Part shown: piece by piece, positions 1 to 64,000 of the stretch | How the letters are laid out: each line of letters begins with the position of its first letter | How positions within the stretch are numbered: the stretch's first letter is position 1 | DNA from: Candidatus Nealsonbacteria bacterium | Lineage (GTDB): Bacteria > Patescibacteriota > Minisyncoccia > Minisyncoccales > JANBVM01 | Assembly: GCA_047456315.1 (NCBI GenBank) | Contig: CP179889.1 | Location: 512,776-576,775 of the forward strand | Reading direction: 5' to 3' | DNA: 64,000 bases | Notes under the pieces: model-generated | Database searches by the model: none | What the model saw: the letters and a program-made list of their open reading frames with translations, nothing else | Told to the model about the DNA's origin: nothing | Made by a program: the position numbers and the translations under genes

Positions 1-402
1 ATATCCAATATCAAGATAAATTGCCCCAATTATTGCTTCAAAAACATTGGCTAAAATATATTTTCTGGCTTTACCAAATTCTTTTGACTGGCCCTTGGAG
101 AGCAGTACAAAATCACCAAACTTAAGCTCCTGGGCAATTTTAGAAAGCATTTTTGAATTAACTAAAGCTGCTCTCCAGTTTGTTAACTCCCCTTCTGGCT
201 TCTTAGGATAGTTCTGATAAAGATCTTCAGTAACAACCAACTCCAGCACAGCATCTCCTAAAAACTCCAACCGCTCATTGTGATGCAGATGAAAATCAAG
301 GTTTTCATTTAAATATGAACGGTGAACAAATGCCTGGGTTAAAAGATTTTTATCTTTAAAATCAAGATTTAATTTTTTCTCAAGAATTGAAATGTCTTTC
401 AC
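1..402 (-). CDS. rnc: Ribonuclease III, 5' part (gene continues past window start)
   Basis: Own reverse-strand translation VKDISILEKKLNLDFKDKNLLTQAFVHRSY...NERLEFLGDAVLELVV...FEAIIGAIYLD carries the RNase III signature ERLEFLGDA. Likely GTG start at 400-402. Absent from the ORF track because it is truncated. Confidence 0.85.
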   Translation of the reverse strand, partial: MKDISILEKKLNLDFKDKNLLTQAFVHRSYLNENLDFHLHHNERLEFLGDAVLELVVTEDLYQNYPKKPEGELTNWRAALVNSKMLSKIAQELKFGDFVLLSKGQSKEFGKARKYILANVFEAIIGAIYLDIGY

Positions 403-475
403 AAAAACTATAATTGGCAGTTAGTAACTGACAGCTCGATTTAACTATCAACTACAAACCATCAAGTATTTTATA

Positions 476-952
476 TTATTTATTTTTTTCTTTAATCTGC
501 TTCTTATCTTCTGGCTTTTTTTCATCTTCTTCGTAGCAGGGAAGATTCTTGTAAACTGTTCCCAACACTCCATTGATGAATTTTCCTGAATTCTCTCCGC
601 CAAAAGACTTTGCCAGTTCAATTGCTTCATTAATGGCTACTTTTGGTGGAACTGCTTTCTTATCTACGTAAAGCAATTCATAAATACCAAGTCTTAAAAT
701 ATTTCTATCAACTATTGAAATCTGGTCAATAGGCCACTGAGGAGCAGCTGTTTTAATAATATTATCAATTTCTTTTAAGTGTTTAATCACTTCTGTTACC
801 AGTTCCCAGACAAAAGTTTTATCTTCCAGTCCTGGACCAAACTCCTCAAGATTTCTTTCAATAATAGCGTTCAAATCCAGTTCTTTATTAGAAAAATCCC
901 ACTCATAAAGAGACTGCATTGCTATTGAACGCGAAAGATGACGGCTGGCCAT
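476..952 (-). CDS. nusB: Transcription antitermination factor NusB with Lys/Glu-rich C-terminal tail
   Basis: 158 aa; [13 protein letters not shown]...[18 protein letters not shown] pattern is typical of NusB. Confidence 0.85.
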
Positions 953-986
953 GAATTAAATTGTTAAGTAATTGAATTGTTAATAA

Positions 987-1277
987 TTATTTTCTGGACA
1001 AGGACTTCCAGTCCAGAGGTTTTTTCTCAGGTGCTTTTTCAGCCTCTTCTTTTGACTGGATTTCTTTTTCTCTTCTTTTCCTTTCTTTTTTATCTAACTT
1101 AGCAAAAACATCAATAATCTCTCTTCCTTTGTAATAACCGCAGGAAGAACAAAGACTATGGGATAATCGAAAAGCTCCGCACTTTGGACATTTGTTTAAA
1201 TTGGGTTCTTTTAAAAAAATATGCAGTCTTCTCTTGTCTCTTTTTGATTTTGTTCCTCTTTTCTTTGGTACGGCCAT
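987..1277 (-). CDS. rpmF: 50S ribosomal protein L32 with KE-rich C-terminal extension
   Basis: MAVPKKRGTKSKRDKRR N-terminus plus CPKCG..CSSCG zinc knuckle. The ORF track begins 8 codons earlier (1301), but the ATG at 1277 matches the L32 consensus start. Confidence 0.85.
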   Translation of the reverse strand: MAVPKKRGTKSKRDKRRLHIFLKEPNLNKCPKCGAFRLSHSLCSSCGYYKGREIIDVFAKLDKKERKRREKEIQSKEEAEKAPEKKPLDWKSLSRK

Positions 1278-1368
1278 AATAAAAAATGGCTCAATGGCCA
1301 CACTAATAAATGGCTAATTTTATAACTTTAAACTAAATTTATGGAAATTGCAAGTAGAAATGAACAGT

Positions 1369-3090
1369 TTAACTATATTTTATCACTGGTTTGAAACTTT
1401 TCCTGTGAATCTTGCAGGGCCCTAATTCTGCTAAAGCAGATATGTGTTTTTTTGTGCAATAGCCCTTATGACTTCTAAACCCATATTGAGGGTATTTCTT
1501 ATGTTCTCTTCTCATTAATCTGTCCCGACTCACCTTTGCAATTATTGATGCGGAAGCGCAGGAAAAAACCTTATTATCACCCTTAATGATTGATTTTTGA
1601 TGAGTGTCTAAATTGAGTTTTATTCTTCCGTCTAAAATTAAAAAGTCAATTTTCTGATCAAACTTTTTTTCTAAATTTTTAACTGCGCGTTTCATAGCTA
1701 ATTTTGTGGCTTCTAAAACATTAATTCTATCTACAACTTTCTCTGAAGCTTTTCCAATCCCCCACTTTATACCAGAATGATTTGTCAGAACTTTATATAA
1801 CTTTTCTCTTTTTTTTGGTGTAAGTTTCTTGGAATCCCGAACACCTAAATGATTAAATAGCTTAATAGTTGAATTGTTATTGAGTCTGACAATTACTGCA
1901 GCAGCAAATACTGGACCGGACAGACTGTTGCCCGTGAAATAGCCCGTGCCATTTCGTCTCACATAAAAATTATGATATTTAGGAAGTTGCAGACAAAAAA
2001 CTTTTCCTTTATAAAATATATTTTTCTTGTGCAAGGATTTTATTTGAGCTTTATTATTTCTCCGTAACCGAATTTCAAAACAGGGAGCTTGATTTTCTTT
2101 TTTGATTATTCTACCCTCTATACACCCTCCTCTTGGCATTCTCACGCTTGTATGATATGTCCAACCTCTTTTTAATAAAACTTCTTCAAAATCATCTTTT
2201 AATTTCTTAGATACAGTATAATATACACAAACCTCTTTTCTATTTTTCCCAGTATAACAAGCCCCATCTCCCAATATTAACCATTTTATAAGAATATTAA
2301 GTAATCGCGGAGACAATTCTTTAATATCTCGAGGTACAAATTTAGTATAGCAGTTTCCAAGTTGCTTTAAGTATGTATAAAGCTGCTTATTATAACATTT
2401 AAATCCTGTTGCAAATTTACTAAATCTAAAAGGGAATTTTTTGAGCAAAGAATAAATTTTTTTATAGCTATCCTGAGACGCATTTTCGTCTTGAGAAATG
2501 GTTACCCTGTACGAACCCTTCTTCTTGTCGTGGTAAACAGAACCTTCTGATAAAAATATACCCAAAAAAGCAACCCATAATTTAATATCTATAAGTTTTT
2601 CCTCATTTTTATCCACCGTAGGTAATCTAAAAAATTTTGTATCTATTCCTCTCCATTTTCCTCCTCGAGGTATAAAATCATTACCAGACAAGTCACTTAC
2701 TATTTTTCTTTCTTCTCTTGCTTTATATCCAATCAATTTCAATCTATTATTGTCTTTTTTATCTCTCATGAAAACCCTTCTAAGAACAACGAAATAATGG
2801 TCAGGGGTAACAACTATATTTATTCCCCTATTTTTTAATTCTAAAAGATTTCCCTCAAAGTCTTTTTCTATAATTTTCTCTATTTTTTGCCACCTTATAT
2901 AACCATCATTAGTAAAAGATAAAACTTGGTCTTTCTTTAGATTAATATCAGTGTAGAACTTCCAACCATTACTGGTTAATACCTCTGCATCAGACCTTTC
3001 GCAACCACGACCTACTTCATCTATCCCAGCTACAATCTTATATCCCTTTTTCCACAATCTTTTTTCTTCTGAAAAGCTTGGATATTTCAT
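1369..3090 (-). CDS. rnhB: Ribonuclease HII interrupted by an in-frame intein (exteins 29 + 185 aa = 214 aa)
   Basis: N-extein ends GIDEVGRG. The C-extein resumes SLSGPVFAAAVIV...DSKKLT...DGRIKL...ASIIAKVSRD...GYCTKKH, a normal RNase HII once residues 30-388 are removed. Confidence 0.9.
   Translation of the reverse strand: MKYPSFSEEKRLWKKGYKIVAGIDEVGRGCERSDAEVLTSNGWKFYTDINLKKDQVLSFTNDGYIRWQKIEKIIEKDFEGNLLELKNRGINIVVTPDHYFVVLRRVFMRDKKDNNRLKLIGYKAREERKIVSDLSGNDFIPRGGKWRGIDTKFFRLPTVDKNEEKLIDIKLWVAFLGIFLSEGSVYHDKKKGSYRVTISQDENASQDSYKKIYSLLKKFPFRFSKFATGFKCYNKQLYTYLKQLGNCYTKFVPRDIKELSPRLLNILIKWLILGDGACYTGKNRKEVCVYYTVSKKLKDDFEEVLLKRGWTYHTSVRMPRGGCIEGRIIKKENQAPCFEIRLRRNNKAQIKSLHKKNIFYKGKVFCLQLPKYHNFYVRRNGTGYFTGNSLSGPVFAAAVIVRLNNNSTIKLFNHLGVRDSKKLTPKKREKLYKVLTNHSGIKWGIGKASEKVVDRINVLEATKLAMKRAVKNLEKKFDQKIDFLILDGRIKLNLDTHQKSIIKGDNKVFSCASASIIAKVSRDRLMRREHKKYPQYGFRSHKGYCTKKHISALAELGPCKIHRKSFKPVIKYS
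1927..3003 (-). mobile_element. Intein (359 aa) with LAGLIDADG homing-endonuclease domain inside rnhB
   Basis: Starts with Cys (TGC at 3003-3001) directly after DEVGRG. Block B is TPDH. LAGLIDADG-like motifs are FLGIFLSEGS and WLILGDGACY. Ends ...HNFYVRRNGTGYFTGN followed by Ser (+1, AGT at 1926-1924). The penultimate residue is Gly rather than His. Confidence 0.8.
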
Positions 3091-3096
3091 GTATTT

Positions 3097-3105
3097 ATTA
3101 TAGCA
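3097..3105 (-). promoter_or_regulatory. Extended -10 promoter (TGcTATAAT) for rnhB, 6 nt before the ATG
   Basis: Minus strand reads tTGcTATAATaaatacATG. No Shine-Dalgarno sequence; implies a leaderless or near-leaderless mRNA. Confidence 0.5.
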
Positions 3106-3117
3106 AAATAAAGAAAT

Positions 3118-3146
3118 TTGACCTTGATGTTCATAACAAGTAAAAT
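3118..3146 (+). promoter_or_regulatory. Sigma70-like promoter for dnaE (TTGACC-17-TAAAAT), -10 ends 9 nt before the ATG
   Basis: TTGACC 3118-3123, TAAAAT 3141-3146, ATG 3156. Confidence 0.55.
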
Positions 3147-3155
3147 AATCTAATT

Positions 3156-6100
3156 ATGTCCAAATTCACTCATCTACATGTCCATAGTCACTACTCTCTT
3201 TTAGATGGTTTGCCTAAAATTGATGATCTTTTGGATTATACAAAAAAACTAGGCATGGATTCTGTTGCCATAACTGATCATGGCGTGCTTTATGGTGCTG
3301 TTGAATTCTTCAAAAAAGCAAAAAAATATGAAGTTAAACCAATAATTGGATGTGAAGCATATGTTGCCTTTAAAGGCATGCACCAGAAAAGAGCTCATAT
3401 TGATAATAGAATATATCATTTAGTTCTTTTAGTTAAAAATGAGATTGGTTATAAAAATCTGGTGAAATTATTGACAAAAGCACACTTAGAAGGATTTTAT
3501 TACAAACCAAGAATTGATGATGAATTGCTGGCCCAATACTCTGAAGGATTAATTGGTCTCTCAGCCTGCTTAAAAGGAAAAATTCCTCAGCTGGTTTTAG
3601 AAAATAAAATTAAAGAAGCAAAAGAAACAGCCCTAAAATACAAGAAAATATTTGGCAATAACAACTTTTATTTGGAACTTCAACATCATCCGAATATAGA
3701 AAAGCAAAAAAAAGTAAATGAGGTTTTAATCTCTTTTTCAAAAGAATTAAAAATTCCTTTAGTAGCAACAAATGATACTCACTATCTAAGACCAGAAGAC
3801 GCCGAAGCCCAGGACACTTTAATGCTTATCAATACCGGCGCTGACCCCAATGACCCTGAGCGCTTAACTATAAAGGCTGATGATTTTTCACTGAAAAAAC
3901 CAGAACAAATGATAAAAGACTTTAAAGATGTTCCAGAAGCTATTGAAAATACCTTGAAAATAGCAGAGCAGTGCAATTTTGAATTTAAACTTGGTGAAAT
4001 TAAACTTCCCAAATTTCAAACACCAAATAATGAAACCCCTCCTCAATATTTAAAAGAACTTTGCAAAGAAGGATTAAAGAAAAAATATGGTCATTTAGTT
4101 AAAAAAGAGGTTACGGATAGATTAAATTATGAGCTGGATATGATAGAAAGAATGGGTTTCTCATCATACTTTTTAATTGTTGCTGATTTTGTAAACTGGG
4201 CAAAAGAAAAGAGAATTGTTGTTGGTCCTGGCAGAGGTTCTGTTGGCGGCTCTTTAGTAGCATATCTGTTAAGCATTACAAGTATTGATCCTTTAAAGTA
4301 TGATCTTCTTTTTGAGCGTTTCTTAAACCCTGCAAGAATTTCAATGCCAGATATTGATCTGGACTTTGCTGACAGAAGAAGAAACGAGGTTATTAGTTAT
4401 GTCACCGAGAAATATGGCAAAGACAAAGTTGCCCAGATCATCACTTTTGGAACAATGGCATCCCGGGCAGTGATAAGAGATGTTGGAAGAGCTCTTAGTT
4501 ATCCTTATGATTATTGTGATCGGATTGCAAAAATGATTCCTTTCGGACACAGCCTAGATGATACTCTGGCAAAAATCCCTGAATTCCGTCAATTATATGA
4601 AACAGATTCAAAAGCTGAAATTTTAATTAATTTAGCCAAGAAACTAGAAGGAGTTGCCCGCCATGCATCAACCCATGCCTGTGGAATAGTTATTTCAGAT
4701 AAACCCTTGGATAATATTGTTCCCTTGCAATACCCTACCCAGAATCATAGTGAAATTGTTACTCAGTATGAAATGCATGCTATTGAAGATTTAGGATTGT
4801 TGAAAATGGACTTTTTAGGATTAAAGAATTTAACAATTATTGAAGATACACTTTCCAGGATTTATGCAATACACAAGAAAAAAATTGATATTGAAAACCT
4901 TCCGTTAAATGACAGACGAACTTATAAGCTGCTTCAAAAAGGACAAACTATTGGTGTTTTTCAGTTAGAATCAGCAGGGTTTCAAAGATATTTAAAACAA
5001 TTAAAACCTGATGAGTTTGAAGACATTATTGCCATGGTAGCGCTTTACAGGCCTGGACCAATATCTTTAATTCCTGAATACATTGCTAGAAAACAAGGAA
5101 AAAGCAAAATTGAATATATTCATCCAAAATTAAAAGATATCCTTAAAAAAACTTATGGTTTGCCGGTTTATCAGGAAGATTTAATGTTTATTGCCCAAAA
5201 ACTAGCTGGATTTTCCATGTCTGAAGCAGATGTTTTAAGAAAAGCTATTGGGAAAAAGATTAAAAAACTATTACTGGAACAGAAACAAAAGCTTATTACA
5301 GGAATAAAGGAAAATGGAATAAAAGAAAGTGTTGCTAGAAAAATATGGGAATGGATTCTGCCTTTTGCTCGCTATGGTTTTAATCGCGCTCACTCAACTG
5401 CCTATGCTACTATTGCCTACCAAACAGCATATTTAAAAACACATTATCCAGTTGAATTTATGTCTGCTCTTTTAACCGCAGAAAAATCAGACGTAGAAAG
5501 AATTGGGTTTTTAATTGATGAGTGTAAAAAAATGGGGATTGAAGTGCTTGCTCCTAATATTAATGAAAGCTGGAGAAACTTCAGCGTTATTCCTCATAAA
5601 AAACAGATGCGCTTTGGTTTGTTTGCAATTAAAAACGTAGGTGAAGGTATTGTTAATACAATTATTGATGAAAGAAAAGAAAGAGGCCCATTTCAATCAA
5701 TTAATGATTTCATCTTAAGAATAAACTCAAAGGGTTTAAATAAAAAATCTTTGGAAAGCTTAATTAAAGCAGGAGCTTTTGATAAGTTTGAAGAAAGAAA
5801 TCAGCTTCTTTTTAATTTAGAAAGATTGTTGAGCTATAGCAGAGAAACACAGAGAATGAAATCAAATGGCCAGATTGGGCTTTTTGATGGAATCCAGACT
5901 TCAACTGAAATAAAACTTGAGACAACAGAGGCAGCAACTAAAAGTGAAAAATTGAGCTGGGAAAAAGAACTTTTAGGGCTTTTTGTCAGCGCTCATCCTC
6001 TAGATGATTACAGGAATATTTTAGAAAAAAAGACAACAAAAATTGCTCAACTAGCCAAATTCCCTACCAGAAGAACCATTAGAATTGGAGGTATAATTTC

Positions 6101-6323
6101 AAAAATTAAAAAAATTATTACTAAAAAAGGCAGGCCAATGCTCTTTATGAGTTTAGAAGATTTATCAGATAAAATTGAGGTTGTGGTATTTCCATCAATT
6201 ATTGAAAAAAAGCCAACTCTCTTTAAAGAAAATAAGATAGTATTTGTTTCAGGGAAAATCAGCAACAGGAGCACCACTCCAAAACTAATCTGTGAAGATA
6301 TTGAAGAGATTATTGAAGCTTAA
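3156..6323 (+). CDS. dnaE: DNA polymerase III alpha subunit
   Basis: 1055 aa; PHP domain start FTHLHVHSHYSLLDG, GSVGGSLVAYLLSIT, PDIDLDF, and an OB fold near the C-terminus. Confidence 0.95.
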   Translation: MSKFTHLHVHSHYSLLDGLPKIDDLLDYTKKLGMDSVAITDHGVLYGAVEFFKKAKKYEVKPIIGCEAYVAFKGMHQKRAHIDNRIYHLVLLVKNEIGYKNLVKLLTKAHLEGFYYKPRIDDELLAQYSEGLIGLSACLKGKIPQLVLENKIKEAKETALKYKKIFGNNNFYLELQHHPNIEKQKKVNEVLISFSKELKIPLVATNDTHYLRPEDAEAQDTLMLINTGADPNDPERLTIKADDFSLKKPEQMIKDFKDVPEAIENTLKIAEQCNFEFKLGEIKLPKFQTPNNETPPQYLKELCKEGLKKKYGHLVKKEVTDRLNYELDMIERMGFSSYFLIVADFVNWAKEKRIVVGPGRGSVGGSLVAYLLSITSIDPLKYDLLFERFLNPARISMPDIDLDFADRRRNEVISYVTEKYGKDKVAQIITFGTMASRAVIRDVGRALSYPYDYCDRIAKMIPFGHSLDDTLAKIPEFRQLYETDSKAEILINLAKKLEGVARHASTHACGIVISDKPLDNIVPLQYPTQNHSEIVTQYEMHAIEDLGLLKMDFLGLKNLTIIEDTLSRIYAIHKKKIDIENLPLNDRRTYKLLQKGQTIGVFQLESAGFQRYLKQLKPDEFEDIIAMVALYRPGPISLIPEYIARKQGKSKIEYIHPKLKDILKKTYGLPVYQEDLMFIAQKLAGFSMSEADVLRKAIGKKIKKLLLEQKQKLITGIKENGIKESVARKIWEWILPFARYGFNRAHSTAYATIAYQTAYLKTHYPVEFMSALLTAEKSDVERIGFLIDECKKMGIEVLAPNINESWRNFSVIPHKKQMRFGLFAIKNVGEGIVNTIIDERKERGPFQSINDFILRINSKGLNKKSLESLIKAGAFDKFEERNQLLFNLERLLSYSRETQRMKSNGQIGLFDGIQTSTEIKLETTEAATKSEKLSWEKELLGLFVSAHPLDDYRNILEKKTTKIAQLAKFPTRRTIRIGGIISKIKKIITKKGRPMLFMSLEDLSDKIEVVVFPSIIEKKPTLFKENKIVFVSGKISNRSTTPKLICEDIEEIIEA

Positions 6324-6326
6324 GTA

Positions 6327-6355
6327 TTGACAAAAGTTTTTGAAAATCTTAAATT
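6327..6355 (+). promoter_or_regulatory. Sigma70-like promoter (TTGACA-17-TAAATT) feeding the thrS leader
   Basis: TTGACA 6327-6332, TAAATT 6350-6355. The leader-ORF ATG sits 6 nt downstream. Confidence 0.55.
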
Positions 6356-6361
6356 AAAAAT

Positions 6362-6421
6362 ATGTTAAGGAATTTAAAACAACTTAACACTACAACTACA
6401 ACCTCTTTTCTAAAGGGCTAG
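6362..6421 (+). CDS. Putative thrS leader peptide MLRNLKQLNTTTTTSFLKG (19 aa)
   Basis: ATG at 6362, five consecutive Thr codons ACT ACA ACT ACA ACC at 6389-6403, TAG stop at 6419-6421. Lies between a promoter and a terminator immediately upstream of thrS. Too short for the ORF track. Confidence 0.55.
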   Translation: MLRNLKQLNTTTTTSFLKG

Positions 6422-6451
6422 GCCTTAAATTTTTTAATTAATTCAAGAACT

Positions 6452-6479
6452 AGCCTCTTAATAAAGAGGTTTTTGTTTT
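6452..6479 (+). terminator. Intrinsic terminator / attenuator hairpin in the thrS leader
   Basis: Stem AGCCTCTT (6452-6459) / AAGAGGTT (6464-6471), loop AATA, then a TTTTTGTTTT tract. The 5' arm can alternatively pair with GGCTAG at 6416-6421. Confidence 0.6.
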
Positions 6480-6528
6480 ATTAGTCGAAAAAATATATAA
6501 TTAAATAATTAATTAAATACTAATAATT

Positions 6529-8328
6529 ATGGCTAAAAAGAAAGAAATAGATAAAGAACTAGAGGCAATACGTCACAGCGCTGAGCATGTTTTAACCCAA
6601 GCAATGATAAAACTCTATCCAGGGCTTAAAATGGCAATGGGTCCCGCTATTGAATCTGGTTTTTATTTTGACTTTGATTATGACAAACAAATCAATGAAA
6701 AAGATTTTCCAAAGATTGAGAAGGAAATGCAAAAAATCATTAAAAAGGATCTACCTTTTAAAAAAGAAGTTTTAACGGTAAAAGAAGCCAGAAAACTTTT
6801 CAGAGGCAACCCTTACAAACAAGAATGGTTGGATGAAATAGAAAAAAAGAAAGAAAAGGCAGTAATCTACAGGACTGGAGATGAGTTTGTTGATCTATGC
6901 AGCGGCCCTCATGTTAAATCTACTGGCAAGATTGGCACCCTTAAGCTTTTATCTATTGCTGGCGCTTATTGGAGAGGAGATGAAAAAAATAAAATGTTAA
7001 CCAGAATTTACGGCACTGCTTTTAAGACAAAAAAGGGGTTGGCTAAATACCTTACAAATCTAGAAGAAGCTAAAAAAAGAGACCATAGAAAAATAGGAAA
7101 AGAAACTGAGCTGTTTTTAATTGATCCAATGGCAGGACTAGGCCTTGTAATGTGGCAACCTAAGGGAGCATTATTATGGAAAATAATAGAAGATTTCTGG
7201 CACAAAGAACATCTTAAATCAGGATATGAATTGGTTAGGGCTCCGCATATTGGCAATCGCAAATTATGGGAAACATCAGGCCATTGGGATTTTTATTCTG
7301 ACAGCATGTACCCACCTCTTGAAGTTGACAAAAGTTTAACCGAAGCAAAAAAAGGAAAGAAGTCAAAAACAAAAGAAGAATATCTGTTAAAACCAATGAA
7401 CTGCCCTTTTCATGTTCTAATCTATAACTCAAAAATCAGAAGCTATAAAGAACTGCCAATACGCTGGGCTGAATGCGGCACTGTTTATCGCTATGAGAAA
7501 TCAGGAGAATTATCCGGGCTTACAAGAGTTCGCGGCTTTACGATTGATGATGCTCATATTATCTGCACTAAAGACCAGGTTAAAGATGAACTTAAAAAAG
7601 TCATTGACTTCATAATCTATATATTTAAAGCCTTTGGATTCAAAAAAGAAAATATTCACGTTTATCTATCTTTAAGAGGAGCAAAAGACAAAAAAAACTA
7701 TATTGGTGATGATCAAGGATGGAAGTTTACACAAAAAGTACTGGAAGAAACCATAAAAGAAAAAGGGTTGGATTATGAAAAAGAAGAAGGTGAGGCAGCT
7801 TTTTATGGACCAAAGTTTGATTTTAAAATTAAAGACTCTGTTGGAAGATTATGGCAATGCTCAACTCTGCAATTTGATTTTAACCTGCCTGAAAGATTTA
7901 AAATGACTTTTATCAATAAAAACGGAAAAAAAGAACAACCATATATGCTTCATCGGGCGCTCTTTGGTTCTTTTGAAAGATTTATTGGACTTTTGATTGA
8001 ACATTACAAAGGCGCCTTCCCTTTATGGCTGGCTCCTGAACAAATGTGGGTAATCCCGGTTGGCAAACAGCATATTAAATATGCAAAAGATATTATAAAA
8101 GAACTTGCTGAAAATGATTTCAGGTGTCAGTTGAAAGAAGAAAATGAAAGTGTTTCCAAAAAGATAAGGAAAGGTGAGATTCAGAAAATCCCCTACTTAT
8201 TAGTTGTTGGAGATGAAGAAAAAAAAGAAAAGTCAGTAAGAGTTAGAGAAAAAGGAAAAGATTTGGGGAAAATTAAATTGACAAGGTTTATTGAGAAAGC
8301 GAAAATTAAAATAGATAAAAAAAGATAA
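6529..8328 (+). CDS. thrS: Threonyl-tRNA synthetase lacking the N-terminal TGS domain
   Basis: 599 aa; starts at the N2 editing domain (HSAEHVL, CSGPHV), then RDHRKIGKE, class II motifs and an anticodon-binding domain. Confidence 0.95.
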   Translation: MAKKKEIDKELEAIRHSAEHVLTQAMIKLYPGLKMAMGPAIESGFYFDFDYDKQINEKDFPKIEKEMQKIIKKDLPFKKEVLTVKEARKLFRGNPYKQEWLDEIEKKKEKAVIYRTGDEFVDLCSGPHVKSTGKIGTLKLLSIAGAYWRGDEKNKMLTRIYGTAFKTKKGLAKYLTNLEEAKKRDHRKIGKETELFLIDPMAGLGLVMWQPKGALLWKIIEDFWHKEHLKSGYELVRAPHIGNRKLWETSGHWDFYSDSMYPPLEVDKSLTEAKKGKKSKTKEEYLLKPMNCPFHVLIYNSKIRSYKELPIRWAECGTVYRYEKSGELSGLTRVRGFTIDDAHIICTKDQVKDELKKVIDFIIYIFKAFGFKKENIHVYLSLRGAKDKKNYIGDDQGWKFTQKVLEETIKEKGLDYEKEEGEAAFYGPKFDFKIKDSVGRLWQCSTLQFDFNLPERFKMTFINKNGKKEQPYMLHRALFGSFERFIGLLIEHYKGAFPLWLAPEQMWVIPVGKQHIKYAKDIIKELAENDFRCQLKEENESVSKKIRKGEIQKIPYLLVVGDEEKKEKSVRVREKGKDLGKIKLTRFIEKAKIKIDKKR

Positions 8329-8358
8329 TTAAATTAATATAATTATTATTTATAAAAT

Positions 8359-10344
8359 ATGATAAATAAAATTAAATTGTTTTTTACTTTAGCAATTTTA
8401 GGACTAATCTTAGGAAATGCTATTAATGCTCAAGAAACAGACCTCTCACCAGAAATCAGCGACATTAGCTGTAGCCTTGAAGAACCATGTGCCGAGGGAT
8501 TAGAATGTTTCAGTTTTCCAGAAATAGGTTTGAGATGCGCCCAATCTAATCCTTGTAGTTATTATGAGTGTCCTGAAGACACTCAATGTTTTGAAGCTGA
8601 AAGCTATCCTGTTCAAATTATCTGTTCACTATCAGATGGAGCTGAAAATCCAGAAGAAACAATAGTTTCTGCTGAGGCCCAGCAAGAAGTGGATTTAGAC
8701 GAAAACATTCAGCCAGCTGATCTGGAGATTAACCAACCCACAATATTACCTGACAGCCCATTTTACTTCTTCAAAAACATGGGAAGAGCAGTAAGAACCT
8801 TTTTCACCTTTGACCCAGTTAAAAAAGCAGAATTAAAAGAACAGTTCACAGGTGAAAAGTTAATGGAGCTTAAAAGAATGGTTGAAGAGAATAAAAATGC
8901 AAATGCAATCAGAAATGCTGCTCAAAACTATCAGGAGGAACTACAAGGACTGAAAACATTTGCAGAAAGAATAAGAACTACTGCACAGGAAAACGAACAA
9001 GTGGAAAATTTCTTAGACAAATACATTCAGCATAATATTCTTCATCAAAGAGTACTTCAAAAATTAGAAACTCAAGTGCCCGATGAAGTTTTTGAAAAAA
9101 TACAGCAGGTCAGAAACAATCACTTGGATAGATTCAACGATATAATGATTAAACTTGAAGACAAAAATAAAATCCCTGAGAGATTAGAAAAAAACCTAGA
9201 AGCAATAAAAGGAAGCGACTTTAAAGATTTTAAAAACTTAGAAATTCTCGATGACTTAAAAGAAAAGTTTCCTGAAGATATTAGAAATAGAATTGAAGAA
9301 CGAAAAGATAGCATTTTAAACAACTTACGAGAAAAGTTGGAAAACCTTCCAGAAGAACGCCGTGACATCTTAGAAGAATATATTGAAAAAATCAGTGGAG
9401 ATAAAATTAAACAGCTTGATATTTTAAACGCCTTAGAAGGAACAGAGCTCTCAGACAAATTAAATACTGTAATTAAAAGAGTAAAAGAAATCAGTGTCCA
9501 AAGAATAGAAAGCCAATACCAAAACATAGTAACAAAAGAAAAAGTAGAGCTCACAATAACCCAAGCTACAGATTTATTAGCAAAAGTAAAAAGCTTAATT
9601 GTAGAAAAAAACACTACAGCTGAAGAAATACCAGAGATCTTCAGATTAATTGAAGAAGCTGAAGAAAAATTAGAAGCAGCTAAAACAGAATTTGACCAAA
9701 AAAATTATGGCAGAGCTTATAGCCTGGCAATCTCTTCTTCATCCCTTTCAAAAAACGCTATAAGGATTATGGAAATAAGGGCTGGGTTTAAAGAAGATGA
9801 AACTAACCGAGGATTACTAATTTGCGCTGATATTGTTTCCCCTGTCTGTGCTAAGGATGGAAGAACTTATAAGAATATTTGTGAGGCAAAAAAAGCTGAA
9901 GCAGAGATTGTCTATAGAGGAGAATGTAAAACCAATTTAGTTTGCGCTCAGGAAGGTGAACAAATAAACAGAAACCCTCTTCTTGGTCCAGCTGAAAGAA
10001 GGTGTTGCGAAGGATTAGAAGAAATCAGGGTCAGCAGAACTTATAGTATTTGCAAGCAGCCTGGCGCCTCTTTTGAATGTAAAGTTGATAGTGACTGCCC
10101 TCTCCCTCGCTGTCTAACAACAACAGCCACAGCATCAAAATGTGTTGAAGGTAAATGCATACTCCCTGTTTGTTATAAACCAGAAATATGTATCCAGGTT
10201 ATTACTCCAGCTAGAAATTCTAAAACAGGTGAATGCAGAAACTTCCCCACTCCATGCGATGTTCCAGCAGGATGGGAGAGAACTGCAGCTTGTAAAATCC
10301 CGCAACTACTAAAAAGTCAAACTCAATTAAAAATTAGTCAATAA
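8359..10344 (+). CDS. Secreted Cys-rich protein: signal peptide, DUF5667-like segment, long coiled coil, Kazal-like module, Cys-rich C-terminus
   Basis: Signal peptide MINKIKLFFTLAILGLILGNAINAQE. LPDSPFYFFKNMGRAVRTFFTF resembles DUF5667. CADIVSPVCAKDGRTYKNICEAKKAEAEIVYRGEC (9823-9927) matches the Kazal pattern C-x-PVC-x-DG-x-TY-x-N-x-C. Confidence 0.7.
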   Translation: MINKIKLFFTLAILGLILGNAINAQETDLSPEISDISCSLEEPCAEGLECFSFPEIGLRCAQSNPCSYYECPEDTQCFEAESYPVQIICSLSDGAENPEETIVSAEAQQEVDLDENIQPADLEINQPTILPDSPFYFFKNMGRAVRTFFTFDPVKKAELKEQFTGEKLMELKRMVEENKNANAIRNAAQNYQEELQGLKTFAERIRTTAQENEQVENFLDKYIQHNILHQRVLQKLETQVPDEVFEKIQQVRNNHLDRFNDIMIKLEDKNKIPERLEKNLEAIKGSDFKDFKNLEILDDLKEKFPEDIRNRIEERKDSILNNLREKLENLPEERRDILEEYIEKISGDKIKQLDILNALEGTELSDKLNTVIKRVKEISVQRIESQYQNIVTKEKVELTITQATDLLAKVKSLIVEKNTTAEEIPEIFRLIEEAEEKLEAAKTEFDQKNYGRAYSLAISSSSLSKNAIRIMEIRAGFKEDETNRGLLICADIVSPVCAKDGRTYKNICEAKKAEAEIVYRGECKTNLVCAQEGEQINRNPLLGPAERRCCEGLEEIRVSRTYSICKQPGASFECKVDSDCPLPRCLTTTATASKCVEGKCILPVCYKPEICIQVITPARNSKTGECRNFPTPCDVPAGWERTAACKIPQLLKSQTQLKISQ

Positions 10345-10374
10345 GATACAGGTTTGTAAGTTTTACAATAGAAG

Positions 10375-10402
10375 AACAGCTTAAATCAGGCTGTTTTTCT
10401 GT
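10375..10402 (+). terminator. Intrinsic terminator after the secreted-protein gene
   Basis: AACAGC-ttaaatcag-GCTGTT followed by TTTTCTGTT. Confidence 0.55.
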
Positions 10403-10413
10403 TATATCAGCTC

Positions 10414-10442
10414 TTGCCTGATATATCGCTACGAGTTATAAA
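10414..10442 (+). promoter_or_regulatory. Sigma70-like promoter (TTGCCT-17-TATAAA) for miaB-miaA, 8 nt before the ATG
   Basis: TTGCCT 10414-10419, TATAAA 10437-10442, ATG 10451. Confidence 0.45.
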
Positions 10443-10450
10443 TATTACAT

Positions 10451-12613
10451 ATGAAATATTTTATTCTTACCTATGGCTGCCAGATGAATATTTCTGATTC
10501 TGAAAGAATCGCCTCTCTTTTAGAGAATCTCGGCTATCAACCGGCTTTGATTAAAAATAAAGCTGATTTAATAGTGGTTAACATGTGTTCAGTAAGACAA
10601 TCTGCTGTAGATAGAATTTATGGAGCTGGTATAAAATTCCAAAAACTAAAGAAAAAAAACAAGAAACTAAAAACAATTTTAACAGGTTGCATTTCTAAAA
10701 AAGACCATAAAAAACTTATTAAAATATTCGATCTGGTTTTAAATATTAAAAGCTTAAACCAATGGCCGAAATATCTTGAAGCTGGGTTTTCGTCAAAACT
10801 ATGGCCCACTTTACTCCGTCAAACCAGTGAATATTTCAATGTACAGCCCAAACACACAAGCAAGTTTTCAGCTCTAATCCCAATATCTATTGGCTGTAAT
10901 AACTCCTGCGCTTATTGTATTGTTCCTTTTACTCGCGGGCCTTTAATTTGCAGAAGTCATAAAGAAATAATAAAAGAGGTTAAAAAAGCAGTTAAAAATA
11001 GTGCAAAAGAAATATGGCTTTTAGGACAAAACGTTAATGATTATAAATCCCCTATTAATTCTAAAGTAAATTTCGCAAAGCTTTTAAAAATGGTTAATAA
11101 TATTGATGGTGATTTTTGGATAAGATTTACATCTCCAAATCCAAAAGATTTCTCAGATAAATTAATTAACACAATAACCAAATTAGAAAAAGTCACAGAA
11201 TACCTTAACCTGCCAGTTCAGTCTGGGGATAATAAAATTTTAAAAAAAATGAATCGGACTTATACAATTAAAAATTACAAAAATTTAGTTGAGAAAATAA
11301 GGAAAGGAATCCCAGGCATTAGTTTATCAACTGATGTTATTGTTGGTTTTCCAACTGAAACAAAAAAGCAATTCCAAAATACAGCTAAATTATTTAAAGA
11401 AATGAAGTTTGATATGGCATATATTGCTAAGTATTCTCCCCGCCCCCACACAAAAGCCAGCAACTTAAAAGATAATATTTCTAAAAAAGAAAAGAAAAAC
11501 AGATGGATTGCTTTAACAAAAATTCTTGAAAAAACTGCTTTAGAAAACAATAAAAAATATATTGGGAAAGAGGTTAAAGTATTGATAGATGAATATAAGA
11601 AAGGATTCTTGTTTGGAAAAACTAGAACCTATAAAACAGTGAAAATTCCAGCAGTTGATAAAAATTTAGTTGGAAAAATTACGAATGTAAAAATCACTGA
11701 TGCTTTAAGCTGGGGACTGAAAGGAGTTTTAATTAAACCAAAACTAATTGTGATTTTAGGACCTACTGCAGCTGGTAAAACAGGTTTAGCTGTCAAATTA
11801 GCAAGACAATTCAATGGTGAAATTATTTCAGCTGACTCAAGACAAATCTACAAAGAAATGGCTATTGGTACTGCCAAGCCAACGAAAAAAGAAACAAAAG
11901 CTGTCCCCCACCACCTTATTGATTTTGTTTCTCTGAGTAAAGATTTTAATGTTGCAATATATAAAAACAAAGCGTTAAAAGTTATTGAAAAAATATATAA
12001 AAAAGGAAAGGTTCCGTTCCTGGTGGGCGGAACAGGACTATATATTAAAGCAATTGTTGATAATATTGACTTTCCAAAAGTAAAACCTAATAAAAAATTA
12101 AGGGAGCAGTTGGAAAAAAAGAGCACTGGAGAATTATTCAAAATCTATAAAAAACTAGATCCTCAAGGCGCTAAATTAATTGATAAAAACAATAAAAGAA
12201 GATTGGTAAGAGCAATTGAGGTCTCAAAATTAACAGGAAAACCATTCTGGGATCAAAGAAAAAAACAAATCCCTCTTTTTGAAGTTTTGCAAATCGGAAT
12301 AAAACTACCAAAAAAAGAATTAAAAAAGAGAATCTCAAAAAGAACTGATAAAATGTTTAAACTTGGACTTGAAAAAGAACTGAAAAAATTAAAGAAAAAA
12401 TATGTAAAATCACCCTTGCTTCAAACCATTGGCTATGCTGAATGGTTTCAGTATACGGATAAGGAAAAAATAAAAGAAGCTATTAAACTTCATACTCTTC
12501 AATTTGCCAAGCGCCAGATGACCTGGTTTAAAAAAGACAAAAAAATACTTTGGATTAAAAACTATTCCCAAGCTAAATCTCTAATCAAAAGCTTCCTTAA
12601 TAAAAAACTATAG
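10451..12613 (+). CDS. miaB-miaA: Fusion protein: MiaB (tRNA i6A37 methylthiotransferase) + MiaA (tRNA dimethylallyltransferase)
   Basis: Residues 1-428 are MiaB: YGCQMNISDSE, radical-SAM CNNSCAYCIVP, TRAM-like end KITNVKITDALSWGLKG. Residues 429-720 are MiaA: LIVILGPTAAGKTGLAVKLA..EIISADSRQIYKEMAIGTAKP. One uninterrupted frame. Confidence 0.85.
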   Translation: MKYFILTYGCQMNISDSERIASLLENLGYQPALIKNKADLIVVNMCSVRQSAVDRIYGAGIKFQKLKKKNKKLKTILTGCISKKDHKKLIKIFDLVLNIKSLNQWPKYLEAGFSSKLWPTLLRQTSEYFNVQPKHTSKFSALIPISIGCNNSCAYCIVPFTRGPLICRSHKEIIKEVKKAVKNSAKEIWLLGQNVNDYKSPINSKVNFAKLLKMVNNIDGDFWIRFTSPNPKDFSDKLINTITKLEKVTEYLNLPVQSGDNKILKKMNRTYTIKNYKNLVEKIRKGIPGISLSTDVIVGFPTETKKQFQNTAKLFKEMKFDMAYIAKYSPRPHTKASNLKDNISKKEKKNRWIALTKILEKTALENNKKYIGKEVKVLIDEYKKGFLFGKTRTYKTVKIPAVDKNLVGKITNVKITDALSWGLKGVLIKPKLIVILGPTAAGKTGLAVKLARQFNGEIISADSRQIYKEMAIGTAKPTKKETKAVPHHLIDFVSLSKDFNVAIYKNKALKVIEKIYKKGKVPFLVGGTGLYIKAIVDNIDFPKVKPNKKLREQLEKKSTGELFKIYKKLDPQGAKLIDKNNKRRLVRAIEVSKLTGKPFWDQRKKQIPLFEVLQIGIKLPKKELKKRISKRTDKMFKLGLEKELKKLKKKYVKSPLLQTIGYAEWFQYTDKEKIKEAIKLHTLQFAKRQMTWFKKDKKILWIKNYSQAKSLIKSFLNKKL

Positions 12614-14074
12614 GTTTTCTTTTAAGATTCTTTCTGCTGTTTTAGGATCTACTCTGCCTTTTGTTTTAGCCATTACTTGACCTATTAAGAACTGGATTGC
12701 ATTTCCTTTTCCTTTTTTAAAATCTGCTGCTGCTTTTTGGTTGGTTGAAATTATGTTTCTAACAATACCAATAATTTCATTTTTATCAGTCATTTGAGTT
12801 AATCCTTTCTCTTCAATAATATTTGAAGGATCAGCGCCAGTTTGAAACATTTCCAAAAGAATTGTTTTAGCAACTTTACTCATTATTGTTTTGTTCTCAA
12901 TTAAACTAATGAATTCAGCGAAATTCTCTGGAGTAATAAAAAAATCTTCACCTTCAACACCTCTTTCTTTTAATAAGGACTGAAGGTCAGTAATCATATA
13001 ATTTGCTGCTAGGGTTATCAGACCATGAAGCTTATCTTTAGCAAGATTAGGCTCAAACTCAGAAACCACCTTTTCAAAATACTCCCCCAAGTCCTTGTTA
13101 TAAACAAAAAATTCAACACTGTCCTCGTCCAGCTTATACTCACTAGACAGTCTTGTTCTTTTATTGAAAGGAAGCTCAGGGATTTCAGCTCTAATTTCAT
13201 TAATCTCATCTTTGCTAAACACTAAAGGCAGTAAATCAGGTTCTGGGAGATAACGGTAATCATGGGCTTCTTCCTTTTCACGCTGAGAAACTGTTATTAA
13301 TTTTTTCTCGTCCCAGCCTCTTGTTTCCTGAGCAACTTTTTTCCCTTTTTTTAACAACTCTTCCTGTCTTTTAATCTCATAATCAATTGCTTTTTCAACA
13401 ACCCTAAAAGAATTAAGGTTTTTAATTTCTACTTTTGTGCCTAATTTCTTTGAACCTTTTGGCTTAACTGATATATTCGCTTCTATTCTTAATTGACCTT
13501 TTTCCATATTAGCTTCAGAAACCTGGAGATAGCGAAGAAGCAAATGCAGTTCCTGGCTGAATTTCCTGGCCTCCAGAGCTGAGTTCATATCAGGCTCAGT
13601 CACCAGTTCCATTAACGGAATACCAGCCCTGTTAAAACTAACCAAGCTATAATCTGCTCCTTTACTATGAACTGAACTGCCAGTATCTTCTTCTAAATGA
13701 ACTCGGGTAATCCTTACAGTTTTTAACTCTTTTCCTTTGATTTTAAACTTTAATTCCCCTTTTTGAGCAATAGGCATGTCATACTGGGAAATCTGATAAC
13801 CTTTTGGCAGGTCAGGATAAAAATAATTCTTCCTGTCAAACTTTGAAACCATTGAAATCTCTGAACTTAAAGCCAGGCCAGTTTTAATAACCTTTCTAAC
13901 AGCTTGTTTATTGATAACCGGAAGTGTTCCAGGGTGTCCAAGACATATCGGACAGATGTTAATATTAGGATGCCTCTCATCAGCATCATTCTTACATGAG
14001 CAAAACATTTTAGAATTAGTGCCTAATTCCGCATGTACTTCCAGACCTATTACTGGTTGAAATTTAGATTCCAT
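12608..14074 (-). CDS. gatB: Asp/Glu-tRNA amidotransferase subunit B
   Basis: 488 aa; VIGLEVHAELGTNSKMFCSC...GHPGTLPV...and a YqeY-like C-terminal domain. Confidence 0.95.
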   Translation of the reverse strand: MESKFQPVIGLEVHAELGTNSKMFCSCKNDADERHPNINICPICLGHPGTLPVINKQAVRKVIKTGLALSSEISMVSKFDRKNYFYPDLPKGYQISQYDMPIAQKGELKFKIKGKELKTVRITRVHLEEDTGSSVHSKGADYSLVSFNRAGIPLMELVTEPDMNSALEARKFSQELHLLLRYLQVSEANMEKGQLRIEANISVKPKGSKKLGTKVEIKNLNSFRVVEKAIDYEIKRQEELLKKGKKVAQETRGWDEKKLITVSQREKEEAHDYRYLPEPDLLPLVFSKDEINEIRAEIPELPFNKRTRLSSEYKLDEDSVEFFVYNKDLGEYFEKVVSEFEPNLAKDKLHGLITLAANYMITDLQSLLKERGVEGEDFFITPENFAEFISLIENKTIMSKVAKTILLEMFQTGADPSNIIEEKGLTQMTDKNEIIGIVRNIISTNQKAAADFKKGKGNAIQFLIGQVMAKTKGRVDPKTAERILKENL

Positions 14075-14077
14075 AAG

Positions 14078-14737
14078 TTATTTATTAAGTTCTCTCATTA
14101 TCTTAACACCAGAACTAGTTCCAATAATATCAGCGCCTGACTCAACCGCACCTTTTAAATCCTTTAAGTTTTTTATTCTCCCCGATGCCTTTACCAATAG
14201 ACCAGAAGCTGATTTTTTCATTAATCTAAGATGATAAAACTTTTCTTTTAATTCACGATGTTCTAATGGATCTTTGCTGGTAGCAGTTTTAACGCAAATT
14301 GCTCCTGCTTTTTTAGCAACCCCACAAGCTCTAACAATTTCATCATCAGTCAAATAACCAGAACCAATAATCACTTTAGTGGGTAAAATCCCACAAATCG
14401 GCTTTAAATCCTTTAGGACCTTATCCCAGCGCCCGTGCTTTACATCAGGAATTGAATTAACAATATCAATGTGATTACCCCCGTCTTTTTTAATCTTTTT
14501 ACAAACTGCCAGTCTTTTTTTATGAGAACTATCCCCTATTGGCTCATCAACTAAAACCACAATTTTAACATCAAATCCTTTCATTTCTTTTTTCACAAAA
14601 CTCACCCATTCAGGCCTAACACAAATTCCACCAAAACCATACTTTCTAACCTCATCACAAAGCTTTTTAATGTCTTTTTTTGTTGCTTTAGCGCTAACAT
14701 TTGTATGGTCAATGATTTTTGCAATTTTTTTACTCAT
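14078..14737 (-). CDS. deoC: Deoxyribose-phosphate aldolase
   Basis: 219 aa; IDHTNVSAKAT...ICVRPEWV...VKTATS...VKASGRIK...GADIIGTSSG, a DeoC-type class I aldolase pattern. Confidence 0.8.
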   Translation of the reverse strand: MSKKIAKIIDHTNVSAKATKKDIKKLCDEVRKYGFGGICVRPEWVSFVKKEMKGFDVKIVVLVDEPIGDSSHKKRLAVCKKIKKDGGNHIDIVNSIPDVKHGRWDKVLKDLKPICGILPTKVIIGSGYLTDDEIVRACGVAKKAGAICVKTATSKDPLEHRELKEKFYHLRLMKKSASGLLVKASGRIKNLKDLKGAVESGADIIGTSSGVKIMRELNK

Positions 14738-15447
14738 AATTTTTTTCTAATTATTTTCCAAATTTGCTCGTGAATTACTTGAGGTGACAATAATTTACCC
14801 CCTTTAAAACATTCAATAATTTTAAAATCTTTTGGAAATTCTTTAGCAACTTCTAAATATGAACCTGCTGTAGCAGTAAGATGAATTGGATCTTTTTCAT
14901 GAACATCTCTTTTTTTTCGGCCTAAATAAATCTTTTTTTTAGCTTTTTCTCCTTTATCAGTAATTTTGCTAGACAAAACACGAGACACTGAAGGCGGAAC
15001 TTTTAAAATAAATGAGAAATCTGGTTTAGGAATATTAAAAAGTTCGTATTCTAATTGATATAACCATTTTAAAAATTTTTTTCTTTGTTTTTTGTCTCTA
15101 ATCTTCCCTCCTTGATGACCTATATTTGATCCAACATATCTGTCTGCAACTAAAATTCTTCCTTTTTTTAACCAATTCCTGATTTGAAAGCTGGCATCAT
15201 AACGATCACAAGCATAAAATATAGAAGCCCGATAAGGACCAACCTTTTTTGCGCTTCCATATTTGCCGTTTAAGTATTCTTCAACTAAACCTGCTGATTT
15301 TTTACCATATTGAGGAAAATCTATAAAAGCAGTTCTATATTTCTCTTTTTTAAGGCGATTGATTAATAATTTAGCTTGAGTTGATTTTCCTGAGCCGTCG
15401 ATACCTTCAAAAACAACAAATTTACCTGAATAAGAATTCTTGAACAT
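14734..15447 (-). CDS. tmk: Thymidylate kinase
   Basis: 237 aa; P-loop FVVFEGIDGSGKSTQAKLL and the DRY motif region. Confidence 0.9.
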   Translation of the reverse strand: MFKNSYSGKFVVFEGIDGSGKSTQAKLLINRLKKEKYRTAFIDFPQYGKKSAGLVEEYLNGKYGSAKKVGPYRASIFYACDRYDASFQIRNWLKKGRILVADRYVGSNIGHQGGKIRDKKQRKKFLKWLYQLEYELFNIPKPDFSFILKVPPSVSRVLSSKITDKGEKAKKKIYLGRKKRDVHEKDPIHLTATAGSYLEVAKEFPKDFKIIECFKGGKLLSPQVIHEQIWKIIRKKL

Positions 15448-15453
15448 GGTTTA

Positions 15454-15462
15454 ATTTTAGCA
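15454..15462 (-). promoter_or_regulatory. Extended -10 promoter (TGcTAAAAT) for tmk, 6 nt before the ATG
   Basis: Minus strand reads gTGcTAAAATtaaaccATG, directly after the NYN-gene terminator. Confidence 0.45.
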
Positions 15463-15478
15463 CAGCTTATTGGAAAAG

Positions 15479-15501
15479 AAAAAAAATAGGGTATTAACCC
15501 T
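15479..15501 (-). terminator. Intrinsic terminator after the NYN-domain gene
   Basis: Minus strand AGGGT-taat-ACCCT followed by A then T8, starting right after the stop codon. Confidence 0.6.
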
Positions 15502-16047
15502 TTATTCAATAGGATCAGAAAATCCTAAAAGTAAGTTTTCATTATCCTTTACCATATCTTCAACGAAAATAGTTTCGTCTGATATCTTTTCTAGAACTTC
15601 TGAACAGTGTTTTTTCCCGCTTATCACTGTTATTTGAACATTATTAAGTCTTCTTTTTATCAGCCCAAGAACTGCACCGAAATCTTTATCACCAGAACAG
15701 AGTATAATTTTTTTAGGTCTTTGAGAATTATCATCAACATCAAACAATATAGTAAGCATATCATTTAATATTGCTATATCTACATCTTTATTTGTCTCAA
15801 TGGAAATTAAACGTATTCCATAAACAGCCCGTAAATAAACTCTCAACAGATTTAAATGTTTTCTATAGGGCGATTCAACCTCGTTTGATTGCCAGTAAAA
15901 CCGAACATATAATTCCTCTTTTTCTTTCTTAAAAAATGCAAAGAATTTATTGTGATTTATCTTTCTGCGAAGATTTTCCTTTTCAATAAAATCCATATTT
16001 GGCTTGTCAAAAAAAAGAATTGTTCTTCCGTGTTTTTCTTCAGACAA
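15502..16047 (-). CDS. NYN/LabA-like domain protein (TTG start)
   Basis: 181 aa; ILFFDKPNM...KIILCSGDKDFGAVLGLIKRR..VQITVISGKK...ETIFVEDM resembles the NYN (LabA/DUF88) fold. AGAGGTG Shine-Dalgarno sequence 5 nt upstream of the TTG. Confidence 0.65.
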   Translation of the reverse strand: MSEEKHGRTILFFDKPNMDFIEKENLRRKINHNKFFAFFKKEKEELYVRFYWQSNEVESPYRKHLNLLRVYLRAVYGIRLISIETNKDVDIAILNDMLTILFDVDDNSQRPKKIILCSGDKDFGAVLGLIKRRLNNVQITVISGKKHCSEVLEKISDETIFVEDMVKDNENLLLGFSDPIE

Positions 16048-16079
16048 TTCTTCACCTCTTATATAAATAACTATAATTA

Positions 16080-16108
16080 AACATATCCAAATAAGCTTAA
16101 TTTGTCAA
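16080..16108 (-). promoter_or_regulatory. Sigma70-like promoter (TTGACA-17-TATGTT) for the NYN gene, with a leader of about 25 nt carrying an SD
   Basis: TTGACA is the reverse complement of 16103-16108. TATGTT is the reverse complement of 16080-16085. SD AGAGGTG at 16053-16059. Confidence 0.55.
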
Positions 16109-16146
16109 AGCATTAAAAACCTTCAAAAATCTCACAAGCTATCTAA

Positions 16147-17589
16147 TTATAATGATAGTTCTTTATCCTGAATATAATCCAGACCATTCTTTATAGCAAT
16201 TTCAGCTTTTTGAAGCTCAGTTCCCAAATCAAAAGCATGAGAAAGCTCAGAAACAGTTTCAGCTAGAATTAACTTATTATATATTTTAATAGCAGCTTTC
16301 TCTTCTAATCCATTTTGTTGAAATTCCTGTAAAAATTGATTGTCAGGAGAATAATGCCTTAAAATAATATCTTTTCCTTTAATACTAATAATGAAATAGC
16401 CACGCGGGTCAAGACAATAATCTAGTTTCTTAAAACCATGCTCTTGAATTATTTTTTTTGCTGCTGGTAATTCATTGTCATAGATATGAGCGCAATTAGA
16501 AAAAATAGTTAAAAGCCCTGGTTTCTTAGATAATTGTTCAGCTAAATAATACTGAACACGACGCAGACCAAATGCATTCAAAACCCAGCCAGAAAATATG
16601 GCATGGCTTCTAAAATATGCAGTTAAATTTAGCTTATCTTTTAATGTTGTTGCCTGAACTAAACACATACAAGGAGACCTAGAAGCTTTATGGTCAACGG
16701 TCATATCAAATGTCACGGCTAATGCAGCCCTATCATTAGGATGTTTTTTTAAATAAGGTATCATTACATCCTCTACTTGATTTATTCCTTTATAGTTCCA
16801 GAGCCGCTCACCATAACTATAGATTTCATCTCCCCTATCGCCCTTCATAATGCTTGACTGATACTTTTCTATGTCCTGTTTGCTAACCTGTAAAAAAGGA
16901 AATATTTCAGGCCTAAAAGGATCCTCATCGCTAATAACACTGGCAATATTAAAAATTTCTCTTACTTCATTCCCATACCAGCTCTTATTAACCGCTCCAA
17001 ACTTTAAGATAAGCTTTAAAATTCTAAGCCAGGCAGACCCAATATACTTTTCCCTTACCTTAAAAACTGACTGGTCAGTAGGAAAAGAAGTGGATTTTTT
17101 TTCTTTATGCTCAGTAAATGTTTGAGAATCAGCAAATGGTTTACCCTTCAGTAAACAGCTTTTTAGTTCTTTAGCTATTTTATCTGCATCTCTTATGCCT
17201 ATCAGGTTTTTAATCTTAACATTTCTCCTTATAAGCTCTATTGCTTCTTCTGGTATTTCTTTATGGATTAAAGCAAAATCAGTATCAACAATATTGTAGT
17301 TTTTATCAATGCCTTTTTGAAAAAAGTTAATTAAAGCTTGCCCTGAACTTGAAATATCCTGACCGCAAACTATTAAATAATGTATGGATGGATTAGCTAA
17401 AATATTCCTGACAATATAGTTAATGCCGCTTTTAGAATAGAGCTGGCCAGCCACACAAAAAAGGTTTTTATCTAACTTCTCAGTAATTTGTTTTGTCGGC
17501 GTCCATAAAGTTACAATAGCAACTTCGCTTTTAGGATTACCTAAAATCAAGTTATCTTTTGAATAAATTGGCCAATTCTTGTTTTCCAT
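16147..17589 (-). CDS. Thymidylate synthase (ThyA-fold) core embedded between an MtrA-like N-terminal domain and a DUF4346-like C-terminal domain
   Basis: 480 aa. The N-terminus parallels MtrA (NWPI..EVAIVTLW..VAGQLYSKSGINYIVRNILANPSIHYLIVCGQD). The middle has YGERLW, HPNDRAALAVTFD, SPCMCLVQ (catalytic Cys), FRSHAIFSGWVLNAFG and AHIYDNE. The C-terminus has LDPRGYFIISIKGKDIILRHY. Confidence 0.75.
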   Translation of the reverse strand: MENKNWPIYSKDNLILGNPKSEVAIVTLWTPTKQITEKLDKNLFCVAGQLYSKSGINYIVRNILANPSIHYLIVCGQDISSSGQALINFFQKGIDKNYNIVDTDFALIHKEIPEEAIELIRRNVKIKNLIGIRDADKIAKELKSCLLKGKPFADSQTFTEHKEKKSTSFPTDQSVFKVREKYIGSAWLRILKLILKFGAVNKSWYGNEVREIFNIASVISDEDPFRPEIFPFLQVSKQDIEKYQSSIMKGDRGDEIYSYGERLWNYKGINQVEDVMIPYLKKHPNDRAALAVTFDMTVDHKASRSPCMCLVQATTLKDKLNLTAYFRSHAIFSGWVLNAFGLRRVQYYLAEQLSKKPGLLTIFSNCAHIYDNELPAAKKIIQEHGFKKLDYCLDPRGYFIISIKGKDIILRHYSPDNQFLQEFQQNGLEEKAAIKIYNKLILAETVSELSHAFDLGTELQKAEIAIKNGLDYIQDKELSL

Positions 17590-17595
17590 AAAAGA

Positions 17596-18483
17596 CTAGA
17601 TTTTGATTATTTCCACTTTCCTGCTTTTTAAAACCCTGGCCCCATCAAACACAGCTGAACCCTGAGAATAAACTATTTTTTTAATTCCAGACAAAGCAAT
17701 TAATTTAGCACAGGCCGGACAGGGAAAATGAGTTACATAAATAACAGCATTCTTAAGAGATACACCCTTGCAAGCTGCCTTAGCAATAATAGAGGCCTCA
17801 GCATGAGAAACACTGCAAATCTCTGATAATTTACCTGGAGCAATATCATCTCTAACACACCCTATTTTATAACATTCGTCATTAGCTGGCATCATCTCAT
17901 TAAATGCTTTTAGAATAACACTATTTTTTTTAACCAAAACTGCTCCTACCTGACGCCACCAACATTTTGAATTCTGGGCCTGGTCCAATGCTTGTTTTAT
18001 GAATTTCTTATATTTTATTAATTCAGCTTTAGAAACCTTGGAGCTGCTTCTTTTAAAATTAACTACTTTATCATCATGCCACTTCAGCCTGATATCGTAA
18101 TATTTAATATGCTTTTTGTATTTATTATCAATTAAATAGTGTTTTGCAAAATCCTCACTCTTCTCACCCTTTAAGATAATTATCTTTTGAAAGCTTGTAT
18201 TTTTTATCAACTCAATAAAATTATCCTTATTTAACGAAACAAATTTCTTTATTGGAAGATAGGCATTAATGATTTTTTTTGCTTCTTTGCCAGGTATTTT
18301 TCTAATATCTGGCTCCAGTTTTGTCATTTGTTTAATGGTTTTACTATCTAAAAAGCCCAGATAAAAATGGGCTTTAAATTCTTTAAGAACCTTATTGAAA
18401 AAATCAATATATCCTTTATGAATAACCGGAAACTCACCAATAATTAAAATATTCTTAGTGTTCAATGATTTTACCATTTTCAA
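17596..18483 (-). CDS. dCMP (deoxycytidylate) deaminase with an uncharacterised N-terminal domain of about 155 aa
   Basis: C-terminal half: VGAVLVKKN...SHAEASIIAKAA...YVTHFPCPACAKLIALSGIKKIVY (HAE / PCxxC zinc motifs). N-terminal ILIIGEFPVIHKGYIDFF resembles a degenerate HxGH nucleotidyltransferase motif. Confidence 0.8.
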   Translation of the reverse strand: MKMVKSLNTKNILIIGEFPVIHKGYIDFFNKVLKEFKAHFYLGFLDSKTIKQMTKLEPDIRKIPGKEAKKIINAYLPIKKFVSLNKDNFIELIKNTSFQKIIILKGEKSEDFAKHYLIDNKYKKHIKYYDIRLKWHDDKVVNFKRSSSKVSKAELIKYKKFIKQALDQAQNSKCWWRQVGAVLVKKNSVILKAFNEMMPANDECYKIGCVRDDIAPGKLSEICSVSHAEASIIAKAACKGVSLKNAVIYVTHFPCPACAKLIALSGIKKIVYSQGSAVFDGARVLKSRKVEIIKI

Positions 18484-18928
18484 AGTATTTTAAATTATCT
18501 TTTAGCTCATCAATTAAATGGAGGACATTTGGAGCAATTTTAATCTTGTTTTTCAAAATATCATCCAATCTTATCCATTTGTGGTCAATAACATCATATA
18601 AGGGCTCAGAAGTTTTCATGTGCTCAACTTTCCCTCCCCTTATTTCACAAAGAAAATGAAACAAAACAAGCACAGCATCTTGATACTCACTCTCCCATTT
18701 TATAATCGGTGTTAAGGCTTTTACAGCCCTTACATCTAAATTTACTTCCTCCTTGGTCTCTCTTATAGCAGCCTGAAGAGGATCCTCGTACTTCTCTACT
18801 TCACCGCTTGGTGGAGACCAAAAATCCCTGTCTTTTTGCATGACCAGCAAAAGCTCTTTGTTCTCATTAAAACAAAAAGCAATAGAAACCATTATCACAT
18901 TATGAGTGGGCCATTGAATTTTTTCCAT
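18455..18928 (-). CDS. Nudix hydrolase
   Basis: 157 aa; Nudix box GEVEKYEDPLQAAIRETKEEVNL. Confidence 0.85.
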   Translation of the reverse strand: MEKIQWPTHNVIMVSIAFCFNENKELLLVMQKDRDFWSPPSGEVEKYEDPLQAAIRETKEEVNLDVRAVKALTPIIKWESEYQDAVLVLFHFLCEIRGGKVEHMKTSEPLYDVIDHKWIRLDDILKNKIKIAPNVLHLIDELKDNLKYFENGKIIEH

Positions 18929-18937
18929 AATCCAAAA

Positions 18938-19381
18938 TTAACCAATAGTAAAATGCACTGTGTCAGTTTTTTTAGTGGTTTTACCAATCTTAGGCACTAT
19001 CAAATGAAAATGAAGATGATTAACCGTAGAGCCAGTATAAATTGCCTCACCAAATCTTAGAGCAAGACCCCCGCCTTTTATCTTATACTTCTCTGTTGCC
19101 CATTTGATTAACTGAAAAACCTCAGAAAAATCAGAAGCACTTAATTGAGTAAAATCTTCTTTGTGTTTCTCTGATATTATTAAAAAATGATACTGAGTAT
19201 TTTCATAGGGCCAGCTGCTTTCAGTAATAAACCAATTCTTTCTTTTAAGTAGTATTGGCTTTTTATGATATTTAAAGTTTTCTTTGCAGAAAGGACACTT
19301 TCCTGTTTTTTTGATTGTTTTTAAAATATCTTTATACTCCTTTGACTTGGCAAACTCTAGATTAACAAACTTTTTTTTCAT
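18938..19381 (-). CDS. HIT-family nucleotide hydrolase/transferase
   Basis: 147 aa; histidine triad VNHLHFHLIVP and an N-terminal CPFC. Confidence 0.75.
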   Translation of the reverse strand: MKKKFVNLEFAKSKEYKDILKTIKKTGKCPFCKENFKYHKKPILLKRKNWFITESSWPYENTQYHFLIISEKHKEDFTQLSASDFSEVFQLIKWATEKYKIKGGGLALRFGEAIYTGSTVNHLHFHLIVPKIGKTTKKTDTVHFTIG

Positions 19382-19914
19382 GGTTTAATGTTTTTTAAAA
19401 GGTATTCCAAGCGCTGCTTAACTGTTTTCTCTATTATTTTAGTGGTTGAGGTTTTCTTTGCCTGACGCTTTAAAACTTTGAGATGGTTACAGAATTTAGC
19501 AATTTGCTTTCTTTGCTCTGTTGGATAAGCCTCCCCTAAGCTAGTTACAAAAACATCGGGCTTTATTGCCTTTATTAAATTCATTTGCCAGTGCCCGCTC
19601 TTATCAACATCATCTATCAAGGAAATATAATCAACAAAACTCTGGTAGCTTAACATTTCCATTCTTTCTCCCTGAGGAATAATTGGCCTCAAAGGATTCT
19701 TTTTATAGAGTTTGATAGCCCTGTCGCTGTCAACCCCCACTATTAAAATATCACCATGGTCTTTTGCTGAACTCAAATAACGAACATGACCAATATGGAG
19801 CATATCCCAGGAACCAATAGTGCAGACTATTCTTTGATTAAGTGTTTTGTGAGCTTTAATTATCTTAGACAATTTTTTGTAATCTAAAATAATCTTGTTT
19901 GTTTTGTTTTTCAT
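19378..19914 (-). CDS. Cytidylyltransferase-family protein (TagD / RfaE domain II-like)
   Basis: 178 aa; GSWDMLHIGHVRYLSSAKDHGDILIVGVDSD...RPIIPQGERMEML (HxGH nucleotidyltransferase). Confidence 0.75.
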   Translation of the reverse strand: MKNKTNKIILDYKKLSKIIKAHKTLNQRIVCTIGSWDMLHIGHVRYLSSAKDHGDILIVGVDSDRAIKLYKKNPLRPIIPQGERMEMLSYQSFVDYISLIDDVDKSGHWQMNLIKAIKPDVFVTSLGEAYPTEQRKQIAKFCNHLKVLKRQAKKTSTTKIIEKTVKQRLEYLLKNIKP

Positions 19915-19916
19915 AT

Positions 19917-20483
19917 TTAGATTGAAGATATTTTAGTCTTTAACTCTTTTCCATATTTTTTTAAAAAAATAAACGCTCGTGAAAAAATTAAAGAAAAGCC
20001 AGGAACAAAAAGCAGAACTGAAAGTAATTGATTTTTCAAAAAAGGAATTGCCATCAGATAACACTCAATCAAGCCACCTAAATCCATTGAATACATATTT
20101 GAGGTTAACCACCAGCCGAAATTAGTCCAAATGTAAAAAAATAAAACCGATAAAATTCCTAAACCCGTGCTTTTAAGATGCAGGTGCTTTGAATTTCTTT
20201 TTAGTATATTACCAAAAATCCCAATCAAAGCAAAAGCTGACCAGGTAAATAAATAAATGACACTGTTTCCAAAATAAAAATCAGAAAAAAACATAATATT
20301 TAAAGGAATTAAAATACTGTAAAATCCTCTAAAAAACACTCCTGATAATAAAGAAAGGGCTGTTACAGCTTCAAAGTTTGGAATATGAAACTGTTCATTT
20401 AAAAAAATACGAAAAACAACTCCAAAAAAAATAACTAGAGCTGCTAAAGGTATCTTTAGATAATCTTTTGAAATAATAGCCAT
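19917..20483 (-). CDS. Polytopic membrane protein (5-6 TM), possible vitamin/cofactor transporter component (DUF6580 / ECF-S-like)
   Basis: Hydrophobic throughout; NFEAVTALSLLSG motif. The ORF track starts at 20534, but the ATG at 20483 (MAIISKDYLK) removes the overlap with the upstream gene. Confidence 0.5.
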   Translation of the reverse strand: MAIISKDYLKIPLAALVIFFGVVFRIFLNEQFHIPNFEAVTALSLLSGVFFRGFYSILIPLNIMFFSDFYFGNSVIYLFTWSAFALIGIFGNILKRNSKHLHLKSTGLGILSVLFFYIWTNFGWWLTSNMYSMDLGGLIECYLMAIPFLKNQLLSVLLFVPGFSLIFSRAFIFLKKYGKELKTKISSI

Positions 20484-20487
20484 AAAA

Positions 20488-20964
20488 TTAAAAAGAAATA
20501 GGTGCAAATTTCCATTCAATACTGTCACCACCATTAGGCATCATCTTATCAGCTGCAATCATTGGCAGTTCTTCATTTACCCAATACTGCCAGTACTTAT
20601 TATCAATTCCATTGTTTATTTTATCAATACTATTTACTAAAACACCCATTTTATCATAATAAGTAGTCTCTATTTGAAAGTGATTTTTCAGAGCCAAATC
20701 TTCAAGTAATGAAAAAACAGTTGAATCTTTTAAAAGAAACAACTGCTCCTCAACAACACTGCCCTGACTAAAATTAATAATATAATTTACTTTTGGCAAA
20801 GGTCCCCTTAACTGAGCGTTGCCAATAACTATCTGGTTTAAAATCAAAGTATCAATTTCCCCGTCAACTCCCAAAAAACCATTTCTAATAAAAAACAAGC
20901 TTCCCAGTAAAAAAATTGTTAAAATAATTGCGCTTGTTTTTGAATTAATCTTAGAAAATAACAT
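20488..20964 (-). CDS. DUF4430-like secreted/anchored protein (transcobalamin beta-domain-like fold family)
   Basis: 158 aa; N-terminal TM/signal segment. C-terminus YWQYWVNEELPMIAADKMMPNGGDSIEWKF matches the DUF4430 end motif. Confidence 0.6.
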   Translation of the reverse strand: MLFSKINSKTSAIILTIFLLGSLFFIRNGFLGVDGEIDTLILNQIVIGNAQLRGPLPKVNYIINFSQGSVVEEQLFLLKDSTVFSLLEDLALKNHFQIETTYYDKMGVLVNSIDKINNGIDNKYWQYWVNEELPMIAADKMMPNGGDSIEWKFAPISF

Positions 20965-20972
20965 ATTAAATA

Positions 20973-21395
20973 TTATTCAATTTCAATTCCCATATTCTTG
21001 GCAGTGCCCTCCACTATCCTCATCGCTGCCTCAATATCTTCAGTATTAAAATCAGGCATTTTCTCTTCAGCTATCCTCTTAAGCTGGGCTTTAGTGATTT
21101 TACCAACCTTCACTTTGTTTGGCTGGCCAGAACCTTTTTCAATACCAGCTGCTTTTTTAAGCAGTTCAGAAACAATGGGTTTCTTCACTTTAAACTTATA
21201 GGTTCTATCTCCAAAAACACTAATCACAACAGGAATAATAAAACCCTGCTGATCAGCTGTCATATCATTGAATTTCTTACAAAAACCAGGAATATTTAAT
21301 CCATGCTGAGCTAAAGCTGGACCTACTGGAGGAGCTGGAGTGGCTTTGCCTGCTGGAATCTGTAATTTAATTTTTGCTATTACTTTTTTAGCCAT
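20973..21395 (-). CDS. rplK: 50S ribosomal protein L11
   Basis: 140 aa; [26 protein letters not shown]. Confidence 0.97.
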
Positions 21396-21398
21396 AGT

Positions 21399-21944
21399 TT
21401 ACATTTTTTTAATCTGTAAAGAGTCCAGTTCAACTGGCGTGTCTCTTCCAAACATATTTACTAAAACCTTTACTTTTCCTTTCTCCTGGTCAATTTCTGA
21501 AATCCTTCCATCAAAATCCTTAAAAGGACCATCTGTAATCTTTACTAAATCACCACGCTTAACCTCAATTTTATACTTTGGTTCTTTGTCCTCCATTCTC
21601 TCCATTAAAGAATCAATCTCTTTTTTAGAAACCGGAATAGGGGTGGTTCCAGCGCCAATAAAGCCAGTAACATTTGGGGTGTTTCTTACAACATACCAGG
21701 AATCATCAGTAACAATCATCTCAACTAAAACATATCCAGGATATATCTTTTCCTCAATTGTTTTTCTTTTGCCGTCTTTAATCTTTATTTTCTTTTCCTT
21801 AGGAACAATAACATTAAAAATCTTGTCTTCCATTCCTAAAGATTCAATACGCTGTTTAAGATTCTTGGCAACTGATTCTTCATATCCTGAATAAGTATGA
21901 AGAACATACCAGTTTCTTTTTTGTGATAGTCTTTGTTTTGGCAT
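21399..21944 (-). CDS. nusG: Transcription termination/antitermination factor NusG
   Basis: 181 aa; WYVLHTYSGYEESV NGN domain and a KOW domain GDLVKITDGPFKDFDGRISEID. Confidence 0.95.
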   Translation of the reverse strand: MPKQRLSQKRNWYVLHTYSGYEESVAKNLKQRIESLGMEDKIFNVIVPKEKKIKIKDGKRKTIEEKIYPGYVLVEMIVTDDSWYVVRNTPNVTGFIGAGTTPIPVSKKEIDSLMERMEDKEPKYKIEVKRGDLVKITDGPFKDFDGRISEIDQEKGKVKVLVNMFGRDTPVELDSLQIKKM

Positions 21945-21949
21945 AATAT

Positions 21950-22153
21950 CTAAATGACAAACTTATTTAAAAAATTGGTAAACAGAAAATCTATTCCTCC
22001 TAAAAATATTGCTGTTGCTACTGAAATACCAATAACAATCAAAGTATATCTTATGGTTTGTTTTGTTGTTGGCCAGTTGACCTTTTTAATCTCAACCCTA
22101 ACTTCTTTAAAAAAGTTATCTACTTTACTGAATATGGCACCTATATTTGGCAT
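21950..22153 (-). CDS. secE: Preprotein translocase subunit SecE
   Basis: 67 aa; EVRVEIKKVNWPTTKQT followed by a single TM helix; position upstream of nusG. Confidence 0.9.
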   Translation of the reverse strand: MPNIGAIFSKVDNFFKEVRVEIKKVNWPTTKQTIRYTLIVIGISVATAIFLGGIDFLFTNFLNKFVI

Positions 22154-22179
22154 AATTCTATTTACTTTGTGATTAACGA

Positions 22180-25100
22180 TTAAACATCAAGATTCTTTAC
22201 CTGTTTAGCATAAGACTGAATGAATTTCTTTCTTGGCAGAACCTCTTTGCCCATTAAAATATCAAATATCCTGTCTGCTTCTCTTTCATCATCAATATTA
22301 ACCTGAAGCAAGGTTCTATTTTCTGGATCCATGGTAGTATCCCAAAGCTCTCCAGCATTCATTTCTCCTAAACCTTTATACCTTTGAATAGAAATATTTG
22401 TGTTTTTCCCAAAGGACTTTATTATCTCCTTGCTCTGACTTTCAGTATAAGCATAATCTATTTTTTTACCAGCCTGGATTTTATATAAAGGCGGCTGGGC
22501 AAGATATAAGTATCCTCTTTCAATTAAAGGTTTAAAGTAACGGTAGAACAAAGTCAAGAGCAGTGTTTTAATATGATTACCATCTGAATTATGCAATAAA
22601 GTTCCGCCAAGACCAGCTACAAAGTTTTGGTCTCCGCAGACTGAAAAATCATAAACAAAATTATCAGGATTTTTAACTTTCTCAATATTTCTGACCTTAA
22701 GACCAATAAAATCTTGAGAGATTGGCTGTAAATATTTACCAATTAGTTTTTTGTAATTTACTTTTTTAAGGTACTCTTTTAACTTCAAACTATCCTTATG
22801 ATTCAACCAGACATTTTTAGTCTCAACCAAATATTCAACAGTAGACACTGACAAATCATAAGACTTAAAGTTAGAACGGATAAGTTTTCCATCTTTCCTA
22901 AAATGATTTTTAGATCGAGACACACTATATGCTGGAAATATTCCCCACTGCCTAAAAATAGTCATTATACCCTGAATAAGTTTTTCAGAAGACAGTCTCC
23001 AGCCATAAATAGCTTTTCTTGGCTTGTCTTTTGGCCAAACTGTAATAAAACCATCACTATGAAGCAAACCTTCAATTAAAGATTCTTGAACTGACTTTTC
23101 TACATTAAAAAAGGTATTAGGAATAAACTTTTCATTACATTTCTTTTTCAAAAGACCTAACTGAGTTAAAAGCAACTTAAATTCAAGAGAATGAAAATGC
23201 AGGTCAATGCTATTAGTATTTTTAGCATAATCTAAAATAGCTTTGGCTCCAAATTTCTTTTCAATAATTTGAGAAAGCTTTTTAATATACTGTTCTGAAT
23301 TTTCCTTATTTAAAGAAATTGAAAATCTGTTTGGATTTTTTTTCTGAAAAGCAGCATAACCATCACCTAAATAAAACCCGATTAAATAACTCAAATCTTT
23401 ACCCAGTTTAAACTTAGTTTTAATAAGCCTAGAATGATTTCTGTAATAGAATTGAACTTCTTCAGCGCTCTTTCCTTTCCAGCTCTTTATTGGAATATAA
23501 AGATTATAATCCAAACCCTTGGAATTTATTTCTATTTGGCTTAAATACTGCTTAAACTGATGAAATCTAGGCATTACATTATCGATCTTCTGTTCCCACT
23601 GCTGAACAACTCTATCATAAACTTTAATCAATTCTCCCATCACTCGTCTGGATATTCCAGTCAACTCTCTTTTTTTCTGAAGTTGATTCCAAGAACCAGA
23701 ATTTAAATCACACCAAGCCATTGCTGGCACTTGTTCTATACGATTCTGAGGAACTTTGACAGAAATATTCTCGAGACCAGAATTTAAAATAGCGTCTTCC
23801 AAATCCATAACATATTCTTTTTCTTGATGAGGAAGCTTTTTAGGAAAAACTAAAATATCTCCTTTTTTAACTTTATCTCCTTTTTTAGTAACAACCTTTC
23901 CATTTTCAAAAACATAAATACTATGGCAAGAAGTTATTTTAATAGGATAACCACAATAAGTCTTGATTTCATATAAAGGAGTACGACGAGGATGACGAAT
24001 AGTCTGATATATATCTTTTAAATCTGATTTCTTATTCTTGGAGTTATATGTTAAAACCTGATATTTTAAAGCATCATCACAATTTTCAATAAATTCCCCA
24101 ACTTCAGTTAAGAAAAACTCCTGTTTTTCTTTATTATAAATAAGAATTGGAGTATCACCAGTTACACTATCAGCATCACACATTATAACAATCCTGTGAT
24201 ATCTGGCTTTTTCAATATCAAAGTCATCAGAAACTGCAGTTCCTAATGCAATAATCAATGACTTAATTTCTTTAGAATTTAATATCTTATCAAGACGAGC
24301 TCTTTCAACATTCAAAATCTTACCACGCAAAGGTAATATAGCCTGAAAATGACGATCCCTGGCCTGACGACTTGAACCTCCGGCTGATTCTCCTTCGACA
24401 ATAAATATCTCTGATTCTTCTGGATTTCTGGAAGTACAATCTGCAAGTTTACCAGGCAGCGCCAAACCATCTAATATCTTTTTTCTTAAAATAGTATCTT
24501 TAGCAGCTTTAGCGGCTTTTCTTGCTTTCTGAGCTAAAGCAAATTTCAGAATAATTGCCCTGGCATCATTTGGATTTCTTTCCAAAAAATCAGCTAAAGC
24601 AACGCTTACAACTTGCTCAACTATTGGCTTGGCTTCAGAATTACCCAGTTTTGATTTTGTCTGGCCTTCAAACTGAGGATCTTTTACCTTAATTGAGATT
24701 ACTGCTGTTAAACCTTCTCTTGTATCTTCTCCAGTAAAGTTGCTATCAGTTTCTTTTAAGAATCCATTCTTTTTTGCGTAGTCATTAAAGGTTCTTGTTA
24801 GGGCAGACCTGAACCCAGTTAAGTGAGTGCCGCCTTCCTGAGTATGAACATTATTAGCAAAAGTTTTTTCAACACATTCAAGATCATCAGTATAGCGAAA
24901 AGCTGACTCAACCAAGATTCCATTCTTTTCTCCCGAACAATAAAAGATGGTTTGGTTAACAGGTGGAGATGTTCTGATTAGGTATTTAATATAAGAAATT
25001 ATTCCTCCTTCAAAATAAACAGCATAAGTTTTATGAGGCTTAACTCTTTGGTCAAAAAAAGTAATCCTTACTCCTTTTGTTAAATAAGCTTGCTGACGAA

Positions 25101-25719
25101 GGTAATTAAGTATTTTCTTTTCATTGAATTTTAATGTGTTAAAAATCTGCTCATCAGGTTCAAAGGTAATAATTGTTCCAGTGGTTCTAGATTTACCCAC
25201 TTTTCTGACCGCTGTTTTTTTCTTGCCCCGGGCATATTCCTGAGAATATCTGTAACCATCCCTGCAAACTTCTACTTTCATGTATTTAGATAAAGCACAA
25301 ACAACTGAGATACCAACACCATGAAGTCCCCCGCTGGTAACATAAGCTTTTCCTCCAAACTTACCTCCAGCATGAAGGGTTGTCATTATTGTTTCCAAAG
25401 CTGATTTTTTTGTTAAGGCATGTCTGTCAACAGGAATTCCTCTTCCATTATCTTCAACCTTAACTCTGTTATTGGGCAAAAGCCAAACTTTAATATCATC
25501 ACAATAACCCATTATCGCCTCATCAATACTATTTCCAACAATTTCTTTTATTAAATGATGCAAACCATCAGGACCTGTTGAACCAATATACATTGCTGGT
25601 CTTTTTCTGACTGGCTCCAATCCCTTCAATACAAAAATATCCTTAGCAGTGTAAGTTGATTTAGTTTTTTTAACTCTTTTTGCTCTAGCTTTTACTTTCT
25701 TTTTAGTTTTTTTAGCCAT
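22180..25719 (-). CDS. gyrB: DNA gyrase subunit B interrupted by an in-frame intein
   Basis: GHKL ATPase (EIVGNSIDEA, NGRGIP, GGLHGVG) and TOPRIM EGESAGGS. The extein junction ..IVIMCDAD | SDGNHIKTLLLTLFYR restores the DxDxDG motif. The ORF track starts at 25749; MAKKTKKK at 25719 is the more likely start. Confidence 0.92.
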   Translation of the reverse strand: MAKKTKKKVKARAKRVKKTKSTYTAKDIFVLKGLEPVRKRPAMYIGSTGPDGLHHLIKEIVGNSIDEAIMGYCDDIKVWLLPNNRVKVEDNGRGIPVDRHALTKKSALETIMTTLHAGGKFGGKAYVTSGGLHGVGISVVCALSKYMKVEVCRDGYRYSQEYARGKKKTAVRKVGKSRTTGTIITFEPDEQIFNTLKFNEKKILNYLRQQAYLTKGVRITFFDQRVKPHKTYAVYFEGGIISYIKYLIRTSPPVNQTIFYCSGEKNGILVESAFRYTDDLECVEKTFANNVHTQEGGTHLTGFRSALTRTFNDYAKKNGFLKETDSNFTGEDTREGLTAVISIKVKDPQFEGQTKSKLGNSEAKPIVEQVVSVALADFLERNPNDARAIILKFALAQKARKAAKAAKDTILRKKILDGLALPGKLADCTSRNPEESEIFIVEGESAGGSSRQARDRHFQAILPLRGKILNVERARLDKILNSKEIKSLIIALGTAVSDDFDIEKARYHRIVIMCDADSVTGDTPILIYNKEKQEFFLTEVGEFIENCDDALKYQVLTYNSKNKKSDLKDIYQTIRHPRRTPLYEIKTYCGYPIKITSCHSIYVFENGKVVTKKGDKVKKGDILVFPKKLPHQEKEYVMDLEDAILNSGLENISVKVPQNRIEQVPAMAWCDLNSGSWNQLQKKRELTGISRRVMGELIKVYDRVVQQWEQKIDNVMPRFHQFKQYLSQIEINSKGLDYNLYIPIKSWKGKSAEEVQFYYRNHSRLIKTKFKLGKDLSYLIGFYLGDGYAAFQKKNPNRFSISLNKENSEQYIKKLSQIIEKKFGAKAILDYAKNTNSIDLHFHSLEFKLLLTQLGLLKKKCNEKFIPNTFFNVEKSVQESLIEGLLHSDGFITVWPKDKPRKAIYGWRLSSEKLIQGIMTIFRQWGIFPAYSVSRSKNHFRKDGKLIRSNFKSYDLSVSTVEYLVETKNVWLNHKDSLKLKEYLKKVNYKKLIGKYLQPISQDFIGLKVRNIEKVKNPDNFVYDFSVCGDQNFVAGLGGTLLHNSDGNHIKTLLLTLFYRYFKPLIERGYLYLAQPPLYKIQAGKKIDYAYTESQSKEIIKSFGKNTNISIQRYKGLGEMNAGELWDTTMDPENRTLLQVNIDDEREADRIFDILMGKEVLPRKKFIQSYAKQVKNLDV
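22588..24168 (-). mobile_element. Intein (527 aa) with LAGLIDADG homing-endonuclease domain inside gyrB
   Basis: Starts SVTGDTPILIY (Ser1, AGT at 24168-24166). Block B is TSCHS. LAGLIDADG motifs are LIGFYLGDGYA and LIEGLLHSDGF. Ends VYDFSV..NFVAGLGGTLLHN followed by Ser (+1, TCA at 22587-22585). Confidence 0.85.
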
Positions 25720-25771
25720 AATTTTTAACTGAATTAAAATAAAAAACAATTCTTAACCAGAACTAATACTG

Positions 25772-27802
25772 TTATTTTCTTACCTCCCAGTCTGGTTCTT
25801 GTTCTAAAACTTTAATGATTTTATTCTGAATATTATCTATTTCTTTTGAAGATAAAGTTTTATCCTCTGCCTGGTAAACAATGTGAAAGGCCAGATTCTT
25901 TTTCCCTTCAGTAATTTCTTCTCCTTCATAAATATCAAATAAATCAATATCTCTTATTAAACTCCCGCCAACTGCATTAATTTTATTTAAAACCTGCTCA
26001 ACTAAAACATCTCTTGGCACTAAAACTGCAATATCTCTTACTGCAGATGGATATGGTGATATTGGCTGAAACTCAGCTTCTTCTGAACACAATTTCTGTA
26101 ATTTTTCAAAATCAAAATCAAATAGTATTGCCTTTGACTTTAGTTTTAATTTCTCAGTAATTTCAGAAGAAATCTCACCTAAAAATCCAATCTCTTCTTG
26201 TCCAACTTTAATTTCAGCGCATCTTTTAGGATGCCAGATAGAGGTCTTTGACTCTTCTGGAGTGGCTTTGTACTCATCATACCAGATATCACTTATTCCT
26301 AATTTATTTAAAAGCACATCAACAACTCCTTTTGTTTCATAAAAAGCATCTCCGCTAATAACACCTGTTAACATTCTTTTTTCACTTATCTTTGATTTTT
26401 TAAAAGCTTTGCCAATTTCAAACATTCTAATGTCCTTAAAATGCTTCTGGTTTTCATGCAAAACCTTTAACATATTAGGAATCAAGCTTGGCCTTAAATA
26501 TTGATACTCAGCGCTTAAGGGGTTCTCAAGCTCCAGCATATCTGAAATATTATAGCCAAATATCTTACCCTGATTTTTACTGACAAAAGAATAATTATAT
26601 GTTTCAGAAAATCCAGCTTCTTTTAATATGTCTTTTACCATGTTCTCCCAGAAAATATTAAAGTTTCTTGGAGGCGGAATTAGGGCGCCTCTAGGAAAAG
26701 CTAAGGAAATGTTTTCATAGCCATAGATTCTTCCAATTTCCTCAATTAAATCCTCCTCTATTAAAACATCTAATCTAAAGGTTGGAACTATAATTAAAAG
26801 CTGTTTACTGGTTGATTTTTTTGCAATATCAAAACCTAAACTTTTTAAAATACTTTTAACTTTTGAAGCTGGAATTTTCACCCCTAACAAGCTTTGTACA
26901 TAATTCAAATCCAGTTTGATTTTTTTAACCACTGGTTTTTTAGGATAAAAATCAATTAATCCTTTACAAACCTTACCCTGAGCCAATTCTTCTATTAAAT
27001 AACTGGCTCTTTTAATTGCAACTTCAGTTAAATTTAAATCAATTCCATGCTCAAATCTCCAAGAAGCATCTGTTTTCAAATCTATTGCTTTAGAACCCTT
27101 ACGAATGGTTTTAGCATTAAAATTAGCTGATTCTAAAACAATATTCCTGGTCTTTTTATCTATCTCAGCTTTTTTTCCTCCTTTAATTCCTGCAATTGCT
27201 AAAGGTTTCTTTATATCAGCAATAACTAAAATATTTTTATCCAATCCATACCTTTCATCATCTAAAGTTGTAATTCTGTCGCTCTTTTGAGCGCGCCTGA
27301 TAATTAATTTTCTCTCAGCAATCTTGTCTAGATCAAAAGCATGAAGGGGCTGGCCTGTTTCAAGCATCACATAATTTGCAATATCAACTATATTATTAAT
27401 TGGTTTCAATCCTAAAACCTTTAATCTTTCTTTAATCCAGCTAGGTGAAGGACCGACCTTAACATCAGTAATTACGCCAGCTGTATATCTGTGGCAATCT
27501 TTTCTGCTTTTAACCTGTACTTTTAAAAAATCTTTTGCCTTGTTTTTAGTTTCTTTAACGATTTGTTTTGGAAATTCAAGTCCGTAACTTAAAATAGCTG
27601 AAATTTCTCTTGCTATTCCTAAATGGGAAAAACAATCTGCTCCCCTATTGGGTAAAACATCAATATCAAGTGTAAAATCATTGCCTTGTTTTTCAACTTC
27701 CTCAACTTCAAAAAAATGCATTGATAAAATCTCTGCCAGTTTTTCTGGTTTTGGTAATTTCTTTTTGAAAAATGATTGTAACCAGTTATATGAAAACAAC
27801 AT
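25772..27802 (-). CDS. pheT: Phenylalanyl-tRNA synthetase beta subunit
   Basis: 676 aa; MLFSYNWLQSF start, B3/4, B5 and FDX-ACB-like C-terminal regions. Confidence 0.93.
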   Translation of the reverse strand: MLFSYNWLQSFFKKKLPKPEKLAEILSMHFFEVEEVEKQGNDFTLDIDVLPNRGADCFSHLGIAREISAILSYGLEFPKQIVKETKNKAKDFLKVQVKSRKDCHRYTAGVITDVKVGPSPSWIKERLKVLGLKPINNIVDIANYVMLETGQPLHAFDLDKIAERKLIIRRAQKSDRITTLDDERYGLDKNILVIADIKKPLAIAGIKGGKKAEIDKKTRNIVLESANFNAKTIRKGSKAIDLKTDASWRFEHGIDLNLTEVAIKRASYLIEELAQGKVCKGLIDFYPKKPVVKKIKLDLNYVQSLLGVKIPASKVKSILKSLGFDIAKKSTSKQLLIIVPTFRLDVLIEEDLIEEIGRIYGYENISLAFPRGALIPPPRNFNIFWENMVKDILKEAGFSETYNYSFVSKNQGKIFGYNISDMLELENPLSAEYQYLRPSLIPNMLKVLHENQKHFKDIRMFEIGKAFKKSKISEKRMLTGVISGDAFYETKGVVDVLLNKLGISDIWYDEYKATPEESKTSIWHPKRCAEIKVGQEEIGFLGEISSEITEKLKLKSKAILFDFDFEKLQKLCSEEAEFQPISPYPSAVRDIAVLVPRDVLVEQVLNKINAVGGSLIRDIDLFDIYEGEEITEGKKNLAFHIVYQAEDKTLSSKEIDNIQNKIIKVLEQEPDWEVRK

Positions 27803-27807
27803 AACTT

Positions 27808-28845
27808 TTAAAATTGTTTTAAAAATCTTAAATCTCCTTTGTAAAACAACCTGATGTCATTTATCTTGCATTTCATCATTGCTAATCTATCCAGGCCCAT
27901 ACCAAAAGCAAAACCCTGCCAGTTTTTAGGATTAAGCCCAGAGTTTTTCAAAACATTAGGATGAACCATACCAGCGCCCATCATTTCCTGCCAGCCGGTT
28001 CTGCCGCAAGCGGCACATCCTTTACCCAGGCAAACTGTACAGCTCATATCAACTTCAAAAGATGGTTCAGTAAAAGGAAAATAGCTTGGTCTCATTCGAA
28101 TCTTTACTGGTTTCTTAAAAAATCTTCTGTAAAACTCTTGAATAATTGTCTTAAAATTGGCAGCTGATATTTCCTTATCAATCATTAATCCTTCAAGCTG
28201 GTAGAAATTAAACTCATGATAAGCATCAGTTGCTTCATGACGGAATATCCTTCCTGGAACAATAATTCTAAGCGGAGGGTTGTTCTTCTCCATGTAGCGT
28301 ATCTGAACTGGTGAAGTATGAGTTCTCAGCAGCATTCCATTTTTTAAATAAAATGTATCCCACAGATCCCTTGCTGGATGATCTTTGGGAATATTTAAAG
28401 CATCAAAATTATACCAAACAGTTTCAACCTCAGGTCCTTCAATCACTGAAAAACCCATTAATTGAAAAATCTCTTCTGCTTCTCTTTTAGTCTGAGTTAA
28501 AGGATGAAGGTGCCCTAGGGCAGGTTTCTTTCCAGGAACAGTAATATCAATCCATTCTTTTTCATTAGATATTTTCAGTGCCTTTTCTTTGATTTTTTGT
28601 GTTTTTTCCTCAATTGCTTTTTTTAAAATCTGTTTCAGCTCATTTGCATCTTTACCTAATTTAACTCTTTTGGTTTTTGGCATTTTCTTTAAAGAACGCA
28701 AAACCTTGGATAATTCACCCTGTTTATCCAAATACTTCTTATAAACATTATTTAAATCCTTGAGATTTTTGCTGTTTTTAATCTCATTTTTAGCTCTTTT
28801 TTCAATGGTTTTGAGCATAATTTTAGCCATATTTCTTATGTTCAT
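27808..28845 (-). CDS. pheS: Phenylalanyl-tRNA synthetase alpha subunit
   Basis: 345 aa; HPARDLWDTFY, RTHTSPVQIR, FRHEATDAYH, GAGMVHPNVL, GFAFGMGLDRLAM. Confidence 0.95.
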   Translation of the reverse strand: MNIRNMAKIMLKTIEKRAKNEIKNSKNLKDLNNVYKKYLDKQGELSKVLRSLKKMPKTKRVKLGKDANELKQILKKAIEEKTQKIKEKALKISNEKEWIDITVPGKKPALGHLHPLTQTKREAEEIFQLMGFSVIEGPEVETVWYNFDALNIPKDHPARDLWDTFYLKNGMLLRTHTSPVQIRYMEKNNPPLRIIVPGRIFRHEATDAYHEFNFYQLEGLMIDKEISAANFKTIIQEFYRRFFKKPVKIRMRPSYFPFTEPSFEVDMSCTVCLGKGCAACGRTGWQEMMGAGMVHPNVLKNSGLNPKNWQGFAFGMGLDRLAMMKCKINDIRLFYKGDLRFLKQF

Positions 28846-28886
28846 TTTAGCTTAAAATTAAGCCAAAATCAAGCTAAACTGTGAAT

Positions 28887-28911
28887 AAAAAAAAGGCCCA
28901 CTTTTAGTGGG
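28887..28911 (-). terminator. Intrinsic terminator after the PyrE-like gene
   Basis: Minus strand CCCACT-aaa-AGTGGG then CC and T8. Confidence 0.6.
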
Positions 28912-28924
28912 AGCAAAAAAACAT

Positions 28925-29548
28925 TTACTGAGCCTTTTGGGCAAGATATTGTCGGCCTTTTCCAACATCTGTATTAATCTGAACTTTTTGAGCACATAAA
29001 GGACATTCTTCTTCGTCAAAAGCTTCAAAGGTTATATTAACCAAGGAAAACACTTCTGGCACCCCTAAGTCTTGACTTGTGATTGCGCCACGATTCCAAA
29101 GAAAGCCTACACCTACTACTATTCCATCCAAAGCCTTTACAGCATCTACTGTTTTTTGAACTGAACCTCCAGTAGTTGTTATATCCTCAACAACTAAGAT
29201 TCTTTTTCCTTTAACGCACTTATCATAGCCACGTTTGAAAATCTTTGTGTTGTTTGGTCCATCTTCAGAATAAATTGCCAAGATGTCCTTGCCAGAGAAC
29301 TGCGTTAGAGTAAAAGCTGTCCATTGGGTTAAAACTACACCACCTATAGCTGGACCAGCAACAATTTCTATGTTTTTGTCTTTAAAGTGTTCGGCTATTC
29401 TTTCGCAAAGCAATTTTACCTTTAAGGGAAACATGTAAAGAGAGTCCTTGTTTACATATACTTCACCGTGCTTACCAGAAGTATATATAAAATGCCCTTT
29501 TAATATTGCTCTTGTTTCTTCAAAAATCCTTATAATTTCTTCTTCCAT
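28925..29548 (-). CDS. pyrE: Type I phosphoribosyltransferase, orotate PRTase-like
   Basis: 207 aa; PRPP loop ILVVEDITTTGGS and N-terminal GHFIYTSGKHGEVYVNKD. Confidence 0.65.
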   Translation of the reverse strand: MEEEIIRIFEETRAILKGHFIYTSGKHGEVYVNKDSLYMFPLKVKLLCERIAEHFKDKNIEIVAGPAIGGVVLTQWTAFTLTQFSGKDILAIYSEDGPNNTKIFKRGYDKCVKGKRILVVEDITTTGGSVQKTVDAVKALDGIVVGVGFLWNRGAITSQDLGVPEVFSLVNITFEAFDEEECPLCAQKVQINTDVGKGRQYLAQKAQ

Positions 29549-29697
29549 TTTTAATTACCTAATAAATTTTAAAGAGCTGAATAAACTCCTGTTGTCCAAG
29601 ATTAAACAATTAAACAAGAGTCGTCAATAGAAGAATATATGAAAAAATATTTTTATATTTCCATACCTTATATGTTAAAATTAGCAAAATACATATC

Positions 29698-29908
29698 TAA
29701 AAAAGAAAAAGCAGGAGCTGTGGAGGAATAAGGTTATGTATTGACCTTAAAATCTCTAACTCCTGCATGATTGTAGGGATACTGAAGTTACTGTTAAATA
29801 TTTGAATCCAAAATTTTAAAAAGTGATAAAGCGATATAAGTCTCGCAGGCGAAATCTAATATCATGATGTTAGGATTCAAAATTCAACAGCCCAGTATCC
29901 TTTCTACC
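29698..29908 (-). ncRNA. Unclassified structured small RNA (about 210 nt) with its own promoter and terminator
   Basis: Minus-strand unit. Predicted TSS is near 29908. Rod-like helix: GUAG/CUAC, GGAUACUG (29893-29900) / CAGUAUCC (29777-29784), CUGUU/AACAG (29886-29890 / 29791-29795), UUUGAAUCC/GGAUUCAAA (29873-29881 / 29801-29809), GAUAU/AUAUC. A 3' hairpin GCAGGAG...CUCCUGC (29760-29766 / 29711-29717) is followed by UUUUUCUUUUUU. Confidence 0.5.
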
Positions 29909-29914
29909 TTTTTT

Positions 29915-29944
29915 ATTATACCACGCATTTTCTTATTTTGTCAA
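29915..29944 (-). promoter_or_regulatory. Strong sigma70-like promoter TTGACA-18-(TGg)TATAAT driving the small RNA
   Basis: TTGACA is the reverse complement of 29939-29944. TATAAT is the reverse complement of 29915-29920, preceded by TGg (extended -10). Confidence 0.6.
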
Positions 29945-29972
29945 TCACAAAACCCGAGCTACCAACTCGGGT
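29941..29972 (-). terminator. Hairpin terminator closing the tRNA/hydrolase transcription unit
   Basis: Minus strand ACCCGAG-ttggtag-CTCGGGT followed by TTTTGTGATTG. Confidence 0.5.
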
Positions 29973-29986
29973 CTTAATGCTTACTC

Positions 29987-30031
29987 TATACAATTACATC
30001 CGATTCTATACAATTTTATATAATGCGGGGA
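29987..30031. repeat. Direct repeat copy A (31 nt + GCGGGGA) of the tRNA-Asp 3' end and flank
   Basis: tatacaattacatccGattCTatacaatttt (29987-30017), a 7-nt insert atataat, then gcgggga (30025-30031). Matches 30715-30752 with 3 mismatches. Confidence 0.75.
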
Positions 30032-30144
30032 TGGTTGGACATAGTTAGAACTGGCTACTGGTCTAGGTTTTCGACCCTAAAAACAGTAAAATCTTTTTAG
30101 TTTCTTGAGGAACGGACTTTGTTAGAACCTTTTTGGTAGGTAAT

Positions 30145-30669
30145 TTATTTTAAAATACATTTCTCAAGCATAGGAAAATCAATAGCGTCAAAGTGATCAT
30201 CCCCATCAACTTTAATCAATTTACCATTAACATAGGTAGCTAAACTCTCTCCATGTTCCAATGGCACCCAAGGGTCTTTCGTTTGATTTAAAATAAAAAA
30301 TTCTTCACAGTTCTGTTTAATTTTCTGCCAATCAAAATTTGGTTCAAAAAAATTATTTGTTGGTTTAAAACTCAACTTCTCGATTGGTGTTGCAATTAAA
30401 ACACATCTCTTTATTTTTTCATCTATTTTTTCTAAGTAATTCAATATAACAGTTCCACCTAAGCTATGACCAACAAGAACTGACCTGCTGTCAGGGTCAA
30501 AATCTTCAATCACCTTTATCCATTGTTCTTTTTTAGGATGGAAAGTATTAGGCATATCAGGAACAAAAACTTTATGACCTAACTTTTCTAATCTCTCCTT
30601 TTCTTCTAAAAACCAATGTTCTTTTGAATTACTTTCCCATCCATGAAGTATTAGAATTCTTTTATTCAT
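30145..30669 (-). CDS. Alpha/beta serine hydrolase, YdeN/RBBP9-like
   Basis: 174 aa; ILILHGW, nucleophile elbow GHSLGG, C-terminal DDHF. Confidence 0.75.
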   Translation of the reverse strand: MNKRILILHGWESNSKEHWFLEEKERLEKLGHKVFVPDMPNTFHPKKEQWIKVIEDFDPDSRSVLVGHSLGGTVILNYLEKIDEKIKRCVLIATPIEKLSFKPTNNFFEPNFDWQKIKQNCEEFFILNQTKDPWVPLEHGESLATYVNGKLIKVDGDDHFDAIDFPMLEKCILK

Positions 30670-30683
30670 ATTTTGATTTTATC

Positions 30684-30704
30684 AAAAAACCGCCTGTTTG
30701 GCGA
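30684..30704 (-). terminator. Weak hairpin + T6 after the tRNA cluster
   Basis: Minus strand TCGCC-aaaca-GGCGG followed by TTTTTTG. The stem is only 4-5 bp. Confidence 0.35.
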
Positions 30705-30714
30705 TTTTTCTTAA

Positions 30715-30752
30715 TATACAATTACATCCAATTACATACAATTTTGCGGGGA
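30715..30752. repeat. Direct repeat copy B (tRNA-Asp 3' end plus 31-nt downstream flank)
   Basis: tatacaattacatccAattACatacaatttt (30715-30745) + gcgggga (30746-30752, the 3' acceptor end of tRNA-Asp). Confidence 0.75.
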
Positions 30753-30820
30753 CGACGGGACTCGAACCCGCAACCTCTGGATCGACAATCCAGAGCTCTA
30801 ACCAATTGAGCTACGTCCCC
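30747..30820 (-). tRNA. tRNA-Asp (GUC)
   Basis: Reverse complement GGGGACG TA GCTC AATTGGTTA GAGC T CTGGA TTGTCGA TCCAG AGGTT GCGGG TTCGAGT CCCGT CGTCCCC G. Canonical cloverleaf; CCA not encoded. Confidence 0.92.
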
Positions 30821-30849
30821 TTATTCAAAAATCACAAATAGTGATTTTG

Positions 30850-30922
30850 TGCCGGTGACAGGAGTTGCACCCGTAACCTTGAGCTTATGATGCTCCTGCT
30901 CTAACTGTTGAGCTACACCGGC
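30850..30922 (-). tRNA. tRNA with CAU anticodon (elongator Met or Ile2), atypical T-loop
   Basis: GCCGGTG TA GCTC AACAGTTA GAGC A GGAGC ATCATAA GCTCA AGGTT ACGGG TGCAACT CCTGT CACCGGC A. G1:C72 pair. T-loop is UGCAACU (G at position 55) and the D-loop lacks GG. Confidence 0.75.
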
Positions 30923-30936
30923 TCTACCAAAGAATG

Positions 30937-31007
30937 TTGCGGTGCCCCGAATTGCACGGGGGTCTCCAGCTTATGGGACTGGCGAGGTACTACTCCTCTA
31001 CACCGCG
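30937..31007 (-). tRNA. Initiator-like tRNA-fMet (CAU), atypical loops
   Basis: CGCGGTG TA GAGG AGTAGTA CCTC G CCAGT CCCATAA GCTGG AGAC CCCCG TGCAATT CGGGG CACCGCA A. The C1xA72 mismatch and A11:U24 pair are initiator hallmarks. The anticodon loop has C33, and the T-loop is UGCAAUU. Confidence 0.7.
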
Positions 31008-31050
31008 TCAAGTAAACACATTCTATATTTTTTCACCCTTAAAGTCAACG

Positions 31051-31563
31051 CTAAAGCACCTGTAAATTCTCCAGAGCCTCCTCATAAACCTGTAAAATCT
31101 TGCGAGCTTCTACTGGGTCTAAGTGGTAATCTGGATTAGCAACCATATTCAAACGAACCTGATGAGCTTTTTTGACCTGCTCAATATTTTCAAGAATATC
31201 AGGAGCCATGGGATCAAGACGCTCTTTTAAACTCTGACCCTTAAACCCCATTCTTATCAGTATCTCATTTAATAAATTATCTGCCTCAACAATAGCTAAC
31301 CTTGTTTCAGCTTCACTAATACGGGACTTTTCCCTGACTTTAACCCATCTTTTTTTTACAGTCGCCAAGCCATGATATTTATAAGTAAGAAACTCCATCC
31401 AGTCCCAAATCATTAACTGATGAAGCCAATCAGTTTTTATCAAGGCAAAAATAATAAATAATATAAATAACAAACTAAAGATTATGAAAACTAATTTCAG
31501 TATTAAAAGATTACCGCTTAAAGCAGGATTTAAAATAAATTGAATAATAGTTTCTAAGGCCAT
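31051..31563 (-). CDS. Hypothetical membrane protein
   Basis: 170 aa; N-terminal TM helix LLILKLVFIIFSLLFILFIIFALI, then a helical soluble domain. No recognised motif. Confidence 0.6.
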   Translation of the reverse strand: MALETIIQFILNPALSGNLLILKLVFIIFSLLFILFIIFALIKTDWLHQLMIWDWMEFLTYKYHGLATVKKRWVKVREKSRISEAETRLAIVEADNLLNEILIRMGFKGQSLKERLDPMAPDILENIEQVKKAHQVRLNMVANPDYHLDPVEARKILQVYEEALENLQVL

Positions 31564-31568
31564 ATAAG

Positions 31569-32987
31569 TTATTTTTCTAAAAATTCAGCTACTTTAATAA
31601 TCTTATCATCTTCAAAAGATTTTCCAATAACCTGAAGACCTACAGGAAGATTATCGGTTTCCCCGCAAGGCACTGAGATTGCTGGCAGTCCTGCTAATTT
31701 AACTGGAGCAGTAAAAATATCAGCCAGATACATCTCTAAAGGATTCTCTGTTTTTTCTTCTAACTTAAAAGCAGGAGTTGGAGTAGTGGGTGTAAAAATA
31801 ACATCAACCTGGCTGAAAGCTTTTTCAAAATCCTTTTTTATTAACTGCCTTACTTTCTGCGCCCTTAAATAATATGCTTCATAATAACCGGAAGACAAGG
31901 CAAAAGTTCCTATCATAATTCTTCTTTTTACTTCATTTCCGAAACCAGCCCCCCTGCTGTCCAGATAAACATCCAATAATTCCTTATTATCAGACAAAGA
32001 TAAGCCATACTTTATGCCATCATATCTGGCTAAATTTGCACTTGCCTCAGAGGGATTAATAATATAATAACAAGCTACTGCATATTTTGTCAGCGGCAGA
32101 TTAATTTCTTTAATCTTTGCACCTAATCTCTCGTATTTATTTATTGCTTGTTTTACTAATTCCAACACTCCTTTATCAATGCCCTCAATAAAATATTCTT
32201 TGGGAATTCCAATAACCAAACCCTTAATTGTTTCAATATCTGAATCAATAAGCAGTTTATTATTTACGCTTGTTGAATCCAGTTCATCTTTTCCCCTGAT
32301 AATATCAAAAACAATCTTACAATCTTCAACTGTTTTTGTTATTGGTCCTATTTGGTCTAAGGAAGATGCCAGCGCAATCAATCCATAACGGGACACTGCT
32401 CCATATGTTGGACTAAGTCCTACTGCCCCGCAAAACGAAGCTGGCTGCCTGACTGATCCTCCTGTATCAGAGCCCAAAGCAAAATGGCAAAAATTTTTAG
32501 CTACAGCAGCAGCTGAACCGCCGGAAGAACCGCCTGGAACCCTGGTTAAATCTTTTGGGTTTTTTGTTGGCCCAAAAGCAGAGTTTTCAGTAGAAGCGCC
32601 CATTGCAAATTCATCAAGGTTTGTTTTTCCCAGAACTATAACACCCTGTTTTTTTAATCTTTTAATACAGGTAGCGTTATAAGGGGCAATGTAGTTTTCA
32701 AGTATGTTAGATCCAGCAGTAGCTCTTGTCCCTTTAACTAAAATATTGTCTTTTACTGCTGCCAGAACTCCAGCAAGTAAAGGAATCTGCTTTTTTGAAG
32801 CAATTATTTTATCTGTTTCTTTTGCCTCTTCCAAGGCTTTGTCCTCAGAAAGAGTTAAAAAAGCATTAATGTCTTTATCCTCTTTTTTAATCTTTTCTAA
32901 ATGAGCTTTTGTTAATTCTAAAACAGAAAAGTTTTTATCGAGCAAACCCTGATGAACCTGTTTAATTGTAAGCTCGGTTAAATCCAT
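31569..32987 (-). CDS. gatA: Asp/Glu-tRNA amidotransferase subunit A
   Basis: 472 aa; amidase signature GGSSGGSAAAVA...GSDTGGSVRQPASFCG. Confidence 0.95.
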   Translation of the reverse strand: MDLTELTIKQVHQGLLDKNFSVLELTKAHLEKIKKEDKDINAFLTLSEDKALEEAKETDKIIASKKQIPLLAGVLAAVKDNILVKGTRATAGSNILENYIAPYNATCIKRLKKQGVIVLGKTNLDEFAMGASTENSAFGPTKNPKDLTRVPGGSSGGSAAAVAKNFCHFALGSDTGGSVRQPASFCGAVGLSPTYGAVSRYGLIALASSLDQIGPITKTVEDCKIVFDIIRGKDELDSTSVNNKLLIDSDIETIKGLVIGIPKEYFIEGIDKGVLELVKQAINKYERLGAKIKEINLPLTKYAVACYYIINPSEASANLARYDGIKYGLSLSDNKELLDVYLDSRGAGFGNEVKRRIMIGTFALSSGYYEAYYLRAQKVRQLIKKDFEKAFSQVDVIFTPTTPTPAFKLEEKTENPLEMYLADIFTAPVKLAGLPAISVPCGETDNLPVGLQVIGKSFEDDKIIKVAEFLEK

Positions 32988-32990
32988 GGT

Positions 32991-33278
32991 TTAAAGAATC
33001 TTTTTTGTTCTTAAATAATTATCTTTTTTCTCAGGCATTAAATCTATCAGTAAAGAGGTTTCTTCAATTGATTTTTTAAAACACTTATCCTCTCTTGTCG
33101 TGCCATATAATTTTATCAGTCCTTTTTTCAAATCAACTTTTGAGATATCAACTTCTTTGAGCTGTTCAATATAATCCAAAATTAAAGAAAGTTCTTTCTG
33201 GAACTTTACAATCTCATCTTTAGTTAGTTTAATTCTTGCCAATTTAGCAATATGTTTAACTTCTTTTTTAGAAATCAT
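32991..33278 (-). CDS. gatC: Asp/Glu-tRNA amidotransferase subunit C
   Basis: 95 aa; VKHIAKLARIKLTKDEIVKFQKELSLILDYIEQL; position upstream of gatA. Confidence 0.88.
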   Translation of the reverse strand: MISKKEVKHIAKLARIKLTKDEIVKFQKELSLILDYIEQLKEVDISKVDLKKGLIKLYGTTREDKCFKKSIEETSLLIDLMPEKKDNYLRTKKIL

Positions 33279-33290
33279 GATTTTTAAACT

Positions 33291-34343
33291 TTACCTTGGT
33301 GGCTCAAGCTCCCATGTTTCCACCAATACTTCATCTAAATCATCTAAATTCTCCAAGACCATACCAGCGCCACGAACAACTGCTGTTATTGGGTCTTCAA
33401 TAATCTTTGTTAGAATCCTTGTTTCTTTCTGAATTAAAAGATCTAGCCCATCTAAAAGAGAACCACCGCCTGCCATATAAATACCATTAACCATTATGTC
33501 AGCTATTAATTCTGGAGGAGTTTCTTCAATAGCTGTTTTTATTTCATCAACAATCACCCTGACAGATTTTTCTATTGCTCTTTTAATGTCTTTATTTGAA
33601 ACTATAACCTCTTCAGGCAAACCAGTAACAATATTTCTTCCTCTCATTGGCATTTCTTTCTTTTCTTTTGTAGGATAAGCAGAACCAATAGCAATTTTAA
33701 TCGTTTCTGCTGTTCTTTCACCTATCAAAAGCTTGTACTCCTCCTGAGCAAAACGGATTATGTCTTCATTTAATCTATCTCCTGCTACTCTTAAGCTTTT
33801 TGAGAGCACTATTCCACCTAATGAAATTACTGCCACTTCAGTTGTCCCGCCTCCAATATCAACAAGAAAATTACCCCCTGCTTCCTGAACAGGCAAACGC
33901 GCGCCAATTGCACTTGCCATTGCTTCTTCGATCAAAAACACCTCTCTTGCTCCAGCTGATTTAGTAGCATCAATAACTGCTTTTTTCTCTACTTCTGTAA
34001 CTCCAGAAGGAATACCAATAATTGTTCTGGGCCTGATTAGTTTTTTCTCCCGTGATTTTTCTAAGAAATACCGAAGCATCTGTTCAGTAACTTCAAAATC
34101 AGAAATCACTCCTGCTCTCAAAGGCCTGGTAGCAACAATATGAGACGGAGTTCTTCCTACCATTTTTTTAGCCTCTAATCCTATCGCTAAAATCTGTCCT
34201 GTTTTTTTATTAATTGCCACTACAGAGGGCTCTTGAATTACAATTCCCCTTCCATGAACATAAACCACAGAATTAGCAGTTCCTAAATCAATTGCAATGT
34301 CTTCTGAGAATTGCTGAAAAAATTTCTTAAACATTAAATTCAA
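33291..34343 (-). CDS. mreB: Rod shape-determining actin homologue MreB (paralogue 1)
   Basis: 350 aa; IAIDLGTANSVVYV, VDIGGGTTEVAVISLGG, YMAGGGSLLDGLD. Confidence 0.93.
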   Translation of the reverse strand: MNLMFKKFFQQFSEDIAIDLGTANSVVYVHGRGIVIQEPSVVAINKKTGQILAIGLEAKKMVGRTPSHIVATRPLRAGVISDFEVTEQMLRYFLEKSREKKLIRPRTIIGIPSGVTEVEKKAVIDATKSAGAREVFLIEEAMASAIGARLPVQEAGGNFLVDIGGGTTEVAVISLGGIVLSKSLRVAGDRLNEDIIRFAQEEYKLLIGERTAETIKIAIGSAYPTKEKKEMPMRGRNIVTGLPEEVIVSNKDIKRAIEKSVRVIVDEIKTAIEETPPELIADIMVNGIYMAGGGSLLDGLDLLIQKETRILTKIIEDPITAVVRGAGMVLENLDDLDEVLVETWELEPPR

Positions 34344-35581
34344 CTTAGTAAATATTTTATTAATTTATTAACTTTTACCAAGCTTACCTTTTTCTCTTTT
34401 CTTTTCTTTATTTCAACAGAATTATTTTTTAAAGTTTTTTTAGAAACAACAATTCTTAATGGAGTCCCAATTAAATCACAATCCACAAACTTTTCTCCAG
34501 CTGATTTATTCTTTCTATCGTCATACAGCACCTCGATTCCTGCCTCCTGTAAATCTTTATACAATTTCTTTGACACTTTTACCACATTTGCGGTATTTTC
34601 AACAGAAATCAGATGAATATCAAAGGGGGCAACTTCTTTGGGCCAGACAATCCCATTCTCATCATTATGAACCTCAGCAATACCTGCTATTAATCTGCCA
34701 AGACCAATTCCATAACAGCCCATTGAAACGAGCTTGCTTTTACCATCTTTATCCTGATAATAAAGGTTCATTGCTTTGCTGTATTTTGTTCCTAGATAGA
34801 AAACATGACCAAGCTCAATTGATTCTTTAATCTCCAGTAGTCCTCCGCAATGAGGACACTTTTTTGCGCTTTTAACCAGTTCAGTGTTCACTGCATAGCT
34901 GCATTTTTTACAAACCAAAATCTTATCTTCACCAACTTTAGATAAAACCATAAATTCATGAGAAAGCTTGCCGCCAATAGTTCCAGTACTTGCCTCAACG
35001 CAAACTACCTTCAGCCCGCATCTTTTAAAAATCTTGAAATATGCTTTTTTAACCTTCTCATAAAAAACACCTGAATCATGTTTATTAAGCTGAAAATCAT
35101 ACAAGTCCTTCATTAAAAACTCTCTTGTTCTTAGCAGGCCTCCTGTTGCCCTCATTTCATTTCTGAATTTGTTCTGAATCTGAAAAAGAGCGAAAGGTAA
35201 ATCATGATAGGATTTAACTCTTTTTCTGGCAATATCAACCATTTCTTCTTCATGAGTAGGACCAAGCGCAATCTGCTTATTGTGCCTATCTTTTAACTTA
35301 AACAAAGGAGGATCAATATTATCCCAGCGATCAGTCTCCTCCCAAAGCCTTTTATCCTGCAAAGCTGGTAAAAGTATTTCCTGCGCCCCTAAATCATTCA
35401 TTTCCTCTCTAATAATATTTTCAATCTTTTTAAGAATTAGAAAACCTAAAGGTAAAAATCTATAAACACCACTGATTGATTGTTCAATAAAATCGCCTTT
35501 AATTAAATATTTATGGCTTATAGTTGAAATACCTTTTGATATTGTTTTTTTAGTTTTAGCTAAAAGTTTTGATTGTTTCAT
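34340..35581 (-). CDS. proS: Prolyl-tRNA synthetase, minimal form (INS editing domain replaced by a CxxC..CxxC knuckle)
   Basis: 413 aa; GVYRFLPLG, FRNEMRATGGLLRTREFLMKDLY, GCYGIGLGRL. CKKCSYAV...CPHCGG at residues 224-245. Confidence 0.9.
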   Translation of the reverse strand: MKQSKLLAKTKKTISKGISTISHKYLIKGDFIEQSISGVYRFLPLGFLILKKIENIIREEMNDLGAQEILLPALQDKRLWEETDRWDNIDPPLFKLKDRHNKQIALGPTHEEEMVDIARKRVKSYHDLPFALFQIQNKFRNEMRATGGLLRTREFLMKDLYDFQLNKHDSGVFYEKVKKAYFKIFKRCGLKVVCVEASTGTIGGKLSHEFMVLSKVGEDKILVCKKCSYAVNTELVKSAKKCPHCGGLLEIKESIELGHVFYLGTKYSKAMNLYYQDKDGKSKLVSMGCYGIGLGRLIAGIAEVHNDENGIVWPKEVAPFDIHLISVENTANVVKVSKKLYKDLQEAGIEVLYDDRKNKSAGEKFVDCDLIGTPLRIVVSKKTLKNNSVEIKKRKEKKVSLVKVNKLIKYLLS

Positions 35582-35586
35582 GATTT

Positions 35587-36666
35587 TTAAAATATACGAG
35601 AAATATCATTGATTGTTACAAAAATCATTAGAATTATCAGCAGCATAAAAAAAACTGCTGTGATATTCTGTTCTATCTTTTCGGGAATAGGTTTTTTCCT
35701 TACTGCTTCAATGGTTAAAAACATCAATCTCCCCCCGTCAACAGCTGGAATCGGCATTAAATTAAAAACAGCTAAATAAATTGAAATCATGGCTAAGAAA
35801 TTCAAATAATAAACGACTCCTAATTCCTGGGCTTGGGCCAGCATCTGAAAAACCCCAATCGGTCCTGTCATCTGAACTCCAGAAGGATCACCAACAATAA
35901 CGTTTTTTATAGCTTTAGCGTAGCCGCCAATAATACCTATAGTTAAATCACCTGTAGTCACAATCCCCTCCCAAACAGCCAAATACAAAGGAGACTTTTT
36001 AATTGCAGTTCTAGTCAGAGCAATTCCCATTGCCCCTTCTCCAGAAGGTGGAGATACTCTGGGTGTCAGTGAAAAATAAAGAATCTCTTTTCCTCTTTCA
36101 ATTGTTAAACTAATTTCTTGACCCAAATAATTATTTGTAAAATCCTGTATTTGTTTTGTTTTCTCTGGAACAACCTTATCATCTAAAAAAGACAGCTCTT
36201 TAATTGTGTCACCAACCCTTAACCCTGCAATTTCAGCTGGTGAGTCCTTGGCCAGTCCAACAATCTGAACTTTAGGATCAATTAAATTACCAGCAGTTTC
36301 GTCATCAATTGCTACCGGCGCTCCAAGAGCAAAAACAACACTAAAAATTACTGCAGCAATTACCCAAAAAGATAATACTCCGCCTAAAACAATTAAAATT
36401 CTTTTTGAAACTGGTTGATTAGAAAAACTATCTGCACTATCTTTTTTTTCAATCTCGCCTGGCAGCCTCACAAAGGCCCCGAATGGCAAAAGATTTAAGG
36501 AATAAACGGTCTCCCCTATTTTCTTTCCAAATATCCTTGGAGGATAACCTATGCCAAACTCCTCCACCTTAACCCCAAACTTTTTTGCAAACAAAAAATG
36601 ACCAAATTCATGAAGAACTATCAATCCCATAAGACTAAAAAAAGCAATGATTATTGTTGCAATCAT
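35587..36666 (-). CDS. rseP: Site-2 protease RseP (M50 zinc metalloprotease with PDZ domain)
   Basis: 359 aa; HEFGHFLFAKKFGVKVEEFGIGYPP and NLMPIPAVDGG. Confidence 0.9.
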   Translation of the reverse strand: MIATIIIAFFSLMGLIVLHEFGHFLFAKKFGVKVEEFGIGYPPRIFGKKIGETVYSLNLLPFGAFVRLPGEIEKKDSADSFSNQPVSKRILIVLGGVLSFWVIAAVIFSVVFALGAPVAIDDETAGNLIDPKVQIVGLAKDSPAEIAGLRVGDTIKELSFLDDKVVPEKTKQIQDFTNNYLGQEISLTIERGKEILYFSLTPRVSPPSGEGAMGIALTRTAIKKSPLYLAVWEGIVTTGDLTIGIIGGYAKAIKNVIVGDPSGVQMTGPIGVFQMLAQAQELGVVYYLNFLAMISIYLAVFNLMPIPAVDGGRLMFLTIEAVRKKPIPEKIEQNITAVFFMLLIILMIFVTINDISRIF

Positions 36667-36673
36667 AAATAAA

Positions 36674-37249
36674 TTAAATTTCTATTTCCTTTTTTTTATT
36701 CTCTATCATTTTTTCAACCTTTTCATTATGCTCATCTATTAACTCCTGGAGCTTGTCCTTGCCTTTGAATTTGTCATCTTCGCTTATCTTCCCGTCTTTT
36801 TCTGCATCCTGAATTTCTCTCCAGGCCTCATCTCTCCATTTTCTGATTGTTCTTTTAACTATTTCTTGTTTTTCAGAAGTAAAATGAATCAAATCTTTTC
36901 TGAACTCCTCGCTTAAAGAAGGCAAATGAATTCTAATTATATTTTTATCAACAACTGGAGACGCACCAATGCTGGTATTTTTCTCCAGGGCCTTAACAAT
37001 CTCTTCAATATATGATTTATCCCAGGGCTGAATCACAATCTCTCTTGATTTAGGAATGCTTATTGTTGCTAACTGTTTTAAAGGGAATCTCTGGCCAAAA
37101 CAATCTACCTCAATATTTTCAACTAAAGAAGGACTTGCCCTTTCTGTTCTTATCTTCTGCAGTTCTTTCTCTAAAAAACCAATGGATTTCTCCAGTTTAG
37201 GATTTATTTTATCAATAATATCTTTATAAGAAACTTTATCATCTGCCAT
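36674..37249 (-). CDS. frr: Ribosome recycling factor
   Basis: 191 aa; RTERASPSLVENIEVDCFG...IRIHLPSLSEE. Confidence 0.92.
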   Translation of the reverse strand: MADDKVSYKDIIDKINPKLEKSIGFLEKELQKIRTERASPSLVENIEVDCFGQRFPLKQLATISIPKSREIVIQPWDKSYIEEIVKALEKNTSIGASPVVDKNIIRIHLPSLSEEFRKDLIHFTSEKQEIVKRTIRKWRDEAWREIQDAEKDGKISEDDKFKGKDKLQELIDEHNEKVEKMIENKKKEIEI

Positions 37250-37271
37250 AAGCTTAAAATTAAATTAGTGA

Positions 37272-38120
37272 TTAGAATTCCATCATCAGCACTTCCAGGG
37301 CTAATCTTGTATTAATATTTGTGGTGGAAAGAAGAAACATTGTTCTTTCTAAATTATTAAGAATCTTCCTTGTTTTAGACATTAAAGATGAATTAGAGCA
37401 AGCTATCAGCTTTTTCCTGAAATAAGACAGCCAAACAGATAATGTTTCTTTTAAATCATCATTTTCTGAAAGCTCTTTTGCGTACTGAAAACGTAAATAT
37501 ATTGGTGATTTAATAACATTAACCAGCTCACTTATTTTCTTTTGTCTTTTTTGCAGCTCTTCTGGATTTTTTAAAAAATCAACTGCAACACCAGGCCTCC
37601 CCAAACAAATCTGAGTTATTTCTTTAATTTGCTCTTGCTTGAGTTTTTTAACCTTCAAATAATCACTTATCTCGCTTATTGCTACTGGATAAAATTTAAT
37701 TGTCTGGCATCTTGATATAATAGTTGGCAAAAGAAATTTCGGGCGCTCTGTAATTAAAATGAGCAAGGATTTATTTTTGGGTTCTTCTAAAGTTTTTAAA
37801 AAACAATTCTGAGCCTGTCTTGTCATTGAATGAGCCTGGTCAATAACAACTGACAGAAGCGGTGCTTTCACTGGTTTTAAAGATAATCTCCAATTGATAT
37901 CTCTTATCTGATTAATTTGGATCTGACGCCCCTCTGGAACAATTAAAGAAAAGTCTGGATGATGAAAGATATTTTCCTTAAAAATTGAAGAAATAAGTTC
38001 AAAAGCTATTTTCTTTTTTCCAAGCTTCTCGCTGCCGGTAAATAGCAATGCATGAGGAATATCCTCTGTCTCAACTATTTTTTTAAAAAATTCCTGTTGT
38101 TTTTTATGACCAATTATCAT
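37272..38120 (-). CDS. holB: DNA polymerase III delta' subunit
   Basis: 282 aa; IPHALLFTGSEKLGKKKIA, AQNCFLKTLEEP, ISRCQ. Confidence 0.8.
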   Translation of the reverse strand: MIIGHKKQQEFFKKIVETEDIPHALLFTGSEKLGKKKIAFELISSIFKENIFHHPDFSLIVPEGRQIQINQIRDINWRLSLKPVKAPLLSVVIDQAHSMTRQAQNCFLKTLEEPKNKSLLILITERPKFLLPTIISRCQTIKFYPVAISEISDYLKVKKLKQEQIKEITQICLGRPGVAVDFLKNPEELQKRQKKISELVNVIKSPIYLRFQYAKELSENDDLKETLSVWLSYFRKKLIACSNSSLMSKTRKILNNLERTMFLLSTTNINTRLALEVLMMEF

Positions 38121-38133
38121 AATAAAGGATTGG

Positions 38134-39138
38134 CTACTTTTTACTCATTATGCTCTTTTTATACATATCAAGATTCGACAGCATAGAACCAGCTCCTTTG
38201 GCTACACAAAGCAAAGATTCATCAGCACAAACAGCTGGCACTCCAACTAATTTTTCAATCATTTGAGGCATGTTTCTGAGCAGCGCTCCTCCTCCAGTTA
38301 AAATCATACCTTTATTAATTATATCAGCTGAAAGCTCTGGAGGCGTATCACGAAGCACTGATTTAATTGCCTGTATAATTTCTGCAAGAATGTCAGAAAT
38401 TGCCTCACAAACATCATTTGAGGAAATAATAATATTCTTAGGCAGACCCATAACTATGTCTCTGCCTCTAATTTCCATCTTTTCTTCAGATTTTTCCTTG
38501 TCAAAAAGAGCAGTTCCAATCTTAATCTTTATTTCTTCTGCAGTCTGCTCTCCAATCGCCAGATTGTATTTTTTCTTAATAAAATCAGTAATAGCAAAAT
38601 CCATCTTATCGCCTGCCACTCTTATTGAATGGAAATTAACAACGCCACCCAAAGAAATCACTGCTGCTTCAGTTGTCCCGCCCCCAATATCAACAACCAT
38701 ATTTCCAGAGCAACTATTAATAGGCACTCCAGCACCAATAGCCGCCAATATCGGCTCTTTAGCCAAATAAACCTCCCTTGCCCCAGCATTCAAACCCGCT
38801 TCAATTACTGCTCTTTTCTCAGTAGAAGTAATGCCTACTGGAATACCAACCATTAACTCAGGCCTAAAAAACCTGAAGCGACCTATTGCCTTATCAATGA
38901 AATACTTGAGCATTGCTTGAGTTACCCGAAAATCAGCAATCACTCCATCTTTTAAGGGCCTGTAAATTCTAATATTGTCAGGAGTTCTGCCCATCATTTC
39001 TTTAGCGCGTCTACCCACAGCCATGATTTCATTCTCAACCAAAGCCACTGCCACCACTGATGGTTCTTGTAAAACTACTCCTTTATTCGGCAGAAACACA
39101 ACCGAATTGCAGGTTCCTAAATCAATACCAATTTTCAT
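38134..39138 (-). CDS. mreB: MreB (paralogue 2)
   Basis: 334 aa; IGIDLGTCNSVVF, VDIGGGTTEAAVISLGG, LTGGGALLRN. Confidence 0.92.
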   Translation of the reverse strand: MKIGIDLGTCNSVVFLPNKGVVLQEPSVVAVALVENEIMAVGRRAKEMMGRTPDNIRIYRPLKDGVIADFRVTQAMLKYFIDKAIGRFRFFRPELMVGIPVGITSTEKRAVIEAGLNAGAREVYLAKEPILAAIGAGVPINSCSGNMVVDIGGGTTEAAVISLGGVVNFHSIRVAGDKMDFAITDFIKKKYNLAIGEQTAEEIKIKIGTALFDKEKSEEKMEIRGRDIVMGLPKNIIISSNDVCEAISDILAEIIQAIKSVLRDTPPELSADIINKGMILTGGGALLRNMPQMIEKLVGVPAVCADESLLCVAKGAGSMLSNLDMYKKSIMSKK

Positions 39139-39265
39139 AATTAAAAAGCATAGTTGTCTTAACTTTCAGTTTTAGTATAAGTTAAACTCTTTTATTTTGC
39201 AAACTTTCTCATAATAATATAATAACAAAAGCTTATTAAATAACAGTATAAAGTAAGTAAAAAGC

Positions 39266-39295
39266 TTGCATTGTCTCAAGAACTAAATATATAAT
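39266..39295 (+). promoter_or_regulatory. Sigma70-like promoter (TTGCAT-18-TATAAT), -10 ends 7 nt before the ATG
   Basis: TTGCAT 39266-39271, TATAAT 39290-39295, ATG 39303. Confidence 0.5.
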
Positions 39296-39302
39296 ACTAA
39301 CA

Positions 39303-40577
39303 ATGGAAAAAAGGGTCAGAAGAGTTTTGTTTGTCATATTTTTTTTGATTTTTATTATAGTTGCGCCGATATTAATCCTTTATGTGCAGGGATACAGGTT
39401 TGATTTTGAAAACAAAAAATTAACCCAAACAGGCGGTCTTTTTATTAAAACAACAGCTCCAAAACAAGCAGAGATTTATTTAGATGAAGAATTAATCAGA
39501 AAAACAGATTTCTTTTTTAGCTCTGCTTTAATTGAGAATCTTTTACCTAAAACATATAACATTAAGGTTCAAAAACAAGATTATTATGCTTGGGAAAAGA
39601 ATCTAGAAGTAAAAGAAAAACAGGTTGTTGAGGCCAGAAGTATTGTTCTTCTGCCAAAAGATCCAGAGTTTGAACTTTTAGCAACTGAAGTTGAAAATAT
39701 CTGGTTTTCAGAAGATAAAACCAAAGCAATAATAAAAGAAACTGATAACAATATCTGGACTCTTAAATTATATAATCTGGAAAAAAACGTAAGAAGCCAG
39801 CTAATAAAAGAAACCGATATTTATAAAACTGGGGCTGATTTAATTGATTTGCATTTCACTAATAATGATAATCTTATGCTTCAGGTTGGAAGCAAAGAAC
39901 AAGTAAGTTATTTTGAGCTTGAAATTGACAGTATTCCTCCGCTTCTAACAAAAGCAAAAGCACCCCAGCCCCTTATTGAAGATGCCCTGGCTTATGAGTC
40001 ATTAAATGGAGCTATTTATTACCTTGATTCTTTAGGAGACCTTTACAAAACTAATGCTTCTTTGACAAGCAATGAAAAAATAACCAGCCAAGCTTTCAAT
40101 ATAAGCCAGGAAACCGAATACAAGCTATACATATTTGAAAAAGCTGTTTTTATCCAAGAAGGAAAAACAATCCATCTTTTAAACCAGGAAAAGAAAATAT
40201 TTGAACAGTTTTCTGAAAATATTAAATCTCTAAAGATTTCTCCTGACAAACGAAAGGTGGTATATTTTTCTGATTCAGAAATAAAAATACTGTTTTTAGA
40301 AGAACAAAACTTTCAGCCAAGATTCAGCAAGGGAGAAAATATGTTTTTAATACGCTTATCTGAACCAATAAACGATATTTTTTGGCTGAATTCTGATTAT
40401 TTAATCCTCATAACCAACAACGTATTAAAGATTATTGAAATTGATAACAGAGACAGGGTGAACATTATTGAGATAGTAACAGTCAAAAACCCTGAAATCT
40501 TTTTAAACCGCAAAACAAAAAAATTCTATCTATTGGATAGAGGAAATTTTTTTGTTTCTGAAAAAATAATTATTTAA
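39303..40577 (+). CDS. Membrane-anchored PEGA-domain protein with beta-rich C-terminal region
   Basis: 424 aa; TM helix VLFVIFFLIFIIVAPILILYV. PEGA-like GGLFIKTTAPKQAEIYLDEE...YNIKVQKQDYYAWEKNLEV. Confidence 0.65.
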   Translation: MEKRVRRVLFVIFFLIFIIVAPILILYVQGYRFDFENKKLTQTGGLFIKTTAPKQAEIYLDEELIRKTDFFFSSALIENLLPKTYNIKVQKQDYYAWEKNLEVKEKQVVEARSIVLLPKDPEFELLATEVENIWFSEDKTKAIIKETDNNIWTLKLYNLEKNVRSQLIKETDIYKTGADLIDLHFTNNDNLMLQVGSKEQVSYFELEIDSIPPLLTKAKAPQPLIEDALAYESLNGAIYYLDSLGDLYKTNASLTSNEKITSQAFNISQETEYKLYIFEKAVFIQEGKTIHLLNQEKKIFEQFSENIKSLKISPDKRKVVYFSDSEIKILFLEEQNFQPRFSKGENMFLIRLSEPINDIFWLNSDYLILITNNVLKIIEIDNRDRVNIIEIVTVKNPEIFLNRKTKKFYLLDRGNFFVSEKIII

Positions 40578-41335
40578 GCTTTTTTAGTTTGAATTCTTTT
40601 TTTAAACTGCTCCCACTTAATAGGTTCTCCTCCTGCTGTATGGCAAATTTCCCGGTACTGACAGTACCTGCACTGCCAGTTTTGAGGCCAATCAGCAAGC
40701 CTTGATGGAATTGTATCAGCATCAATCTTTACTTTAAGTTCAGATAATTCTTGAAGCAGTCTTTTAGCCCGGTTTGAATCATAATTTAATATAAATTCCT
40801 TTAATTCCTGAGTGTCTTTGCTCACATAAAGAAGAATCCCCTTTTTAATCTTGAAAAAATGAAGATAAAGCTGAAGCTGGTCAATATTCTCCGGTTTTGC
40901 TGATTCAAGCTTCCTAAAAATCAAACTATTCATGCTTTTAATATCAACAATATATAATTCCTTGCCATCGCTAATTATTGCATCAGCTCTTCCTCCAATT
41001 ATTGTTCTGGGAGGAATATCAACTTCAGAAGCAACAACATGAATGCCTCTGGCGCTAAACAGGGATTTCATAATAAGCATGTGAATATAATCTCCATGGT
41101 CAAATAAACGTAAAATCCTTGCTTCTATTTCTTTTTTAGGAGCATTTTTAAACTTAAAAAACACTGATCTGGAACATTTACCAGCATCAGTGATATAGAA
41201 TCTGGTTTTTTCCCTGTCTTTGTGCCTCTCTAAATAAAATTGATTAATTAAATCTCTGAGCATGATAGTACTTAATATTCTATATTTTCTAAATGAAAAA
41301 CACAATATTATTAAAAAAGACTTGAAATGTTCCAA
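40574..41335 (-). CDS. PD-(D/E)XK nuclease with Cas4-type 4-Cys cluster (orphan Cas4/RecB-like)
   Basis: DAGKC...D..YIVDIKS...CRYCQYREIC (Cx..CxxCx5C). The ATG at 41263 (MLRDLINQFY) is probably the true start, because a TTGTGT-17-TAGAAT promoter-like match lies inside the longer ORF. Confidence 0.7.
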   Translation of the reverse strand: MEHFKSFLIILCFSFRKYRILSTIMLRDLINQFYLERHKDREKTRFYITDAGKCSRSVFFKFKNAPKKEIEARILRLFDHGDYIHMLIMKSLFSARGIHVVASEVDIPPRTIIGGRADAIISDGKELYIVDIKSMNSLIFRKLESAKPENIDQLQLYLHFFKIKKGILLYVSKDTQELKEFILNYDSNRAKRLLQELSELKVKIDADTIPSRLADWPQNWQCRYCQYREICHTAGGEPIKWEQFKKRIQTKKA

Positions 41336-41363
41336 ATCTTTTTCCTTAAATGCTTAATAGAGA

Positions 41364-41885
41364 TTATCTCTTCTTCCACTGCGGCGCTCTTCTGGCACGT
41401 TTTAAACCAGGCTTCTTTCTTTCTCTCATTCTTGAATCACGTTTCAAAAATCCAGCCTTTTTTAATCTTTTTCTAAAATCTGGATTAAAGAGAAGCAGGG
41501 CTCTAGCTGTGCCATGACGAACTGCCTCAGCCTGGGCATTCAATCCCCCTCCCCTGATAACAACAGAAATATTAAACTTATCAAGACACTTCATTTTTTC
41601 CAAAGATGCTAAAGCAGTTTTCTGAAGTTCAAAAGTTGGAAAATATTTTTTAAAAGGTTTTTTATTAATTGAAAAACCATTTTCTCCTTTTGTGAAAATT
41701 CTAATTCTGGCTACCGCTCTTTTTCTCCTTCCAACTGCTTCAATATATCTATCTGATTCAACTGCCTTCTCTTTCTTAACTTCTTTGGCTGCTTTTTCTG
41801 GCTTTTCTATCTTCTTCTTCTTTTCCTTGGTTTTTTTAACAGCTTTTGTTTTCTTTTTAGTTTTTGTTGTTTTGGCTTTAGGCAT
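41364..41885 (-). CDS. rpsI: 30S ribosomal protein S9 with Lys-rich N-terminal extension
   Basis: 173 aa; GRRKRAVARIR...GGG..AQAEAVRHGTARAL...RDSRMRERKKPG..KARRAPQWKKR. Confidence 0.95.
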   Translation of the reverse strand: MPKAKTTKTKKKTKAVKKTKEKKKKIEKPEKAAKEVKKEKAVESDRYIEAVGRRKRAVARIRIFTKGENGFSINKKPFKKYFPTFELQKTALASLEKMKCLDKFNISVVIRGGGLNAQAEAVRHGTARALLLFNPDFRKRLKKAGFLKRDSRMRERKKPGLKRARRAPQWKKR

Positions 41886-41887
41886 AA

Positions 41888-42247
41888 CTATTTACTAATC
41901 TTTTCAAACTTTAATCTTTTCAATTGTTCAGACCTTAATTTATTTTTAGGCAGCATTCCTGAAACAGCTTTTTTTAAAACCTCATCAGGTTTCTCTTTAA
42001 AAAGCTTTTTCAAAGGAGTTATTTTTAATCCGCCCATATATCCTGAATGCCTGTAATATTTCTTCTGCTCCATTTTTTTGCCAGTAATTTTTATCTTTGA
42101 AACATTTTTAATAACCACAACATCACCCATATCCTTATAAGGAACAAAATCTGGTTTATGTTTCCCTCGCAAAAGCAAAGCAACCCTGGTTGCCAATCTT
42201 CCCAAGACCTTGTTTTCTGCATCAATTGTATGGGTTTTACGCTCCAT
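41888..42247 (-). CDS. rplM: 50S ribosomal protein L13
   Basis: 119 aa; IDAENKVLGRLATRVALLLRGKHKPDF...YYRHSGYMGG. Confidence 0.95.
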   Translation of the reverse strand: MERKTHTIDAENKVLGRLATRVALLLRGKHKPDFVPYKDMGDVVVIKNVSKIKITGKKMEQKKYYRHSGYMGGLKITPLKKLFKEKPDEVLKKAVSGMLPKNKLRSEQLKRLKFEKISK

Positions 42248-42249
42248 AA

Positions 42250-42600
42250 TTATTTAACTAATTCTATTATTGCTATTTTTGCTCCATCTGATCTTCTGGG
42301 CGCAAGCTTAATAATTCTTGTGTAACCGCCTTTTCTTTTTTTGTACCTTGGAGCAATCTCATCAGTTATCTTTTTTACTACATCTTTTGAGAAATTTCTA
42401 GCCAGCATCCTTCTAGCGCTAATTGTCCCGATCTTTCCTTTGGTAATTTGTTTTTGGGCAAAAACTGAAACCTCCTTAGCTTTAGCTAAGGTGGTCTGTA
42501 TCTTTTCTCTTAAAAAAAGTTCTCTGGCTAAAGACCTTAAAAGAGCTTTTCTCTGATTACTCTTTCTTTTAAGTTTTCTTCCTTTTTTTCTTTTTCTCAT
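42250..42600 (-). CDS. rplQ: 50S ribosomal protein L17
   Basis: MRKRKKGRKLKRKSNQRKALLRSLA...GGYTRI. The ORF track extends to 42624; the ATG at 42600 matches the L17 consensus start. Confidence 0.93.
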   Translation of the reverse strand: MRKRKKGRKLKRKSNQRKALLRSLARELFLREKIQTTLAKAKEVSVFAQKQITKGKIGTISARRMLARNFSKDVVKKITDEIAPRYKKRKGGYTRIIKLAPRRSDGAKIAIIELVK

Positions 42601-43351
42601 CTTCCTTTTTTTCTTTTTTAACAAGCTTTTTCTTTTTTACTTCCTTTGTTTCTTTTTTAACAGGCTTTTTTACCAGACCCTGGAAAAACAAATCAAAATG
42701 CTTTAGTAAAATATCTGAGGCCTTGGAAAATGCATCCTCTGGAGACATTATTCCATCAGTTTCTATTTCTAAAAACAATCTGTCGAAATCTGTTCTCTCA
42801 CCCACTCTCATATTTTCTGTTTTAATAGCAATTCTTTTAATAGGAGTAAATATTGCATCTAGGGTAATAACTCCAATTTCCTGCTTTTCCTTTTTTCTTG
42901 ATTCTCTTGGCACATAACCCAGTCCTTTTTCAACTTGAATTTCCATTTCCAAGCTTGCCTTGTTTTCTGTTAAAGTTGCAATATGGCAATCTTTATTAAC
43001 TAGCTCCAGCTGACTGGGCAGCTTGAAATCAGAACCCTTTATTTCTTTTTCACCCTTAACTTTCAAAATAGCTTTCTGGGGCTCGTCAGATAAAATCTTG
43101 AACCTCATCTGTTTTAAATTAAGCATAATATTGACAACGTCTTCCAAAACACCAGGGATTGTTGAAAACTCATGAGAAACATTCTTTATCTTCATCTGGG
43201 TAACTGCGGCTCCGCCTAAAGAAGAAAGAAGCACTCTTCGTAAAGCATTGCCAATCGTTACTCCATAGCCAGGATAAAGAGCCTCTATTTCAAATATGGC
43301 TTTGTTCTTTTGTTTTTTAATAATTTTTGGTTTAAGAGGCAGCGGGATCAT
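42569..43351 (-). CDS. rpoA: RNA polymerase alpha subunit, N-terminal domain only, with a Lys-rich tail in place of the alpha-CTD
   Basis: 260 aa; GYGVTIGNALRRVLLSSLGGAAV. The NTD ends near residue 224 (LLKHFDLFFQ), followed by a 36-aa tail GLVKKPVKKETKEVKKKKLVKKEKKEDEKKKKRKKT. Confidence 0.92.
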   Translation of the reverse strand: MIPLPLKPKIIKKQKNKAIFEIEALYPGYGVTIGNALRRVLLSSLGGAAVTQMKIKNVSHEFSTIPGVLEDVVNIMLNLKQMRFKILSDEPQKAILKVKGEKEIKGSDFKLPSQLELVNKDCHIATLTENKASLEMEIQVEKGLGYVPRESRKKEKQEIGVITLDAIFTPIKRIAIKTENMRVGERTDFDRLFLEIETDGIMSPEDAFSKASDILLKHFDLFFQGLVKKPVKKETKEVKKKKLVKKEKKEDEKKKKRKKT

Positions 43352-43423
43352 AGTTTTTTAAAACAAGAAACAAGATACAGATAACAGGATTTTATTTTGT
43401 TATATGTTTTTTGTTCCCTGTCA

Positions 43424-44056
43424 TTAACGTGAATAAAACTCAAATATTGATAATATGTCTACTGGGGGAGCCACTTCCTCTAGGGTGGGCTCACCAATTA
43501 TTTCTGCTTCTAATTTATCCTTGTTCAATTTTAACCAACTGGGAGTTTTATGCTTTTTCATTAATTGCTTGAATTCTTTGATAATATTTTTCTTTAATTT
43601 CTGCTCTTTCACAGAAAGAACATCTCCTTTTTTAAGCTGGCAGGAAGGAATATTTATTGCTTTTCCATTAACCTTAAAAAATCCATGTGAAACTATAGTT
43701 CTTGCTTTTCTTCTTGACAGGGTAAAACCTAATCTAAAAACTATATTATCTAATCTAGATTCTAAATTTTTAATCAAAAGCAAAGGAGCATCTTCCATCT
43801 TCCCTTTTTTTGTCAAAAGCTTTTTCACATAATTCTTAAATTGCTTCTCTGATAAATTATACCAGTTTTTAAGCTTCTGTTTTTCCCTTAACTCTTTGGC
43901 ATACTCAGAAGGACGACTCTTCCTTCGTTTCCCTTTCTGACCAGGAGGATAAGGCCTTCTTACCATTGAGCACTTTGGTGAAAAGCAACGCTCACCTTTT
44001 AAAAAAAGTTTCTCTCCTGCCCGTCTACAAATTTTACAAATTGATTGTTTTACCAT
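43424..44056 (-). CDS. rpsD: 30S ribosomal protein S4 (zinc-finger form)
   Basis: 210 aa; CKICRR..C..PKC N-terminus, RLDNIVFRLGF, and an S4 domain. Confidence 0.95.
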   Translation of the reverse strand: MVKQSICKICRRAGEKLFLKGERCFSPKCSMVRRPYPPGQKGKRRKSRPSEYAKELREKQKLKNWYNLSEKQFKNYVKKLLTKKGKMEDAPLLLIKNLESRLDNIVFRLGFTLSRRKARTIVSHGFFKVNGKAINIPSCQLKKGDVLSVKEQKLKKNIIKEFKQLMKKHKTPSWLKLNKDKLEAEIIGEPTLEEVAPPVDILSIFEFYSR

Positions 44057-44058
44057 AC

Positions 44059-44511
44059 CTACACTCTTCTTGGTTTCTTAGGCCTGCAGCCGTTATGAGG
44101 AACAGGTGTAATATCTTTAAAAGAAATAATATCAAAATCCCTGCCAGCTAAGCTCCTGATTGCTGATTCTCTGCCAGAACCTATGCCTTTTACAAAAACC
44201 CTTATCTTGTTTATTTTCAACTTATAAATTGCATGAATCATTGCCTCTGCCACCTTGGAAGCAGCAAAAGGAGTTCCTTTTTTTGTTCCTTTAAAACCCA
44301 GCCTACCTGCAGAAGTCCAGTAAAGCACCTGACCCAAAGGATCAGTCAAAGTTAAAATAGTGTTGTTATACGAAGAAAAAACACAAAGCCTACCTTCTCT
44401 TATCTTTTGAGTGGTTTTAACTTGAACATCTTTTCTAACTGCTGCTTCTACCTTATCTCTCTCTTTTAGCAGCTCCTCTTTACTTTTTACAACAACACGT
44501 TTCTTTCCCAT
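44059..44511 (-). CDS. rpsK: 30S ribosomal protein S11
   Basis: 150 aa; NNTILTLTD..G....WTSAG..GFKGTKKGTPFAA...PVPHNGCRPKKPRRV. Confidence 0.96.
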   Translation of the reverse strand: MGKKRVVVKSKEELLKERDKVEAAVRKDVQVKTTQKIREGRLCVFSSYNNTILTLTDPLGQVLYWTSAGRLGFKGTKKGTPFAASKVAEAMIHAIYKLKINKIRVFVKGIGSGRESAIRSLAGRDFDIISFKDITPVPHNGCRPKKPRRV

Positions 44512-44529
44512 TTTATACTAAAATAAATA

Positions 44530-44919
44530 TTATTTAGGTGTTGGAGGCGCCTTTCTGCCAGAACCAACTGTTTTTCTAACATTTCCTCTTACTGTTCTTG
44601 TATTTGTCCTTGTTCTCTGGCCCCTGACAGGCAAACCCCTAATATGTCTTAATCCCCGCCAGCATCCAATATCTTTTAATCTTTTAACACTTATCATTAT
44701 TTCTCTTCTCTTTTCTCCTTCAACTTTGTAATTTTTTTCAATTGCTTGTTTTAAAAGATTGATCTCATCTGAACTAAGATCCTTTGCTTTGGCTGAAGGA
44801 TTAATGCCTGTTTTTTCTAGGATTTTTTTACTCAAAGAAAGACCTATTCCGAAAATATAGGTTAAGGCAATTACTATTCTTTTTTGTTCTGGTATACTAA
44901 CACCAGCAATTCTTGGCAT
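44530..44919 (-). CDS. rpsM: 30S ribosomal protein S13
   Basis: 129 aa; [26 protein letters not shown]...[12 protein letters not shown]. Confidence 0.96.
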
Positions 44920-44938
44920 CTTATAAGATATTAATTAG

Positions 44939-45055
44939 TCAACCTTGTCGCTGTTTATGTTTTGGGTTTTTCTTGCAGATAATATAAACCCGGCCTTTTC
45001 TTCTAACAACCTTGCAGTGCTTACAAAATTTTTTTACTGATGACTTGACTTTCAT
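44939..45055 (-). CDS. rpmJ: 50S ribosomal protein L36
   Basis: Own translation [38 protein letters not shown] (38 aa, TGA stop). Too short for the ORF track; canonical position between infA and rpsM. Confidence 0.93.
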
Positions 45056-45094
45056 TTAACTTTAAATTAATGGATTTTATCTAAATGACAAACA

Positions 45095-45116
45095 TTCTCG
45101 AATAAAAATTCGAGAA
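45095..45116 (-). other. Perfect 9-bp hairpin between infA and rpmJ
   Basis: TTCTCGAAT-aaaa-ATTCGAGAA. The U-tract on the minus strand is weak (TGTTTGTC). Function unknown. Confidence 0.4.
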
Positions 45117-45146
45117 GCTTATTAGTTTCCTTAAATGTTTTACTTC

Positions 45147-45371
45147 TCAGCGGTTCCTGTAAACAATCCTCCCTCTCTTTTCGTCATAAGGACTCAATTC
45201 CACAGTTACCTTGTCTCCAGGCAGAATCTTAATCCGATACATTCTCATTTTCCCAGCTAAATGGCACAAAGCTTCTTTGCCATCTTCTAATTCAACCCGG
45301 AAGTTAGCGCTGGGCAAGGCCTCTAAAACTGTTCCAAATTTTTTGATTTTTTTTGCTTTCTTTTTTTCCAC
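45147..45371 (-). CDS. infA: Translation initiation factor IF-1 (GTG start)
   Basis: 74 aa; [51 protein letters not shown]. Confidence 0.95.
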
Positions 45372-45383
45372 GAGTAATTGATT

Positions 45384-45412
45384 ACTTTACCAAAAACCTG
45401 CACTTTGGTCAA
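45384..45412 (-). promoter_or_regulatory. Sigma70-like promoter (TTGACC-17-TAAAGT) upstream of infA
   Basis: TTGACC is the reverse complement of 45407-45412. TAAAGT is the reverse complement of 45384-45389. 12 nt to the GTG. Confidence 0.45.
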
Positions 45413-45422
45413 CCCTATTTTT

Positions 45423-46724
45423 TTAGATCGAGTTATCTATGAAACTGTAATTAATATTGATTTTTTCAATATCTTTAGGCGCATTTTTAACCCAAAAAGG
45501 CCAGAATTCAACTTTTGCCTTTTCAATTTCTGGCTGGTTCTCTAAAAATACAGTTGTTCCAGCCAGAGACTTTCCCATTAGCTCTCTTTTAAGAAGCTTT
45601 AAGTTAATATCAGAATAAACTTCAACTGATATCTTTAAAATAACTACTGCTTTTTCAGTATCAAAATTAATGGTCTGAGGTGTGTAATCTATCTTCAAGC
45701 TCTCTTTATAAAGTGTTTTGTTATCAATATCCTGAAAAGAAACAAGCTGTCTTACATACTCTTCAATATCTTTTTTCTCAAATAAGAAGGTTTTGGACTT
45801 GGCTTTTACTTTGAAACTAAAGGTTTCTGCTTCATCACCTGCTTTAGTTAAAGAAAATTTTTCCAGAACTTCTGTTTCTAGAATATCATCTAAAAAGATT
45901 TGGTTGTCTGGAATTTTACTTCTCAAGTCATTCTCAGAAGCACTCTTGGTCTTTTTAATTAAAGATTCCTCTGCCAACTCTAAATCTTGCTCCGTAACCT
46001 GTAAAGAATCCCCTCCTCCTGTCATTGGTTTTAAAGATTCTCCATAAAACTTAGTGTATCTTGGCGTGCCCCTGAAAACATATATTGAGAAATGAGTTGG
46101 TTCTATATTATAATCTTCTCCTGACTCAGCAGCAATTACATCAACATCAACATATCTAGCAATAAGCTTTCCATTTTTAAGCTCAGCTCCTGGCACAATT
46201 ATCTTATCCTTTGACTTAAATAATTTGCCTTCTGATGACACAAACCTGGTTCCTTTAAGCCAGGTTTCAGATTTAGTAGAATATTCATTATAAAGACGTA
46301 TTGTTCCTTCTGCTTTTTTTAAGGTTGTTCCTGTTGAATCAAATTCCTCATAAAGAACTTTCTGGGTTTCAAACACAGAGGCAGGAATAACCCTATAAGT
46401 TAAATCAACTTCATCAGCTTTTGTATCAATTGTCAGTTCAGTTTCAAAACTAAGTAATTCTGTTTTAGGCCAGATTACAATTTCAGCTTTTGATATCTGA
46501 AAAGCAACAAAAACAAACGAAGCTAAAAGAACAGGAATAATAACCCAGCCCACCCTAAAGCCCTTCTTTTTAATCTCTTCACCAGCAGCTATGGCTTGAG
46601 CTTTTTTCTTTATCTTTTCAATAGCTTCTTTCTCAAAAATCTTTTCCTTAAAGGTTGTAACAGTTGGCTTTTTATCCTTCTCTATCTTTTCTGGAGGTAT
46701 AATATCAAATATCTTTTTAGTCAT
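45423..46724 (-). CDS. Hypothetical membrane-anchored protein (weak baseplate-J-like resemblance in the central region)
   Basis: 433 aa; TM helix GWVIIPVLLASFVFVAFQI. The central segment GTRFVSSEGKLFKS..IIVPG...VDVDVIAAESGEDYNI loosely recalls baseplate J/gp47-like repeats. Resemblance not verified. Confidence 0.55.
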   Translation of the reverse strand: MTKKIFDIIPPEKIEKDKKPTVTTFKEKIFEKEAIEKIKKKAQAIAAGEEIKKKGFRVGWVIIPVLLASFVFVAFQISKAEIVIWPKTELLSFETELTIDTKADEVDLTYRVIPASVFETQKVLYEEFDSTGTTLKKAEGTIRLYNEYSTKSETWLKGTRFVSSEGKLFKSKDKIIVPGAELKNGKLIARYVDVDVIAAESGEDYNIEPTHFSIYVFRGTPRYTKFYGESLKPMTGGGDSLQVTEQDLELAEESLIKKTKSASENDLRSKIPDNQIFLDDILETEVLEKFSLTKAGDEAETFSFKVKAKSKTFLFEKKDIEEYVRQLVSFQDIDNKTLYKESLKIDYTPQTINFDTEKAVVILKISVEVYSDINLKLLKRELMGKSLAGTTVFLENQPEIEKAKVEFWPFWVKNAPKDIEKININYSFIDNSI

Positions 46725-46730
46725 TAGATT

Positions 46731-46758
46731 ATTATATAGAAATCTTTTGTGTTTGAAA
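46731..46758 (-). promoter_or_regulatory. Sigma70-like promoter (TTTCAA-16-TATAAT), -10 ends 6 nt before the ATG at 46724
   Basis: TATAAT is the reverse complement of 46731-46736. TTTCAA is the reverse complement of 46753-46758. Confidence 0.45.
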
Positions 46759-46928
46759 AGATGAAATAAAAAAACCTCGTTATCTAAACGCCTTGTTTAT
46801 GTTATAGCTGTCAATAACAACAAAAAGTCTGCCCTAACTCCGAGGAACAAACGATATTAGGAAAACAAAAACTGCCTCAAAAGAGGTAGTTTTTGCCTTT
46901 TTCAAAACCACAATCAAATTGTGGACTT

Positions 46929-46964
46929 AAAAAAAAGAGAGGAGAGAAAAAGAAAATTCTCTCC
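46929..46964 (-). terminator. Intrinsic terminator after the 66-aa ORF
   Basis: Minus strand GGAGAGAA-ttttcttt-TTCTCTCC then TCTC and T8. Two further hairpin + T-run elements follow at 46908-46924 and 46872-46889. Confidence 0.65.
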
Positions 46965-46968
46965 ATAA

Positions 46969-47169
46969 TTAATCTTGATAAAGTTTCTGCATTTTCGCAG
47001 TAACTTTCTCTATTTTTTTAATGAGGAATTTCTTCCTCAATAAAAACGAAGAATTCCTCATTTTTTCATCCAAGAGAGAAAGCTCTTTAGAGAACTTTTC
47101 TACTTTTTTGAAAAACTCTTCAGGGAGAGAATCTACGATTTTCTCCCTCTCTTTTCCGATACCTGTCAT
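46969..47169 (-). CDS. Hypothetical small helical protein (66 aa)
   Basis: The ORF has its own promoter and terminator. No recognisable motif. Confidence 0.5.
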   Translation of the reverse strand: MTGIGKEREKIVDSLPEEFFKKVEKFSKELSLLDEKMRNSSFLLRKKFLIKKIEKVTAKMQKLYQD

Positions 47170-47176
47170 GATTATA

Positions 47177-47204
47177 ATTATACACTATTTATAAAATTTG
47201 TCAA
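47177..47204 (-). promoter_or_regulatory. Sigma70-like promoter (TTGACA-16-TATAAT), -10 ends 7 nt before the ATG at 47169
   Basis: TTGACA is the reverse complement of 47199-47204. TATAAT is the reverse complement of 47177-47182. Confidence 0.55.
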
Positions 47205-47266
47205 CCCCAAACCTGTTCAACGACTGCCCTGATTTTCCTACAATCGAAACAAAATCCTTTGAAAAC

Positions 47267-47527
47267 TTATTTGTATAAATTACTATGGCTATCAATAGCA
47301 ATAAAAACGGCTCTATCTCTGACCAGCCGTTTATATACTGCCCTTAAATCCCCTGTCACGTTAATGCTTCTATATCCTTTATACTTTCCTTTTAAAGGAT
47401 GATTATTAAGAATTGGGTCAAATTCATCTTTAAAGAAAATCTGTATTTTTTCTTTAAATTTATTTCTCTCTCTTTTCTGTAATTTTTTGTATTGTTTTTC
47501 AAAATTCTTATGAAATCTGATATTCAT
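47267..47527 (-). CDS. Type II toxin, RelE/YafQ-family mRNA interferase
   Basis: 86 aa; FEKQYKKL...NNHPLKGKYKGYRSINVTGDLRAVYK. 4-nt overlap with the upstream antitoxin. Confidence 0.8.
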   Translation of the reverse strand: MNIRFHKNFEKQYKKLQKRERNKFKEKIQIFFKDEFDPILNNHPLKGKYKGYRSINVTGDLRAVYKRLVRDRAVFIAIDSHSNLYK

Positions 47528-47799
47528 AAGCTGTCGAGATAATCATTAGCTTCATCGCCAGAAGAAAACGCTGGGGAAAGATTTTTTCCCTCCTCAATAT
47601 CTTTCTCAACCTTACCAATAAAAAGTTCGAATTCAGGAATCATTCTAGGAATAGCCGAAAAATATACTTCTCTAGTTCTAATAAAATTTCTAAGAGAAGC
47701 ATTGATAACATCACTTAAAGAAAGACCCAGCTCTTTGGCGAGTTTTTGAGCATTATTTTTTATTCTTTTATCTGTTTTAATATTAATTACCTCTTTCAT
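47524..47799 (-). CDS. Type II antitoxin, RelB/DinJ-like (ribbon-helix-helix)
   Basis: 91 aa; INIKTDKRIKNNAQKLAKELGLSLSDVINASLRNFI. Confidence 0.75.
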   Translation of the reverse strand: MKEVINIKTDKRIKNNAQKLAKELGLSLSDVINASLRNFIRTREVYFSAIPRMIPEFELFIGKVEKDIEEGKNLSPAFSSGDEANDYLDSL

Positions 47800-47807
47800 A
47801 TATCTAA

Positions 47808-47836
47808 AGTATATACGATAGCTATACCTGTGTCAA
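47808..47836 (-). promoter_or_regulatory. TA-operon promoter (TTGACA-17-TATACT) with palindrome ATAGCTAT in the spacer (candidate operator)
   Basis: TTGACA is the reverse complement of 47831-47836. TATACT is the reverse complement of 47808-47813. Palindrome at 47818-47825. The -10 ends 8 nt before the ATG. Confidence 0.55.
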
Positions 47837-47857
47837 CATCGTCAAACTTTAAACAGC

Positions 47858-49699
47858 TCATTCAACAACTGCCCTTATCCTCCTTATCCCAGCTCCAACT
47901 GATTCTTCTTTAATAATTTTAAAACTACCTAATTCACTGGTTTTTTTAACATGAGGACCTACGCAAATTTCTTTTGAAAACTTATTAATAGAATAAACTG
48001 TTACTTTGTCAGGATATTTTTCCTTAAAAAACGCTAAGGCACCGGACTTAACTGCATCAGAATAACTCATTTCCTGTTTTTTAACTTCTAAATCCTGTTT
48101 AATTTTCTGATTAACCAAATCTTCAACTTTTTTAATTTCATTGGTTGTCATTTTTTCTGGATGGGAAAAATCAAAACGCAATCTTTCATGAGTAATATCA
48201 GAGCCCATCTGTTTAACATGATCACCTAAAACAGCTCTCAGCGCCTGATGAAGCAAGTGTGTTGCGGTGTGAAGTTTTATGGCTTGATAAGTTGCCTCTT
48301 TGCCAACTCCTCCAAACTTCTTTTCCGCTCCAGCCCGTGATATTTGCTGGTGTATTTTAAAGGCCTTTTTAAATCCTTTTTCATCAACAGTTAATCCTTT
48401 TTCATCAGCCAGCTCTTTTGTTAACTCCAAGGGAAAACCATAAGTATCATACAAGTGAAACGCGTCAATACCTGAAATATTACCTTTAGCCGCAACTCTT
48501 CCAAATTGCTTTAATCCTTCCTGAAGAGTAGTTTCAAACCTTTCTTCTTCATTTCTAATAATTGTTAAAATATTATTCTCCTGGGACTTTACTTCAGAAT
48601 AAATATCCTTGTAAGTTTCAATTACTTTCTTAGCCAAAGGAATTAAAAAATTCTCAGGCATATCAATCAATTTTCCAAACCTGATTGCTCTTCTTATAAG
48701 CCGCCTTAAAATATATCCTCTTTCTGTATTAGAAGGAATAAGACCTTCAGAAGCCAAAAAAACAGTGCCTCTAATATGGTCAGCAATAATTTCAAATGAT
48801 TTTATATTGTCTCTATACTCTTTCCCGCCCGAAAGATTTTTAATTTCATTTATCACATTAATAAACAAATCTGTTTCAAAAATATTATCTTTTTTTTGAA
48901 CAACCGCAACCGTTCTTTCTAATCCCCCGCCAAAATCAACATTTTTTTGTGACAGTTTTTTAAATCCCTTCTCTGTTTTTACATATTCCATAAAAACGCT
49001 GTTGCCAATCTCAATGAATCTTCCGCAATCACAATTAAGATGACAGAGTTGGTTTTTCCAAACAGATTGTTCATGACGCTTTAAATCTTCTCCTAAATCA
49101 TAAAAAACCTCGCTGTCTGGTCCTCCTGGTTCGCTTACTGGCATATTTTGAGGCAGGCCTGACCTAGACCACCAGTTTTTAGTTTCATCATAGTAAAAGA
49201 TTCTTCCATCCTTCATTCCATTTTTTTCAGAAAAATCAATATCTTTTGCTTTAATTCCAGCACTGGAAAATAATTTTTTCCAAATCTCAACAGATTCACT
49301 GTCCCTGCTTATTTCTTTGATTCCACGGAATACTGTCACATATAATCTTTTAGGGTCAATCTTTAATTCTTTTGTTAGAAACTCAAAATACCAGCTCAAT
49401 TGTTCTTTTTTAAAATAATTTCCTAAAGACCAATTACCAAGCATTTCAAAAAAAGTGGTGTGACAATTATCACCCACTTCTTCTATGTCTTCAGTGCGAA
49501 AACACTTTTGAGAATTAGTTAAACGAACACCTTTAGAATGTTTTTCACCTAATAAATATGAAATCAAGGGCTGCATTCCAGAACCAATAAAAAGAGTGGT
49601 TGGATCATCTTTTGGAATTAAAGAAGCACTTGGAATAATAGCGTGACTTTTAGACTTAAAAAATTCCAGATATTTATCTCTGATTTCTTTTGAGGTCAT
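47858..49699 (-). CDS. alaS: Alanyl-tRNA synthetase lacking the C-Ala domain
   Basis: 613 aa; catalytic core, editing-domain HTATHLLHQALR..., and CVGPHV. The protein ends right after the editing domain (..GIRRIRAVVE). Confidence 0.92.
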   Translation of the reverse strand: MTSKEIRDKYLEFFKSKSHAIIPSASLIPKDDPTTLFIGSGMQPLISYLLGEKHSKGVRLTNSQKCFRTEDIEEVGDNCHTTFFEMLGNWSLGNYFKKEQLSWYFEFLTKELKIDPKRLYVTVFRGIKEISRDSESVEIWKKLFSSAGIKAKDIDFSEKNGMKDGRIFYYDETKNWWSRSGLPQNMPVSEPGGPDSEVFYDLGEDLKRHEQSVWKNQLCHLNCDCGRFIEIGNSVFMEYVKTEKGFKKLSQKNVDFGGGLERTVAVVQKKDNIFETDLFINVINEIKNLSGGKEYRDNIKSFEIIADHIRGTVFLASEGLIPSNTERGYILRRLIRRAIRFGKLIDMPENFLIPLAKKVIETYKDIYSEVKSQENNILTIIRNEEERFETTLQEGLKQFGRVAAKGNISGIDAFHLYDTYGFPLELTKELADEKGLTVDEKGFKKAFKIHQQISRAGAEKKFGGVGKEATYQAIKLHTATHLLHQALRAVLGDHVKQMGSDITHERLRFDFSHPEKMTTNEIKKVEDLVNQKIKQDLEVKKQEMSYSDAVKSGALAFFKEKYPDKVTVYSINKFSKEICVGPHVKKTSELGSFKIIKEESVGAGIRRIRAVVE

Positions 49700-49700
49700 A

Positions 49701-50210
49701 TTAAGTGTATCTGTCTGCTACTGTTGAAGCCACATAAGCCTCAGGCTTTATTTTAGCTTCAAAACCATTTCCTTTAATAAGCCCCACCACTTCTTTTATC
49801 ATGTTTTTTGTATCACCATTCTCTCCTATATCAGCATGAATGTAACGGAACTGATAATTATAGTTTTTATTTATCCCTTGAATTCTTTGATTAAGAGCTT
49901 CTCTTAATTCTAAAGACAGTTCGCAGGATATTAAAACCTCTTCTAATATTCTTTCTTTCAAAGAATAAAACCTTCTATTGTTATAGTTGATTTTCTTTAA
50001 GAAAATCCTGCCACCCTCTCCTACTCTTAAAACAACAATTGCTACTGGAAACTGAGGATTTTCCTGAGAAGAAGAATCACAGCCAACAATAATGTCATAA
50101 AAACTTTCTGGTTTTAACTCTATGTAATTAAAAATCTCATCAATAACTTGATTGAATTCTAATTCTCCAATAGTTGGATTATAAAAATGGCCTTGTAAGA
50201 TATTTGCCAT
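49701..50210 (-). CDS. DUF458 / YkuK-like RNase H-fold protein
   Basis: 169 aa; FYNPTIGELEF...YDIIVGCDSS pattern of the YkuK family. Confidence 0.6.
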   Translation of the reverse strand: MANILQGHFYNPTIGELEFNQVIDEIFNYIELKPESFYDIIVGCDSSSQENPQFPVAIVVLRVGEGGRIFLKKINYNNRRFYSLKERILEEVLISCELSLELREALNQRIQGINKNYNYQFRYIHADIGENGDTKNMIKEVVGLIKGNGFEAKIKPEAYVASTVADRYT

Positions 50211-50286
50211 AAACAGATTAAAATAAGGGTTTAACCCTTTTTTACAAAATTATAGTATTTTTAAATATAGCAATAAAACCCGATTA

Positions 50287-50973
50287 TTAGCAAGCTTCTA
50301 TAGATTGAACTATACTTATAAATTCTTTTGGTCTTAAAGAAGCTCCTCCTGCCAAAACTCCATTAAACCCTGATTCAATAATAAAACCTTTGACGTTATG
50401 AGGATTAACACTGCCTCCATATAAAATAATGGCATTGTTGCCCATAATCTTTTTTATCTTATTATTAAATAATTTGGCTTGTTTAAAGCTCGGGGTTTTA
50501 CCAGTACCAATGGCCCAAACAGGCTCATAAGCTATTATTACTTTTTGTTTTGCAACTCCTTTTAATCCTTTTTGAATCTGAGAAATATTACCAATGCATA
50601 AAACCGGTTTCAATCCTTTTTTCAAAGCTGCTTTCAGTCTCTGATTAATCAAGTTATCTGTTTCACAAAGATATTTTCTCCTTTCAGAATGGCCTAAAAT
50701 AACGTATTCGCATCCTAAATTCTTTAACATTGCTGGCGAAACTTCTCCAGTAAAAGCTCCTTTTTTTGCCCAGCAACAATTTTGGGCTCCAAGTTTCAAC
50801 TCTTTTCTTAATCTGCTTATTACTCCTAAATAAACAAAGGGCGGACAAATTATTACTTTGGTATTTTTAACAACTCCCAATCCTTTTTTTATTGAATTAA
50901 AAAGGTTTTTTGCCTGATTTAAGGTTATTGGATTGCATTTCCAGTTTGCTACAACAAGTTTTTTCATAATCAC
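50287..50973 (-). CDS. tpiA: Triosephosphate isomerase
   Basis: 228 aa; VVANWKCN, ILGHSERR, AYEPVWAIGTG, GGSV. Confidence 0.92.
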   Translation of the reverse strand: MIMKKLVVANWKCNPITLNQAKNLFNSIKKGLGVVKNTKVIICPPFVYLGVISRLRKELKLGAQNCCWAKKGAFTGEVSPAMLKNLGCEYVILGHSERRKYLCETDNLINQRLKAALKKGLKPVLCIGNISQIQKGLKGVAKQKVIIAYEPVWAIGTGKTPSFKQAKLFNNKIKKIMGNNAIILYGGSVNPHNVKGFIIESGFNGVLAGGASLRPKEFISIVQSIEAC

Positions 50974-52016
50974 TTTTTAAGCTGAGCTCTTAAATACCAT
51001 GCTGCTTTTTCCGGCTCAATTGTTGAAATCTCCATTCTAGTTCCTATTTCAAAGCCAGCTGGAGTAGCTGTCTTAGGAAGCACTGTCCAGTGCCAGTGGT
51101 AATATGAGTAATCTTTGCCATCACAAGGAGCAGTATGCAAATAAAAGTTATAAGCCGGATCTCTCAATCCTTTATACAGTGCTCTCATAACTGCTCCAAA
51201 AGCTTCTGCTAACTGCTCTTTTTCATCCCCATTAATTTTTTCAAAATATGCCAAATGTTTTTTAGGAGAAATAATGACCTGAAAAGCTGCTTTGGAGGCA
51301 AAAGGACAAATTGCCAAGAATAAGTCATTTTCAAAAACAATTCTTTTCTTAACTTTTTTCTCCCACAAGTTCATTTCGCAATAAATACATTTTTTATTTT
51401 CTTTAAAATAATTACTTGAATTTATCAGTGCTTTTCTTAAATCAAGATCAATTAAAGGAGTGGTAATAATTTGAGAATGAGGATGAGGCTGAGAAGCGCC
51501 AGCTTCAATGCCGTGGTTGTGAAAAATTGAAATATAATTTACAAATTTCTTTTTCATTAAATCCAAATATCTCTTTTGATAAACCTCAAAAACTTCTTTT
51601 ATCTGAGAGGTTTCAAAATGGGGAAAGTGTTTTTTATGGTCTTTTGTTAAAACCAATTCAGCAAAACCAACAGCATTCATAGCTTTATAAAACTTGCCTT
51701 CTTTTCTTTCTTCCAGATTTGAATAAGGAAGAAGAGCTGGGTACTTGTTAGGAATAACAATAGTTGTCCATTTTTCAGGAATTTCTCCTATTTTAAATAA
51801 AACTTCTTTGCCTTTAAAATAAGCTAAAACCGGCCTTTTCTGAAGTTTAAGATCATAAAAAGGACATTCTTTTTTAGAGATTTTGGATTTTACTCTTTTT
51901 CTTTTTTTATAGAAACCTGGCTTTCTTGCCCTGCCTGTAGCAATTATCACCCAGTCTTTAGAAACCAGATCAAATCTTAATTCTGAAGGAAATTTCGTTT
52001 TCTTCTCACCTTTCAT
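50970..52016 (-). CDS. Galactose-1-phosphate uridylyltransferase-like (GalT-branch HIT) protein
   Basis: 348 aa; CPFY, ASQPHPHSQI (HxHxQ), and a second half-domain with HWHW. Confidence 0.75.
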   Translation of the reverse strand: MKGEKKTKFPSELRFDLVSKDWVIIATGRARKPGFYKKRKRVKSKISKKECPFYDLKLQKRPVLAYFKGKEVLFKIGEIPEKWTTIVIPNKYPALLPYSNLEERKEGKFYKAMNAVGFAELVLTKDHKKHFPHFETSQIKEVFEVYQKRYLDLMKKKFVNYISIFHNHGIEAGASQPHPHSQIITTPLIDLDLRKALINSSNYFKENKKCIYCEMNLWEKKVKKRIVFENDLFLAICPFASKAAFQVIISPKKHLAYFEKINGDEKEQLAEAFGAVMRALYKGLRDPAYNFYLHTAPCDGKDYSYYHWHWTVLPKTATPAGFEIGTRMEISTIEPEKAAWYLRAQLKK

Positions 52017-52737
52017 AAATACCCTGAATCATGTTCAATCTTATTTTAAACAAATCAATTGCCATTTTAACCATGCTTTTAAACTTCACTGAGCTTCTTT
52101 TGTCATTGACCCAGTAAACCGGAATTTCCTTTATTTTATATCCCAGCTTTTTAGCAATAACCAGCATTTCAGCGTCAAAAGCAAAACGCGAAATCCTGGT
52201 TTTTGAAAATACATCTTCTGCAGCTTTCTTTGTAAAACCCTTAAATCCGCACTGGGTATCTGGAATACCCCAGAGCCCGGCCATAATCTGAACAAGCAAA
52301 TTAAAAGTATTGCCTATCATTGTTCTCCAAAAAGGCTGAGGAACAGCTAACTTAGCGCCCTCAATGTCACGTGAGCCAATTATTATTTCATGTCCTTTTT
52401 CAAACTCTGGCCACATTTTTTCAATCTGGTCAATTGAGGTTGAATTATCAGCATCAGTAAAAAGACGATATTTTCCATTAGCTGCCAGCATTCCCTGCTT
52501 AACAACATAACCCTTGCCATGATTCTCTTTATTGTCAATAATCTTTAGGTTTTCAATCTGAGAGCTTAAATCTTTAACCACACCAGCAGTATTATCTTTT
52601 GAACCATCGCTAATAACTAAAATCTCCCAATCATAGGATTGTTTTTTCAAATACTGATGAATCTCTGGCAATGTTTTTGGCAGTTTCTTTTCCTCGTTAT
52701 AAGCGGGAATAATAACTGAAAGATATGGTTCTGGCAT
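52006..52737 (-). CDS. Family 2 glycosyltransferase (dolichyl/polyprenyl-phosphate glycosyltransferase-like)
   Basis: 243 aa; LSVIIPAYNEE, VISDGSKDNT, TDADNS. Confidence 0.8.
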   Translation of the reverse strand: MPEPYLSVIIPAYNEEKKLPKTLPEIHQYLKKQSYDWEILVISDGSKDNTAGVVKDLSSQIENLKIIDNKENHGKGYVVKQGMLAANGKYRLFTDADNSTSIDQIEKMWPEFEKGHEIIIGSRDIEGAKLAVPQPFWRTMIGNTFNLLVQIMAGLWGIPDTQCGFKGFTKKAAEDVFSKTRISRFAFDAEMLVIAKKLGYKIKEIPVYWVNDKRSSVKFKSMVKMAIDLFKIRLNMIQGIYER

Positions 52738-52821
52738 GTTTTAATATTTTACCATAATCTAAAAAAGAAACAAAAAATGAGCGCCTGAAGCACTCATTAA
52801 ATCCAAAAAACTTGCACTGCT

Positions 52822-53574
52822 TTATTCCAAAGCAGTCAATATCTCAGCTCCTTTTTCAGTAATAGCAATAGTATGCTCAAAGTGGGTTGATAATGAGCCG
52901 TTTTCTGTCTCAAACCCAAAACCATCGCTAGACTTGATAATCTTTCCATTCCCTGACATTGCGAGCATCGGCTCCAGGCAAAAAACCATGCCTTTTTTTA
53001 TCTCTAGTCCAGCCTTTCTTTTCCCATAATTTAAAATCTGGGGTTCTTCATGTAAATCCCTGCCAATCCCATGGCCACATAAATCTTTTACCACAACAAA
53101 TCCCTGGCTTTTAATATGCCTTTCAATTGTATTTGAAATATCCCCAAAAGTGTTTCCAACTTTAGATTTTTTAATTCCCCTTTTAAGAGCTTTTTTTGCT
53201 GCTTTAATAAGCCGGCTTGCTTCAGGATCAACTTCTCCAATACTAATTGTAATTGCCATATCAGAATGGAATCCATTTTTAAAAAATCCCAGATCCAATG
53301 ACAAAACATCTTTTTCTTTCAAAACCCTTTCAGATGGAACACCATGAACAATTTGCTCATTAACTGAAGTGCAAAGCGTTGCTGGAAACCCCTCATAGTT
53401 TTTAAATGACGGCTTGCCTTCATATTTTAAAATAAGGCTCTGAGCAAGCCTCTCTAATTCTAGAGTAGTAATTCCTGGCTCTACTTTATCTTTTAATTTA
53501 TTTATTATGGAAGCCAGAATCTTGCCATTTTCTCTCATTATTTTAATTTCTAAATCACTTTTTATTGGAATCAT
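52822..53574 (-). CDS. map: Methionine aminopeptidase type I
   Basis: 250 aa; VHGVP, DLGFFKNGFHSD, CGHGIG, EHTIAIT. Confidence 0.95.
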   Translation of the reverse strand: MIPIKSDLEIKIMRENGKILASIINKLKDKVEPGITTLELERLAQSLILKYEGKPSFKNYEGFPATLCTSVNEQIVHGVPSERVLKEKDVLSLDLGFFKNGFHSDMAITISIGEVDPEASRLIKAAKKALKRGIKKSKVGNTFGDISNTIERHIKSQGFVVVKDLCGHGIGRDLHEEPQILNYGKRKAGLEIKKGMVFCLEPMLAMSGNGKIIKSSDGFGFETENGSLSTHFEHTIAITEKGAEILTALE

Positions 53575-54260
53575 TTTAAAGCTTTTAAAATACTTTCAAA
53601 AACAACGGCTGGTTCTGGAGAGCCATCAATTTTAATAATTTTTAATTCTTCTTTTTTGAAAAATTCAATTAAAGGACTGGTCCTGTCTTCGTATTGCTTT
53701 AATCTCACTTTAATTACTTTCGGATCATCATCTTTTCTAATAATTAACTTTGAACCGTCAAAAGGGCATTTAGTAAGCTTTTCCGTCTCCTTGTTGTAAA
53801 TCACAGTATGACGAGCAAGCTCGCAAGCTCTTCTATGAGAATTTCTAAAAAGAGATTCTTTTTCGCTTAAATCAATTAAAACAACCTGTAAATTATCAGC
53901 TCCGCAAAGATCTTTTAAAAATGGAATCAACCCTTCTCCTTCATATAATGTTCGAGGAGAACCATTCATAATTATCCCCTCTTCTTCTTTAATCAGATTT
54001 TTAACCTCTTCCTTTATCCAAAAAGTTATTAAAGGAGGGCTCATTAAAATTCCAGAATTAAACCTATTCTCTTCTTCTAAAAGAGAATACTTTTCCCCTT
54101 CTATAATCTCAAAACTACCTTTTTTAACGTTTGTCAGTTTTTTCCGAATAATCTTGGAGGTTTCAAGATGATAAAAACCAAACTTTTCAGATAAAAGCTC
54201 TGCTTGAGTTCCTTTTCCTGCTCCTGGCGCTCCTAAAATAATTATTACTTTTTTATTCAT
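53571..54260 (-). CDS. adk: Adenylate kinase
   Basis: 229 aa; P-loop ILGAPGAGKGTQAELL and a LID region with partial Cys/His ligands. Confidence 0.9.
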   Translation of the reverse strand: MNKKVIIILGAPGAGKGTQAELLSEKFGFYHLETSKIIRKKLTNVKKGSFEIIEGEKYSLLEEENRFNSGILMSPPLITFWIKEEVKNLIKEEEGIIMNGSPRTLYEGEGLIPFLKDLCGADNLQVVLIDLSEKESLFRNSHRRACELARHTVIYNKETEKLTKCPFDGSKLIIRKDDDPKVIKVRLKQYEDRTSPLIEFFKKEELKIIKIDGSPEPAVVFESILKALK

Positions 54261-54272
54261 TTTTTTTAATTT

Positions 54273-55550
54273 TTAAAATGTTTCATATTCTCTCATTTCC
54301 AGCTGAGCTTCAATTTCTCTCATTGTTTCCAGAGCAACAGAAACTAAAATAAGGATTGAGGTTCCGCCAACTAAAAAACTAAAAACAGCAATATTTGTTA
54401 TTACTTGAATAATTGTTGGCATAAGAGCAACAAGTCCTAAAAACAAAGCTCCAACAGGTAAAATCCTGTTTAAAACAAATTCTAAAAACTTGGCAGTTGA
54501 CTCACCAGGCCTGATACCGGGAACAAAACCACCCATTTTCTTCAAATTATCAGCAATTGATTTTGGTTCAAAAGTAATAAGAGTATAAAAATATGTAAAA
54601 ACAAAAACCAGGGCAAAATAAGTAAGGCCGTAAGCCCAGATATTATTGAAAAACCCTTCAACAAGCTGGGATATCCTGCCCAAAAAACCTCCTGCCCCGG
54701 TAAAAAAACTGGTAATCATGGAAGGAAAGGTTAAAATTGACAGGGCAAATATAATTGGCATTACTCCTGCCGGATTAACACTTAAAGGAAGATAAGTAGA
54801 TGAACCGCCATAAACCATTCTGCCTTTAACTCTCTTGGCATATGAAATAGGTATATTTCTTCTTGCCTCATTAATTAAAACAACTCCAGCAATAATTAAA
54901 AGCGCCATTACAAAGAATATCAAATAAGATGCAAGCATTGATGGTTCATAGACAGCTATCATTTGTCCAATATTTCTTGGAAAATCAGCAATAATTCCGG
55001 CAAAAATTAGCAAGGATACTCCATTGCCAATCCCTTTTTCTGAAATCAGCTCTCCTAGCCACATTAAAAAAACACTGCCTGCAGTAATTGTTAAAATAGC
55101 GCTAATCTTGGCAGCAAAACCAAATTCTGCAATTATCCCCTGCTTTGTAAATAGTGTTAGCATTGAAAAGGCCTGAAGAACAGCTAAAGGAACAGTTAAA
55201 ATCCTTCCGTATTGTTCAAATTTTTTCTTGCCCTCTTCCCCGCTTTCTCTGTAAAGCTCCTCTAATTGAGGAAAAATCATTGTTAAAAGCTGAAGGATTA
55301 TTGTTGCAGTAATATAAGGACCCAAGCCAAGCATAACAATAGAGAGCCTTTCCAAAGCGCCACCAGTAAAAAGATTTAAAAGACCAAGAACCTGAAATTG
55401 TTCAAAAAAACTCTTCAGGTTCTCAGGATTGATGCCAGGAATTGGAATATTTGCCATTATTCTAAAAAGGGCAAAAACTCCTAAAACAAAAAGAATCTTG
55501 TTTCTTAAATCCTTTATTTTAAATAATTGAATAACTTGATCGTACCACAT
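54273..55550 (-). CDS. secY: Preprotein translocase subunit SecY
   Basis: 425 aa; 10-TM pattern with LGLGPYITATIILQLL and GNGVSLLIFAGI. Confidence 0.96.
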   Translation of the reverse strand: MWYDQVIQLFKIKDLRNKILFVLGVFALFRIMANIPIPGINPENLKSFFEQFQVLGLLNLFTGGALERLSIVMLGLGPYITATIILQLLTMIFPQLEELYRESGEEGKKKFEQYGRILTVPLAVLQAFSMLTLFTKQGIIAEFGFAAKISAILTITAGSVFLMWLGELISEKGIGNGVSLLIFAGIIADFPRNIGQMIAVYEPSMLASYLIFFVMALLIIAGVVLINEARRNIPISYAKRVKGRMVYGGSSTYLPLSVNPAGVMPIIFALSILTFPSMITSFFTGAGGFLGRISQLVEGFFNNIWAYGLTYFALVFVFTYFYTLITFEPKSIADNLKKMGGFVPGIRPGESTAKFLEFVLNRILPVGALFLGLVALMPTIIQVITNIAVFSFLVGGTSILILVSVALETMREIEAQLEMREYETF

Positions 55551-55574
55551 TTATATATATTAAAATTTAACTGC

Positions 55575-56018
55575 TCACTGCTTAATTATTCCTTTTGCTT
55601 TTTTAATCTTCTCTTCTGCTGATTTTGAAACCTGGCAGTTTTTAATAATCAATTCTTTTTTTAATTCTCCCCTGTCTAAAATCTTAACCTTGGGAATTTT
55701 CCCTTTTATTCTACTAATTAGCTTTTTTTTAAGCAAGGTGCTTGGAGAAATTAAATCTCCTTTTTTAAAGTTTTTTTCCAATGTTTTCAAATCAACAGTT
55801 GCTGGCTTTGGAGATCTAATCTTAAATCTATATCCCCTTAACTTTGGATATTTTTTAATCAACTGCCTGATTGAAGGCACCATCTGACGGCCGGCACGGG
55901 ATTTCTGACCCTTAATGCCTCTGCCAGAATAAGTTCCTCTTTTTCCGCCCCTTCCAATTCTTTTTCCCTTTTTCCTTTTATGAGTTGGTTTTAATTGATG
56001 AATCTGCATAGTTAACAA
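55575..56018 (-). CDS. rplO: 50S ribosomal protein L15
   Basis: 147 aa; RIGRGGKRGTYSGRGIKGQKSR. Starts 2 nt after the rpsE stop, so no rpmD lies in between. Confidence 0.93.
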   Translation of the reverse strand: MLTMQIHQLKPTHKRKKGKRIGRGGKRGTYSGRGIKGQKSRAGRQMVPSIRQLIKKYPKLRGYRFKIRSPKPATVDLKTLEKNFKKGDLISPSTLLKKKLISRIKGKIPKVKILDRGELKKELIIKNCQVSKSAEEKIKKAKGIIKQ

Positions 56019-56020
56019 AA

Positions 56021-56491
56021 TTATTTTTTTGTTTTTAATTGTTTCAGCGCCTTAATTACTGCCATTGCATTATTAAGCTTGTTAGTTGTGGTTCCTAAAA
56101 CTTTGGAAGAAATGTTTTTCATTCCAGCCAAAGAACAAATCACTCTTACTGTTCCTCCTGCCACCAGACCTCTTCCTTTTTTCTGAGGCTTTAAAAGCAC
56201 TTTAGCTGAACTGAATTTAGCAAAAACCTCATGAGGAATTGTGTCATTTACAATAGGTATTTCAATTATTTTCTTTTTTGCCAGCCGGGTTGCTTTTTCA
56301 ATTGCCTTAGCAACATCAAGACCAGCAGCACTGGCTACCCCCACTTTTCCTTTTTTATTTCCTACCACCATTACTGCTCTGAATCGTATTTTCTTACCAC
56401 CTGCTCTTGTATGTGAAACTCTGGCTAAATCTAAAAGCTTTGAATCAAATTCATCCTTAATTCTCTTATATTTTCTCATTACTCTTCTCAT
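56021..56491 (-). CDS. rpsE: 30S ribosomal protein S5
   Basis: 156 aa; RVSHTRAGGKKIRFRAVMVVGNKKGKVG...GRGLVAGGTVR. Confidence 0.95.
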   Translation of the reverse strand: MRRVMRKYKRIKDEFDSKLLDLARVSHTRAGGKKIRFRAVMVVGNKKGKVGVASAAGLDVAKAIEKATRLAKKKIIEIPIVNDTIPHEVFAKFSSAKVLLKPQKKGRGLVAGGTVRVICSLAGMKNISSKVLGTTTNKLNNAMAVIKALKQLKTKK

Positions 56492-56495
56492 ATAT

Positions 56496-56906
56496 TTAAA
56501 ACTTTAAACCTTCTTCTCTTGCCCCATCAGCCAAAGCTTTAACTCTTCCATGGTATTTATATCCTCCCCTGTCAAAAACAATACTCTCGATCTTTAATTC
56601 TTTGGCTTTTTTAGCAATTACTTTTCCAACCTCAAAAGCTACTGATAATTTAGAAGAAAGAGGTTCTTGTTTTCTTTCTTTCTTGTCATCTGAAGAAGAT
56701 TTCTTGACTTTTACTTTTTTAACTTTAATTTTAAAATCACTTGCTGAAGCCAGCACTTTGTTTTTTTCATCATCAATTAATTGAGCGTAAATGTGCTTAC
56801 CTGAACGAAAAACACAGAGTCTGGGTATTTTACCTGTTCCAGAAATCTTACCTCTTACTTTTTTATGCCTTTTTATTCTTTGGCTTCTTTTCTTTTTTGC
56901 ACTCAT
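56496..56906 (-). CDS. rplR: 50S ribosomal protein L18 (with internal Lys-rich insertion)
   Basis: 136 aa; [18 protein letters not shown]...[26 protein letters not shown]. Confidence 0.95.
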
Positions 56907-56917
56907 GTTTCTTAAAA

Positions 56918-57466
56918 TTATCCTGCTACTGTAGCAGCAACTTTCTTGCCAGCTTTTCTTCTAATCTGCTCACCCTTATACCTGATTCCTTTTCCTTTAT
57001 ATGGTTCAGCTGGTCTTACTTTTCTGATTTTTGAAGCAATTATACCAACCACCTCCTTATCAATGCCTGAAACAGTAATAATGTTTTTCTCAACTGATAC
57101 TTTAATCCCTTCAGGCGGTTTTATTTTAACAAAATGAGTAAAACCGACAGACAAAACTAATTCCCCTTCCTCTGTCTTTGCCTTATAACCCAAACCATGA
57201 ATCTCTAATTGCTTTTCATAACCATCAACAACTCCCTTAACCATATTTGCCAGAAGAGCCCGGGTCAGTCCCCAAAAAGCCTTGCTTTGTTTGGTTTGTC
57301 TTTTAATTGAAACAAGAATCTTTCCTTTCTCTTCCTTAACCTTAATCTCAGGCCTAATTTCACGTGAAAGTTCACCTTTAGGACCTTTAACAGTAACTCT
57401 CTGTTTATCAATCTTTATTTCCACGCTTTCCGGTATTTCAATTGGTTGTTTCCCTATTCTGCTCAT
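56918..57466 (-). CDS. rplF: 50S ribosomal protein L6
   Basis: [12 protein letters not shown] consensus start at 57466 (ORF track 57484). Confidence 0.95.
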
Positions 57467-57470
57467 ATAA

Positions 57471-57857
57471 TTACCATATTTCAAATAAAATTTCTCCTCC
57501 CAGATTCTGTTTTCTGGCCTCTTTATTAGTCATTAGACCTTTGGAAGTTGAAATGATTGATAAGCCATAACCACCTCGAATCTTTCTGATTTTTCCTGCT
57601 GTAGTATAAATTCTCTGTCCTGGTTTGGAAACTCTTTTAAGAGAAGATATAGCTGGCTCTTTGTTGTCATACTTTAACTTTATTTCAATTGATTTTCTCG
57701 TTTTTCTTCCTTTTTTTTCTACTTCTTCAACAAGATTTTCTTTTTTTAAAATCTTTGCAATCTCAAACTTTATTTCAGAATAAGGAATAACCACTGTTTC
57801 TTTTAAAACAGCTTGGGCGTTTCTAATTGATGTTAACATGTCTGCTATTGGGTCCAT
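57471..57857 (-). CDS. rpsH: 30S ribosomal protein S8
   Basis: 128 aa; DPIADMLTSIRNA...GGEILFEIW. Confidence 0.96.
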   Translation of the reverse strand: MDPIADMLTSIRNAQAVLKETVVIPYSEIKFEIAKILKKENLVEEVEKKGRKTRKSIEIKLKYDNKEPAISSLKRVSKPGQRIYTTAGKIRKIRGGYGLSIISTSKGLMTNKEARKQNLGGEILFEIW

Positions 57858-57861
57858 ATAT

Positions 57862-58047
57862 TTACCAGCTACTTTTTTTAACTCCTGGAATCAGACCTTT
57901 ATTTGCCATTTCCCTAAAACAAATTCTGCATAAACCAAACTTTCTCATATAGGCTCTTCTTCTTCCACATCGAAAACATCTGCGAACTATTCGTGTTGTA
58001 AACTTTGGTTTCTTTTTTGCTCTAGCAATTTGGGATTTTTTTGGCAT
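57862..58047 (-). CDS. rpsZ: 30S ribosomal protein S14, zinc-binding type Z
   Basis: 61 aa; CFRCGR...CRICFRE. Confidence 0.95.
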
Positions 58048-58049
58048 AA

Positions 58050-58607
58050 CTATTTTTTAATTGGAAAACCCATTAATCTAAGAAGCTCTAAACCTTCTTC
58101 TTTATTCTTGGCTGTTGTTATTACAGTAATCTCCAGGCCAAATATATTCTTTGCTCTTTCAGGTAAAATCTCAGAAAAAGAAATATGCTCTTTAATTGCA
58201 ATGGTTAAGTTTCCGCTTTTATCAACTGATTTTGCATCAATTCCTTCAAAGTCCCTGGAACGAGGAAGAGTGATATTAATCAATCTTTCTAAAAAATCAA
58301 ACATTCTCCCTCTTCTTAAAGTAATCTTGGCCCCAATCTCCATTCCCCTTCTAAGCTTAAAACCAGAAACTGACTTTCTTGCTTTTGTCAGCACTGGTTT
58401 CTGGCCAGTAATCATGGTTAAATCTTCTAAAATAAAGGCTAGAAACTTTTTCTTTTCATCAGAGCCTTTTTCAGCAATCATTTTTCCAAAACCAGTATTA
58501 ACTACAACTTTAACAATTTTAGGAACAGCCATCCTGTTTTTATAACCAAGCTTTTCCATCATTTTAGGAATCACCTCTGTATTGTATTTTTCTTTTAAAC
58601 CAATCAT
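58050..58607 (-). CDS. rplE: 50S ribosomal protein L5
   Basis: 185 aa; [16 protein letters not shown]...RDFEGI. Confidence 0.96.
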
Positions 58608-58909
58608 ATTTGTTTATTGCATTTTTTGCAAATGCGGTATTTCTTATCTCCTACAAGCTTATAACCCACTCTTGTTGCTTTATTGCATTTTGAACAAATC
58701 ATTTTCACGTTAGAAACATTGATAGGAGCTGGTTTTTCAATAATCTGACCCTTTTCCCCTGATTTTTTTGGTTTCTGGTGTTTTTTAATTAAATTCACTC
58801 CTTCAATCAAAACCTTGTTCTTTTGAGGAAAAGCTTTTAAAATCTTACCTTTCTTTCCTTTGTTCTTTCCAGAAATAACCAATACTGTATCTCCTTTTTT
58901 TATCTTCAT
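58604..58909 (-). CDS. rplX: 50S ribosomal protein L24 with C-terminal CxxC..CxxC
   Basis: 101 aa; KOW MKIKKGDTVLVISGKNKGKKGKI; C-terminus CSKCNK...CKKCNK. Confidence 0.94.
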   Translation of the reverse strand: MKIKKGDTVLVISGKNKGKKGKILKAFPQKNKVLIEGVNLIKKHQKPKKSGEKGQIIEKPAPINVSNVKMICSKCNKATRVGYKLVGDKKYRICKKCNKQI

Positions 58910-58918
58910 AGAATGTTT

Positions 58919-59290
58919 TTAAACTAAATACTGGGCTATGGCTGCTACTTCTGTGAAACCTTTTTCTTTTACTTCTCTTGCCATGGGGCCAAAAACCCTT
59001 CCTCCTTTTGGTTTTTTTGTTTTGGCTTCTAAAATAACACAGGCATTATCATCAAAACGAATATAGCTGCCATCAGGTCTTTTGTATTCCTTTCTTTGCC
59101 TTATTATCACTGCTCTTAGAACATCATGTTTTTTCACCTCTTTTCTTGGCTCAGCGCTTTTTACTGTTCCAACTATAACATCACCAAGCCGGCCATAGCG
59201 CCTCCCGCTTCCACCTAAAACATGGATACATTGAATCGTCTTACCTCCGCTATTATCAGCTATTTTTAACATTGAACGTAATTGAATCAT
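58919..59290 (-). CDS. rplN: 50S ribosomal protein L14
   Basis: 123 aa; MIQLRSMLKIADNSGGK... Confidence 0.97.
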   Translation of the reverse strand: MIQLRSMLKIADNSGGKTIQCIHVLGGSGRRYGRLGDVIVGTVKSAEPRKEVKKHDVLRAVIIRQRKEYKRPDGSYIRFDDNACVILEAKTKKPKGGRVFGPMAREVKEKGFTEVAAIAQYLV

Positions 59291-59295
59291 AATTC

Positions 59296-59577
59296 TTATT
59301 CTTTAATAGTTTCTTCTTGTTTAACTTCTTTTTTCTGTTTAACTGTTTCTTTTTCTATTACCCTCCATTTTTTATGCTTGCTGATTGGACGACACTCTTC
59401 AATAATAACCCTGTCTCCTGTTTTAAACTCTTGCTTTTCATCATGAGCCTTATAATTCTTGCTAATCTTATACCTTTTCTTGTACTTTGGATGGGCTTTT
59501 ATACGCTCAACCCTGACAACAACTGTTTTTTGCATCTTATCTGAAACAATTATACCTTTTAACCTTTTTTTTGGCAT
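59296..59577 (-). CDS. rpsQ: 30S ribosomal protein S17
   Basis: 93 aa; [18 protein letters not shown]...YKAHDE...[14 protein letters not shown]. Confidence 0.95.
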
Positions 59578-59581
59578 AAAT

Positions 59582-59767
59582 CTACTTTATTTGTTTTAGT
59601 ATGGTTAATATCCTGGCAATATCTTTTTTAATCTTTCTAATTTCTCTGACATTCTTAACTGTTCCTCCAGCTAAATTAAAATATAGTATGCGCATCTTTT
59701 TTCTTGATTCCTTAAGTAATTTATCCAATTCTAATTTTGATTTTTTTCTGATTTCAACAGCTTTCAT
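59582..59767 (-). CDS. rpmC: 50S ribosomal protein L29
   Basis: 61 aa; helical; position between rplP and rpsQ. Confidence 0.9.
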
Positions 59768-59770
59768 ATT

Positions 59771-60187
59771 TTATCGGCTTTTTTTAATAAATTTAGTTTT
59801 TACTGGTAATTTATCTGCTGCAGTTCTAAGCGCCTTAATGGCTAATTCTTCTTTTATCCCTTCTAATTCAAAAAGCACTCTCCCGGGCTTAACGGCGCAA
59901 GAATAATGCTTTAAGGAACCCTTTCCTCCTCCCATTGAAAACTCTGTTCCTTTTGATGTTATTGGCTTGTCAGGAAAAATCCTGATCCAGAGTTTGCCTC
60001 CTTTTTTAAGATGCCTGATAATTGCACGTCTGGCTGCCTCAATCTGCCTTGCGCTAATCCATCTGGCTTCAAGTGTTTTCAAACCATAGGAACCAAAAGA
60101 AAGTTCAGTTCCTCTTTTTGCCATTCCTTTTGATCTTCCTTTAAATCTCTTCCTATATTTTGTTTTCCGGGGCTGCAGTATCGCCAT
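59771..60187 (-). CDS. rplP: 50S ribosomal protein L16
   Basis: 138 aa; [15 protein letters not shown]...[10 protein letters not shown]. Confidence 0.96.
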
Positions 60188-60866
60188 GTTCTTTAAATTT
60201 TTCTCCTTTATATATCCAAACCTTTACTCCTATTACTCCATAAGAGCATTTTGCTATTTTATGGGAATAATCAATATTTGCCCTTATTGTTTGTCTTGGA
60301 AGAAGCCCTTCTTTAAGCCATTCTTTTCTGGCAATAGCAATTCCATTTAATCTGCCAGTTAATTCAACTCTTGCTCCTTTAACTCCTTTCTGAGCTATTA
60401 CCTTGCCCAGGGTTTGCTTTAAAACACGTCTGTAACGCATTCTTTTCTCAATCTGGCCAACCATAAATAAAGCAACTAAAGAAGCATGAATCCAGGGGTT
60501 TTTAATTTCTCGTATCTCAAGCCTTAATCCCATCTTCTGTCTTTTATCCCTATCTTTTTTACTCCTGGTAAAGGTTTTTCTTAGAACATTATCTATTAAC
60601 TCTTTTTTAAGTTTTTCAACTCCCTCGCCTCCTCTTCCAATAATTAATCCTGGTCTGGAGCTAGAGATTATTACATTGATTCTTCCTGGTGACCTTTCAA
60701 TTTCAATTCTTCCTACTCCAAGCTTGCCAATTTTCTCATCAAGAAATTTTCTAATTTTAAAATCCTCCTCCAGATATGAGGCAAAATTATCCTCGTAAAA
60801 ACCGCGGGATTCCCAATCCTCTGTTCTTTGTATTCTAAATATTTTTGGATGGACTTTATGTGACAT
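60153..60866 (-). CDS. rpsC: 30S ribosomal protein S3
   Basis: 237 aa; [11 protein letters not shown]; KH domain [15 protein letters not shown]. Confidence 0.96.
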
Positions 60867-60877
60867 AATATTAATAA

Positions 60878-61396
60878 TTAAAATGCTTTTCTTCTGAAGA
60901 ATCTTCTTAATCCTTTTCCTTTTTTAGCTCTGACCTTTTCTGGCTCAAACTTCTGCCTTGTCTTTTTCTCAACCGCTTCTTTTTTTTCTTCTTTTTCTTC
61001 TGGTAATTCCTTTTCTTTTACTATTTTTACCTTTGCTTTTGTTTTCTTCTTCTTAGCTTTCTTATCAATTTCATCTAAAACAAGAGTTATATGAGAAGTC
61101 TTTTTAAAAATTATATCAGCTCTGCCTCTGGCCCTGGGAAACTGTCTTTTGTGCTTTATTCCTTCATCAACAATAATCTTGGAAATATATAAGTTATTTT
61201 CATCTACCTGGAAATTACTCTTAGCGTTAGCTATTGCTTGCTTTAAAAGCTTTAAAACAGGCAAAGCTGCTCCTTTTCTGGTAAAAGTTAAAAGGATCTC
61301 TGCTTTCTTGGCTGTTTTCCCTCTGACCAGATTAGCAACTAATCTTACTTTTCTTGGCGCAATCCTTAAATATTTTAATTTAGCGGTTGAAATCAT
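60878..61396 (-). CDS. rplV: 50S ribosomal protein L22 with KE-rich C-terminal extension
   Basis: 172 aa; LRIAPRKVRLVANLVRGK...RARGRADIIFKKTSHITLVL. Confidence 0.95.
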   Translation of the reverse strand: MISTAKLKYLRIAPRKVRLVANLVRGKTAKKAEILLTFTRKGAALPVLKLLKQAIANAKSNFQVDENNLYISKIIVDEGIKHKRQFPRARGRADIIFKKTSHITLVLDEIDKKAKKKKTKAKVKIVKEKELPEEKEEKKEAVEKKTRQKFEPEKVRAKKGKGLRRFFRRKAF

Positions 61397-61405
61397 AACT
61401 ATTAA

Positions 61406-61714
61406 TTATTTCTTGCTAGTATCTTTCTGACTGGTTTTTTTCTCAAGCTCTTTCTGCATCCTTCCACCATGTCTTAAGAATTTAGTTGTTGGCGAAAACT
61501 CACCGAATTTATGACCAATCATGCCTTCATTAACTTTTACTGAAATAAATTGTTTTCCATTATGAACTAAAAAAGTATAGCCAATCATTTCAGGTGAGAT
61601 AGTTGAACGCCTGGACCAAGTCTTAATTGGTTTTGTCTTATCACCCTCTAATCTCTTAAGCTTTTTCAATAAATTCTCATCAATATATGGACCTTTTTTT
61701 AAACTTCTTGTCAT
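61406..61714 (-). CDS. rpsS: 30S ribosomal protein S19
   Basis: 102 aa; [12 protein letters not shown]...[26 protein letters not shown]. Confidence 0.96.
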
Positions 61715-61716
61715 AG

Positions 61717-62517
61717 TTATTTCTTTTTTCTTCTTTTTAAAATTAATTTATCTGTCCATCTTTTTCTTCTTGTTCTAACTCCTAAAGCTGGTTTTCCCCA
61801 AGGAGTTTTTGGATACTTCATTCCAATCGGACTCTTTCCTGTACCTCCTCCATGAGGATGATCAGGCGGATTCATTACTGTTCCTCTGACAGTGGGACGC
61901 CAACCTTTTAATCTTTTTCTTCCTGCTTTGCCCAGCTTCTCAAATCTTTTCTCTGGATGAGAAACCTGACCAATTGAAGCAAAACACTCTCCAGGCACTT
62001 TTCTAACCTCACTAGAAGGCAGTTGAAGATGAGTGTATCCTCCTTCATTAGCTAGAACCTTGGCTGAGGTGCCTGCTGATCTTACTATTTTCCCTCCTTC
62101 TCCTTTAGCTAATTCAATATTGTAAACTTGGGTGCCAACAGGAATGTTTTTTAGTTTTAACCTGTTTCCGTTTTTCAACTCAGCATTATCAGAACATATT
62201 ATCTCATCTTCTATTTTTATTCCAGCCGGAGCTAAAACATATCTTTTATCACCATCATCATATTCAACTAAAATCAAATAAGCGGTTCTGTATGGATCAT
62301 ATTCAATAGCAATTACTTTTCCTTTATGACCTATTTTCTCTTGGCCAAAATCAACAATTCTGTAGCGTCTTTTCACGCCTCCTCCCTTATGACGAACAGT
62401 AATTGTTCCTGAGCTTCCTCTGCCAGCTCTTTTCTTTAAAGTCAAAAGCAGTCCTTTTTCAGGCTTTTTCTTGGTTAATAATTTCCTGCTTTTAAATTGT
62501 TTTGGTCCTTTTTTCAT
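61717..62517 (-). CDS. rplB: 50S ribosomal protein L2
   Basis: 266 aa; [16 protein letters not shown]...[15 protein letters not shown]. Confidence 0.97.
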
Positions 62518-62530
62518 TTTAAAAATTTAA

Positions 62531-62965
62531 CTATCTTGGGGAAATTTCAATTTTCTGTCCTTTTTTAACCTCAACAATTGTCTTCTTGTAACCTCCCTTT
62601 ATTCCTTTTATTCCCTTAAAGATTCTTTTCTTTGAGGGCACTTTAATAATCTTTACGCTTACAACGTCTACATTATATAAATTCTCTACTGCCCTTTTAA
62701 TCTCAGTTTTGTTTGCTCTGTCATAAACCTTAAAAACATACTTGCCATTTTTAGCTAAATCTGTTGCTTTTTCTGTTATATGCGGAGCTTTTAAAATCCT
62801 GTAAGCGAATCCTTCATCAGTTTTTCTCCTTGCTTTTTTAATGGTCTTAACTGTTTCTTTTTTAATTTCTTTCTTAGCTTCAGCAGCAGGAACCAAAGAA
62901 GGTTTCTTTTCTTCTTTCTTTTTTTCTGGTTGTTTTTTTCTTTTAAAAAAATCTCTTAATGCCAT
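62531..62965 (-). CDS. rplW: 50S ribosomal protein L23 with Lys-rich N-terminal extension
   Basis: 144 aa; ILKAPHITEKAT...YVFKVYDRANKTEIKRAVENLYNVDV. Confidence 0.94.
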   Translation of the reverse strand: MALRDFFKRKKQPEKKKEEKKPSLVPAAEAKKEIKKETVKTIKKARRKTDEGFAYRILKAPHITEKATDLAKNGKYVFKVYDRANKTEIKRAVENLYNVDVVSVKIIKVPSKKRIFKGIKGIKGGYKKTIVEVKKGQKIEISPR

Positions 62966-62967
62966 AG

Positions 62968-63669
62968 TTATTTGCTTTCTGGTTTTTTCTTTTTATCTTG
63001 CTTTTTCCTTTTTTTATCTAAAATTTTAGAAGAAGTTGCTTTGGCTAAAAAAGTTCCTTCTATTACTTCAATGCTTTTTTTAGGCATAATCAAATATTTA
63101 AAAGACATAATGTCCAAGCAATTCAAATCTCTGGCCTGAATAGTCCTTGCATAAGGAATATTTTTGGTTGCTAAAACTATATTCTTATTTAATTCCGGCA
63201 AAGCAATTAAGGAAGTTTCTTTTTTAGGAACAACCTTGTTTAAAACTTCAAGCATTAACTTTGTTTTAGGTTTATCAACTTTTAACTCATCTAAAACAAT
63301 CAATAAGTTATTCTTTGCTTTAGCTGATAATACCATGAATAAGGCTAACTTTCTCATTTTTTTAGGAATTCGTTTCTTAAAAATCCTGTCTTTTCTTGGG
63401 CCAAATGTTACTCCTCCACCTATCCAGATTGGCGAACGTATTGAACCATGCCTTGCTTTACCTAAACCCTTCTGTCTCCATGGCTTTCTTCCTCCTCCTC
63501 TTACCTCGCCTCTGTTCTTGGTATGAGCTATTGGTCTTCGCCTGTTAGCCATTTGCGAAACAACAACCTGATGAATTAAATCATTGTTTGCTTTAACTTC
63601 AAAAACTCTCTTTGGCAGCAAAGTTTCTTTTAATTTTTCACCTTGTTGACTATGTATTGTAACTTTCAT
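62968..63669 (-). CDS. rplD: 50S ribosomal protein L4
   Basis: 233 aa; HTKNRGEVRGGGRKPWRQKGLGKARHGSIRSPIWIGGGVTFGP. Confidence 0.96.
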   Translation of the reverse strand: MKVTIHSQQGEKLKETLLPKRVFEVKANNDLIHQVVVSQMANRRRPIAHTKNRGEVRGGGRKPWRQKGLGKARHGSIRSPIWIGGGVTFGPRKDRIFKKRIPKKMRKLALFMVLSAKAKNNLLIVLDELKVDKPKTKLMLEVLNKVVPKKETSLIALPELNKNIVLATKNIPYARTIQARDLNCLDIMSFKYLIMPKKSIEVIEGTFLAKATSSKILDKKRKKQDKKKKPESK

Positions 63670-63677
63670 AAATATCT

Positions 63678-64000
63678 CTACTTAGACCTGATTTCCAATA
63701 AAGTTCCTTTTCTTCCAGGAACAGCTCCCTTTACCATTAAAACATTATTCTTTTTATCAATTTCAACAACTTTTAAGTTTTTAACTGTTATTCTGTCAAA
63801 GCCCATTCTGCCAGGCATTTTCTTTCCTTTAATAACTCGTGAAGGTGTTGAAGCTCCTATTGAACCTATTGATCTGATTGAGCCCTTTGATCCTCTGGTG
63901 CTTGGCTGCCCCCTAAAACCCCATCTTTTAACTCCACCAGCAAACCCTTTTCCTTTTGAAAAACCTGATATTTTAACTGACTTAATATCTTCAAATAAAG
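63678..64000 (-). CDS. rplC: 50S ribosomal protein L3, 3' part (gene continues past window end)
   Basis: Own translation of the reverse strand ends ...VLMVKGAVPGRKGTLLEIRSK* (TAG at 63678-63680). Canonical position upstream of rplD. Confidence 0.9.
   Translation of the reverse strand, partial: LFEDIKSVKISGFSKGKGFAGGVKRWGFRGQPSTRGSKGSIRSIGSIGASTPSRVIKGKKMPGRMGFDRITVKNLKVVEIDKKNNVLMVKGAVPGRKGTLLEIRSK

Follow-up and report, generated by a model that had tools for sequence, protein, structure and literature searches.

A probable class 1-type LAGLIDADG intein with a Gly-Asn terminus in the ribonuclease HII of Candidatus Nealsonbacteria

Bifunctional class 1 inteins of solved structure, such as PI-PkoII and the TliVMA intein, are known to end in His-Asn. 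Chen, Benner and Perler are said to have reported in 2000 that the PEP synthase and RpoA' inteins of M. jannaschii splice without a penultimate His, and the latter presumably carries Gly at this position (G:6). The His at G:6 is not needed in all inteins: those of Ssp and Npu DnaE splice well without it, and reversion to His helps some inteins and harms others (PMC4031507). In inteins with a different residue at G:6, activity depends on other assisting residues (PMC5874633, PMC4031507). As for the host protein considered here, prokaryotic ribonuclease HII (RNase HII) inteins were noted in a 2023 PNAS paper by Gallot-Lavallee et al. as 'cluster 18', with insertion sites that are homologous between prokaryotes and A. 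flamelloides (Anaeramoeba), according to its main text (PMC10710043).

Here we describe an intein in the RNase HII gene (rnhB) of Candidatus Nealsonbacteria bacterium, located within a 64-kb window (the whole stretch of DNA that was analysed). It is very likely a genuine, splicing-competent, bifunctional intein, composed of a HINT domain and a LAGLIDADG endonuclease, for which the class 1 route is the likeliest and which would have spread recently by homing. This reading rests directly on how the precursor is built, on the predicted fold and the exact empty site, and on conservation, purifying selection and discordant synonymous divergence.

Anatomy of the RNase HII precursor and its intein

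The open reading frame at 1369..3090 on the minus strand encodes a 573-aa RNase HII precursor with a single intein inside. The precursor scores above the cut-off of the NCBIfam RNase HII equivalog model NF000595 (205 versus 167 bits) and matches Pfam RNase_HII (PF01351) with an E-value of 4e-31, far beyond chance; the exact 573-aa protein is present in NCBI as 'MAG: ribonuclease HII [Candidatus Nealsonbacteria bacterium]'. Its sequence reads ...GIDEVGRG↓CERSDAEVLT...YFTGN↓SLSGPVFAAAV (arrows mark the junctions), so that the intein, precursor residues 30-388, lies between DEVGRG and SLSGPV of RNase HII. As the initial annotation had claimed, removal of these 359 residues leaves 214 aa, and the alignment of this in silico product with T. 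maritima RNase HII (3O3G/2ETJ; E 2e-42) has no gap at the junction. In the alignment to 3O3G, the DE..GRG, (V/L)DG, KGD and KGY motifs are all kept, and the protein belongs to the RNase HII family, its four catalytic residues (Asp-Glu-Asp-Asp) and its GRG and KGY motifs being intact. The catalytic roles of the residues in these motifs are those we take them to have in the T. maritima enzyme. Since the insert parts DE from the DD catalytic residues, unspliced RNase HII would be unlikely to work. The features of the locus are as follows.

1369..3090, minus strand: rnhB precursor, 573 aa (open reading frame list; RNase_HII; NF000595)
3004..3090, minus strand: N-extein, residues 1-29, ending GIDEVGRG (Asp24 and Glu25 catalytic); aligned with VAGVDEAGRG in T. 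maritima RNase HII and with the N-terminal end of L001, an intein-less ortholog
1927..3003, minus strand: intein, 359 aa, Cys1 to Asn359; ends set by the empty-site ortholog L001 (DEAGRG↓SLSGPV)
2599..3003, minus strand: HINT N-terminal part, intein residues 1-135 (boundary approximate), with Cys1 and block B (AlphaFold; TIGR01445)
2797..2808, minus strand: block B core TPDH, Thr66 = B:7, His69 = B:10 (sequence; conservation)
2029..2598, minus strand: LAGLIDADG homing-endonuclease domain, intein residues about 136-325 (Pfam LAGLIDADG_3; model)
2539..2568, minus strand: LAGLIDADG motif 1, FLGIFLSEGS, with catalytic Glu153 (sequence)
2254..2283, minus strand: LAGLIDADG motif 2, WLILGDGACY, with catalytic Asp246 (sequence)
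1927..2028, minus strand: HINT C-terminal part, intein residues 326-359, blocks F and G (TIGR01443 intein_Cterm, above its cut-off)
1966..2004, minus strand: block F, KVFCLQLPKYHNF, Cys337 = F:4 (usually Asp), His344 (profile alignment)
1924..1941, minus strand: block G and C-terminal junction YFTGN↓S, Thr357 = G:5, Gly358 = G:6, Asn359 = G:7, Ser = +1
1369..1926, minus strand: C-extein, residues 389-573 and stop codon; catalytic Asp in ILDG and KGDNK, KGY motif (contiguous alignment to T. maritima RNase HII)

The motifs quoted in the initial annotation, namely TPDH, FLGIFLSEGS, WLILGDGACY, a block F-like VFCLQLPKYHNF (1966..2004) and a terminal Gly-Asn followed by Ser, are all found in their places; the Cys at F:4, where most inteins have Asp, is a detail that it did not mention. 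A GyrB intein is a second intein in the same window.

Assignment to the intein family rests on profiles and fold, because the Pfam Intein_splicing match of the precursor (9e-7, 29 bits) stays under the gathering score and a phmmer search of the PDB with the intein as a single sequence returned no relevant match and no intein. Besides TIGR01443, Pfam LAGLIDADG_3 exceeds its cut-off (3e-5, 24.5 versus 22.5 bits), and weak matches were obtained to TIGR01445 (intein_Nterm, NCBIfam) and to the NCBIfam model NF011491 of intein-containing RpoA'' (9e-5); a profile search recovered intein chains among its PDB matches. The AlphaFold model (pLDDT 96.2, pTM 0.92) is all-beta up to about residue 139 of the intein, and its endonuclease region consists of alpha/beta repeats with helices at 140-153 and 232-246. 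The modelled structure corresponds to a HINT fold joined to a predicted monomeric two-motif LAGLIDADG endonuclease of the alpha-beta-beta-alpha-beta-beta-alpha pseudo-dimer type, each motif helix ending in a catalytic acid. The top Foldseek matches in the PDB are all bifunctional inteins (TliVMA, 9e-16; PI-SceI, 2e-12; PI-PfuI, 4e-12; PhoVMA; PI-TkoII), followed by free-standing LAGLIDADG enzymes (I-DmoI, I-SceI, I-AniI) and mini-inteins. Together with the Pfam and NCBIfam matches and the gap-free alignment to T. maritima RNase HII, these results bear out the initial proposal of a LAGLIDADG intein placed immediately behind the catalytic DEVGRG motif. Foldseek also matches Hedgehog Hint and BIL domains; a BIL or autoproteolytic Hint domain was rejected, because the element has a nucleophile at +1 and its removal restores the host motif exactly.

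The splice-junction residues that characterize inteins, Cys1, Asn359 and Ser+1, are all present, as are the class 1 nucleophile and block B pattern (Cys1, Thr66-x-x-His69). The typical class 1 assisting residues are absent, G:6 being Gly358 and F:4 being Cys337, but they are typical of the class rather than strictly defining. The element is probably a class 1-type intein, predicted to be active, and looks fully functional.

Conservation and the penultimate glycine

Conservation was assessed over 70 full-length RNase HII-intein proteins, with intein identities of 42-82%. Eight positions are invariant (C1, H69, C337, N345, R350, G352, G358 and N359), and T66 and H344 are each kept in 68 proteins; at +1, 55 proteins have Ser and 15 have Cys. 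The endonuclease is conserved too: G148 and G154 of motif 1 and G245 of motif 2 occur in all 70 sequences, E153 in 67 and D246 in 68. The decayed splicing blocks that would mark a dead insertion are thus not what the alignment contains, the blocks being invariant at the splice sites. B:12 is Phe in 69/70.

The same signature extends to a wider clade, sampled as 180 full-length related inteins from many host proteins, among them phage portal protein, PurD, glycosyltransferase, radical SAM protein, RpoB, prohead protease and ThyX. Here Gly occupies G:6 in 165 inteins and is the consensus residue in a clade that numbers thousands of inteins; Cys1 is found in 175 and the block B His in 180. At F:4, 154 inteins have Cys and 15 have Asp, and across the clade the Cys goes together with loss of the His at G:6. 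The 15 inteins with Asp, which include the close relatives P0079 and P0214, have the same Gly-Asn end. G:5 is Thr, Ser or Cys in the clade, and B:12, over both sets, is Phe, Met or Leu, not Trp. Judging from these alignments, the penultimate Gly is not a defect and is normal for its large intein clade. The idea, drawn from the initial annotation, that it points to a poorly splicing or anomalous intein is not supported, given this conservation, the purifying selection described below and the efficient splicing of inteins without His (PMC4031507).

A broader, tentative reading, which we regard as rather unlikely, is that the clade constitutes a very large undescribed mechanistic subclass of Cys1 inteins, with thousands of representatives across metagenomic bacteria, archaea and phages, and that in this subclass the Asp (F:4) and His (G:6) pair has been swapped as a unit for Cys (F:4), Gly (G:6), a small nucleophilic G:5 residue and an invariant Arg-x-Gly in a longer F-G loop. 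If so, Asn cyclisation and the coordination of steps would run on chemistry unlike that of textbook class 1, for example with Arg assisting the cyclisation, with a thioester formed transiently at F:4, or with an inbuilt redox gate made of Cys1 and Cys(F:4). The biochemical interest is otherwise modest and lies in the clade signature of Cys1, Cys at F:4, Gly at G:6 and a conserved Arg. If splicing is efficient, the intein would be a compact natural example in which the penultimate His and the block F Asp are replaced together, and the clade may be a source of new splicing scaffolds; the current understanding of inteins is not overturned.

Empty site, distribution and mobility

The insertion point is defined by a syntenic intein-less ortholog, L001, which has the gene order of the window (thrS-dnaE-rnhB-rpmF-nusB-rnc-rpsP). 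Its 215-aa RNase HII reads DEAGRG↓SLSGPV at the insertion point, with the nucleotide sequence GGTTTAGATGAAGCAGGACGAGGA ↓ TCATTGTCTGGTCCAGTAGTTGCT, and precise removal of the intein restores an uninterrupted RNase HII. Ser+1 is encoded by AGT in each of the five alleles with an intein that were examined, and by TCA in the empty allele. Among the 120 closest intein-less RNase HII proteins, the residue at the +1 position is Pro in 91 (76%), Ser in 13, Ala in 10 and Cys in 6.

A search of public databases yielded about 75 protein clusters with this insertion. Some 70 full-length RNase HII proteins from Patescibacteria have the intein at the identical site, and dozens of public genomes already contain it. 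The phyletic spread, taken from source names, covers Nealsonbacteria, Paceibacterota and 'Patescibacteria group'; a peptide-pattern scan of genome contigs, with patterns that proved too specific, recovered one locus (UBA6257). None of the 120 closest extein homologues carries the intein, and a tblastn search of phage genomes gave no sign of this particular intein, its matches, in Lak megaphages among others, being distant relatives at about 26% identity. The 573-aa 'ribonuclease HII' and its about 75 relatives are annotated without an intein, although the true products are predicted to be a 214-aa enzyme and a free homing endonuclease. A few database alleles are broken, as split open reading frames or chimeras (P0071/P0073, P0076, P0081), so decay does occur, and in P0072 the second LAGLIDADG motif is partly lost. 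Six apparent mini-inteins of 220-310 aa (P0073, P0074, P0077, P0078, P0080, P0082) were rejected as N-terminally truncated or split gene calls that start inside the endonuclease domain.

The Nealsonbacteria element is very probably a member of the 'cluster 18' RNase HII inteins, with which it shares the host protein, although the main text gives no site, sequence or mechanism for that cluster, so that identity of the GRG↓S/C site and Patescibacteria membership are presumed; nor does that text mention a Gly-Asn end, Cys at F:4 or recent mobility (PMC10710043). Of the initial suggestion that this is a rare or new insertion allele, rarity stands, the intein being confined to a minority of RNase HII proteins, but novelty does not, in view of the related clusters, the NCBI entry and, as far as its main text goes, the earlier paper (PMC10710043). 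The RNase HII insertion itself is not new, and the element is a genuine intein of a known kind.

Intein and extein alike have a dN/dS of about 0.15 (0.12 for the N-terminal HINT part, 0.17 for the endonuclease and 0.12 for the C-terminal HINT part), which, with the strictly kept splice-site residues, indicates purifying selection on the intein. Intein and host gene differ in their divergence: no intein is present in any of the closest exteins (up to 82% identity), whereas the closest intein (82% identity) resides in a host whose extein is just 59% identical, and in 95% of 2415 pairs the inteins are more alike than the exteins. Among four loci, intein dS is 0.64-1.03 versus an extein dS of 1.8 to saturated; pairs with locus L006 lack this pattern, their intein dS being about 2. 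Intein dS far below that of the host gene indicates recent horizontal spread, although composition or codon constraints, rather than transfer, could partly cause it. Even so, intein identity tracks extein identity (Spearman 0.63), which points to vertical descent for much of the distribution.

That correlation, and the higher conservation of the intein than of its host protein, would also be expected if the intein were old in the rnhB lineage, had been repeatedly lost and was kept as a domesticated post-translational switch rather than a mobile parasite, its conservation reflecting function. Two cysteines, Cys1 and Cys337, at neighbouring HINT active-site positions might provide redox control, which is documented for the block F cysteine of the Msm DnaBi1 intein (PMC6195587). 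We consider this unlikely. In several pairs the intein falls short of the flanking extein in dS by a factor of two to three or more, a difference that protein constraint cannot explain; the closest exteins are intein-less and have Pro at +1; and the endonuclease keeps its catalytic acids under the same purifying selection as the splicing domain, as expected of an element that is still homing.

The constraint on the endonuclease and the low intein dS relative to the extein, which suggests recent transfer, would fit homing-endonuclease activity on the intein-less allele. With both catalytic acids, the enzyme would be expected to cut intein-less rnhB at the sequence coding for DE(A/V)GRG↓(S/C)L(A/S)GP, and the intein would then be copied into the cut gene, which would explain its recent spread among divergent Paceibacteria-type genomes. 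The sequence comparisons indicate an intein that is still spreading in Patescibacteria, a clear instance to set beside the small number of reports on mobile elements from their reduced genomes.

Splicing route and comparison with known inteins

We infer actual splicing, the residues that compensate for His, and the activity and target of the endonuclease from the data above. In the class 1 route that we favour, rnhB would be translated as the 573-aa precursor, in which the intein parts the Asp-Glu of DEVGRG from the rest of RNase HII. The Gly29-Cys1 bond would be converted to a thioester via Cys1, aided by Thr66 and His69 of block B; attack of Ser+1 on the thioester would give a branched intermediate; cyclisation of Asn359 would release the intein; and an O-to-N shift would yield the normal 214-aa RNase HII, joined as DEVGRG-SLSGPV. 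The missing penultimate His is probably covered by other conserved residues, candidates being His344 of block F, the invariant Arg350 and Gly352 of the F-G loop, Thr357 at G:5 and Cys337 at F:4; the roles of Arg350, His344 and Cys337 are guesses from conservation and from equivalent positions in other inteins.

The constancy of Cys337, and the loss of His that accompanies F:4 Cys across the clade, could alternatively mean that Cys337 rather than Cys1 is the obligatory first (or an additional) nucleophile, forming a class 3-like branched thioester at block F in an active site rebuilt around it, Gly at G:6 included. In class 3 inteins the F:4 Cys is central between both junctions, where class 1 has Asp (PMC6195587), and the Thr, Ser or Cys at G:5 fits the T of the WCT motif. 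We find such a hybrid route quite improbable: Cys1 is invariant in RNase HII inteins and nearly so in the clade, B:7 is the class 1 Thr where class 3 usually has Asp (PMC6195587), and Cys is anyway the second commonest F:4 residue overall (PMC4031507). Furthermore, F:4 Cys is dispensable for the clade, given the members that combine Asp with the same Gly-Asn end. Class 3 membership was rejected, as Cys1 is present and Trp at B:12 is not, which leaves the WCT motif incomplete, with its F:4 Cys and G:5 Thr in place and Phe at B:12. Weakest of all, and scarcely credible despite the missing His, the broken or chimeric alleles and the damaged P0072, is a dead or decaying insertion in which the Gly-Asn end stops splicing, so that rnhB is in effect a pseudogene or the large precursor itself functions: the splice-site residues are invariant down to 42% identity, +1 is always a nucleophile although Pro prevails in intein-less relatives, dN/dS is low in intein and extein, and the RNase HII catalytic residues and KGY are intact in an enzyme that would hardly work with DE parted from DD.

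The class 1-type intein favoured here shares a common two-domain plan, a HINT horseshoe with a nested two-motif LAGLIDADG endonuclease, with the TliVMA and PhoVMA inteins (7QSU, 7QSS, 7QST), PI-SceI (1VDE), PI-PfuI (1DQ3) and PI-TkoII (2CW7); Foldseek comparisons with solved bifunctional class 1 inteins gave E-values of 1e-10 to 1e-15 and TM-scores of about 0.5-0.6 at 10-17% sequence identity. Cys1, TxxH and the terminal Asn are shared with the solved class 1 LAGLIDADG inteins, and a profile alignment covers blocks A, B, F and G. In this alignment, the 'VyCl' of block F, VFCL in the RNase HII intein, sits on VYDL/VYDI of PI-PkoII and the TliVMA intein. The RNase HII intein differs from the solved class 1 inteins in its Cys at F:4, its Gly at G:6 and an F-G loop that is three residues longer and contains the invariant Arg-x-Gly; it also has no counterpart of the additional DNA-recognition or stirrup domains that PI-SceI and PI-PfuI carry (359 aa compared to 454-537). 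The combination of Cys1, Cys at F:4, Gly at G:6 and the conserved Arg occurs in none of the matched solved structures, and we found no published test of any member of the clade.

With class 3 inteins (MP-Be DnaB, Msm DnaBi1, AceL NrdHF), defined by the WCT motif, the RNase HII intein has Cys at F:4 and Thr at G:5 in common, the +1 residue being Ser here, and the distance from the F:4 Cys to the terminal Asn, 22 residues, is that of C124/N146 in AceL NrdHF. It departs from them in its invariant Cys1 and in the residues at B:7 (Thr), B:12 (Phe) and G:6 (Gly). A residue other than His at G:6 is common to the RNase HII intein, the cyanobacterial DnaE split inteins (Ala/Ser) and the M. jannaschii PEP synthase and RpoA' inteins. 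However, whereas the previously described inteins of this kind are individual cases, about 5% exceptions, the Gly of the RNase HII intein is the consensus of its clade and goes with Cys at F:4.

The intein in the RNase HII gene

The initial annotation had reported an intein in the gene for RNase HII, and this observation is confirmed: every motif quoted for it was found in the translation of the rnhB precursor, which reads MKYPSFSEEKRLWKKGYKIVAGIDEVGRG↓CERSDAEVLT...GTGYFTGN↓SLSGPVFAAAV (arrows, splice junctions). The gene and its neighbours are arranged as follows.

1369..3090, minus strand: rnhB precursor, 573 codons in the ORF listing of the window
1927..3003, minus strand: the intein, exactly residues 30-388 of the precursor
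987..1301 and 476..952, minus strand: rpmF and nusB, flanking rnhB
3156..6323, plus strand: dnaE, flanking rnhB and divergently transcribed, with thrS next

The Pfam RNase_HII match (4e-31) is confined to precursor residues 390-568, and the precursor also scores above the cut-offs of the NCBIfam RNase HII equivalog NF000595 (205 bits versus 167) and of TIGR01443 (intein_Cterm). LAGLIDADG_3 barely exceeds its cut-off (24.5 bits versus 22.5), and Pfam Intein_splicing stays below threshold (9e-7, 29 bits versus 35.8, residues 64-377). The identical NCBI entry is named 'MAG: ribonuclease HII [Candidatus Nealsonbacteria bacterium]'. The 359-residue intein was modelled with AlphaFold2 from a 59-sequence alignment (mean pLDDT 96.2, pTM 0.92). 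The best Foldseek matches of this model in the PDB are, in order, the TliVMA intein (9e-16), PI-SceI, PI-PfuI, the PhoVMA intein and PI-TkoII, followed by the free-standing LAGLIDADG enzymes I-DmoI, I-SceI and I-AniI and, ranked below those, by Hint-only proteins (Hedgehog, mini-inteins and BIL domains). This pattern marks the predicted fold as a HINT domain within which a LAGLIDADG endonuclease is nested.

An empty version of the site is available in a closely related genome (GCA_964450805.1), which shares the gene order thrS-dnaE-rnhB-rpmF-nusB-rnc-rpsP with the window and in which the 215-aa RNase HII (locus L001) reads DEAGRG↓SLSGPV at the insertion site. The 214-aa product spliced in silico aligns end-to-end with RNase HII of T. 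maritima (3O3G/2ETJ; E 2e-42), which reads DEAGRGCLAGPV at the junction, with no gap there and with the DE, (L)DG, KGD and KGY motifs all kept. The intein therefore lies between the first pair of catalytic carboxylates and the remaining active site, and the unspliced precursor would be expected to be inactive.

Several other features of the window were recorded.

22180..25749, minus strand: gyrB ORF, 1189 aa
22588..24168, minus strand: second intein of the window, 527 aa, within gyrB
10451..12613, plus strand: MiaB-MiaA fusion, 720 aa
30746..31007, minus strand: tRNA-Asp(GTC) clustered with two tRNA-Met(CAT)
8359..10344, plus strand: 661-aa ORF with DUF5667 and a Kazal-type inhibitor-like segment

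The gyrB intein (Pfam Intein_splicing, 2.5e-18) sits between ...IVIMCDAD and SDGNHIKTLL, with the boundaries DAD↓SVTGDT...LLHN↓SDG; it starts with Ser1 (SVTGDTPIL) and, unlike the rnhB intein with its Gly-Asn terminus, has a canonical His-Asn end followed by Ser. The fusion protein joins a MiaB-type methylthiotransferase (UPF0004, Radical_SAM, TRAM) to a MiaA isopentenyl transferase (IPPT, 3e-74), that is, two consecutive tRNA-A37 modification enzymes in a single polypeptide. Rfam at the gathering threshold reports two of the three tRNA genes.

Distribution, selection and mobility

RNase HII is not known as one of the classical intein hosts. However, its inteins have been noted by Gallot-Lavallee et al. 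(PMC10710043), so that the allele had been catalogued before, in passing at the least, and public data contain many copies of it. Literature searches combining intein with RNase HII yielded no other relevant paper, and those combining intein with Patescibacteria nothing specific. A search with the intein alone retrieved 92 proteins, about 75 of which are RNase HII (545-607 aa, intein identity 42-82%) from sources named Nealsonbacteria, Paceibacterota or 'Patescibacteria group'. The suggestion that the allele is rare or new thus holds only in part: it is a minority allele, as the best 120 matches to the spliced extein are all intein-less, but it is not new.

All of the roughly 75 proteins share the splice boundaries GRG↓CE...YF(T/S)GN↓(S/C). 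Among the 70 full-length inteins, C1, T10, H69, G148, G154, G245, C337, N345, R350, G352, G358 and N359 are invariant, T66 and T357 are each kept in 68, and the LAGLIDADG acids E153 and D246 in 67 and 68, respectively. Shorter matches, considered as mini-inteins, were rejected as truncated or split gene calls. Some copies look decayed or chimeric: P0071/P0073 are two ORFs on the same 7431-bp ENA contig, split inside the endonuclease domain, and of P0076 and P0081, one is joined to an FtsX-like membrane protein and one is unrelated beyond residue ~120. Either allele decay or assembly/frameshift artefacts would account for such copies. A divergent RNase HII encoded elsewhere, P0294 (624 aa), with an unlike amino-acid composition, carries a same-clade intein, 34% identical, at this very site (GRG↓...GN↓S); either the occupation of the site is old or inteins have entered it repeatedly.

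Presence of the intein and a nucleophile at +1 go strictly together, since intein-containing alleles have Ser or Cys there without exception (55 Ser and 15 Cys among the 70), whereas the closest intein-less homologues almost always have Pro after GRG; of the 120 intein-less matches (58-82% identity, all ~214 aa), 91 carry Pro here and the remainder Ser (13), Ala (10) or Cys (6). Judged from sequence, such coupling is as expected if splicing is required. The dN/dS ratios between the window and L003, another intein-containing rnhB locus, are similarly low (Nei-Gojobori: HINT-N 0.12, endonuclease 0.17, HINT-C 0.12, extein 0.14), and both functions of the intein, splicing and endonuclease, are under purifying selection.

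The nearest intein (82% identity) lies in an extein that is just 59% identical, whereas exteins 82% identical to that of the window lack the intein, and in 95% of 2415 pairs the inteins are more alike than the exteins. Among the window and loci L003, L007 and L008, dS is 0.64-1.03 for the intein and 1.8 to saturated for the extein, a difference not explicable by constraint on the protein. Most simply, the intein DNA would have been passed among these lineages by homing at a time when the host genes had already diverged. Pairs with L006 show no such dS difference, although these values call for caution given that the adjacent dnaE (L006 1..2815) is broken into four gene calls of 38-476 aa, probably through a frameshift error of the assembly rather than biology. 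The lack of a dS difference in these pairs, together with the overall correlation of intein and extein identities (rho 0.63), points to a mixture of vertical and horizontal inheritance. Furthermore, Ser+1 is encoded by AGT in all five intein-containing alleles examined (window 1924..1926; L003, L006, L007 and L008) and by TCA in the empty L001 allele (4079..4081); AGT is one step away from TGT, encoding the alternative Cys, but not from Pro CCN. This gives only a hint that the first extein codon may travel with the intein by co-conversion.

The Gly-Asn end and the splicing mechanism

Intein blocks were assigned from profile alignments with PI-PkoII and with the TliVMA intein, the best profile matches among solved inteins (1.5e-17 and 3e-17, respectively). 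The family motif 'VyCl' falls on 'VYDL/VYDI', which places Cys337 at F:4; following the block positions used by Tori et al. (PMC2807308), Thr357 is G:5, Gly358 the penultimate G:6, Asn359 G:7 and Ser +1, and T66, H69 and F71 are B:7, B:10 and B:12. When 1.84 billion cluster representatives were searched exhaustively with phmmer, 6548 proteins matched at E<=1e-3 (351 at E<=1e-30), many with 2-6 intein copies each, and 180 full-length intein domains were taken from 146 new proteins in the best 150 matches.

Residues at key positions in the 180 inteins from the best 150 matches
Residue 1: Cys 175
B:7: Thr 175
B:10: His 180
F:4: Cys 154, Asp 15, Ser 9
Arg350 position: Arg 163
G:5: Ser 75, Cys 62, Thr 27
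G:6: Gly 165, His 6
G:7: Asn 176
+1: Ser 122, Cys 30, Thr 27

Clade hosts include phage portal, PurD, GT1 glycosyltransferases, B12-radical SAM, RpoB, T4-type prohead protease, DNA methylase, AAA ATPase and ThyX, and distant relatives are present in Lak megaphages. The Gly-Asn end, initially regarded as an anomaly, is therefore no lesion but the rule within a very large clade, Gly occupying G:6 in 165 of these 180 inteins as in 70 of 70 from RNase HII; it is accompanied by Cys in place of Asp at F:4, which had gone unnoticed. Not all inteins depend on His G:6, ~5% having another residue there, and restoring His benefits some and damages others (PMC4031507); G:6 is Ala or Ser in cyanobacterial DnaE inteins (PMC5874633), and Cys is the second most common residue at F:4 (PMC4031507). 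The Cys-F:4/Gly-G:6 signature is absent from the solved structures matched by profile or fold search, PI-PkoII and the TliVMA intein having Asp at F:4, and is not singled out as a clade in two reviews (PMC4031507, PMC7765530).

The nearest relatives outside RNase HII (37-47% identity), P0079 (601 aa, 37%; labelled Euryarchaeota by NCBI) and P0214 (575 aa, 47%; beginning with Ser), are inserted after 'IDDSGWG' in an uncharacterised protein family without a Pfam match. This motif resembles 'IDEAGRG' of RNase HII, and the inteins may have jumped ectopically between target sites of similar appearance.

With Cys1, Thr B:7 and His B:10, the rnhB intein corresponds to the class 1 definition, and standard class 1 chemistry is the best reading. 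Judging from conservation, the coordinating role would fall to Cys337, and Asn cyclisation would be aided by His344 (in the HNF motif of block F), Arg350, Gly352 and Thr357 instead of His G:6. As a less probable alternative, Cys337 may act as a nucleophile in a class-3-like manner, or form a redox gate with Cys1; yet P0079 and P0214 combine Asp at F:4 with the same GN end, which argues against Cys337 being indispensable. That the Cys-F:4/Gly-G:6 clade constitutes a distinct mechanistic subclass seems improbable. Class 3 inteins lack an N-terminal nucleophile and have Trp at B:12 (PMC2807308); membership of the rnhB intein in this class was rejected given the invariant Cys1 and Phe at B:12. Two residues are shared with class 3, Cys F:4 and Thr G:5. 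In structures of that class, the cysteine lies centrally between the two junctions, in the place of the class 1 coordinating Asp, and the threonine makes contact with His of block B (PMC6195587).

Follow-up and report, generated by a model that had tools for sequence, protein, structure and literature searches.

In Escherichia coli, the pheM-pheST system uses a leader peptide to attenuate an aminoacyl-tRNA synthetase operon. The thrL leader of the enterobacterial thr operon mixes Thr and Ile codons, and the E. coli thrS gene is subject to translational autorepression, in which threonyl-tRNA synthetase (ThrRS) binds a tRNA-like structure in the mRNA. Attenuation of aminoacyl-tRNA synthetase operons was reportedly also treated by Lopatovskaya et al. 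in 2010. Gene regulation in Patescibacteria, which are uncultured episymbionts with tiny genomes, is almost unstudied, and we know of no demonstration of transcription-translation coupling in this group.

The pheM-pheST operon is cited as a precedent in PMC1262725, which predicts leaderless leader peptides for leuS and trpS of Streptomyces, and ThrRS autoregulation via an mRNA operator is mentioned in PMC6524683. Leader peptides alaL, thrL, leuL2 and trpL2 are given for S. lividans, among them a leaderless thrL, MKRVRPFLETTPGFVPAR, upstream of thrS (PMC8079986). This thrL has two Thr codons, one hairpin and no U-tract, and termination there is described as “not clear” (PMC8079986).

In this study, we examine the gap between dnaE and thrS in a Candidatus Nealsonbacteria genome, within a window that comprises the whole 64,000-nucleotide stretch analysed. 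A first-pass annotation had read this gap as a leaderless Thr leader with a terminator and an antiterminator controlling read-through into thrS, and the comparative evidence assembled here supports that core reading. From sequence comparison and modelled folding, it is likely that the element acts as a ribosome-mediated leader-peptide attenuator, which would sense charged tRNA-Thr and control read-through from an upstream promoter, P1, into thrS.

Layout of the dnaE-thrS gap

All features lie on the + strand, and direct reading of the sequence confirmed every coordinate in the first-pass annotation. The upstream gene in the ORF list is dnaE, for DNA polymerase III alpha (3156..6323, stop codon 6321-6323); the syntenic gene of relatives has Pfam DNA_pol3_alpha and related domains. 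The gene that would be regulated is thrS (6529..8328), identified from the ORF list, protein identity and Pfam. It encodes a threonine--tRNA ligase of 599 aa that lacks the N-terminal TGS domain, contains the Pfam domains tRNA_SAD, tRNA-synt_2b and HGTP_anticodon, and is 100% identical to threonine--tRNA ligase from a Candidatus Nealsonbacteria MAG.

P1 consists of a -35 box TTGACA (6327..6332; direct reading, pattern scan and relatives) and, after a spacer of 17 nt, a -10 box TAAATT (6350..6355) that ends 6 nt before the leader ATG. A pattern scan recovers both P1 (10/12 matching) and the intrinsic terminator. This AT-rich region holds no excess of promoter-like hexamers (7 found versus 10.4 expected), so the P1 call depends on conservation of the hexamers in relatives and not on their occurrence. 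The TTGACA is invariant in 14 of the 14 tabulated group-1 members, in which the -10 box stands 6-11 nt from the leader start, and can be seen as well in L023, L088 and L089, the three group-2 loci that lie behind a tRNA-Val gene. The P1 transcript would be leaderless or nearly leaderless.

The leader ORF “thrL”, MLRNLKQLNTTTTTSFLKG followed by a stop, has 19 codons and begins with the ATG at 6362 (6362..6421; direct reading and homologous ORFs). Its regulatory codons are five consecutive Thr codons, ACT ACA ACT ACA ACC, at 6389..6403, as read directly and in relatives. Four RNA arms, A to D (regions 1 to 4), come into play, the first at the end of the Thr run. Arm A, AACCTCTTTT (6400..6409; folding and covariation), shares sequence with the final Thr codon as well as with the Ser and Phe codons, and has arm D as its partner. 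Arm B, AGGGCTAG (6414..6421; folding and covariation), contains the leader stop codon and forms the antiterminator with the 5' part of arm C; on direct reading, GGCTAG at 6416-6421 is complementary to CTAGCC at 6450-6455. Arm C, CTAGCCTCTT (6450..6459; pattern scan, folding and pair counts), can pair with B as antiterminator or with D as terminator. Arm D, AAAGAGGTT (6463..6471; pattern scan, folding and covariation), supplies the 3' side of each terminating hairpin, C:D as well as A:D. The terminator stem itself is AGCCTCTT (6452-6459) against AAGAGGTT (6464-6471) around an AATA loop (direct reading and pattern scan), and runs into the U-tract TTTTTGTTTT (6470..6479; direct reading), which is kept in all members.

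A probable second thrS promoter, P2, has the form TTGTTT-17-TATAAT (6473..6501; direct reading and relatives), with its -35 box overlapping the U-tract. Its heptamer ATATAAT is invariant in nine close relatives in which the flanks vary, and distant members have, by reading, extended -10-like boxes at the same position. The sequence suggests that P2 is probably a real promoter giving basal thrS expression. Because P2 follows the terminator, thrS could be transcribed without P1 read-through, and the attenuator would probably add to thrS transcription and not gate all of it. The first-pass annotation had listed this match as a possible alternative start.

Conservation of the leader and its Thr codons

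The same design of promoter, Thr-run ORF, hairpins and U-tract stands upstream of thrS in 21 distinct sequences, which is the pattern that the first-pass annotation had proposed to look for in relatives. ThrRS identity among carriers of the element ranges from 87% down to about 45%. The Thr-run ORF, TTGACA and arms A-D persist to about 50% DnaE identity and 45-54% ThrRS identity, at which the unconstrained spacer has fully diverged. In almost every member an in-frame stop falls at arm B or inside it, the start codon is in frame with the Thr run, and leader lengths are 13-23 codons; L098 has ATA where other members have the leader ATG. A search with the C-terminus of dnaE (tblastn) gave matches upstream of the leader in 13 member loci. 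In L023, L088 and L089 the element follows tRNA-Val and not dnaE. Two dnaE-thrS junctions have no leader, one with a gap of 44 nt (L168) and one with a longer gap (L082). One candidate, L005, was rejected as a member; its ORF, beginning MTTTT and directly preceding thrS, has 38 codons, is hydrophobic and lacks a terminator.

These data bear on the possibility that P1, the ORF and the terminator together are a small gene in its own right beside thrS, with thrS transcribed only from P2. The product would be a Thr-rich micropeptide or a trans-acting small RNA of about 115 nt. Such a gene would account for the unit having its own promoter and terminator and for the conserved second -10 box between terminator and thrS, and trans-acting small RNAs derived from attenuators are known (rnTrpL, PMC6614838). 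The pattern of conservation argues otherwise. Conservation is confined to the Thr run and the RNA arms, and the remaining peptide varies to the point that the N-terminal halves of the leaders are wholly different (MLRNLKQLNTTTTTSFLKG, MNFNNSTTTSTTTSF, MKAPTLTNAITTTTTS, MLSSVTTTTTTTTTSF, MKQNKTLTTDTTITSF, MLITYKKITIITTTKNPF, MKLFVLITTTTTTQI, MNLSVLITTTATIPISWR). Moreover, the unit is found only adjoining thrS, in at least three upstream contexts (dnaE, tRNA-Val(GAC) and others). We regard a separate small gene as improbable, although it is the best-placed of the alternatives; a trans role could exist alongside a cis role.

The Thr run is difficult to attribute to chance. Apart from the run at 6389-6403, neither strand of the 64 kb window has four or more successive ACN codons, whatever the frame. 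Of 134 distinct thrS-upstream regions, 13 contain a short ORF with at least four Thr in six residues, compared with 3 of 3180 control windows of 250 nt from the same loci, an enrichment of about 100-fold; in the control windows K, L and S runs dominate. Among relatives, runs comprise 3-9 Thr codons and their conservation has a 3-nt period, in which A and C are fixed and the third base is free: codon positions 1 and 2 carry 1.15-2.0 bits and position 3 carries 0.35-0.82 bits. This periodicity points, indirectly, to translation of the leader. A Shine-Dalgarno-like motif precedes only 8 of the 68 window genes, and several ordinary window genes have TATAAT 6-8 nt before the ATG, the same geometry as P1 and the leader. 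The 19-codon leader would be translated with no Shine-Dalgarno sequence, which also seems to hold for the majority of genes in this genome. The Thr-run ORFs of relatives, the fixed spacing from -10 box to start and the codon periodicity thus support the leaderless Thr-codon leader peptide that was first proposed from the single sequence.

The same features weigh against sensing without translation, in which uncharged tRNA-Thr binding to the ACN repeats in a T-box-like manner, or ThrRS binding to a hairpin, would switch the terminator. Precedents exist on both counts, in that related genomes have T-box-like leaders at the same position and ThrRS of E. coli is known to control its own synthesis via an mRNA operator. 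Yet a reading without translation leaves unexplained why the start codon keeps a set spacing to the -10 box and shares its frame with the Thr run, and why a stop falls at arm B. A variable number of Thr codons with free third positions is unlike a single specifier. No Rfam T-box match was found in this region of the window at E values up to 10. The hairpin loops (AAUA and apical) are not conserved among members and have no anticodon-like motif. Finally, the hairpins lie at least 57 nt upstream of the thrS start with P2 in between, so that they could not occlude ribosome binding at thrS. Sensing without translation is accordingly very unlikely.

Alternative hairpins and the proposed switch

The unconstrained fold is a single nested hairpin, A:D plus B:C, flush with the U-tract. 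This long hairpin (6398-6472) has an energy of -27.9 kcal/mol (z -5.2 versus shuffled), compared with -15.4 kcal/mol for the B:C antiterminator (6411-6460) and -8.8 kcal/mol (z -4.4) for the C:D terminator stem. Pairing was assessed on A5, a MAFFT alignment of 15 sequences that was fitted to no structure and used for the shuffle counts; L087 and L150 are slightly out of register in it, which makes the counts conservative. The result agrees with that from a covariance-model alignment, A3, in which selected rows were counted and reverse-strand and noise rows were left out. A3 registers L087, L091 and L093, which are off by one column in the MAFFT alignment A1. The 11 closest sequences by themselves (A2) vary too little for covariation, and distant members were added.

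In A5, a small sample of related sequences in which relatedness alone can exceed the shuffle controls, A:D plus B:C is 92.5% paired, with compensatory double changes in 6 of 18 pairs and none of 500 shuffles equal to it; slid controls are 36-75% paired. C:D is 91.7% paired in the same alignment, and both sides have changed in 3 of its 8 pairs (8 of 500 shuffles reach this). B:C (6415-6421 with 6450-6456, plus extensions) is 93-97% paired and has compensatory changes in 3-5 of 8 pairs. It shares CCUC with the 5' arm of the terminator and is mutually exclusive with C:D. Two parts of the first-pass reading are thereby supported: the terminator, whose stem and U-tract are conserved in all members, and the antiterminator formed with the terminator's 5' arm through GGCTAG and CTAGCC.

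A third part did not hold. The proposed “anti-antiterminator”, a 1:2 pairing of 6403-6408 with 6412-6417, has an energy of -2.3 kcal/mol (z 0.09), no better than shuffled sequence, and covariation of this pairing is absent, with 392 of 500 shuffles reaching the observed values. The 9-nt complementarity of AACCTCTTT (6400-6408) to 6463-6471, which the first-pass annotation also recorded but left out of its scheme, is real, and it is with region 4 that region 1 has its conserved pairing. Since region 1 pairs with region 4, the untranslated RNA is one nested long hairpin. The trp-type topology first assigned to the leader (1:2, 2:3 and 3:4) is retained in its 2:3 and 3:4 pairings and loses its 1:2 plus 3:4 ground state; the classical sequestering of region 2 by region 1 is not seen here, and A:D (1:4) takes that role. 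A 1:2 pairing is inessential to the attenuator class and belongs to the trp-type topology.

Ribosome-mask folding, an equilibrium model applied to 12 group-1 members, yields three thermodynamic states. In naked RNA, the probability that arm D is paired, P(D paired), is 0.94-1.0. With one of the last Thr codons of the run in the A site, P(D paired) falls to its low for each sequence, 0.00-0.18 in the members displayed and about 0.4-0.5 in L093, which has three Thr codons; stalled states of the window sequence itself keep 0.18-0.42. With the stop codon in the A site, P(D paired) returns to 0.82-1.0. Constrained folding, as the first-pass annotation had suggested, thus bears out a stall that frees the read-through state, from a ground state other than 1:2 plus 3:4. 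The Thr codons of the 12 group-1 members are placed such that a stall covers A and frees D, a geometry of which a free-standing small gene has no need. In the group-2 loci L088, L089 and L023 this placement is not reproduced thermodynamically, and the terminator is kept in all masked states of equilibrium folding, so that regulation there would have to be kinetic. The modelled switch is weak in L016. In these four loci the layout is trp-like: the Thr codons themselves form pairs with a G-rich region 2.

We propose that transcripts from P1 (6327-6355) begin at the leader ATG (6362) or no more than a few bases away, and that their fate would depend on the ribosome. With no ribosome on the leader, A:D plus B:C would form the long hairpin flush with the U-tract, and transcription would terminate. 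With Thr-tRNA plentiful, the ribosome would reach the stop codon and cover B, leaving C:D to form the short terminator, again with termination. With Thr-tRNA scarce, the ribosome would stall while any one of the final three Thr codons occupies its A site, covering A and not B; B:C would then form and leave D unpaired, no hairpin would abut the U-tract, and RNA polymerase, coupled to the ribosome, would read into thrS. Low charging of tRNA-Thr would in this way raise thrS transcription and so provide the response to threonine. Because ThrRS makes Thr-tRNA, the circuit would form a homeostatic loop, in the manner of E. coli pheM-pheST.

A translated leader might instead act by another route, such as Rho-dependent polarity, an effect on mRNA stability, or P1 read-through that interferes with transcription from P2. 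P2 overlaps the U-tract, so read-through from P1 could occlude it, and the group-2 loci show no switch in equilibrium folding. However, the intrinsic terminator is canonical, and the covarying, mutually exclusive B:C and C:D pairings together with the mask results are what a hairpin switch predicts, which leaves such routes with a slight probability, a shade below that of sensing without translation. Weakest of all is the reading of the hairpin and U-tract as a terminator for dnaE, with an ordinary thrS promoter behind it and with hexamers and Thr ORF arising by chance: the terminator does lie 130 nt after dnaE, P2 is present and hexamers are not enriched, but this is strongly disfavoured by the roughly 100-fold excess of Thr runs, by element-bearing loci behind tRNA-Val and element-free dnaE-thrS junctions, and by persistence of the element past a fully diverged spacer at protein identities that exclude near-identical strains.

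Relation to known regulatory systems

As judged from sequence and modelling, the element is likely to be a new example of the known leader-peptide attenuators. Its short upstream ORF is enriched in codons for the cognate amino acid, an intrinsic terminator stands between this ORF and the gene, and the antiterminator and terminator are exclusive. We further think it somewhat more probable than otherwise that the element represents an RNA family not described before, and that no ribosome-mediated attenuator had previously been recognised in Patescibacteria (CPR). Its design would be three-state and nested, on a leaderless transcript, and in one clade it would take the place of the T-box of sister lineages. 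Literature searches for attenuation, a T-box or a riboswitch in CPR or Patescibacteria gave no result, in agreement with the first-pass statement that no attenuator was known in CPR. The companion statement, that no Thr leader-peptide attenuator was known for thrS, needs amendment. A search on thrS leader peptides found only the S. lividans annotation, in which a leaderless thrL precedes thrS and for which the evidence is weak (PMC8079986), and earlier predictions in other phyla are possible (Lopatovskaya et al. 2010).

If the attenuator is real, ultra-small and largely Shine-Dalgarno-free bacteria would couple translation to transcription closely enough for attenuation, and would possess a compact natural sensor of tRNA-Thr charging. 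A conserved attenuator would be direct sequence-level evidence for translation initiation on leaderless mRNA and also for coupling between ribosome and RNA polymerase. With strong comparative support, thrS would join the short list of classically attenuated synthetase genes, and the T-box and the leader peptide, two unrelated RNA devices, would replace each other at this one gene for the same signal. The element is about 115 nt long, makes clear predictions, and might be used as a covariance model for MAG annotation.

Among the known controls of thrS, the E. coli operator shares with this leader the feedback control of thrS via its 5' region. That operator, a mimic of the tRNA-Thr anticodon arm, extends over the ribosome binding site. 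The hairpins here are unlike it, since they abut a U-tract, have unconserved loops and, on inspection, end 57 nt before the thrS ATG, which sets the element apart from E. coli-type operators.

The T-box, found in Firmicutes and in reduced versions in Patescibacteria relatives, occupies the same genomic position in sister lineages and has the same gene, the same signal (tRNA-Thr charging) and the same output (terminator versus antiterminator). T-box matches lie directly upstream of thrS in L085, L015, L007, L094, L004 and L025 (E 1.5e-8 to 8e-4). None of the relatives' T-boxes reaches the Rfam gathering score (93 bits), six of nine loci being sub-threshold and significant; the other three, L116, L165 and L167, have only the GTGGAACC motif, by eye. 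These T-boxes imply that tRNA-Thr-dependent control of thrS has been selected for in the group. The T-box differs in binding uncharged tRNA directly, without translation, whereas the element here is a Thr-codon ORF, and neither a T-box (RF00230) sequence nor a specifier fold is present in this region of the window.

In the enterobacterial thr operon leader (Thr_leader, RF00506), runs of Thr codons likewise govern a switch between terminator and antiterminator, and the genes controlled are those of threonine biosynthesis (thrABC), not a synthetase gene. At Rfam gathering thresholds the whole window matches two tRNAs only, and cmscan of 5800-7000 with E up to 10 gave only chance-level miRNA and sRNA matches. 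In the absence of a meaningful match, the element does not belong to RF00506, nor does it fall in the other Rfam amino-acid leader families. The Streptomyces leaders resemble it as leaderless short ORFs before synthetase genes, including thrS. The S. lividans thrL differs in that it is actinobacterial, has no comparative or covariation support and has no sequence similarity to the leader described here.

The closest functional analogue is pheM-pheST. It belongs to another phylum, has no sequence relationship to the thrS leader, and uses Phe in place of Thr. It has a normal ribosome binding site where the thrS leader would be leaderless, and a default fold of 1:2 plus 3:4 where the thrS leader has nested 1:4 plus 2:3; the conserved promoter after the terminator is likewise a feature of the thrS leader and not of pheM-pheST. 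The two systems have in common a short ORF, enriched in codons for the amino acid that the synthetase charges, with alternative hairpins and then an intrinsic terminator behind it, and in both a response to charged tRNA would allow the synthetase to regulate itself via its product.

Predicted leader and promoters upstream of thrS

On the plus strand, between the end of dnaE (6323) and the start of thrS (6529, from ORF data), a reading of 6100-6700 confirmed each element listed by the first-pass annotation. A promoter, P1, has the -35 box TTGACA (6327-6332), a 17-nt spacer and the -10 box TAAATT (6350-6355). An ATG start codon (6362) opens the leader ORF MLRNLKQLNTTTTTSFLKG with its stop codon (6362-6421), which includes the Thr codons ACT ACA ACT ACA ACC (6389-6403). 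A terminator hairpin with the loop AATA (6452-6459/6464-6471) is followed directly by the U-tract TTTTTGTTTT (6470-6479). A consensus scan independently recovered both the promoter (10/12) and the terminator, and the ACN run at 6389-6403 is the sole run of at least four ACN codons in the 64 kb window, whichever of the six frames is read. The leader region matched no Rfam family, even at E = 10; at gathering thresholds the whole window returned two tRNAs and nothing else. The window is part of a Candidatus Nealsonbacteria MAG, whose annotated threonine--tRNA ligase matches the encoded ThrRS at 100% identity. Elsewhere in the window, three stretches of 500-800 nt each (29549-30144, 44920-45422 and 46725-47523) have no ORF of at least 90 codons and no Rfam match at gathering thresholds, and are unusually long for a very compact genome.

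The proposal that the Thr codons belong to a leaderless peptide gains support in relatives from codon-type conservation and a fixed spacing between -10 box and start. In the covariance-model alignment, a strict 3-nt period runs upstream of arm A (6400-6409, the end of the Thr run), with A and C near-invariant (1.15-2.0 bits) and the third base of the ACN columns free (0.35-0.82 bits); as read from this alignment, the periodicity is selection on codon identity, not RNA pairing. The TTGACA box is identical in 14/14 tabulated members of group 1, the main architecture, and their -10 box ends 6-11 nt from the start codon, so that the transcript would be leaderless or nearly so. Such a leader fits the genome, because a Shine-Dalgarno-like motif precedes only 8/68 predicted genes in the window and TATAAT lies 6-8 nt before the ATG of several ordinary genes (e.g. 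1369-3090, 39303-40577, 45423-46724), a pattern that suggests that leaderless mRNAs are common there.

A second promoter-like site, P2 (TTGTTT-17-TATAAT, 6473-6501, plus strand), lies 3' of the terminator and before thrS, its -35 box overlapping the U-tract. The ATATAAT heptamer is unchanged in nine close relatives amid variable flanks, and distant members carry extended -10-like boxes (TGTTAAAAT, TGTTAATAT, TGTATAAT) in the equivalent place. P2 is probably a basal promoter of thrS, and the attenuator would supplement it, when needed, with transcripts that read through from P1.

Thr leaders and gene context in relatives

Loci with ThrRS relatives (L-numbers) were taken from genome and metagenome collections, plus exact protein look-up. 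Conservation of the Thr-run ORF upstream of thrS, which the first-pass annotation had named as a check, was found in 21 distinct sequences, each with a hairpin and U-tract after the ORF: the window, L161, L164, L166, L081, L098, L001, L002, L084, L009, L110, L091, L087, L097, L093, L150, L088, L089, L023, L016 and L111. Members that are named are Nealsonbacteria or "Patescibacteria group". Across the whole set, ThrRS identity to the window falls from 87% to about 45%, and that of the neighbouring DnaE C-terminus from 93% to 50%. The leader peptides share the Thr run, often with Ser-Phe next, and otherwise show no likeness. From leader stop to thrS start the distance is ~95-120 nt in most members and 30-147 nt in a few, with the leaders of L016 and L111 placed further upstream than the others. 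ATG-started short ORFs with at least four Thr in six residues occur in 13/134 distinct 250-nt thrS-upstream regions, as compared to 3/3180 segments of 250 nt from elsewhere in these loci; runs of Lys, Leu and Ser predominate in the latter, as expected of AT-rich DNA. Leu-run short sense-strand ORFs occur in 9/134 thrS-upstream regions, probably near-identical Bacillus cereus group T-box leaders counted repeatedly.

Some loci depart from this pattern. The L098 leader starts with ATA, not ATG (2328-2330), the rest of the element being intact. The copy may be decaying, translation may begin at a non-AUG codon, or the assembly may be in error; the model predicts constitutive termination of its P1 transcripts. 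L111 (1920-2043) has the Thr leader MKNIMQKTTTTTTQRQLGGGVVV with its stop codon in a trp-like 1:2/2:3/3:4 layout, followed by a ~130-codon ORF and then thrS. Its organism has clear Shine-Dalgarno sites (AAAGGAGG) and so possibly lies outside the CPR, in which case Thr leaders would accompany thrS beyond Patescibacteria too. A 38-codon ORF in L005 (2864-2980), which starts MTTTT, has a hydrophobic body and ends at the thrS start without a terminator, was left out of the family count.

Most group-1 members have dnaE upstream. That the hairpin is just the terminator of dnaE is nevertheless very unlikely, because the element follows tRNA-Val(GAC) in L023, L088 and L089 (group 2), and because it is missing between adjoining dnaE and thrS in L168, where the gap is 44 nt, and in L082; L016, L093 and L111 have other upstream contexts. 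The product of the gene 3' of thrS (8359-10344) has a DUF5667 domain and a length of about 600-660 aa, and the order dnaE - thrS - DUF5667 gene is kept in the window and L162, L163, L164, L166 and L168. Against window 5330-9528, L163 (CP179890.1, Nealsonbacteria) is 97% identical from the dnaE end through the entire leader to one third of the way into thrS, ~340 nt within thrS (window 7107-7450) are unaligned, and the remainder is 87% identical. Its ThrRS is accordingly only 72% identical overall, and its thrS looks, from the alignment, like a recombination mosaic.

Alternative pairings and the predicted ribosome switch

Besides A, the pairing arms are B (6414-6421, with the leader stop), C (6450-6459) and D (6463-6471, before the U-tract). 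Of the 1:2/2:3/3:4 topology first proposed, the B:C antiterminator (-15.4 kcal/mol, z -2.9) and the C:D terminator (-8.8 kcal/mol, z -4.4) stood, but the 1:2 anti-antiterminator (6403-6408/6412-6417) did not (-2.3 kcal/mol, z 0.09). Unconstrained folding of 6356-6485 gave not a two-hairpin default but a single long hairpin (-34.2 kcal/mol, z -5.4) with A:D (6400-6408/6463-6471) and B:C (6415-6421/6450-6456) paired. This nested hairpin by itself scores -27.9 kcal/mol (z -5.2), and in 12/12 group-1 members the lowest-energy structure is again nested in this way.

Covarying hairpins were also found in relatives, with compensatory changes in A:D, B:C and C:D. Pairs were counted in a MAFFT alignment (A5) built without reference to structure; its 15 members are few and related to one another, and phylogeny stays in the shuffle control. 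A:D + B:C was paired in 92.5% of cells, with both sides changed in 6/18 pairs, a result reached by 0/500 shuffles (slid controls 36-75%). The values for C:D were 91.7%, 3/8 and 8/500 (slid controls 37-73%), and those for 1:2 were 88.3%, 1/4 and 392/500, which is no signal (slid controls 36-68%). Among selected rows of a model-fitted alignment, A:D was 92.9% paired and B:C 96.9%, with double-sided changes in 5/10 and 5/8 pairs respectively. Thus CCTCTTTT/AAAAGAGG becomes CCCCTTTT/AAAAGGGG in L087 and L097, CTCCTAA/TTAGGAG in L016 and ACCAGC/GCTGGT in L093, and GAGGCTAG/CTAGCCTC becomes GAGGCTAA/TTAGCCTC in L001, GAGGTTAG/CTGACCTC in L087 and GGGGCTT/AAGCCCC in L091. Because D in L087 and L097 matches A perfectly, and C only via a G-U pair, the data suggest independent selection for A:D.

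The constrained folding proposed earlier was run as ribosome-mask folding, in which the leader up to arm D was folded with ribosome-covered bases (all those between the 5' end and a point 13 nt from where the A-site codon begins) barred from pairing. The resulting probabilities are equilibrium values; real attenuation is kinetic. In 12 group-1 members, P(D paired) was 0.94-1.0 in naked RNA and 0.82-1.0, within the short C:D terminator, when the A site held the stop codon. With one of the last Thr codons of the run in the A site it reached its per-sequence low, 0.00-0.18 in the members listed (0.18 in the window, with 0.27 and 0.42 at neighbouring codons) and about 0.4-0.5 in L093, which has three Thr codons; at that low only B:C was left.

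Read-through is therefore predicted only with a ribosome on the Thr codons. With no ribosome, the long A:D + B:C hairpin would pair D and terminate transcription; a ribosome at the stop codon would leave the short C:D terminator, again with termination; and a ribosome on the Thr codons would leave B:C alone, D free and transcription continuing into thrS. Such a loop would be homeostatic, because ThrRS makes Thr-tRNA. In the three group-2 loci the switch was absent in mask folding, a much stronger terminator forming in every masked state. Their layout is nearer to trp, since a G-run pairs with the Thr codons ACCACC and can alternatively pair with the terminator CCUCCC. L016 is intermediate.

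T-box-like leaders and known attenuators

At the same position, six other Patescibacteria ThrRS loci (L085, L015, L007, L094, L004, L025) have reduced T-box-like leaders upstream of thrS (RF00230, E 1.5e-8 to 8e-4, 34-52 bits). None of these reaches the Rfam gathering score of 93 bits, and standard annotation may systematically miss Patescibacteria T-boxes. Related lineages would thus sense one signal, tRNA-Thr charging, with two devices that have no kinship to each other.

On the comparative evidence, a conserved cis-regulatory element upstream of thrS is real, and its best explanation, which we consider likely, is attenuation of thrS through a leader peptide with Thr codons. No paper on attenuation or T-boxes in CPR/Patescibacteria was found in the literature searched, in agreement, within that scope, with the earlier statement that no attenuator is known from CPR. 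The parallel statement that no Thr leader-peptide attenuator is known for thrS must be softened: a leaderless "thrL" is annotated before thrS in S. lividans, where it has two Thr codons and termination is unclear (PMC8079986). Among synthetase genes, pheST is an established case of classical attenuation. For Streptomyces leuS and trpS such control has been predicted (PMC1262725). The element belongs to none of the Rfam leader families and would work like pheM-pheST; a Thr leader of thrS is no new principle. What stand out in the model are the predicted leaderless translation, the nested default terminator that would replace 1:2 + 3:4, and the putative downstream basal promoter, and the element bears on both RNA regulation and CPR biology.

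Follow-up and report, generated by a model that had tools for sequence, protein, structure and literature searches.

The enzymes MiaA and MiaB modify A37 of tRNA in a long-established order, in which MiaA makes i6A37 and MiaB, whose substrate is i6A37, then methylthiolates it. In the 64-kb stretch of Candidatus Nealsonbacteria DNA analyzed here (the window), a single open reading frame appears to encode both enzymes, which raises the questions of whether its product is a genuine bifunctional enzyme and how such a gene came about. We suggest, with a probability of roughly 85%, that the product of this frame is a genuine enzyme of tRNA-A37 modification with two functions, and that its gene descends from a merged, translationally coupled miaB-miaA pair; activity of both halves, hand-off between them, and a selective advantage of the arrangement are predictions from the sequence.

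A complete MiaB and a complete MiaA in one reading frame

The MiaB-MiaA frame occupies positions 10451..12613 of the forward strand, stop codon included, starts with ATG, and specifies a protein of 720 amino acids that is 100% identical to NCBI XOB40994.1. The motifs YGCQMN, GCNNSCAYC, GPTAAGKTG, and SADSRQIYKEMAIGTAKP are all present, as is the junction GLKGVLIKPKLIVILGP, and both the open reading frame listing and the DNA itself bear out the claim of an earlier note that one frame of 720 residues passes through the junction with no stop or frameshift; none was read anywhere else along the frame. Searches of the protein against Pfam returned UPF0004 at residues 2-94, Radical_SAM at 143-314, TRAM at 368-427, and IPPT at 465-696. 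Together with the NCBIfam equivalog models and the conserved motifs, these domains confirm that a complete MiaB leads without a change of frame into a complete MiaA, both apparently functional, the second enzyme of the pathway lying N-terminal to the first, as the earlier note had described. An AF2 model of the whole protein has a pLDDT of 90.2 and a pTM of 0.77.

Residues 2-427 pass the MiaB equivalog TIGR01574 with 396.9 bits (cut-off 355.3), and the models of the paralogous MtaB and RimO stay below their cut-offs at 315.7 (357.05) and 259.2 (356.95) bits. The N-terminal UPF0004/MTTase domain (10454..10732, forward strand; PF00919, 76.5 bits) carries the auxiliary [4Fe-4S] ligands C10, C46, and C80; among 117 fused homologues C46 and C80 are invariant, and C10 is found in all 78 for which the N-terminus has been called. 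The radical-SAM core (10877..11392, forward strand; PF04055, 85.2 bits) contains the CxxxCxxC motif as C149-NNS-C153-AY-C156 (nucleotides 10895-10918), and its three cysteines are invariant in 117/117. The C-terminal module of this half is a TRAM RNA-binding domain (11552..11731, forward strand; PF01938, 37.1 bits, cut-off 21), modeled as beta strands over residues 374-427. Residues 1-428 thus have the same three domains and six cluster-ligand cysteines as the stand-alone MiaB of Bacteroides uniformis (PDB 7MJV-7MJZ), and the predicted structure of the module superposes on 7mjz with a TM score of 0.90 and an rmsd of 2.3 Å. The stand-alone enzyme stops after TRAM, whereas the fusion runs on, some 3-6 residues later, into MiaA.

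The tRNA dimethylallyltransferase module, MiaA, spans residues 432-703 (11744..12559, forward strand) and was identified by TIGR00174, by Pfam IPPT, and by its fold. It passes the MiaA equivalog with 278.3 bits (cut-off 148.65) over profile positions 1-284 of 288, and the IPPT profile (PF01715) is covered fully, at positions 1-243 of 243, with 250.1 bits. The scores of both equivalogs lie far above what chance would give. The P-loop GPTAAGKT lies at residues 437-444 (nucleotides 11759-11782) and DSRQIY at residues 462-467; G437, T439, K443, D462, and S463 are invariant in the 117 fused homologues, and the GGTGLY, RR..R..E, and RQ.TW motifs show little or no variation. In the predicted structure the module superposes on tRNA-bound Escherichia coli MiaA (3foz) with a TM score of 0.85 and an rmsd of 2.5 Å over 305 columns, and shows both the core fold and the helical insertion ('swinging') domain, the fold with which MiaA clamps the anticodon stem-loop. 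Residues 429-720 therefore share the P-loop, the catalytic DS..Y, and the insertion domain with the stand-alone enzymes of E. coli (2ZM5/3FOZ) and Bacillus halodurans (2QGN/3EXA) but, unlike these, have neither a start codon of their own nor a free N-terminus.

Spread of the fusion and of the adjacent gene pair

The same architecture was found in 120/120 of the best database matches (protein clusters), down to 50% identity. Among the best 80 species-representative genomes, 41 have the fused gene and 34 have separate but adjacent genes in the order miaB then miaA, often overlapping as ATGA. All of the fused best matches, whether counted as the 120 clusters or the 41 genomes, belong to the Patescibacteria, bacteria with tiny genomes, in which the MiaB-MiaA fusion is common. 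One carrier of the fused gene, L013 (Candidatus Microsyncoccus archaeolyticus PMX.50), is in culture. Counting fused, split, and TRAM-less states together, the Patescibacteria have at least 588 such loci. The relatives compared at the DNA level reach no more than about 80% amino-acid identity, and their synonymous sites are likely saturated. The view of miaA and miaB as unlinked genes, which the earlier note had taken as the norm, does not hold for this lineage, where they form a conserved, adjacent, same-strand pair that is often translationally coupled.

The identical protein XOB40994.1 is recorded as 'MiaB' in a Candidatus Nealsonbacteria metagenome-assembled genome, on a contig of 647,540 bp. 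XOB42475.1 (NCBI, on a contig of 675,639 bp) and the protein of one Logan assembly differ from it at 2 residues and have the same junction; these two further assemblies (P0270, P0271) represent the same species-level lineage. The junction recurs in 86-90% identical proteins from other sources such as JGI, ENA, and Logan. It is extremely improbable that the genes are in truth separate in this genome and were joined by a missing base, for although closely related genomes, such as the complete Nealsonbacteria genome L050, do have separate overlapping genes in different frames that a one-base error would fuse, the two independent assemblies, the 41 fused species genomes (which include the closed chromosome L010, OZ246399.1), and the lack of a miaA start codon in the window rule out the assembly artifact for which the earlier note had proposed a check.

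Origin of the junction

The fusion junction, V426-L-I-K-P-K431 (11726..11743, forward strand), lies exactly where the miaB stop and the miaA start overlap in unfused relatives. In three of these (L073, L076, and L071) the miaB end '..WGLKGEII*' overlaps the miaA start 'MKDKLIVILGP' as ATGA, and an AAAGGAG inside the last TRAM codons serves as the Shine-Dalgarno sequence of miaA; the boundary in the window, WGLKG-VLI-KPK-LIVILGP, aligns at this overlap site. Gene order, strand, and boundary sequence (WGLKGE../..KLIVILGP) of the Patescibacteria pair are as in the window, as seen in L050 (Candidatus Nealsonbacteria CP179887), L073, and L076, but the genomes with unfused pairs keep the stop and the ATG and make two polypeptides where the window makes one.

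The window has the same AAAGGAG in the same codons (11720..11726, forward strand, in the TRAM codons L-K-G), as established by reading the DNA and comparing it with the unfused relatives. No ATG, GTG, or TTG stands at Shine-Dalgarno distance from it; the only in-frame candidate is an ATT at 11732. Judged from this comparison, the AAAGGAG is a relic of a Shine-Dalgarno sequence that survives as coding sequence. Internal initiation yielding a free MiaA was considered and rejected for the window on the same ground. Among 37 fused junctions located by script, a single one (L019, ATG) has a start codon at this distance, and since fused genes almost never keep one, the fused chain is the sole product. 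From the alignment and the relic we conclude that the fusion is a merger of neighboring, overlapping miaB and miaA genes, and we suggest that the ancestral pair was translationally coupled and lost its stop/start overlap through a small indel.

In the product, the first MiaA beta strand directly follows the last TRAM strand with a linker of about 3-6 residues, the junction is ordered in the AF2 model (pLDDT about 92-95), and 98/117 homologues have the same linker length.

Repeated changes of state and possible neutral drift

On bootstrapped neighbor-joining trees, which are gene trees built from the same proteins and not species trees, the fused and separate states changed 5 times at the least, with a median of 8, as against 24 with the states shuffled. 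As read from these trees, the state of the pair has changed several times within the lineage. The locus gives a clear view of an ATGA-overlapping, coupled pair becoming one gene, and of this happening repeatedly.

A further, rare set of MiaB-MiaA fusions occurs in Omnitrophota-like bacteria (P0150, P0272, and P0330). Their domain order, MiaB then MiaA, is that of the window, but TRAM is missing. This fusion has an independent origin: Omnitrophota MiaB is the closest relative of its MiaB half, the GC content of the contig is about 48-50%, and the neighboring genes are different. In some fused lineages (P0033, P0124, P0134, P0150, and P0156) TRAM has been lost, and MiaA begins where TRAM would.

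The recurrence of state changes need not be due to selection and could reflect how easily mutation turns an ATGA overlap into a fusion and back, in a neutral way. An alternative to our reading is that the fusion brings no kinetic or hand-off benefit and is a tolerated one-base indel at that overlap in a coupled operon, drifting between fused and split, which we regard as a real possibility though not as the probable one. With this overlap geometry a switch is trivial, and on the tree, with its 5-11 changes, fused lineages are mixed among split ones. Split relatives are as well conserved as fused ones and are often closer to the window protein than members of the large fused clade: the split L050, L053, and L066 are 60-63% identical to it, compared with 50-56% for those members. 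Against drift, the state is strongly clade-structured (the 8 changes versus 24 given above) and large clades hold the fusion stably, the linker is very uniform in length and the junction predicted to be ordered, and a second phylum has fused the genes independently. That some fused lineages have lost TRAM, with MiaA starting in its place, hints at functional integration.

Function of the two modules

In the bifunctional enzyme that we favor, the C-terminal MiaA module would use DMAPP as the donor of a dimethylallyl group for N6 of A37 in UNN-reading tRNAs, those with A36-A37, giving i6A37, and the N-terminal MiaB module would then place a methylthio group onto C2, giving ms2i6A37. The MiaB module is a methylthiotransferase of the radical-SAM type, has two [4Fe-4S] clusters, and includes the RNA-binding TRAM domain. 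The single chain guarantees a 1:1 stoichiometry of MiaB and MiaA, and by tethering the second active site beside the first product probably favors hand-off of the same anticodon stem-loop.

It is very improbable that one half is catalytically dead and kept for binding tRNA, MiaA for instance acting as the RNA-recognition domain of MiaB. MiaA may contribute RNA binding to MiaB, given that in the TRAM-less fusions it stands where RNA-binding TRAM would be, but all catalytic motifs of both enzymes are invariant or nearly so in the window and 117 fused homologues, the two halves are equally conserved (0.71-0.75 versus 0.72), and both score above their equivalog thresholds. MiaB, moreover, requires i6A37, and no second miaA (nor any second miaB) was found within the 64-kb window. 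A pseudo-enzyme half was rejected on motif conservation.

The anticodon stem-loop that MiaA binds is also the one that MiaB binds, and each enzyme flips A37 out of it, so that the two cannot act simultaneously on one tRNA; the fusion alone therefore implies no true channeling. A hand-off of substrate between the two sites is plausible. The classic fusion of two consecutive steps of tRNA wobble modification is the bifunctional MnmC (MnmC1-MnmC2), whose domains are separate in other bacteria, and a title cited in PMC5372745 refers to it. The window protein would resemble MnmC in that a single chain, with no internal start, unites the catalytic domains for two successive steps on one tRNA nucleoside, but the chemistry, the modified position (U34 versus A37), and the folds are unrelated, and the analogy is one of organization and not of homology.

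More speculatively, and rather doubtfully, the protein might be a processive two-step 'ms2i6A synthase' in which the MiaA module recognizes and holds the stem-loop and passes the flipped i6A37 directly to the MiaB site without release of the tRNA, and in which MiaA wholly replaces the RNA binding of TRAM in the TRAM-less P0033, P0124, P0134, P0150, and P0156. If true, a MiaB-family methylthiotransferase would here recognize its substrate in a new way, and the fusion would provide a natural single-chain system for studying tRNA exchange between two A37-modifying enzymes.

Annotation and significance

The earlier note had allowed that the architecture might prove to be common and already annotated. 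Common it is, and the fused proteins are deposited with precomputed Pfam domains, but public records name them 'MiaB' or 'MiaA' and never both, and no publication was found. The search of full-text literature, with subscription journals outside its scope, gave no account of MiaB and MiaA being fused in nature; no solved structure of one was found, and no bifunctional NCBIfam model matched the protein. As a consequence of the single-activity names and the lack of a match to a bifunctional model, inventories of tRNA modification in Patescibacteria will wrongly score one step as missing.

The fusion is a new architecture of known enzymes, and it adds nothing new to the pathway itself, in which MiaA has long been placed before MiaB. 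A natural single-chain MiaB-MiaA, and especially a TRAM-less one, is a convenient structural and kinetic target for the hand-over of tRNA between consecutive modifiers of the anticodon loop.

Surroundings of the locus

A scan of positions 10200-12800 found promoter-like sites at the chance level (11 versus 10.1 expected) and no terminator. No UNN-decoding tRNA is encoded in the window, the only tRNAs there being Asp-GTC and two Met-CAT. In ten relatives miaB and miaA are separated by gaps of 330-630 bp; these gaps contain no tRNA gene and hold small opposite-strand membrane open reading frames that are mutually unrelated.

One reading frame carries complete MiaB and MiaA

The fusion gene at 10451-12613 (+) is a single ORF of 720 aa with an ATG start, as seen in both the ORF listing and the DNA, where the junction ..WGLKGVLIKPKLIVILGP.. 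is read without a stop or a change of frame. Pfam places UPF0004 at residues 2-94, Radical_SAM at 143-314, TRAM, the C-terminal RNA-binding domain of MiaB, at 368-427, and IPPT, the domain of MiaA, at 465-696. Among NCBIfam models, the MiaB equivalog TIGR01574 matches residues 2-427 with 396.9 bits (cut-off 355.3), the MtaB and RimO paralogue models score under their own cut-offs on the MiaB half, and the MiaA equivalog TIGR00174 matches residues 432-703 with 278.3 bits (cut-off 148.65), spanning profile positions 1-284 of 288. The in-frame MiaB-MiaA fusion described in the earlier note is thus confirmed, with all of its quoted motifs found, an uninterrupted junction and both equivalog cut-offs passed. 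Taken singly, the two halves are typical of their families, and all defining features open to testing are present.

MiaA catalyses the DMAPP-dependent prenylation of N6 of A37 in tRNAs with A36-A37, and the resulting i6A37 is the required substrate of MiaB. In the MiaB reaction a first SAM methylates a sulfur on the auxiliary cluster, and a second gives the 5'-deoxyadenosyl radical that activates C2, leading to ms2i6A37. We consider it about 85% probable that the ORF encodes a bifunctional MiaB-MiaA enzyme.

In an alignment of 117 fused proteins, the MiaB cluster ligands C46, C80, C149, C153 and C156, the MiaA P-loop residues G437, T439 and K443, D462 and S463, and GGTGLY, R584, R587, E590, Q689 and W692 are all invariant or nearly so, and C10 is found in 78 of the 78 entries with a called N-terminus. 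The idea that one half is decaying or purely structural is made unlikely by these near-invariant motifs in both halves and by their equal mean column conservation (0.71-0.75 for the MiaB modules vs 0.72 for MiaA). The other 39 of the 117 database entries (e.g., P0002, P0003, P0004 and P0271) begin at the internal M12, within YGCQMN, and thereby lose C10, a ligand of the auxiliary Fe-S cluster. Gene callers have systematically misplaced the start codon here, since P0271 matches P0270 at every other position and lies only two residues away from the window protein.

An AlphaFold2 model built with this alignment has a mean pLDDT of 90.2 and a pTM of 0.77. In it three residues separate the final strand of TRAM (422-427) from the opening strand of MiaA (431-436), the junction pLDDT is ~92-95, and the column spacing from G425 to G437 is identical in 98 of the 117 homologues. 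Foldseek matched the model to MiaB 7mjz (TM 0.90, rmsd 2.3 Å) and to tRNA-bound E. coli MiaA 3foz (TM 0.85, rmsd 2.5 Å); no solved chain with both modules was found in the PDB, by fold or by sequence. As the pTM exceeds what the MiaB module alone contributes (TM normalised to query, 0.57), it suggests that the relative placement of the two modules is predicted with moderate confidence. The fusion is a real one, intact and conserved.

The fusion in databases

An assembly artefact, a concern of the earlier note, is ruled out, as independent assemblies share the junction and the fused architecture is found in 120 of the 120 best clusters. The window protein is identical to NCBI XOB40994.1, from a 647,540-bp contig of a Candidatus Nealsonbacteria MAG and named 'MiaB' only; XOB42475.1, encoded on a 675,639-bp contig of a second NCBI genome, and a protein from a Logan assembly each differ from it by two residues and have the same junction. 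The 120 clusters, in which IPPT, Radical_SAM and UPF0004 occur together, were the best in a search of 5.8 billion proteins; their lengths span 640-763 aa, their identities go as low as 50%, and their sources are NCBI, JGI, ENA and Logan. Among the best 150 matches in a library of 50%-identity representatives, ~14 clusters are full-length fusions, ~7-8 are fragments spanning the junction and the remainder are ordinary MiaB or MiaA.

The further reservation that the architecture might be common and already annotated holds in part: it is common in Patescibacteria and its Pfam domains are precomputed in databases, but each record names one activity. No bifunctional model was seen in the NCBIfam search of the fusion protein, and no description of the fusion was found in the literature searched, a body that covers few subscription journals. 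The combination is therefore a domain-architecture variant already in public databases. It is unsurprising to a specialist, since the functional link of MiaA and MiaB is long established; its uses lie in annotation and in experimental work.

Origin of the fusion from a coupled gene pair

When one genome from each GTDB species was scanned, at least 588 relatives were found, and in the best 80 of these the locus was classified by tracing ORFs around the tblastn matches of each half: 41 are fused, 34 have separate, adjacent, same-strand genes with miaB before miaA, and five have miaB alone within the stretch examined. Their titles are Patescibacteria, Paceibacterota, Parcubacteria, Nealsonbacteria, Buchananbacteria, Staskawiczbacteria, Gribaldobacteria or Minisyncoccales, apart from a few that are probably mislabelled. 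Many MAGs, among L001, L004, L020, L039, L068, L079 and others, bear the title 'uncultured Candidatus Saccharibacteria', 'Gammaproteobacteria' or 'Pacearchaeota archaeon'; their miaB-miaA genes cluster with Paceibacteria-type Patescibacteria, and the titles are probably pipeline mislabels.

The boundary DNA of the separate pairs shows how the fusion arose. There the 3' end of miaB encodes ..W-G-L-K/E-G-E.., whose codons form a Shine-Dalgarno (AAAGGAG or GAAGGAG), and the miaA ATG lies a few bases past it, often overlapping the miaB stop as ATGA. The boundary ..ttaaaaggagaaataatATGAaagataaattaatagtt.. of locus L076 gives WGLKGEII, a stop, and MKDKLIVILGP; L073 and L071 are similar, and the genes overlap by 8-11 nt in L055, L070 and L077. 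At the same position the window has WGLKG-VLI-KPK-LIVILGP, with AAAGGAG kept at 11720-11726. No ATG, GTG or TTG stands at Shine-Dalgarno distance at the window junction, so that the fused chain is the only product; among 37 fused junctions locatable by script, only that of L019 has such a start codon. Gain or loss of one or two bases at the overlap would suffice to make or break the fusion. The fusion is common in Patescibacteria and is accounted for by repeated joining of miaB and miaA genes that were translationally coupled.

Fused and split loci are interleaved on a neighbor-joining (NJ) gene tree of the concatenated halves, which is not a species tree and does not give the direction, fusion or fission, of a change. 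All 100 bootstrap replicates place the window with L001 and L002; the sister of the window on the full tree is the unfused L050, a complete Nealsonbacteria genome, and a small sister group (at most 6 tips) with an unfused locus is present in 34 of 100 replicates. For the 40 fused and 32 split tips, Fitch parsimony counts between 5 and 11 state changes over the 100 bootstrap trees (median 8); shuffled states require 24 on average and never fewer than 17. With changes fewer than for shuffled states, yet at least 5, the state is inherited and stable within clades, with several switches.

Ten relatives (L051, L052, L053, L056, L059, L060, L064, L066, L067 and L072) have 330-630 bp between miaB and miaA, in several cases opened by a hairpin directly after the miaB stop. 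These gaps contain no tRNA genes and usually hold a small membrane-protein-like ORF, mostly on the opposite strand and dissimilar between lineages. In L025, the spacer past the miaB stop consists of a perfect tandem array of ~six copies of the heptamer GATTTAA (2122-2170).

Possible consequences of the fusion

The fused protein would tie both steps at 1:1 stoichiometry within one particle. As MiaA and MiaB bind one and the same anticodon stem-loop and both flip out A37, they must act sequentially, and the plausible benefit is rapid recapture of the i6A-tRNA by the tethered MiaB site rather than a physical tunnel. A genuine advantage from hand-off is far less certain than the bifunctional reading, and the main rival is that the fusion is neutral, formed at an overlap that is fragile to mutation. 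In organisation, the closest counterpart is MnmC, which fuses two consecutive steps of wobble-uridine modification.

Several fused proteins (P0033, P0124, P0134, P0150 and P0156, and those of loci L042, L045 and L047) lack TRAM, and MiaA starts in its place, which suggests that MiaA can supply the RNA binding normally given by TRAM. This argument is weakened by L029, L035, L037 and L040, where a TRAM-less MiaB of ~350-377 aa is encoded directly upstream of a separate miaA.

A rare fusion beyond Patescibacteria

Omnitrophota-like bacteria have a separate, rare MiaB-MiaA fusion, represented by the proteins P0150, P0272 and P0330 and by locus L081 (55-2217 of a JGI 3300009127 contig). The contig of P0150 has a GC content of ~48-50% and encodes MerR, HisKA-GGDEF and ParA-like neighbours; the MiaB half of this protein is nearest to proteins named Candidatus Omnitrophota, and in its sequence neighbourhood only P0150, P0272 and P0330 have IPPT. 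In the same search, a C-terminal fusion to SPOR (PF05036) and TPR repeats was seen in many MiaB proteins of Omnitrophota, with lengths of 600-895 aa (e.g., P0276, P0283, P0322 and P0373).

Genomic neighbourhood

The fusion gene (GC 30%; window 33%) lies in a housekeeping neighbourhood, preceded in order by dnaE, thrS and the gene of a DUF5667 secreted protein. The convergent gatB overlaps its 3' end by 6 nt, and DeoC-like, tmk and NYN genes lie beyond. The 64-kb window has no second miaA- or miaB-like sequence, and none of its three tRNA genes (Asp and two Met) specifies a MiaA substrate. The DUF5667 protein (8359-10344, +) is Cys-rich and 661 aa long, and its C-terminal part has ..PVCAKDGRTYKNICEAKKA.., which by eye resembles a Kazal-type inhibitor motif, with no Pfam match to a Kazal domain at E<=1e-4. 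Adjoining tmk, a 480-aa ORF (16147-17589, -) combines an MtrA-like domain (PF04208, residues 3-150), a partial thymidylate-synthase match (PF00303, residues 254-419, profile positions 91-260) and PterinBD-DUF4346 (residues 393-475), an unusual architecture for a thymidylate-related enzyme.
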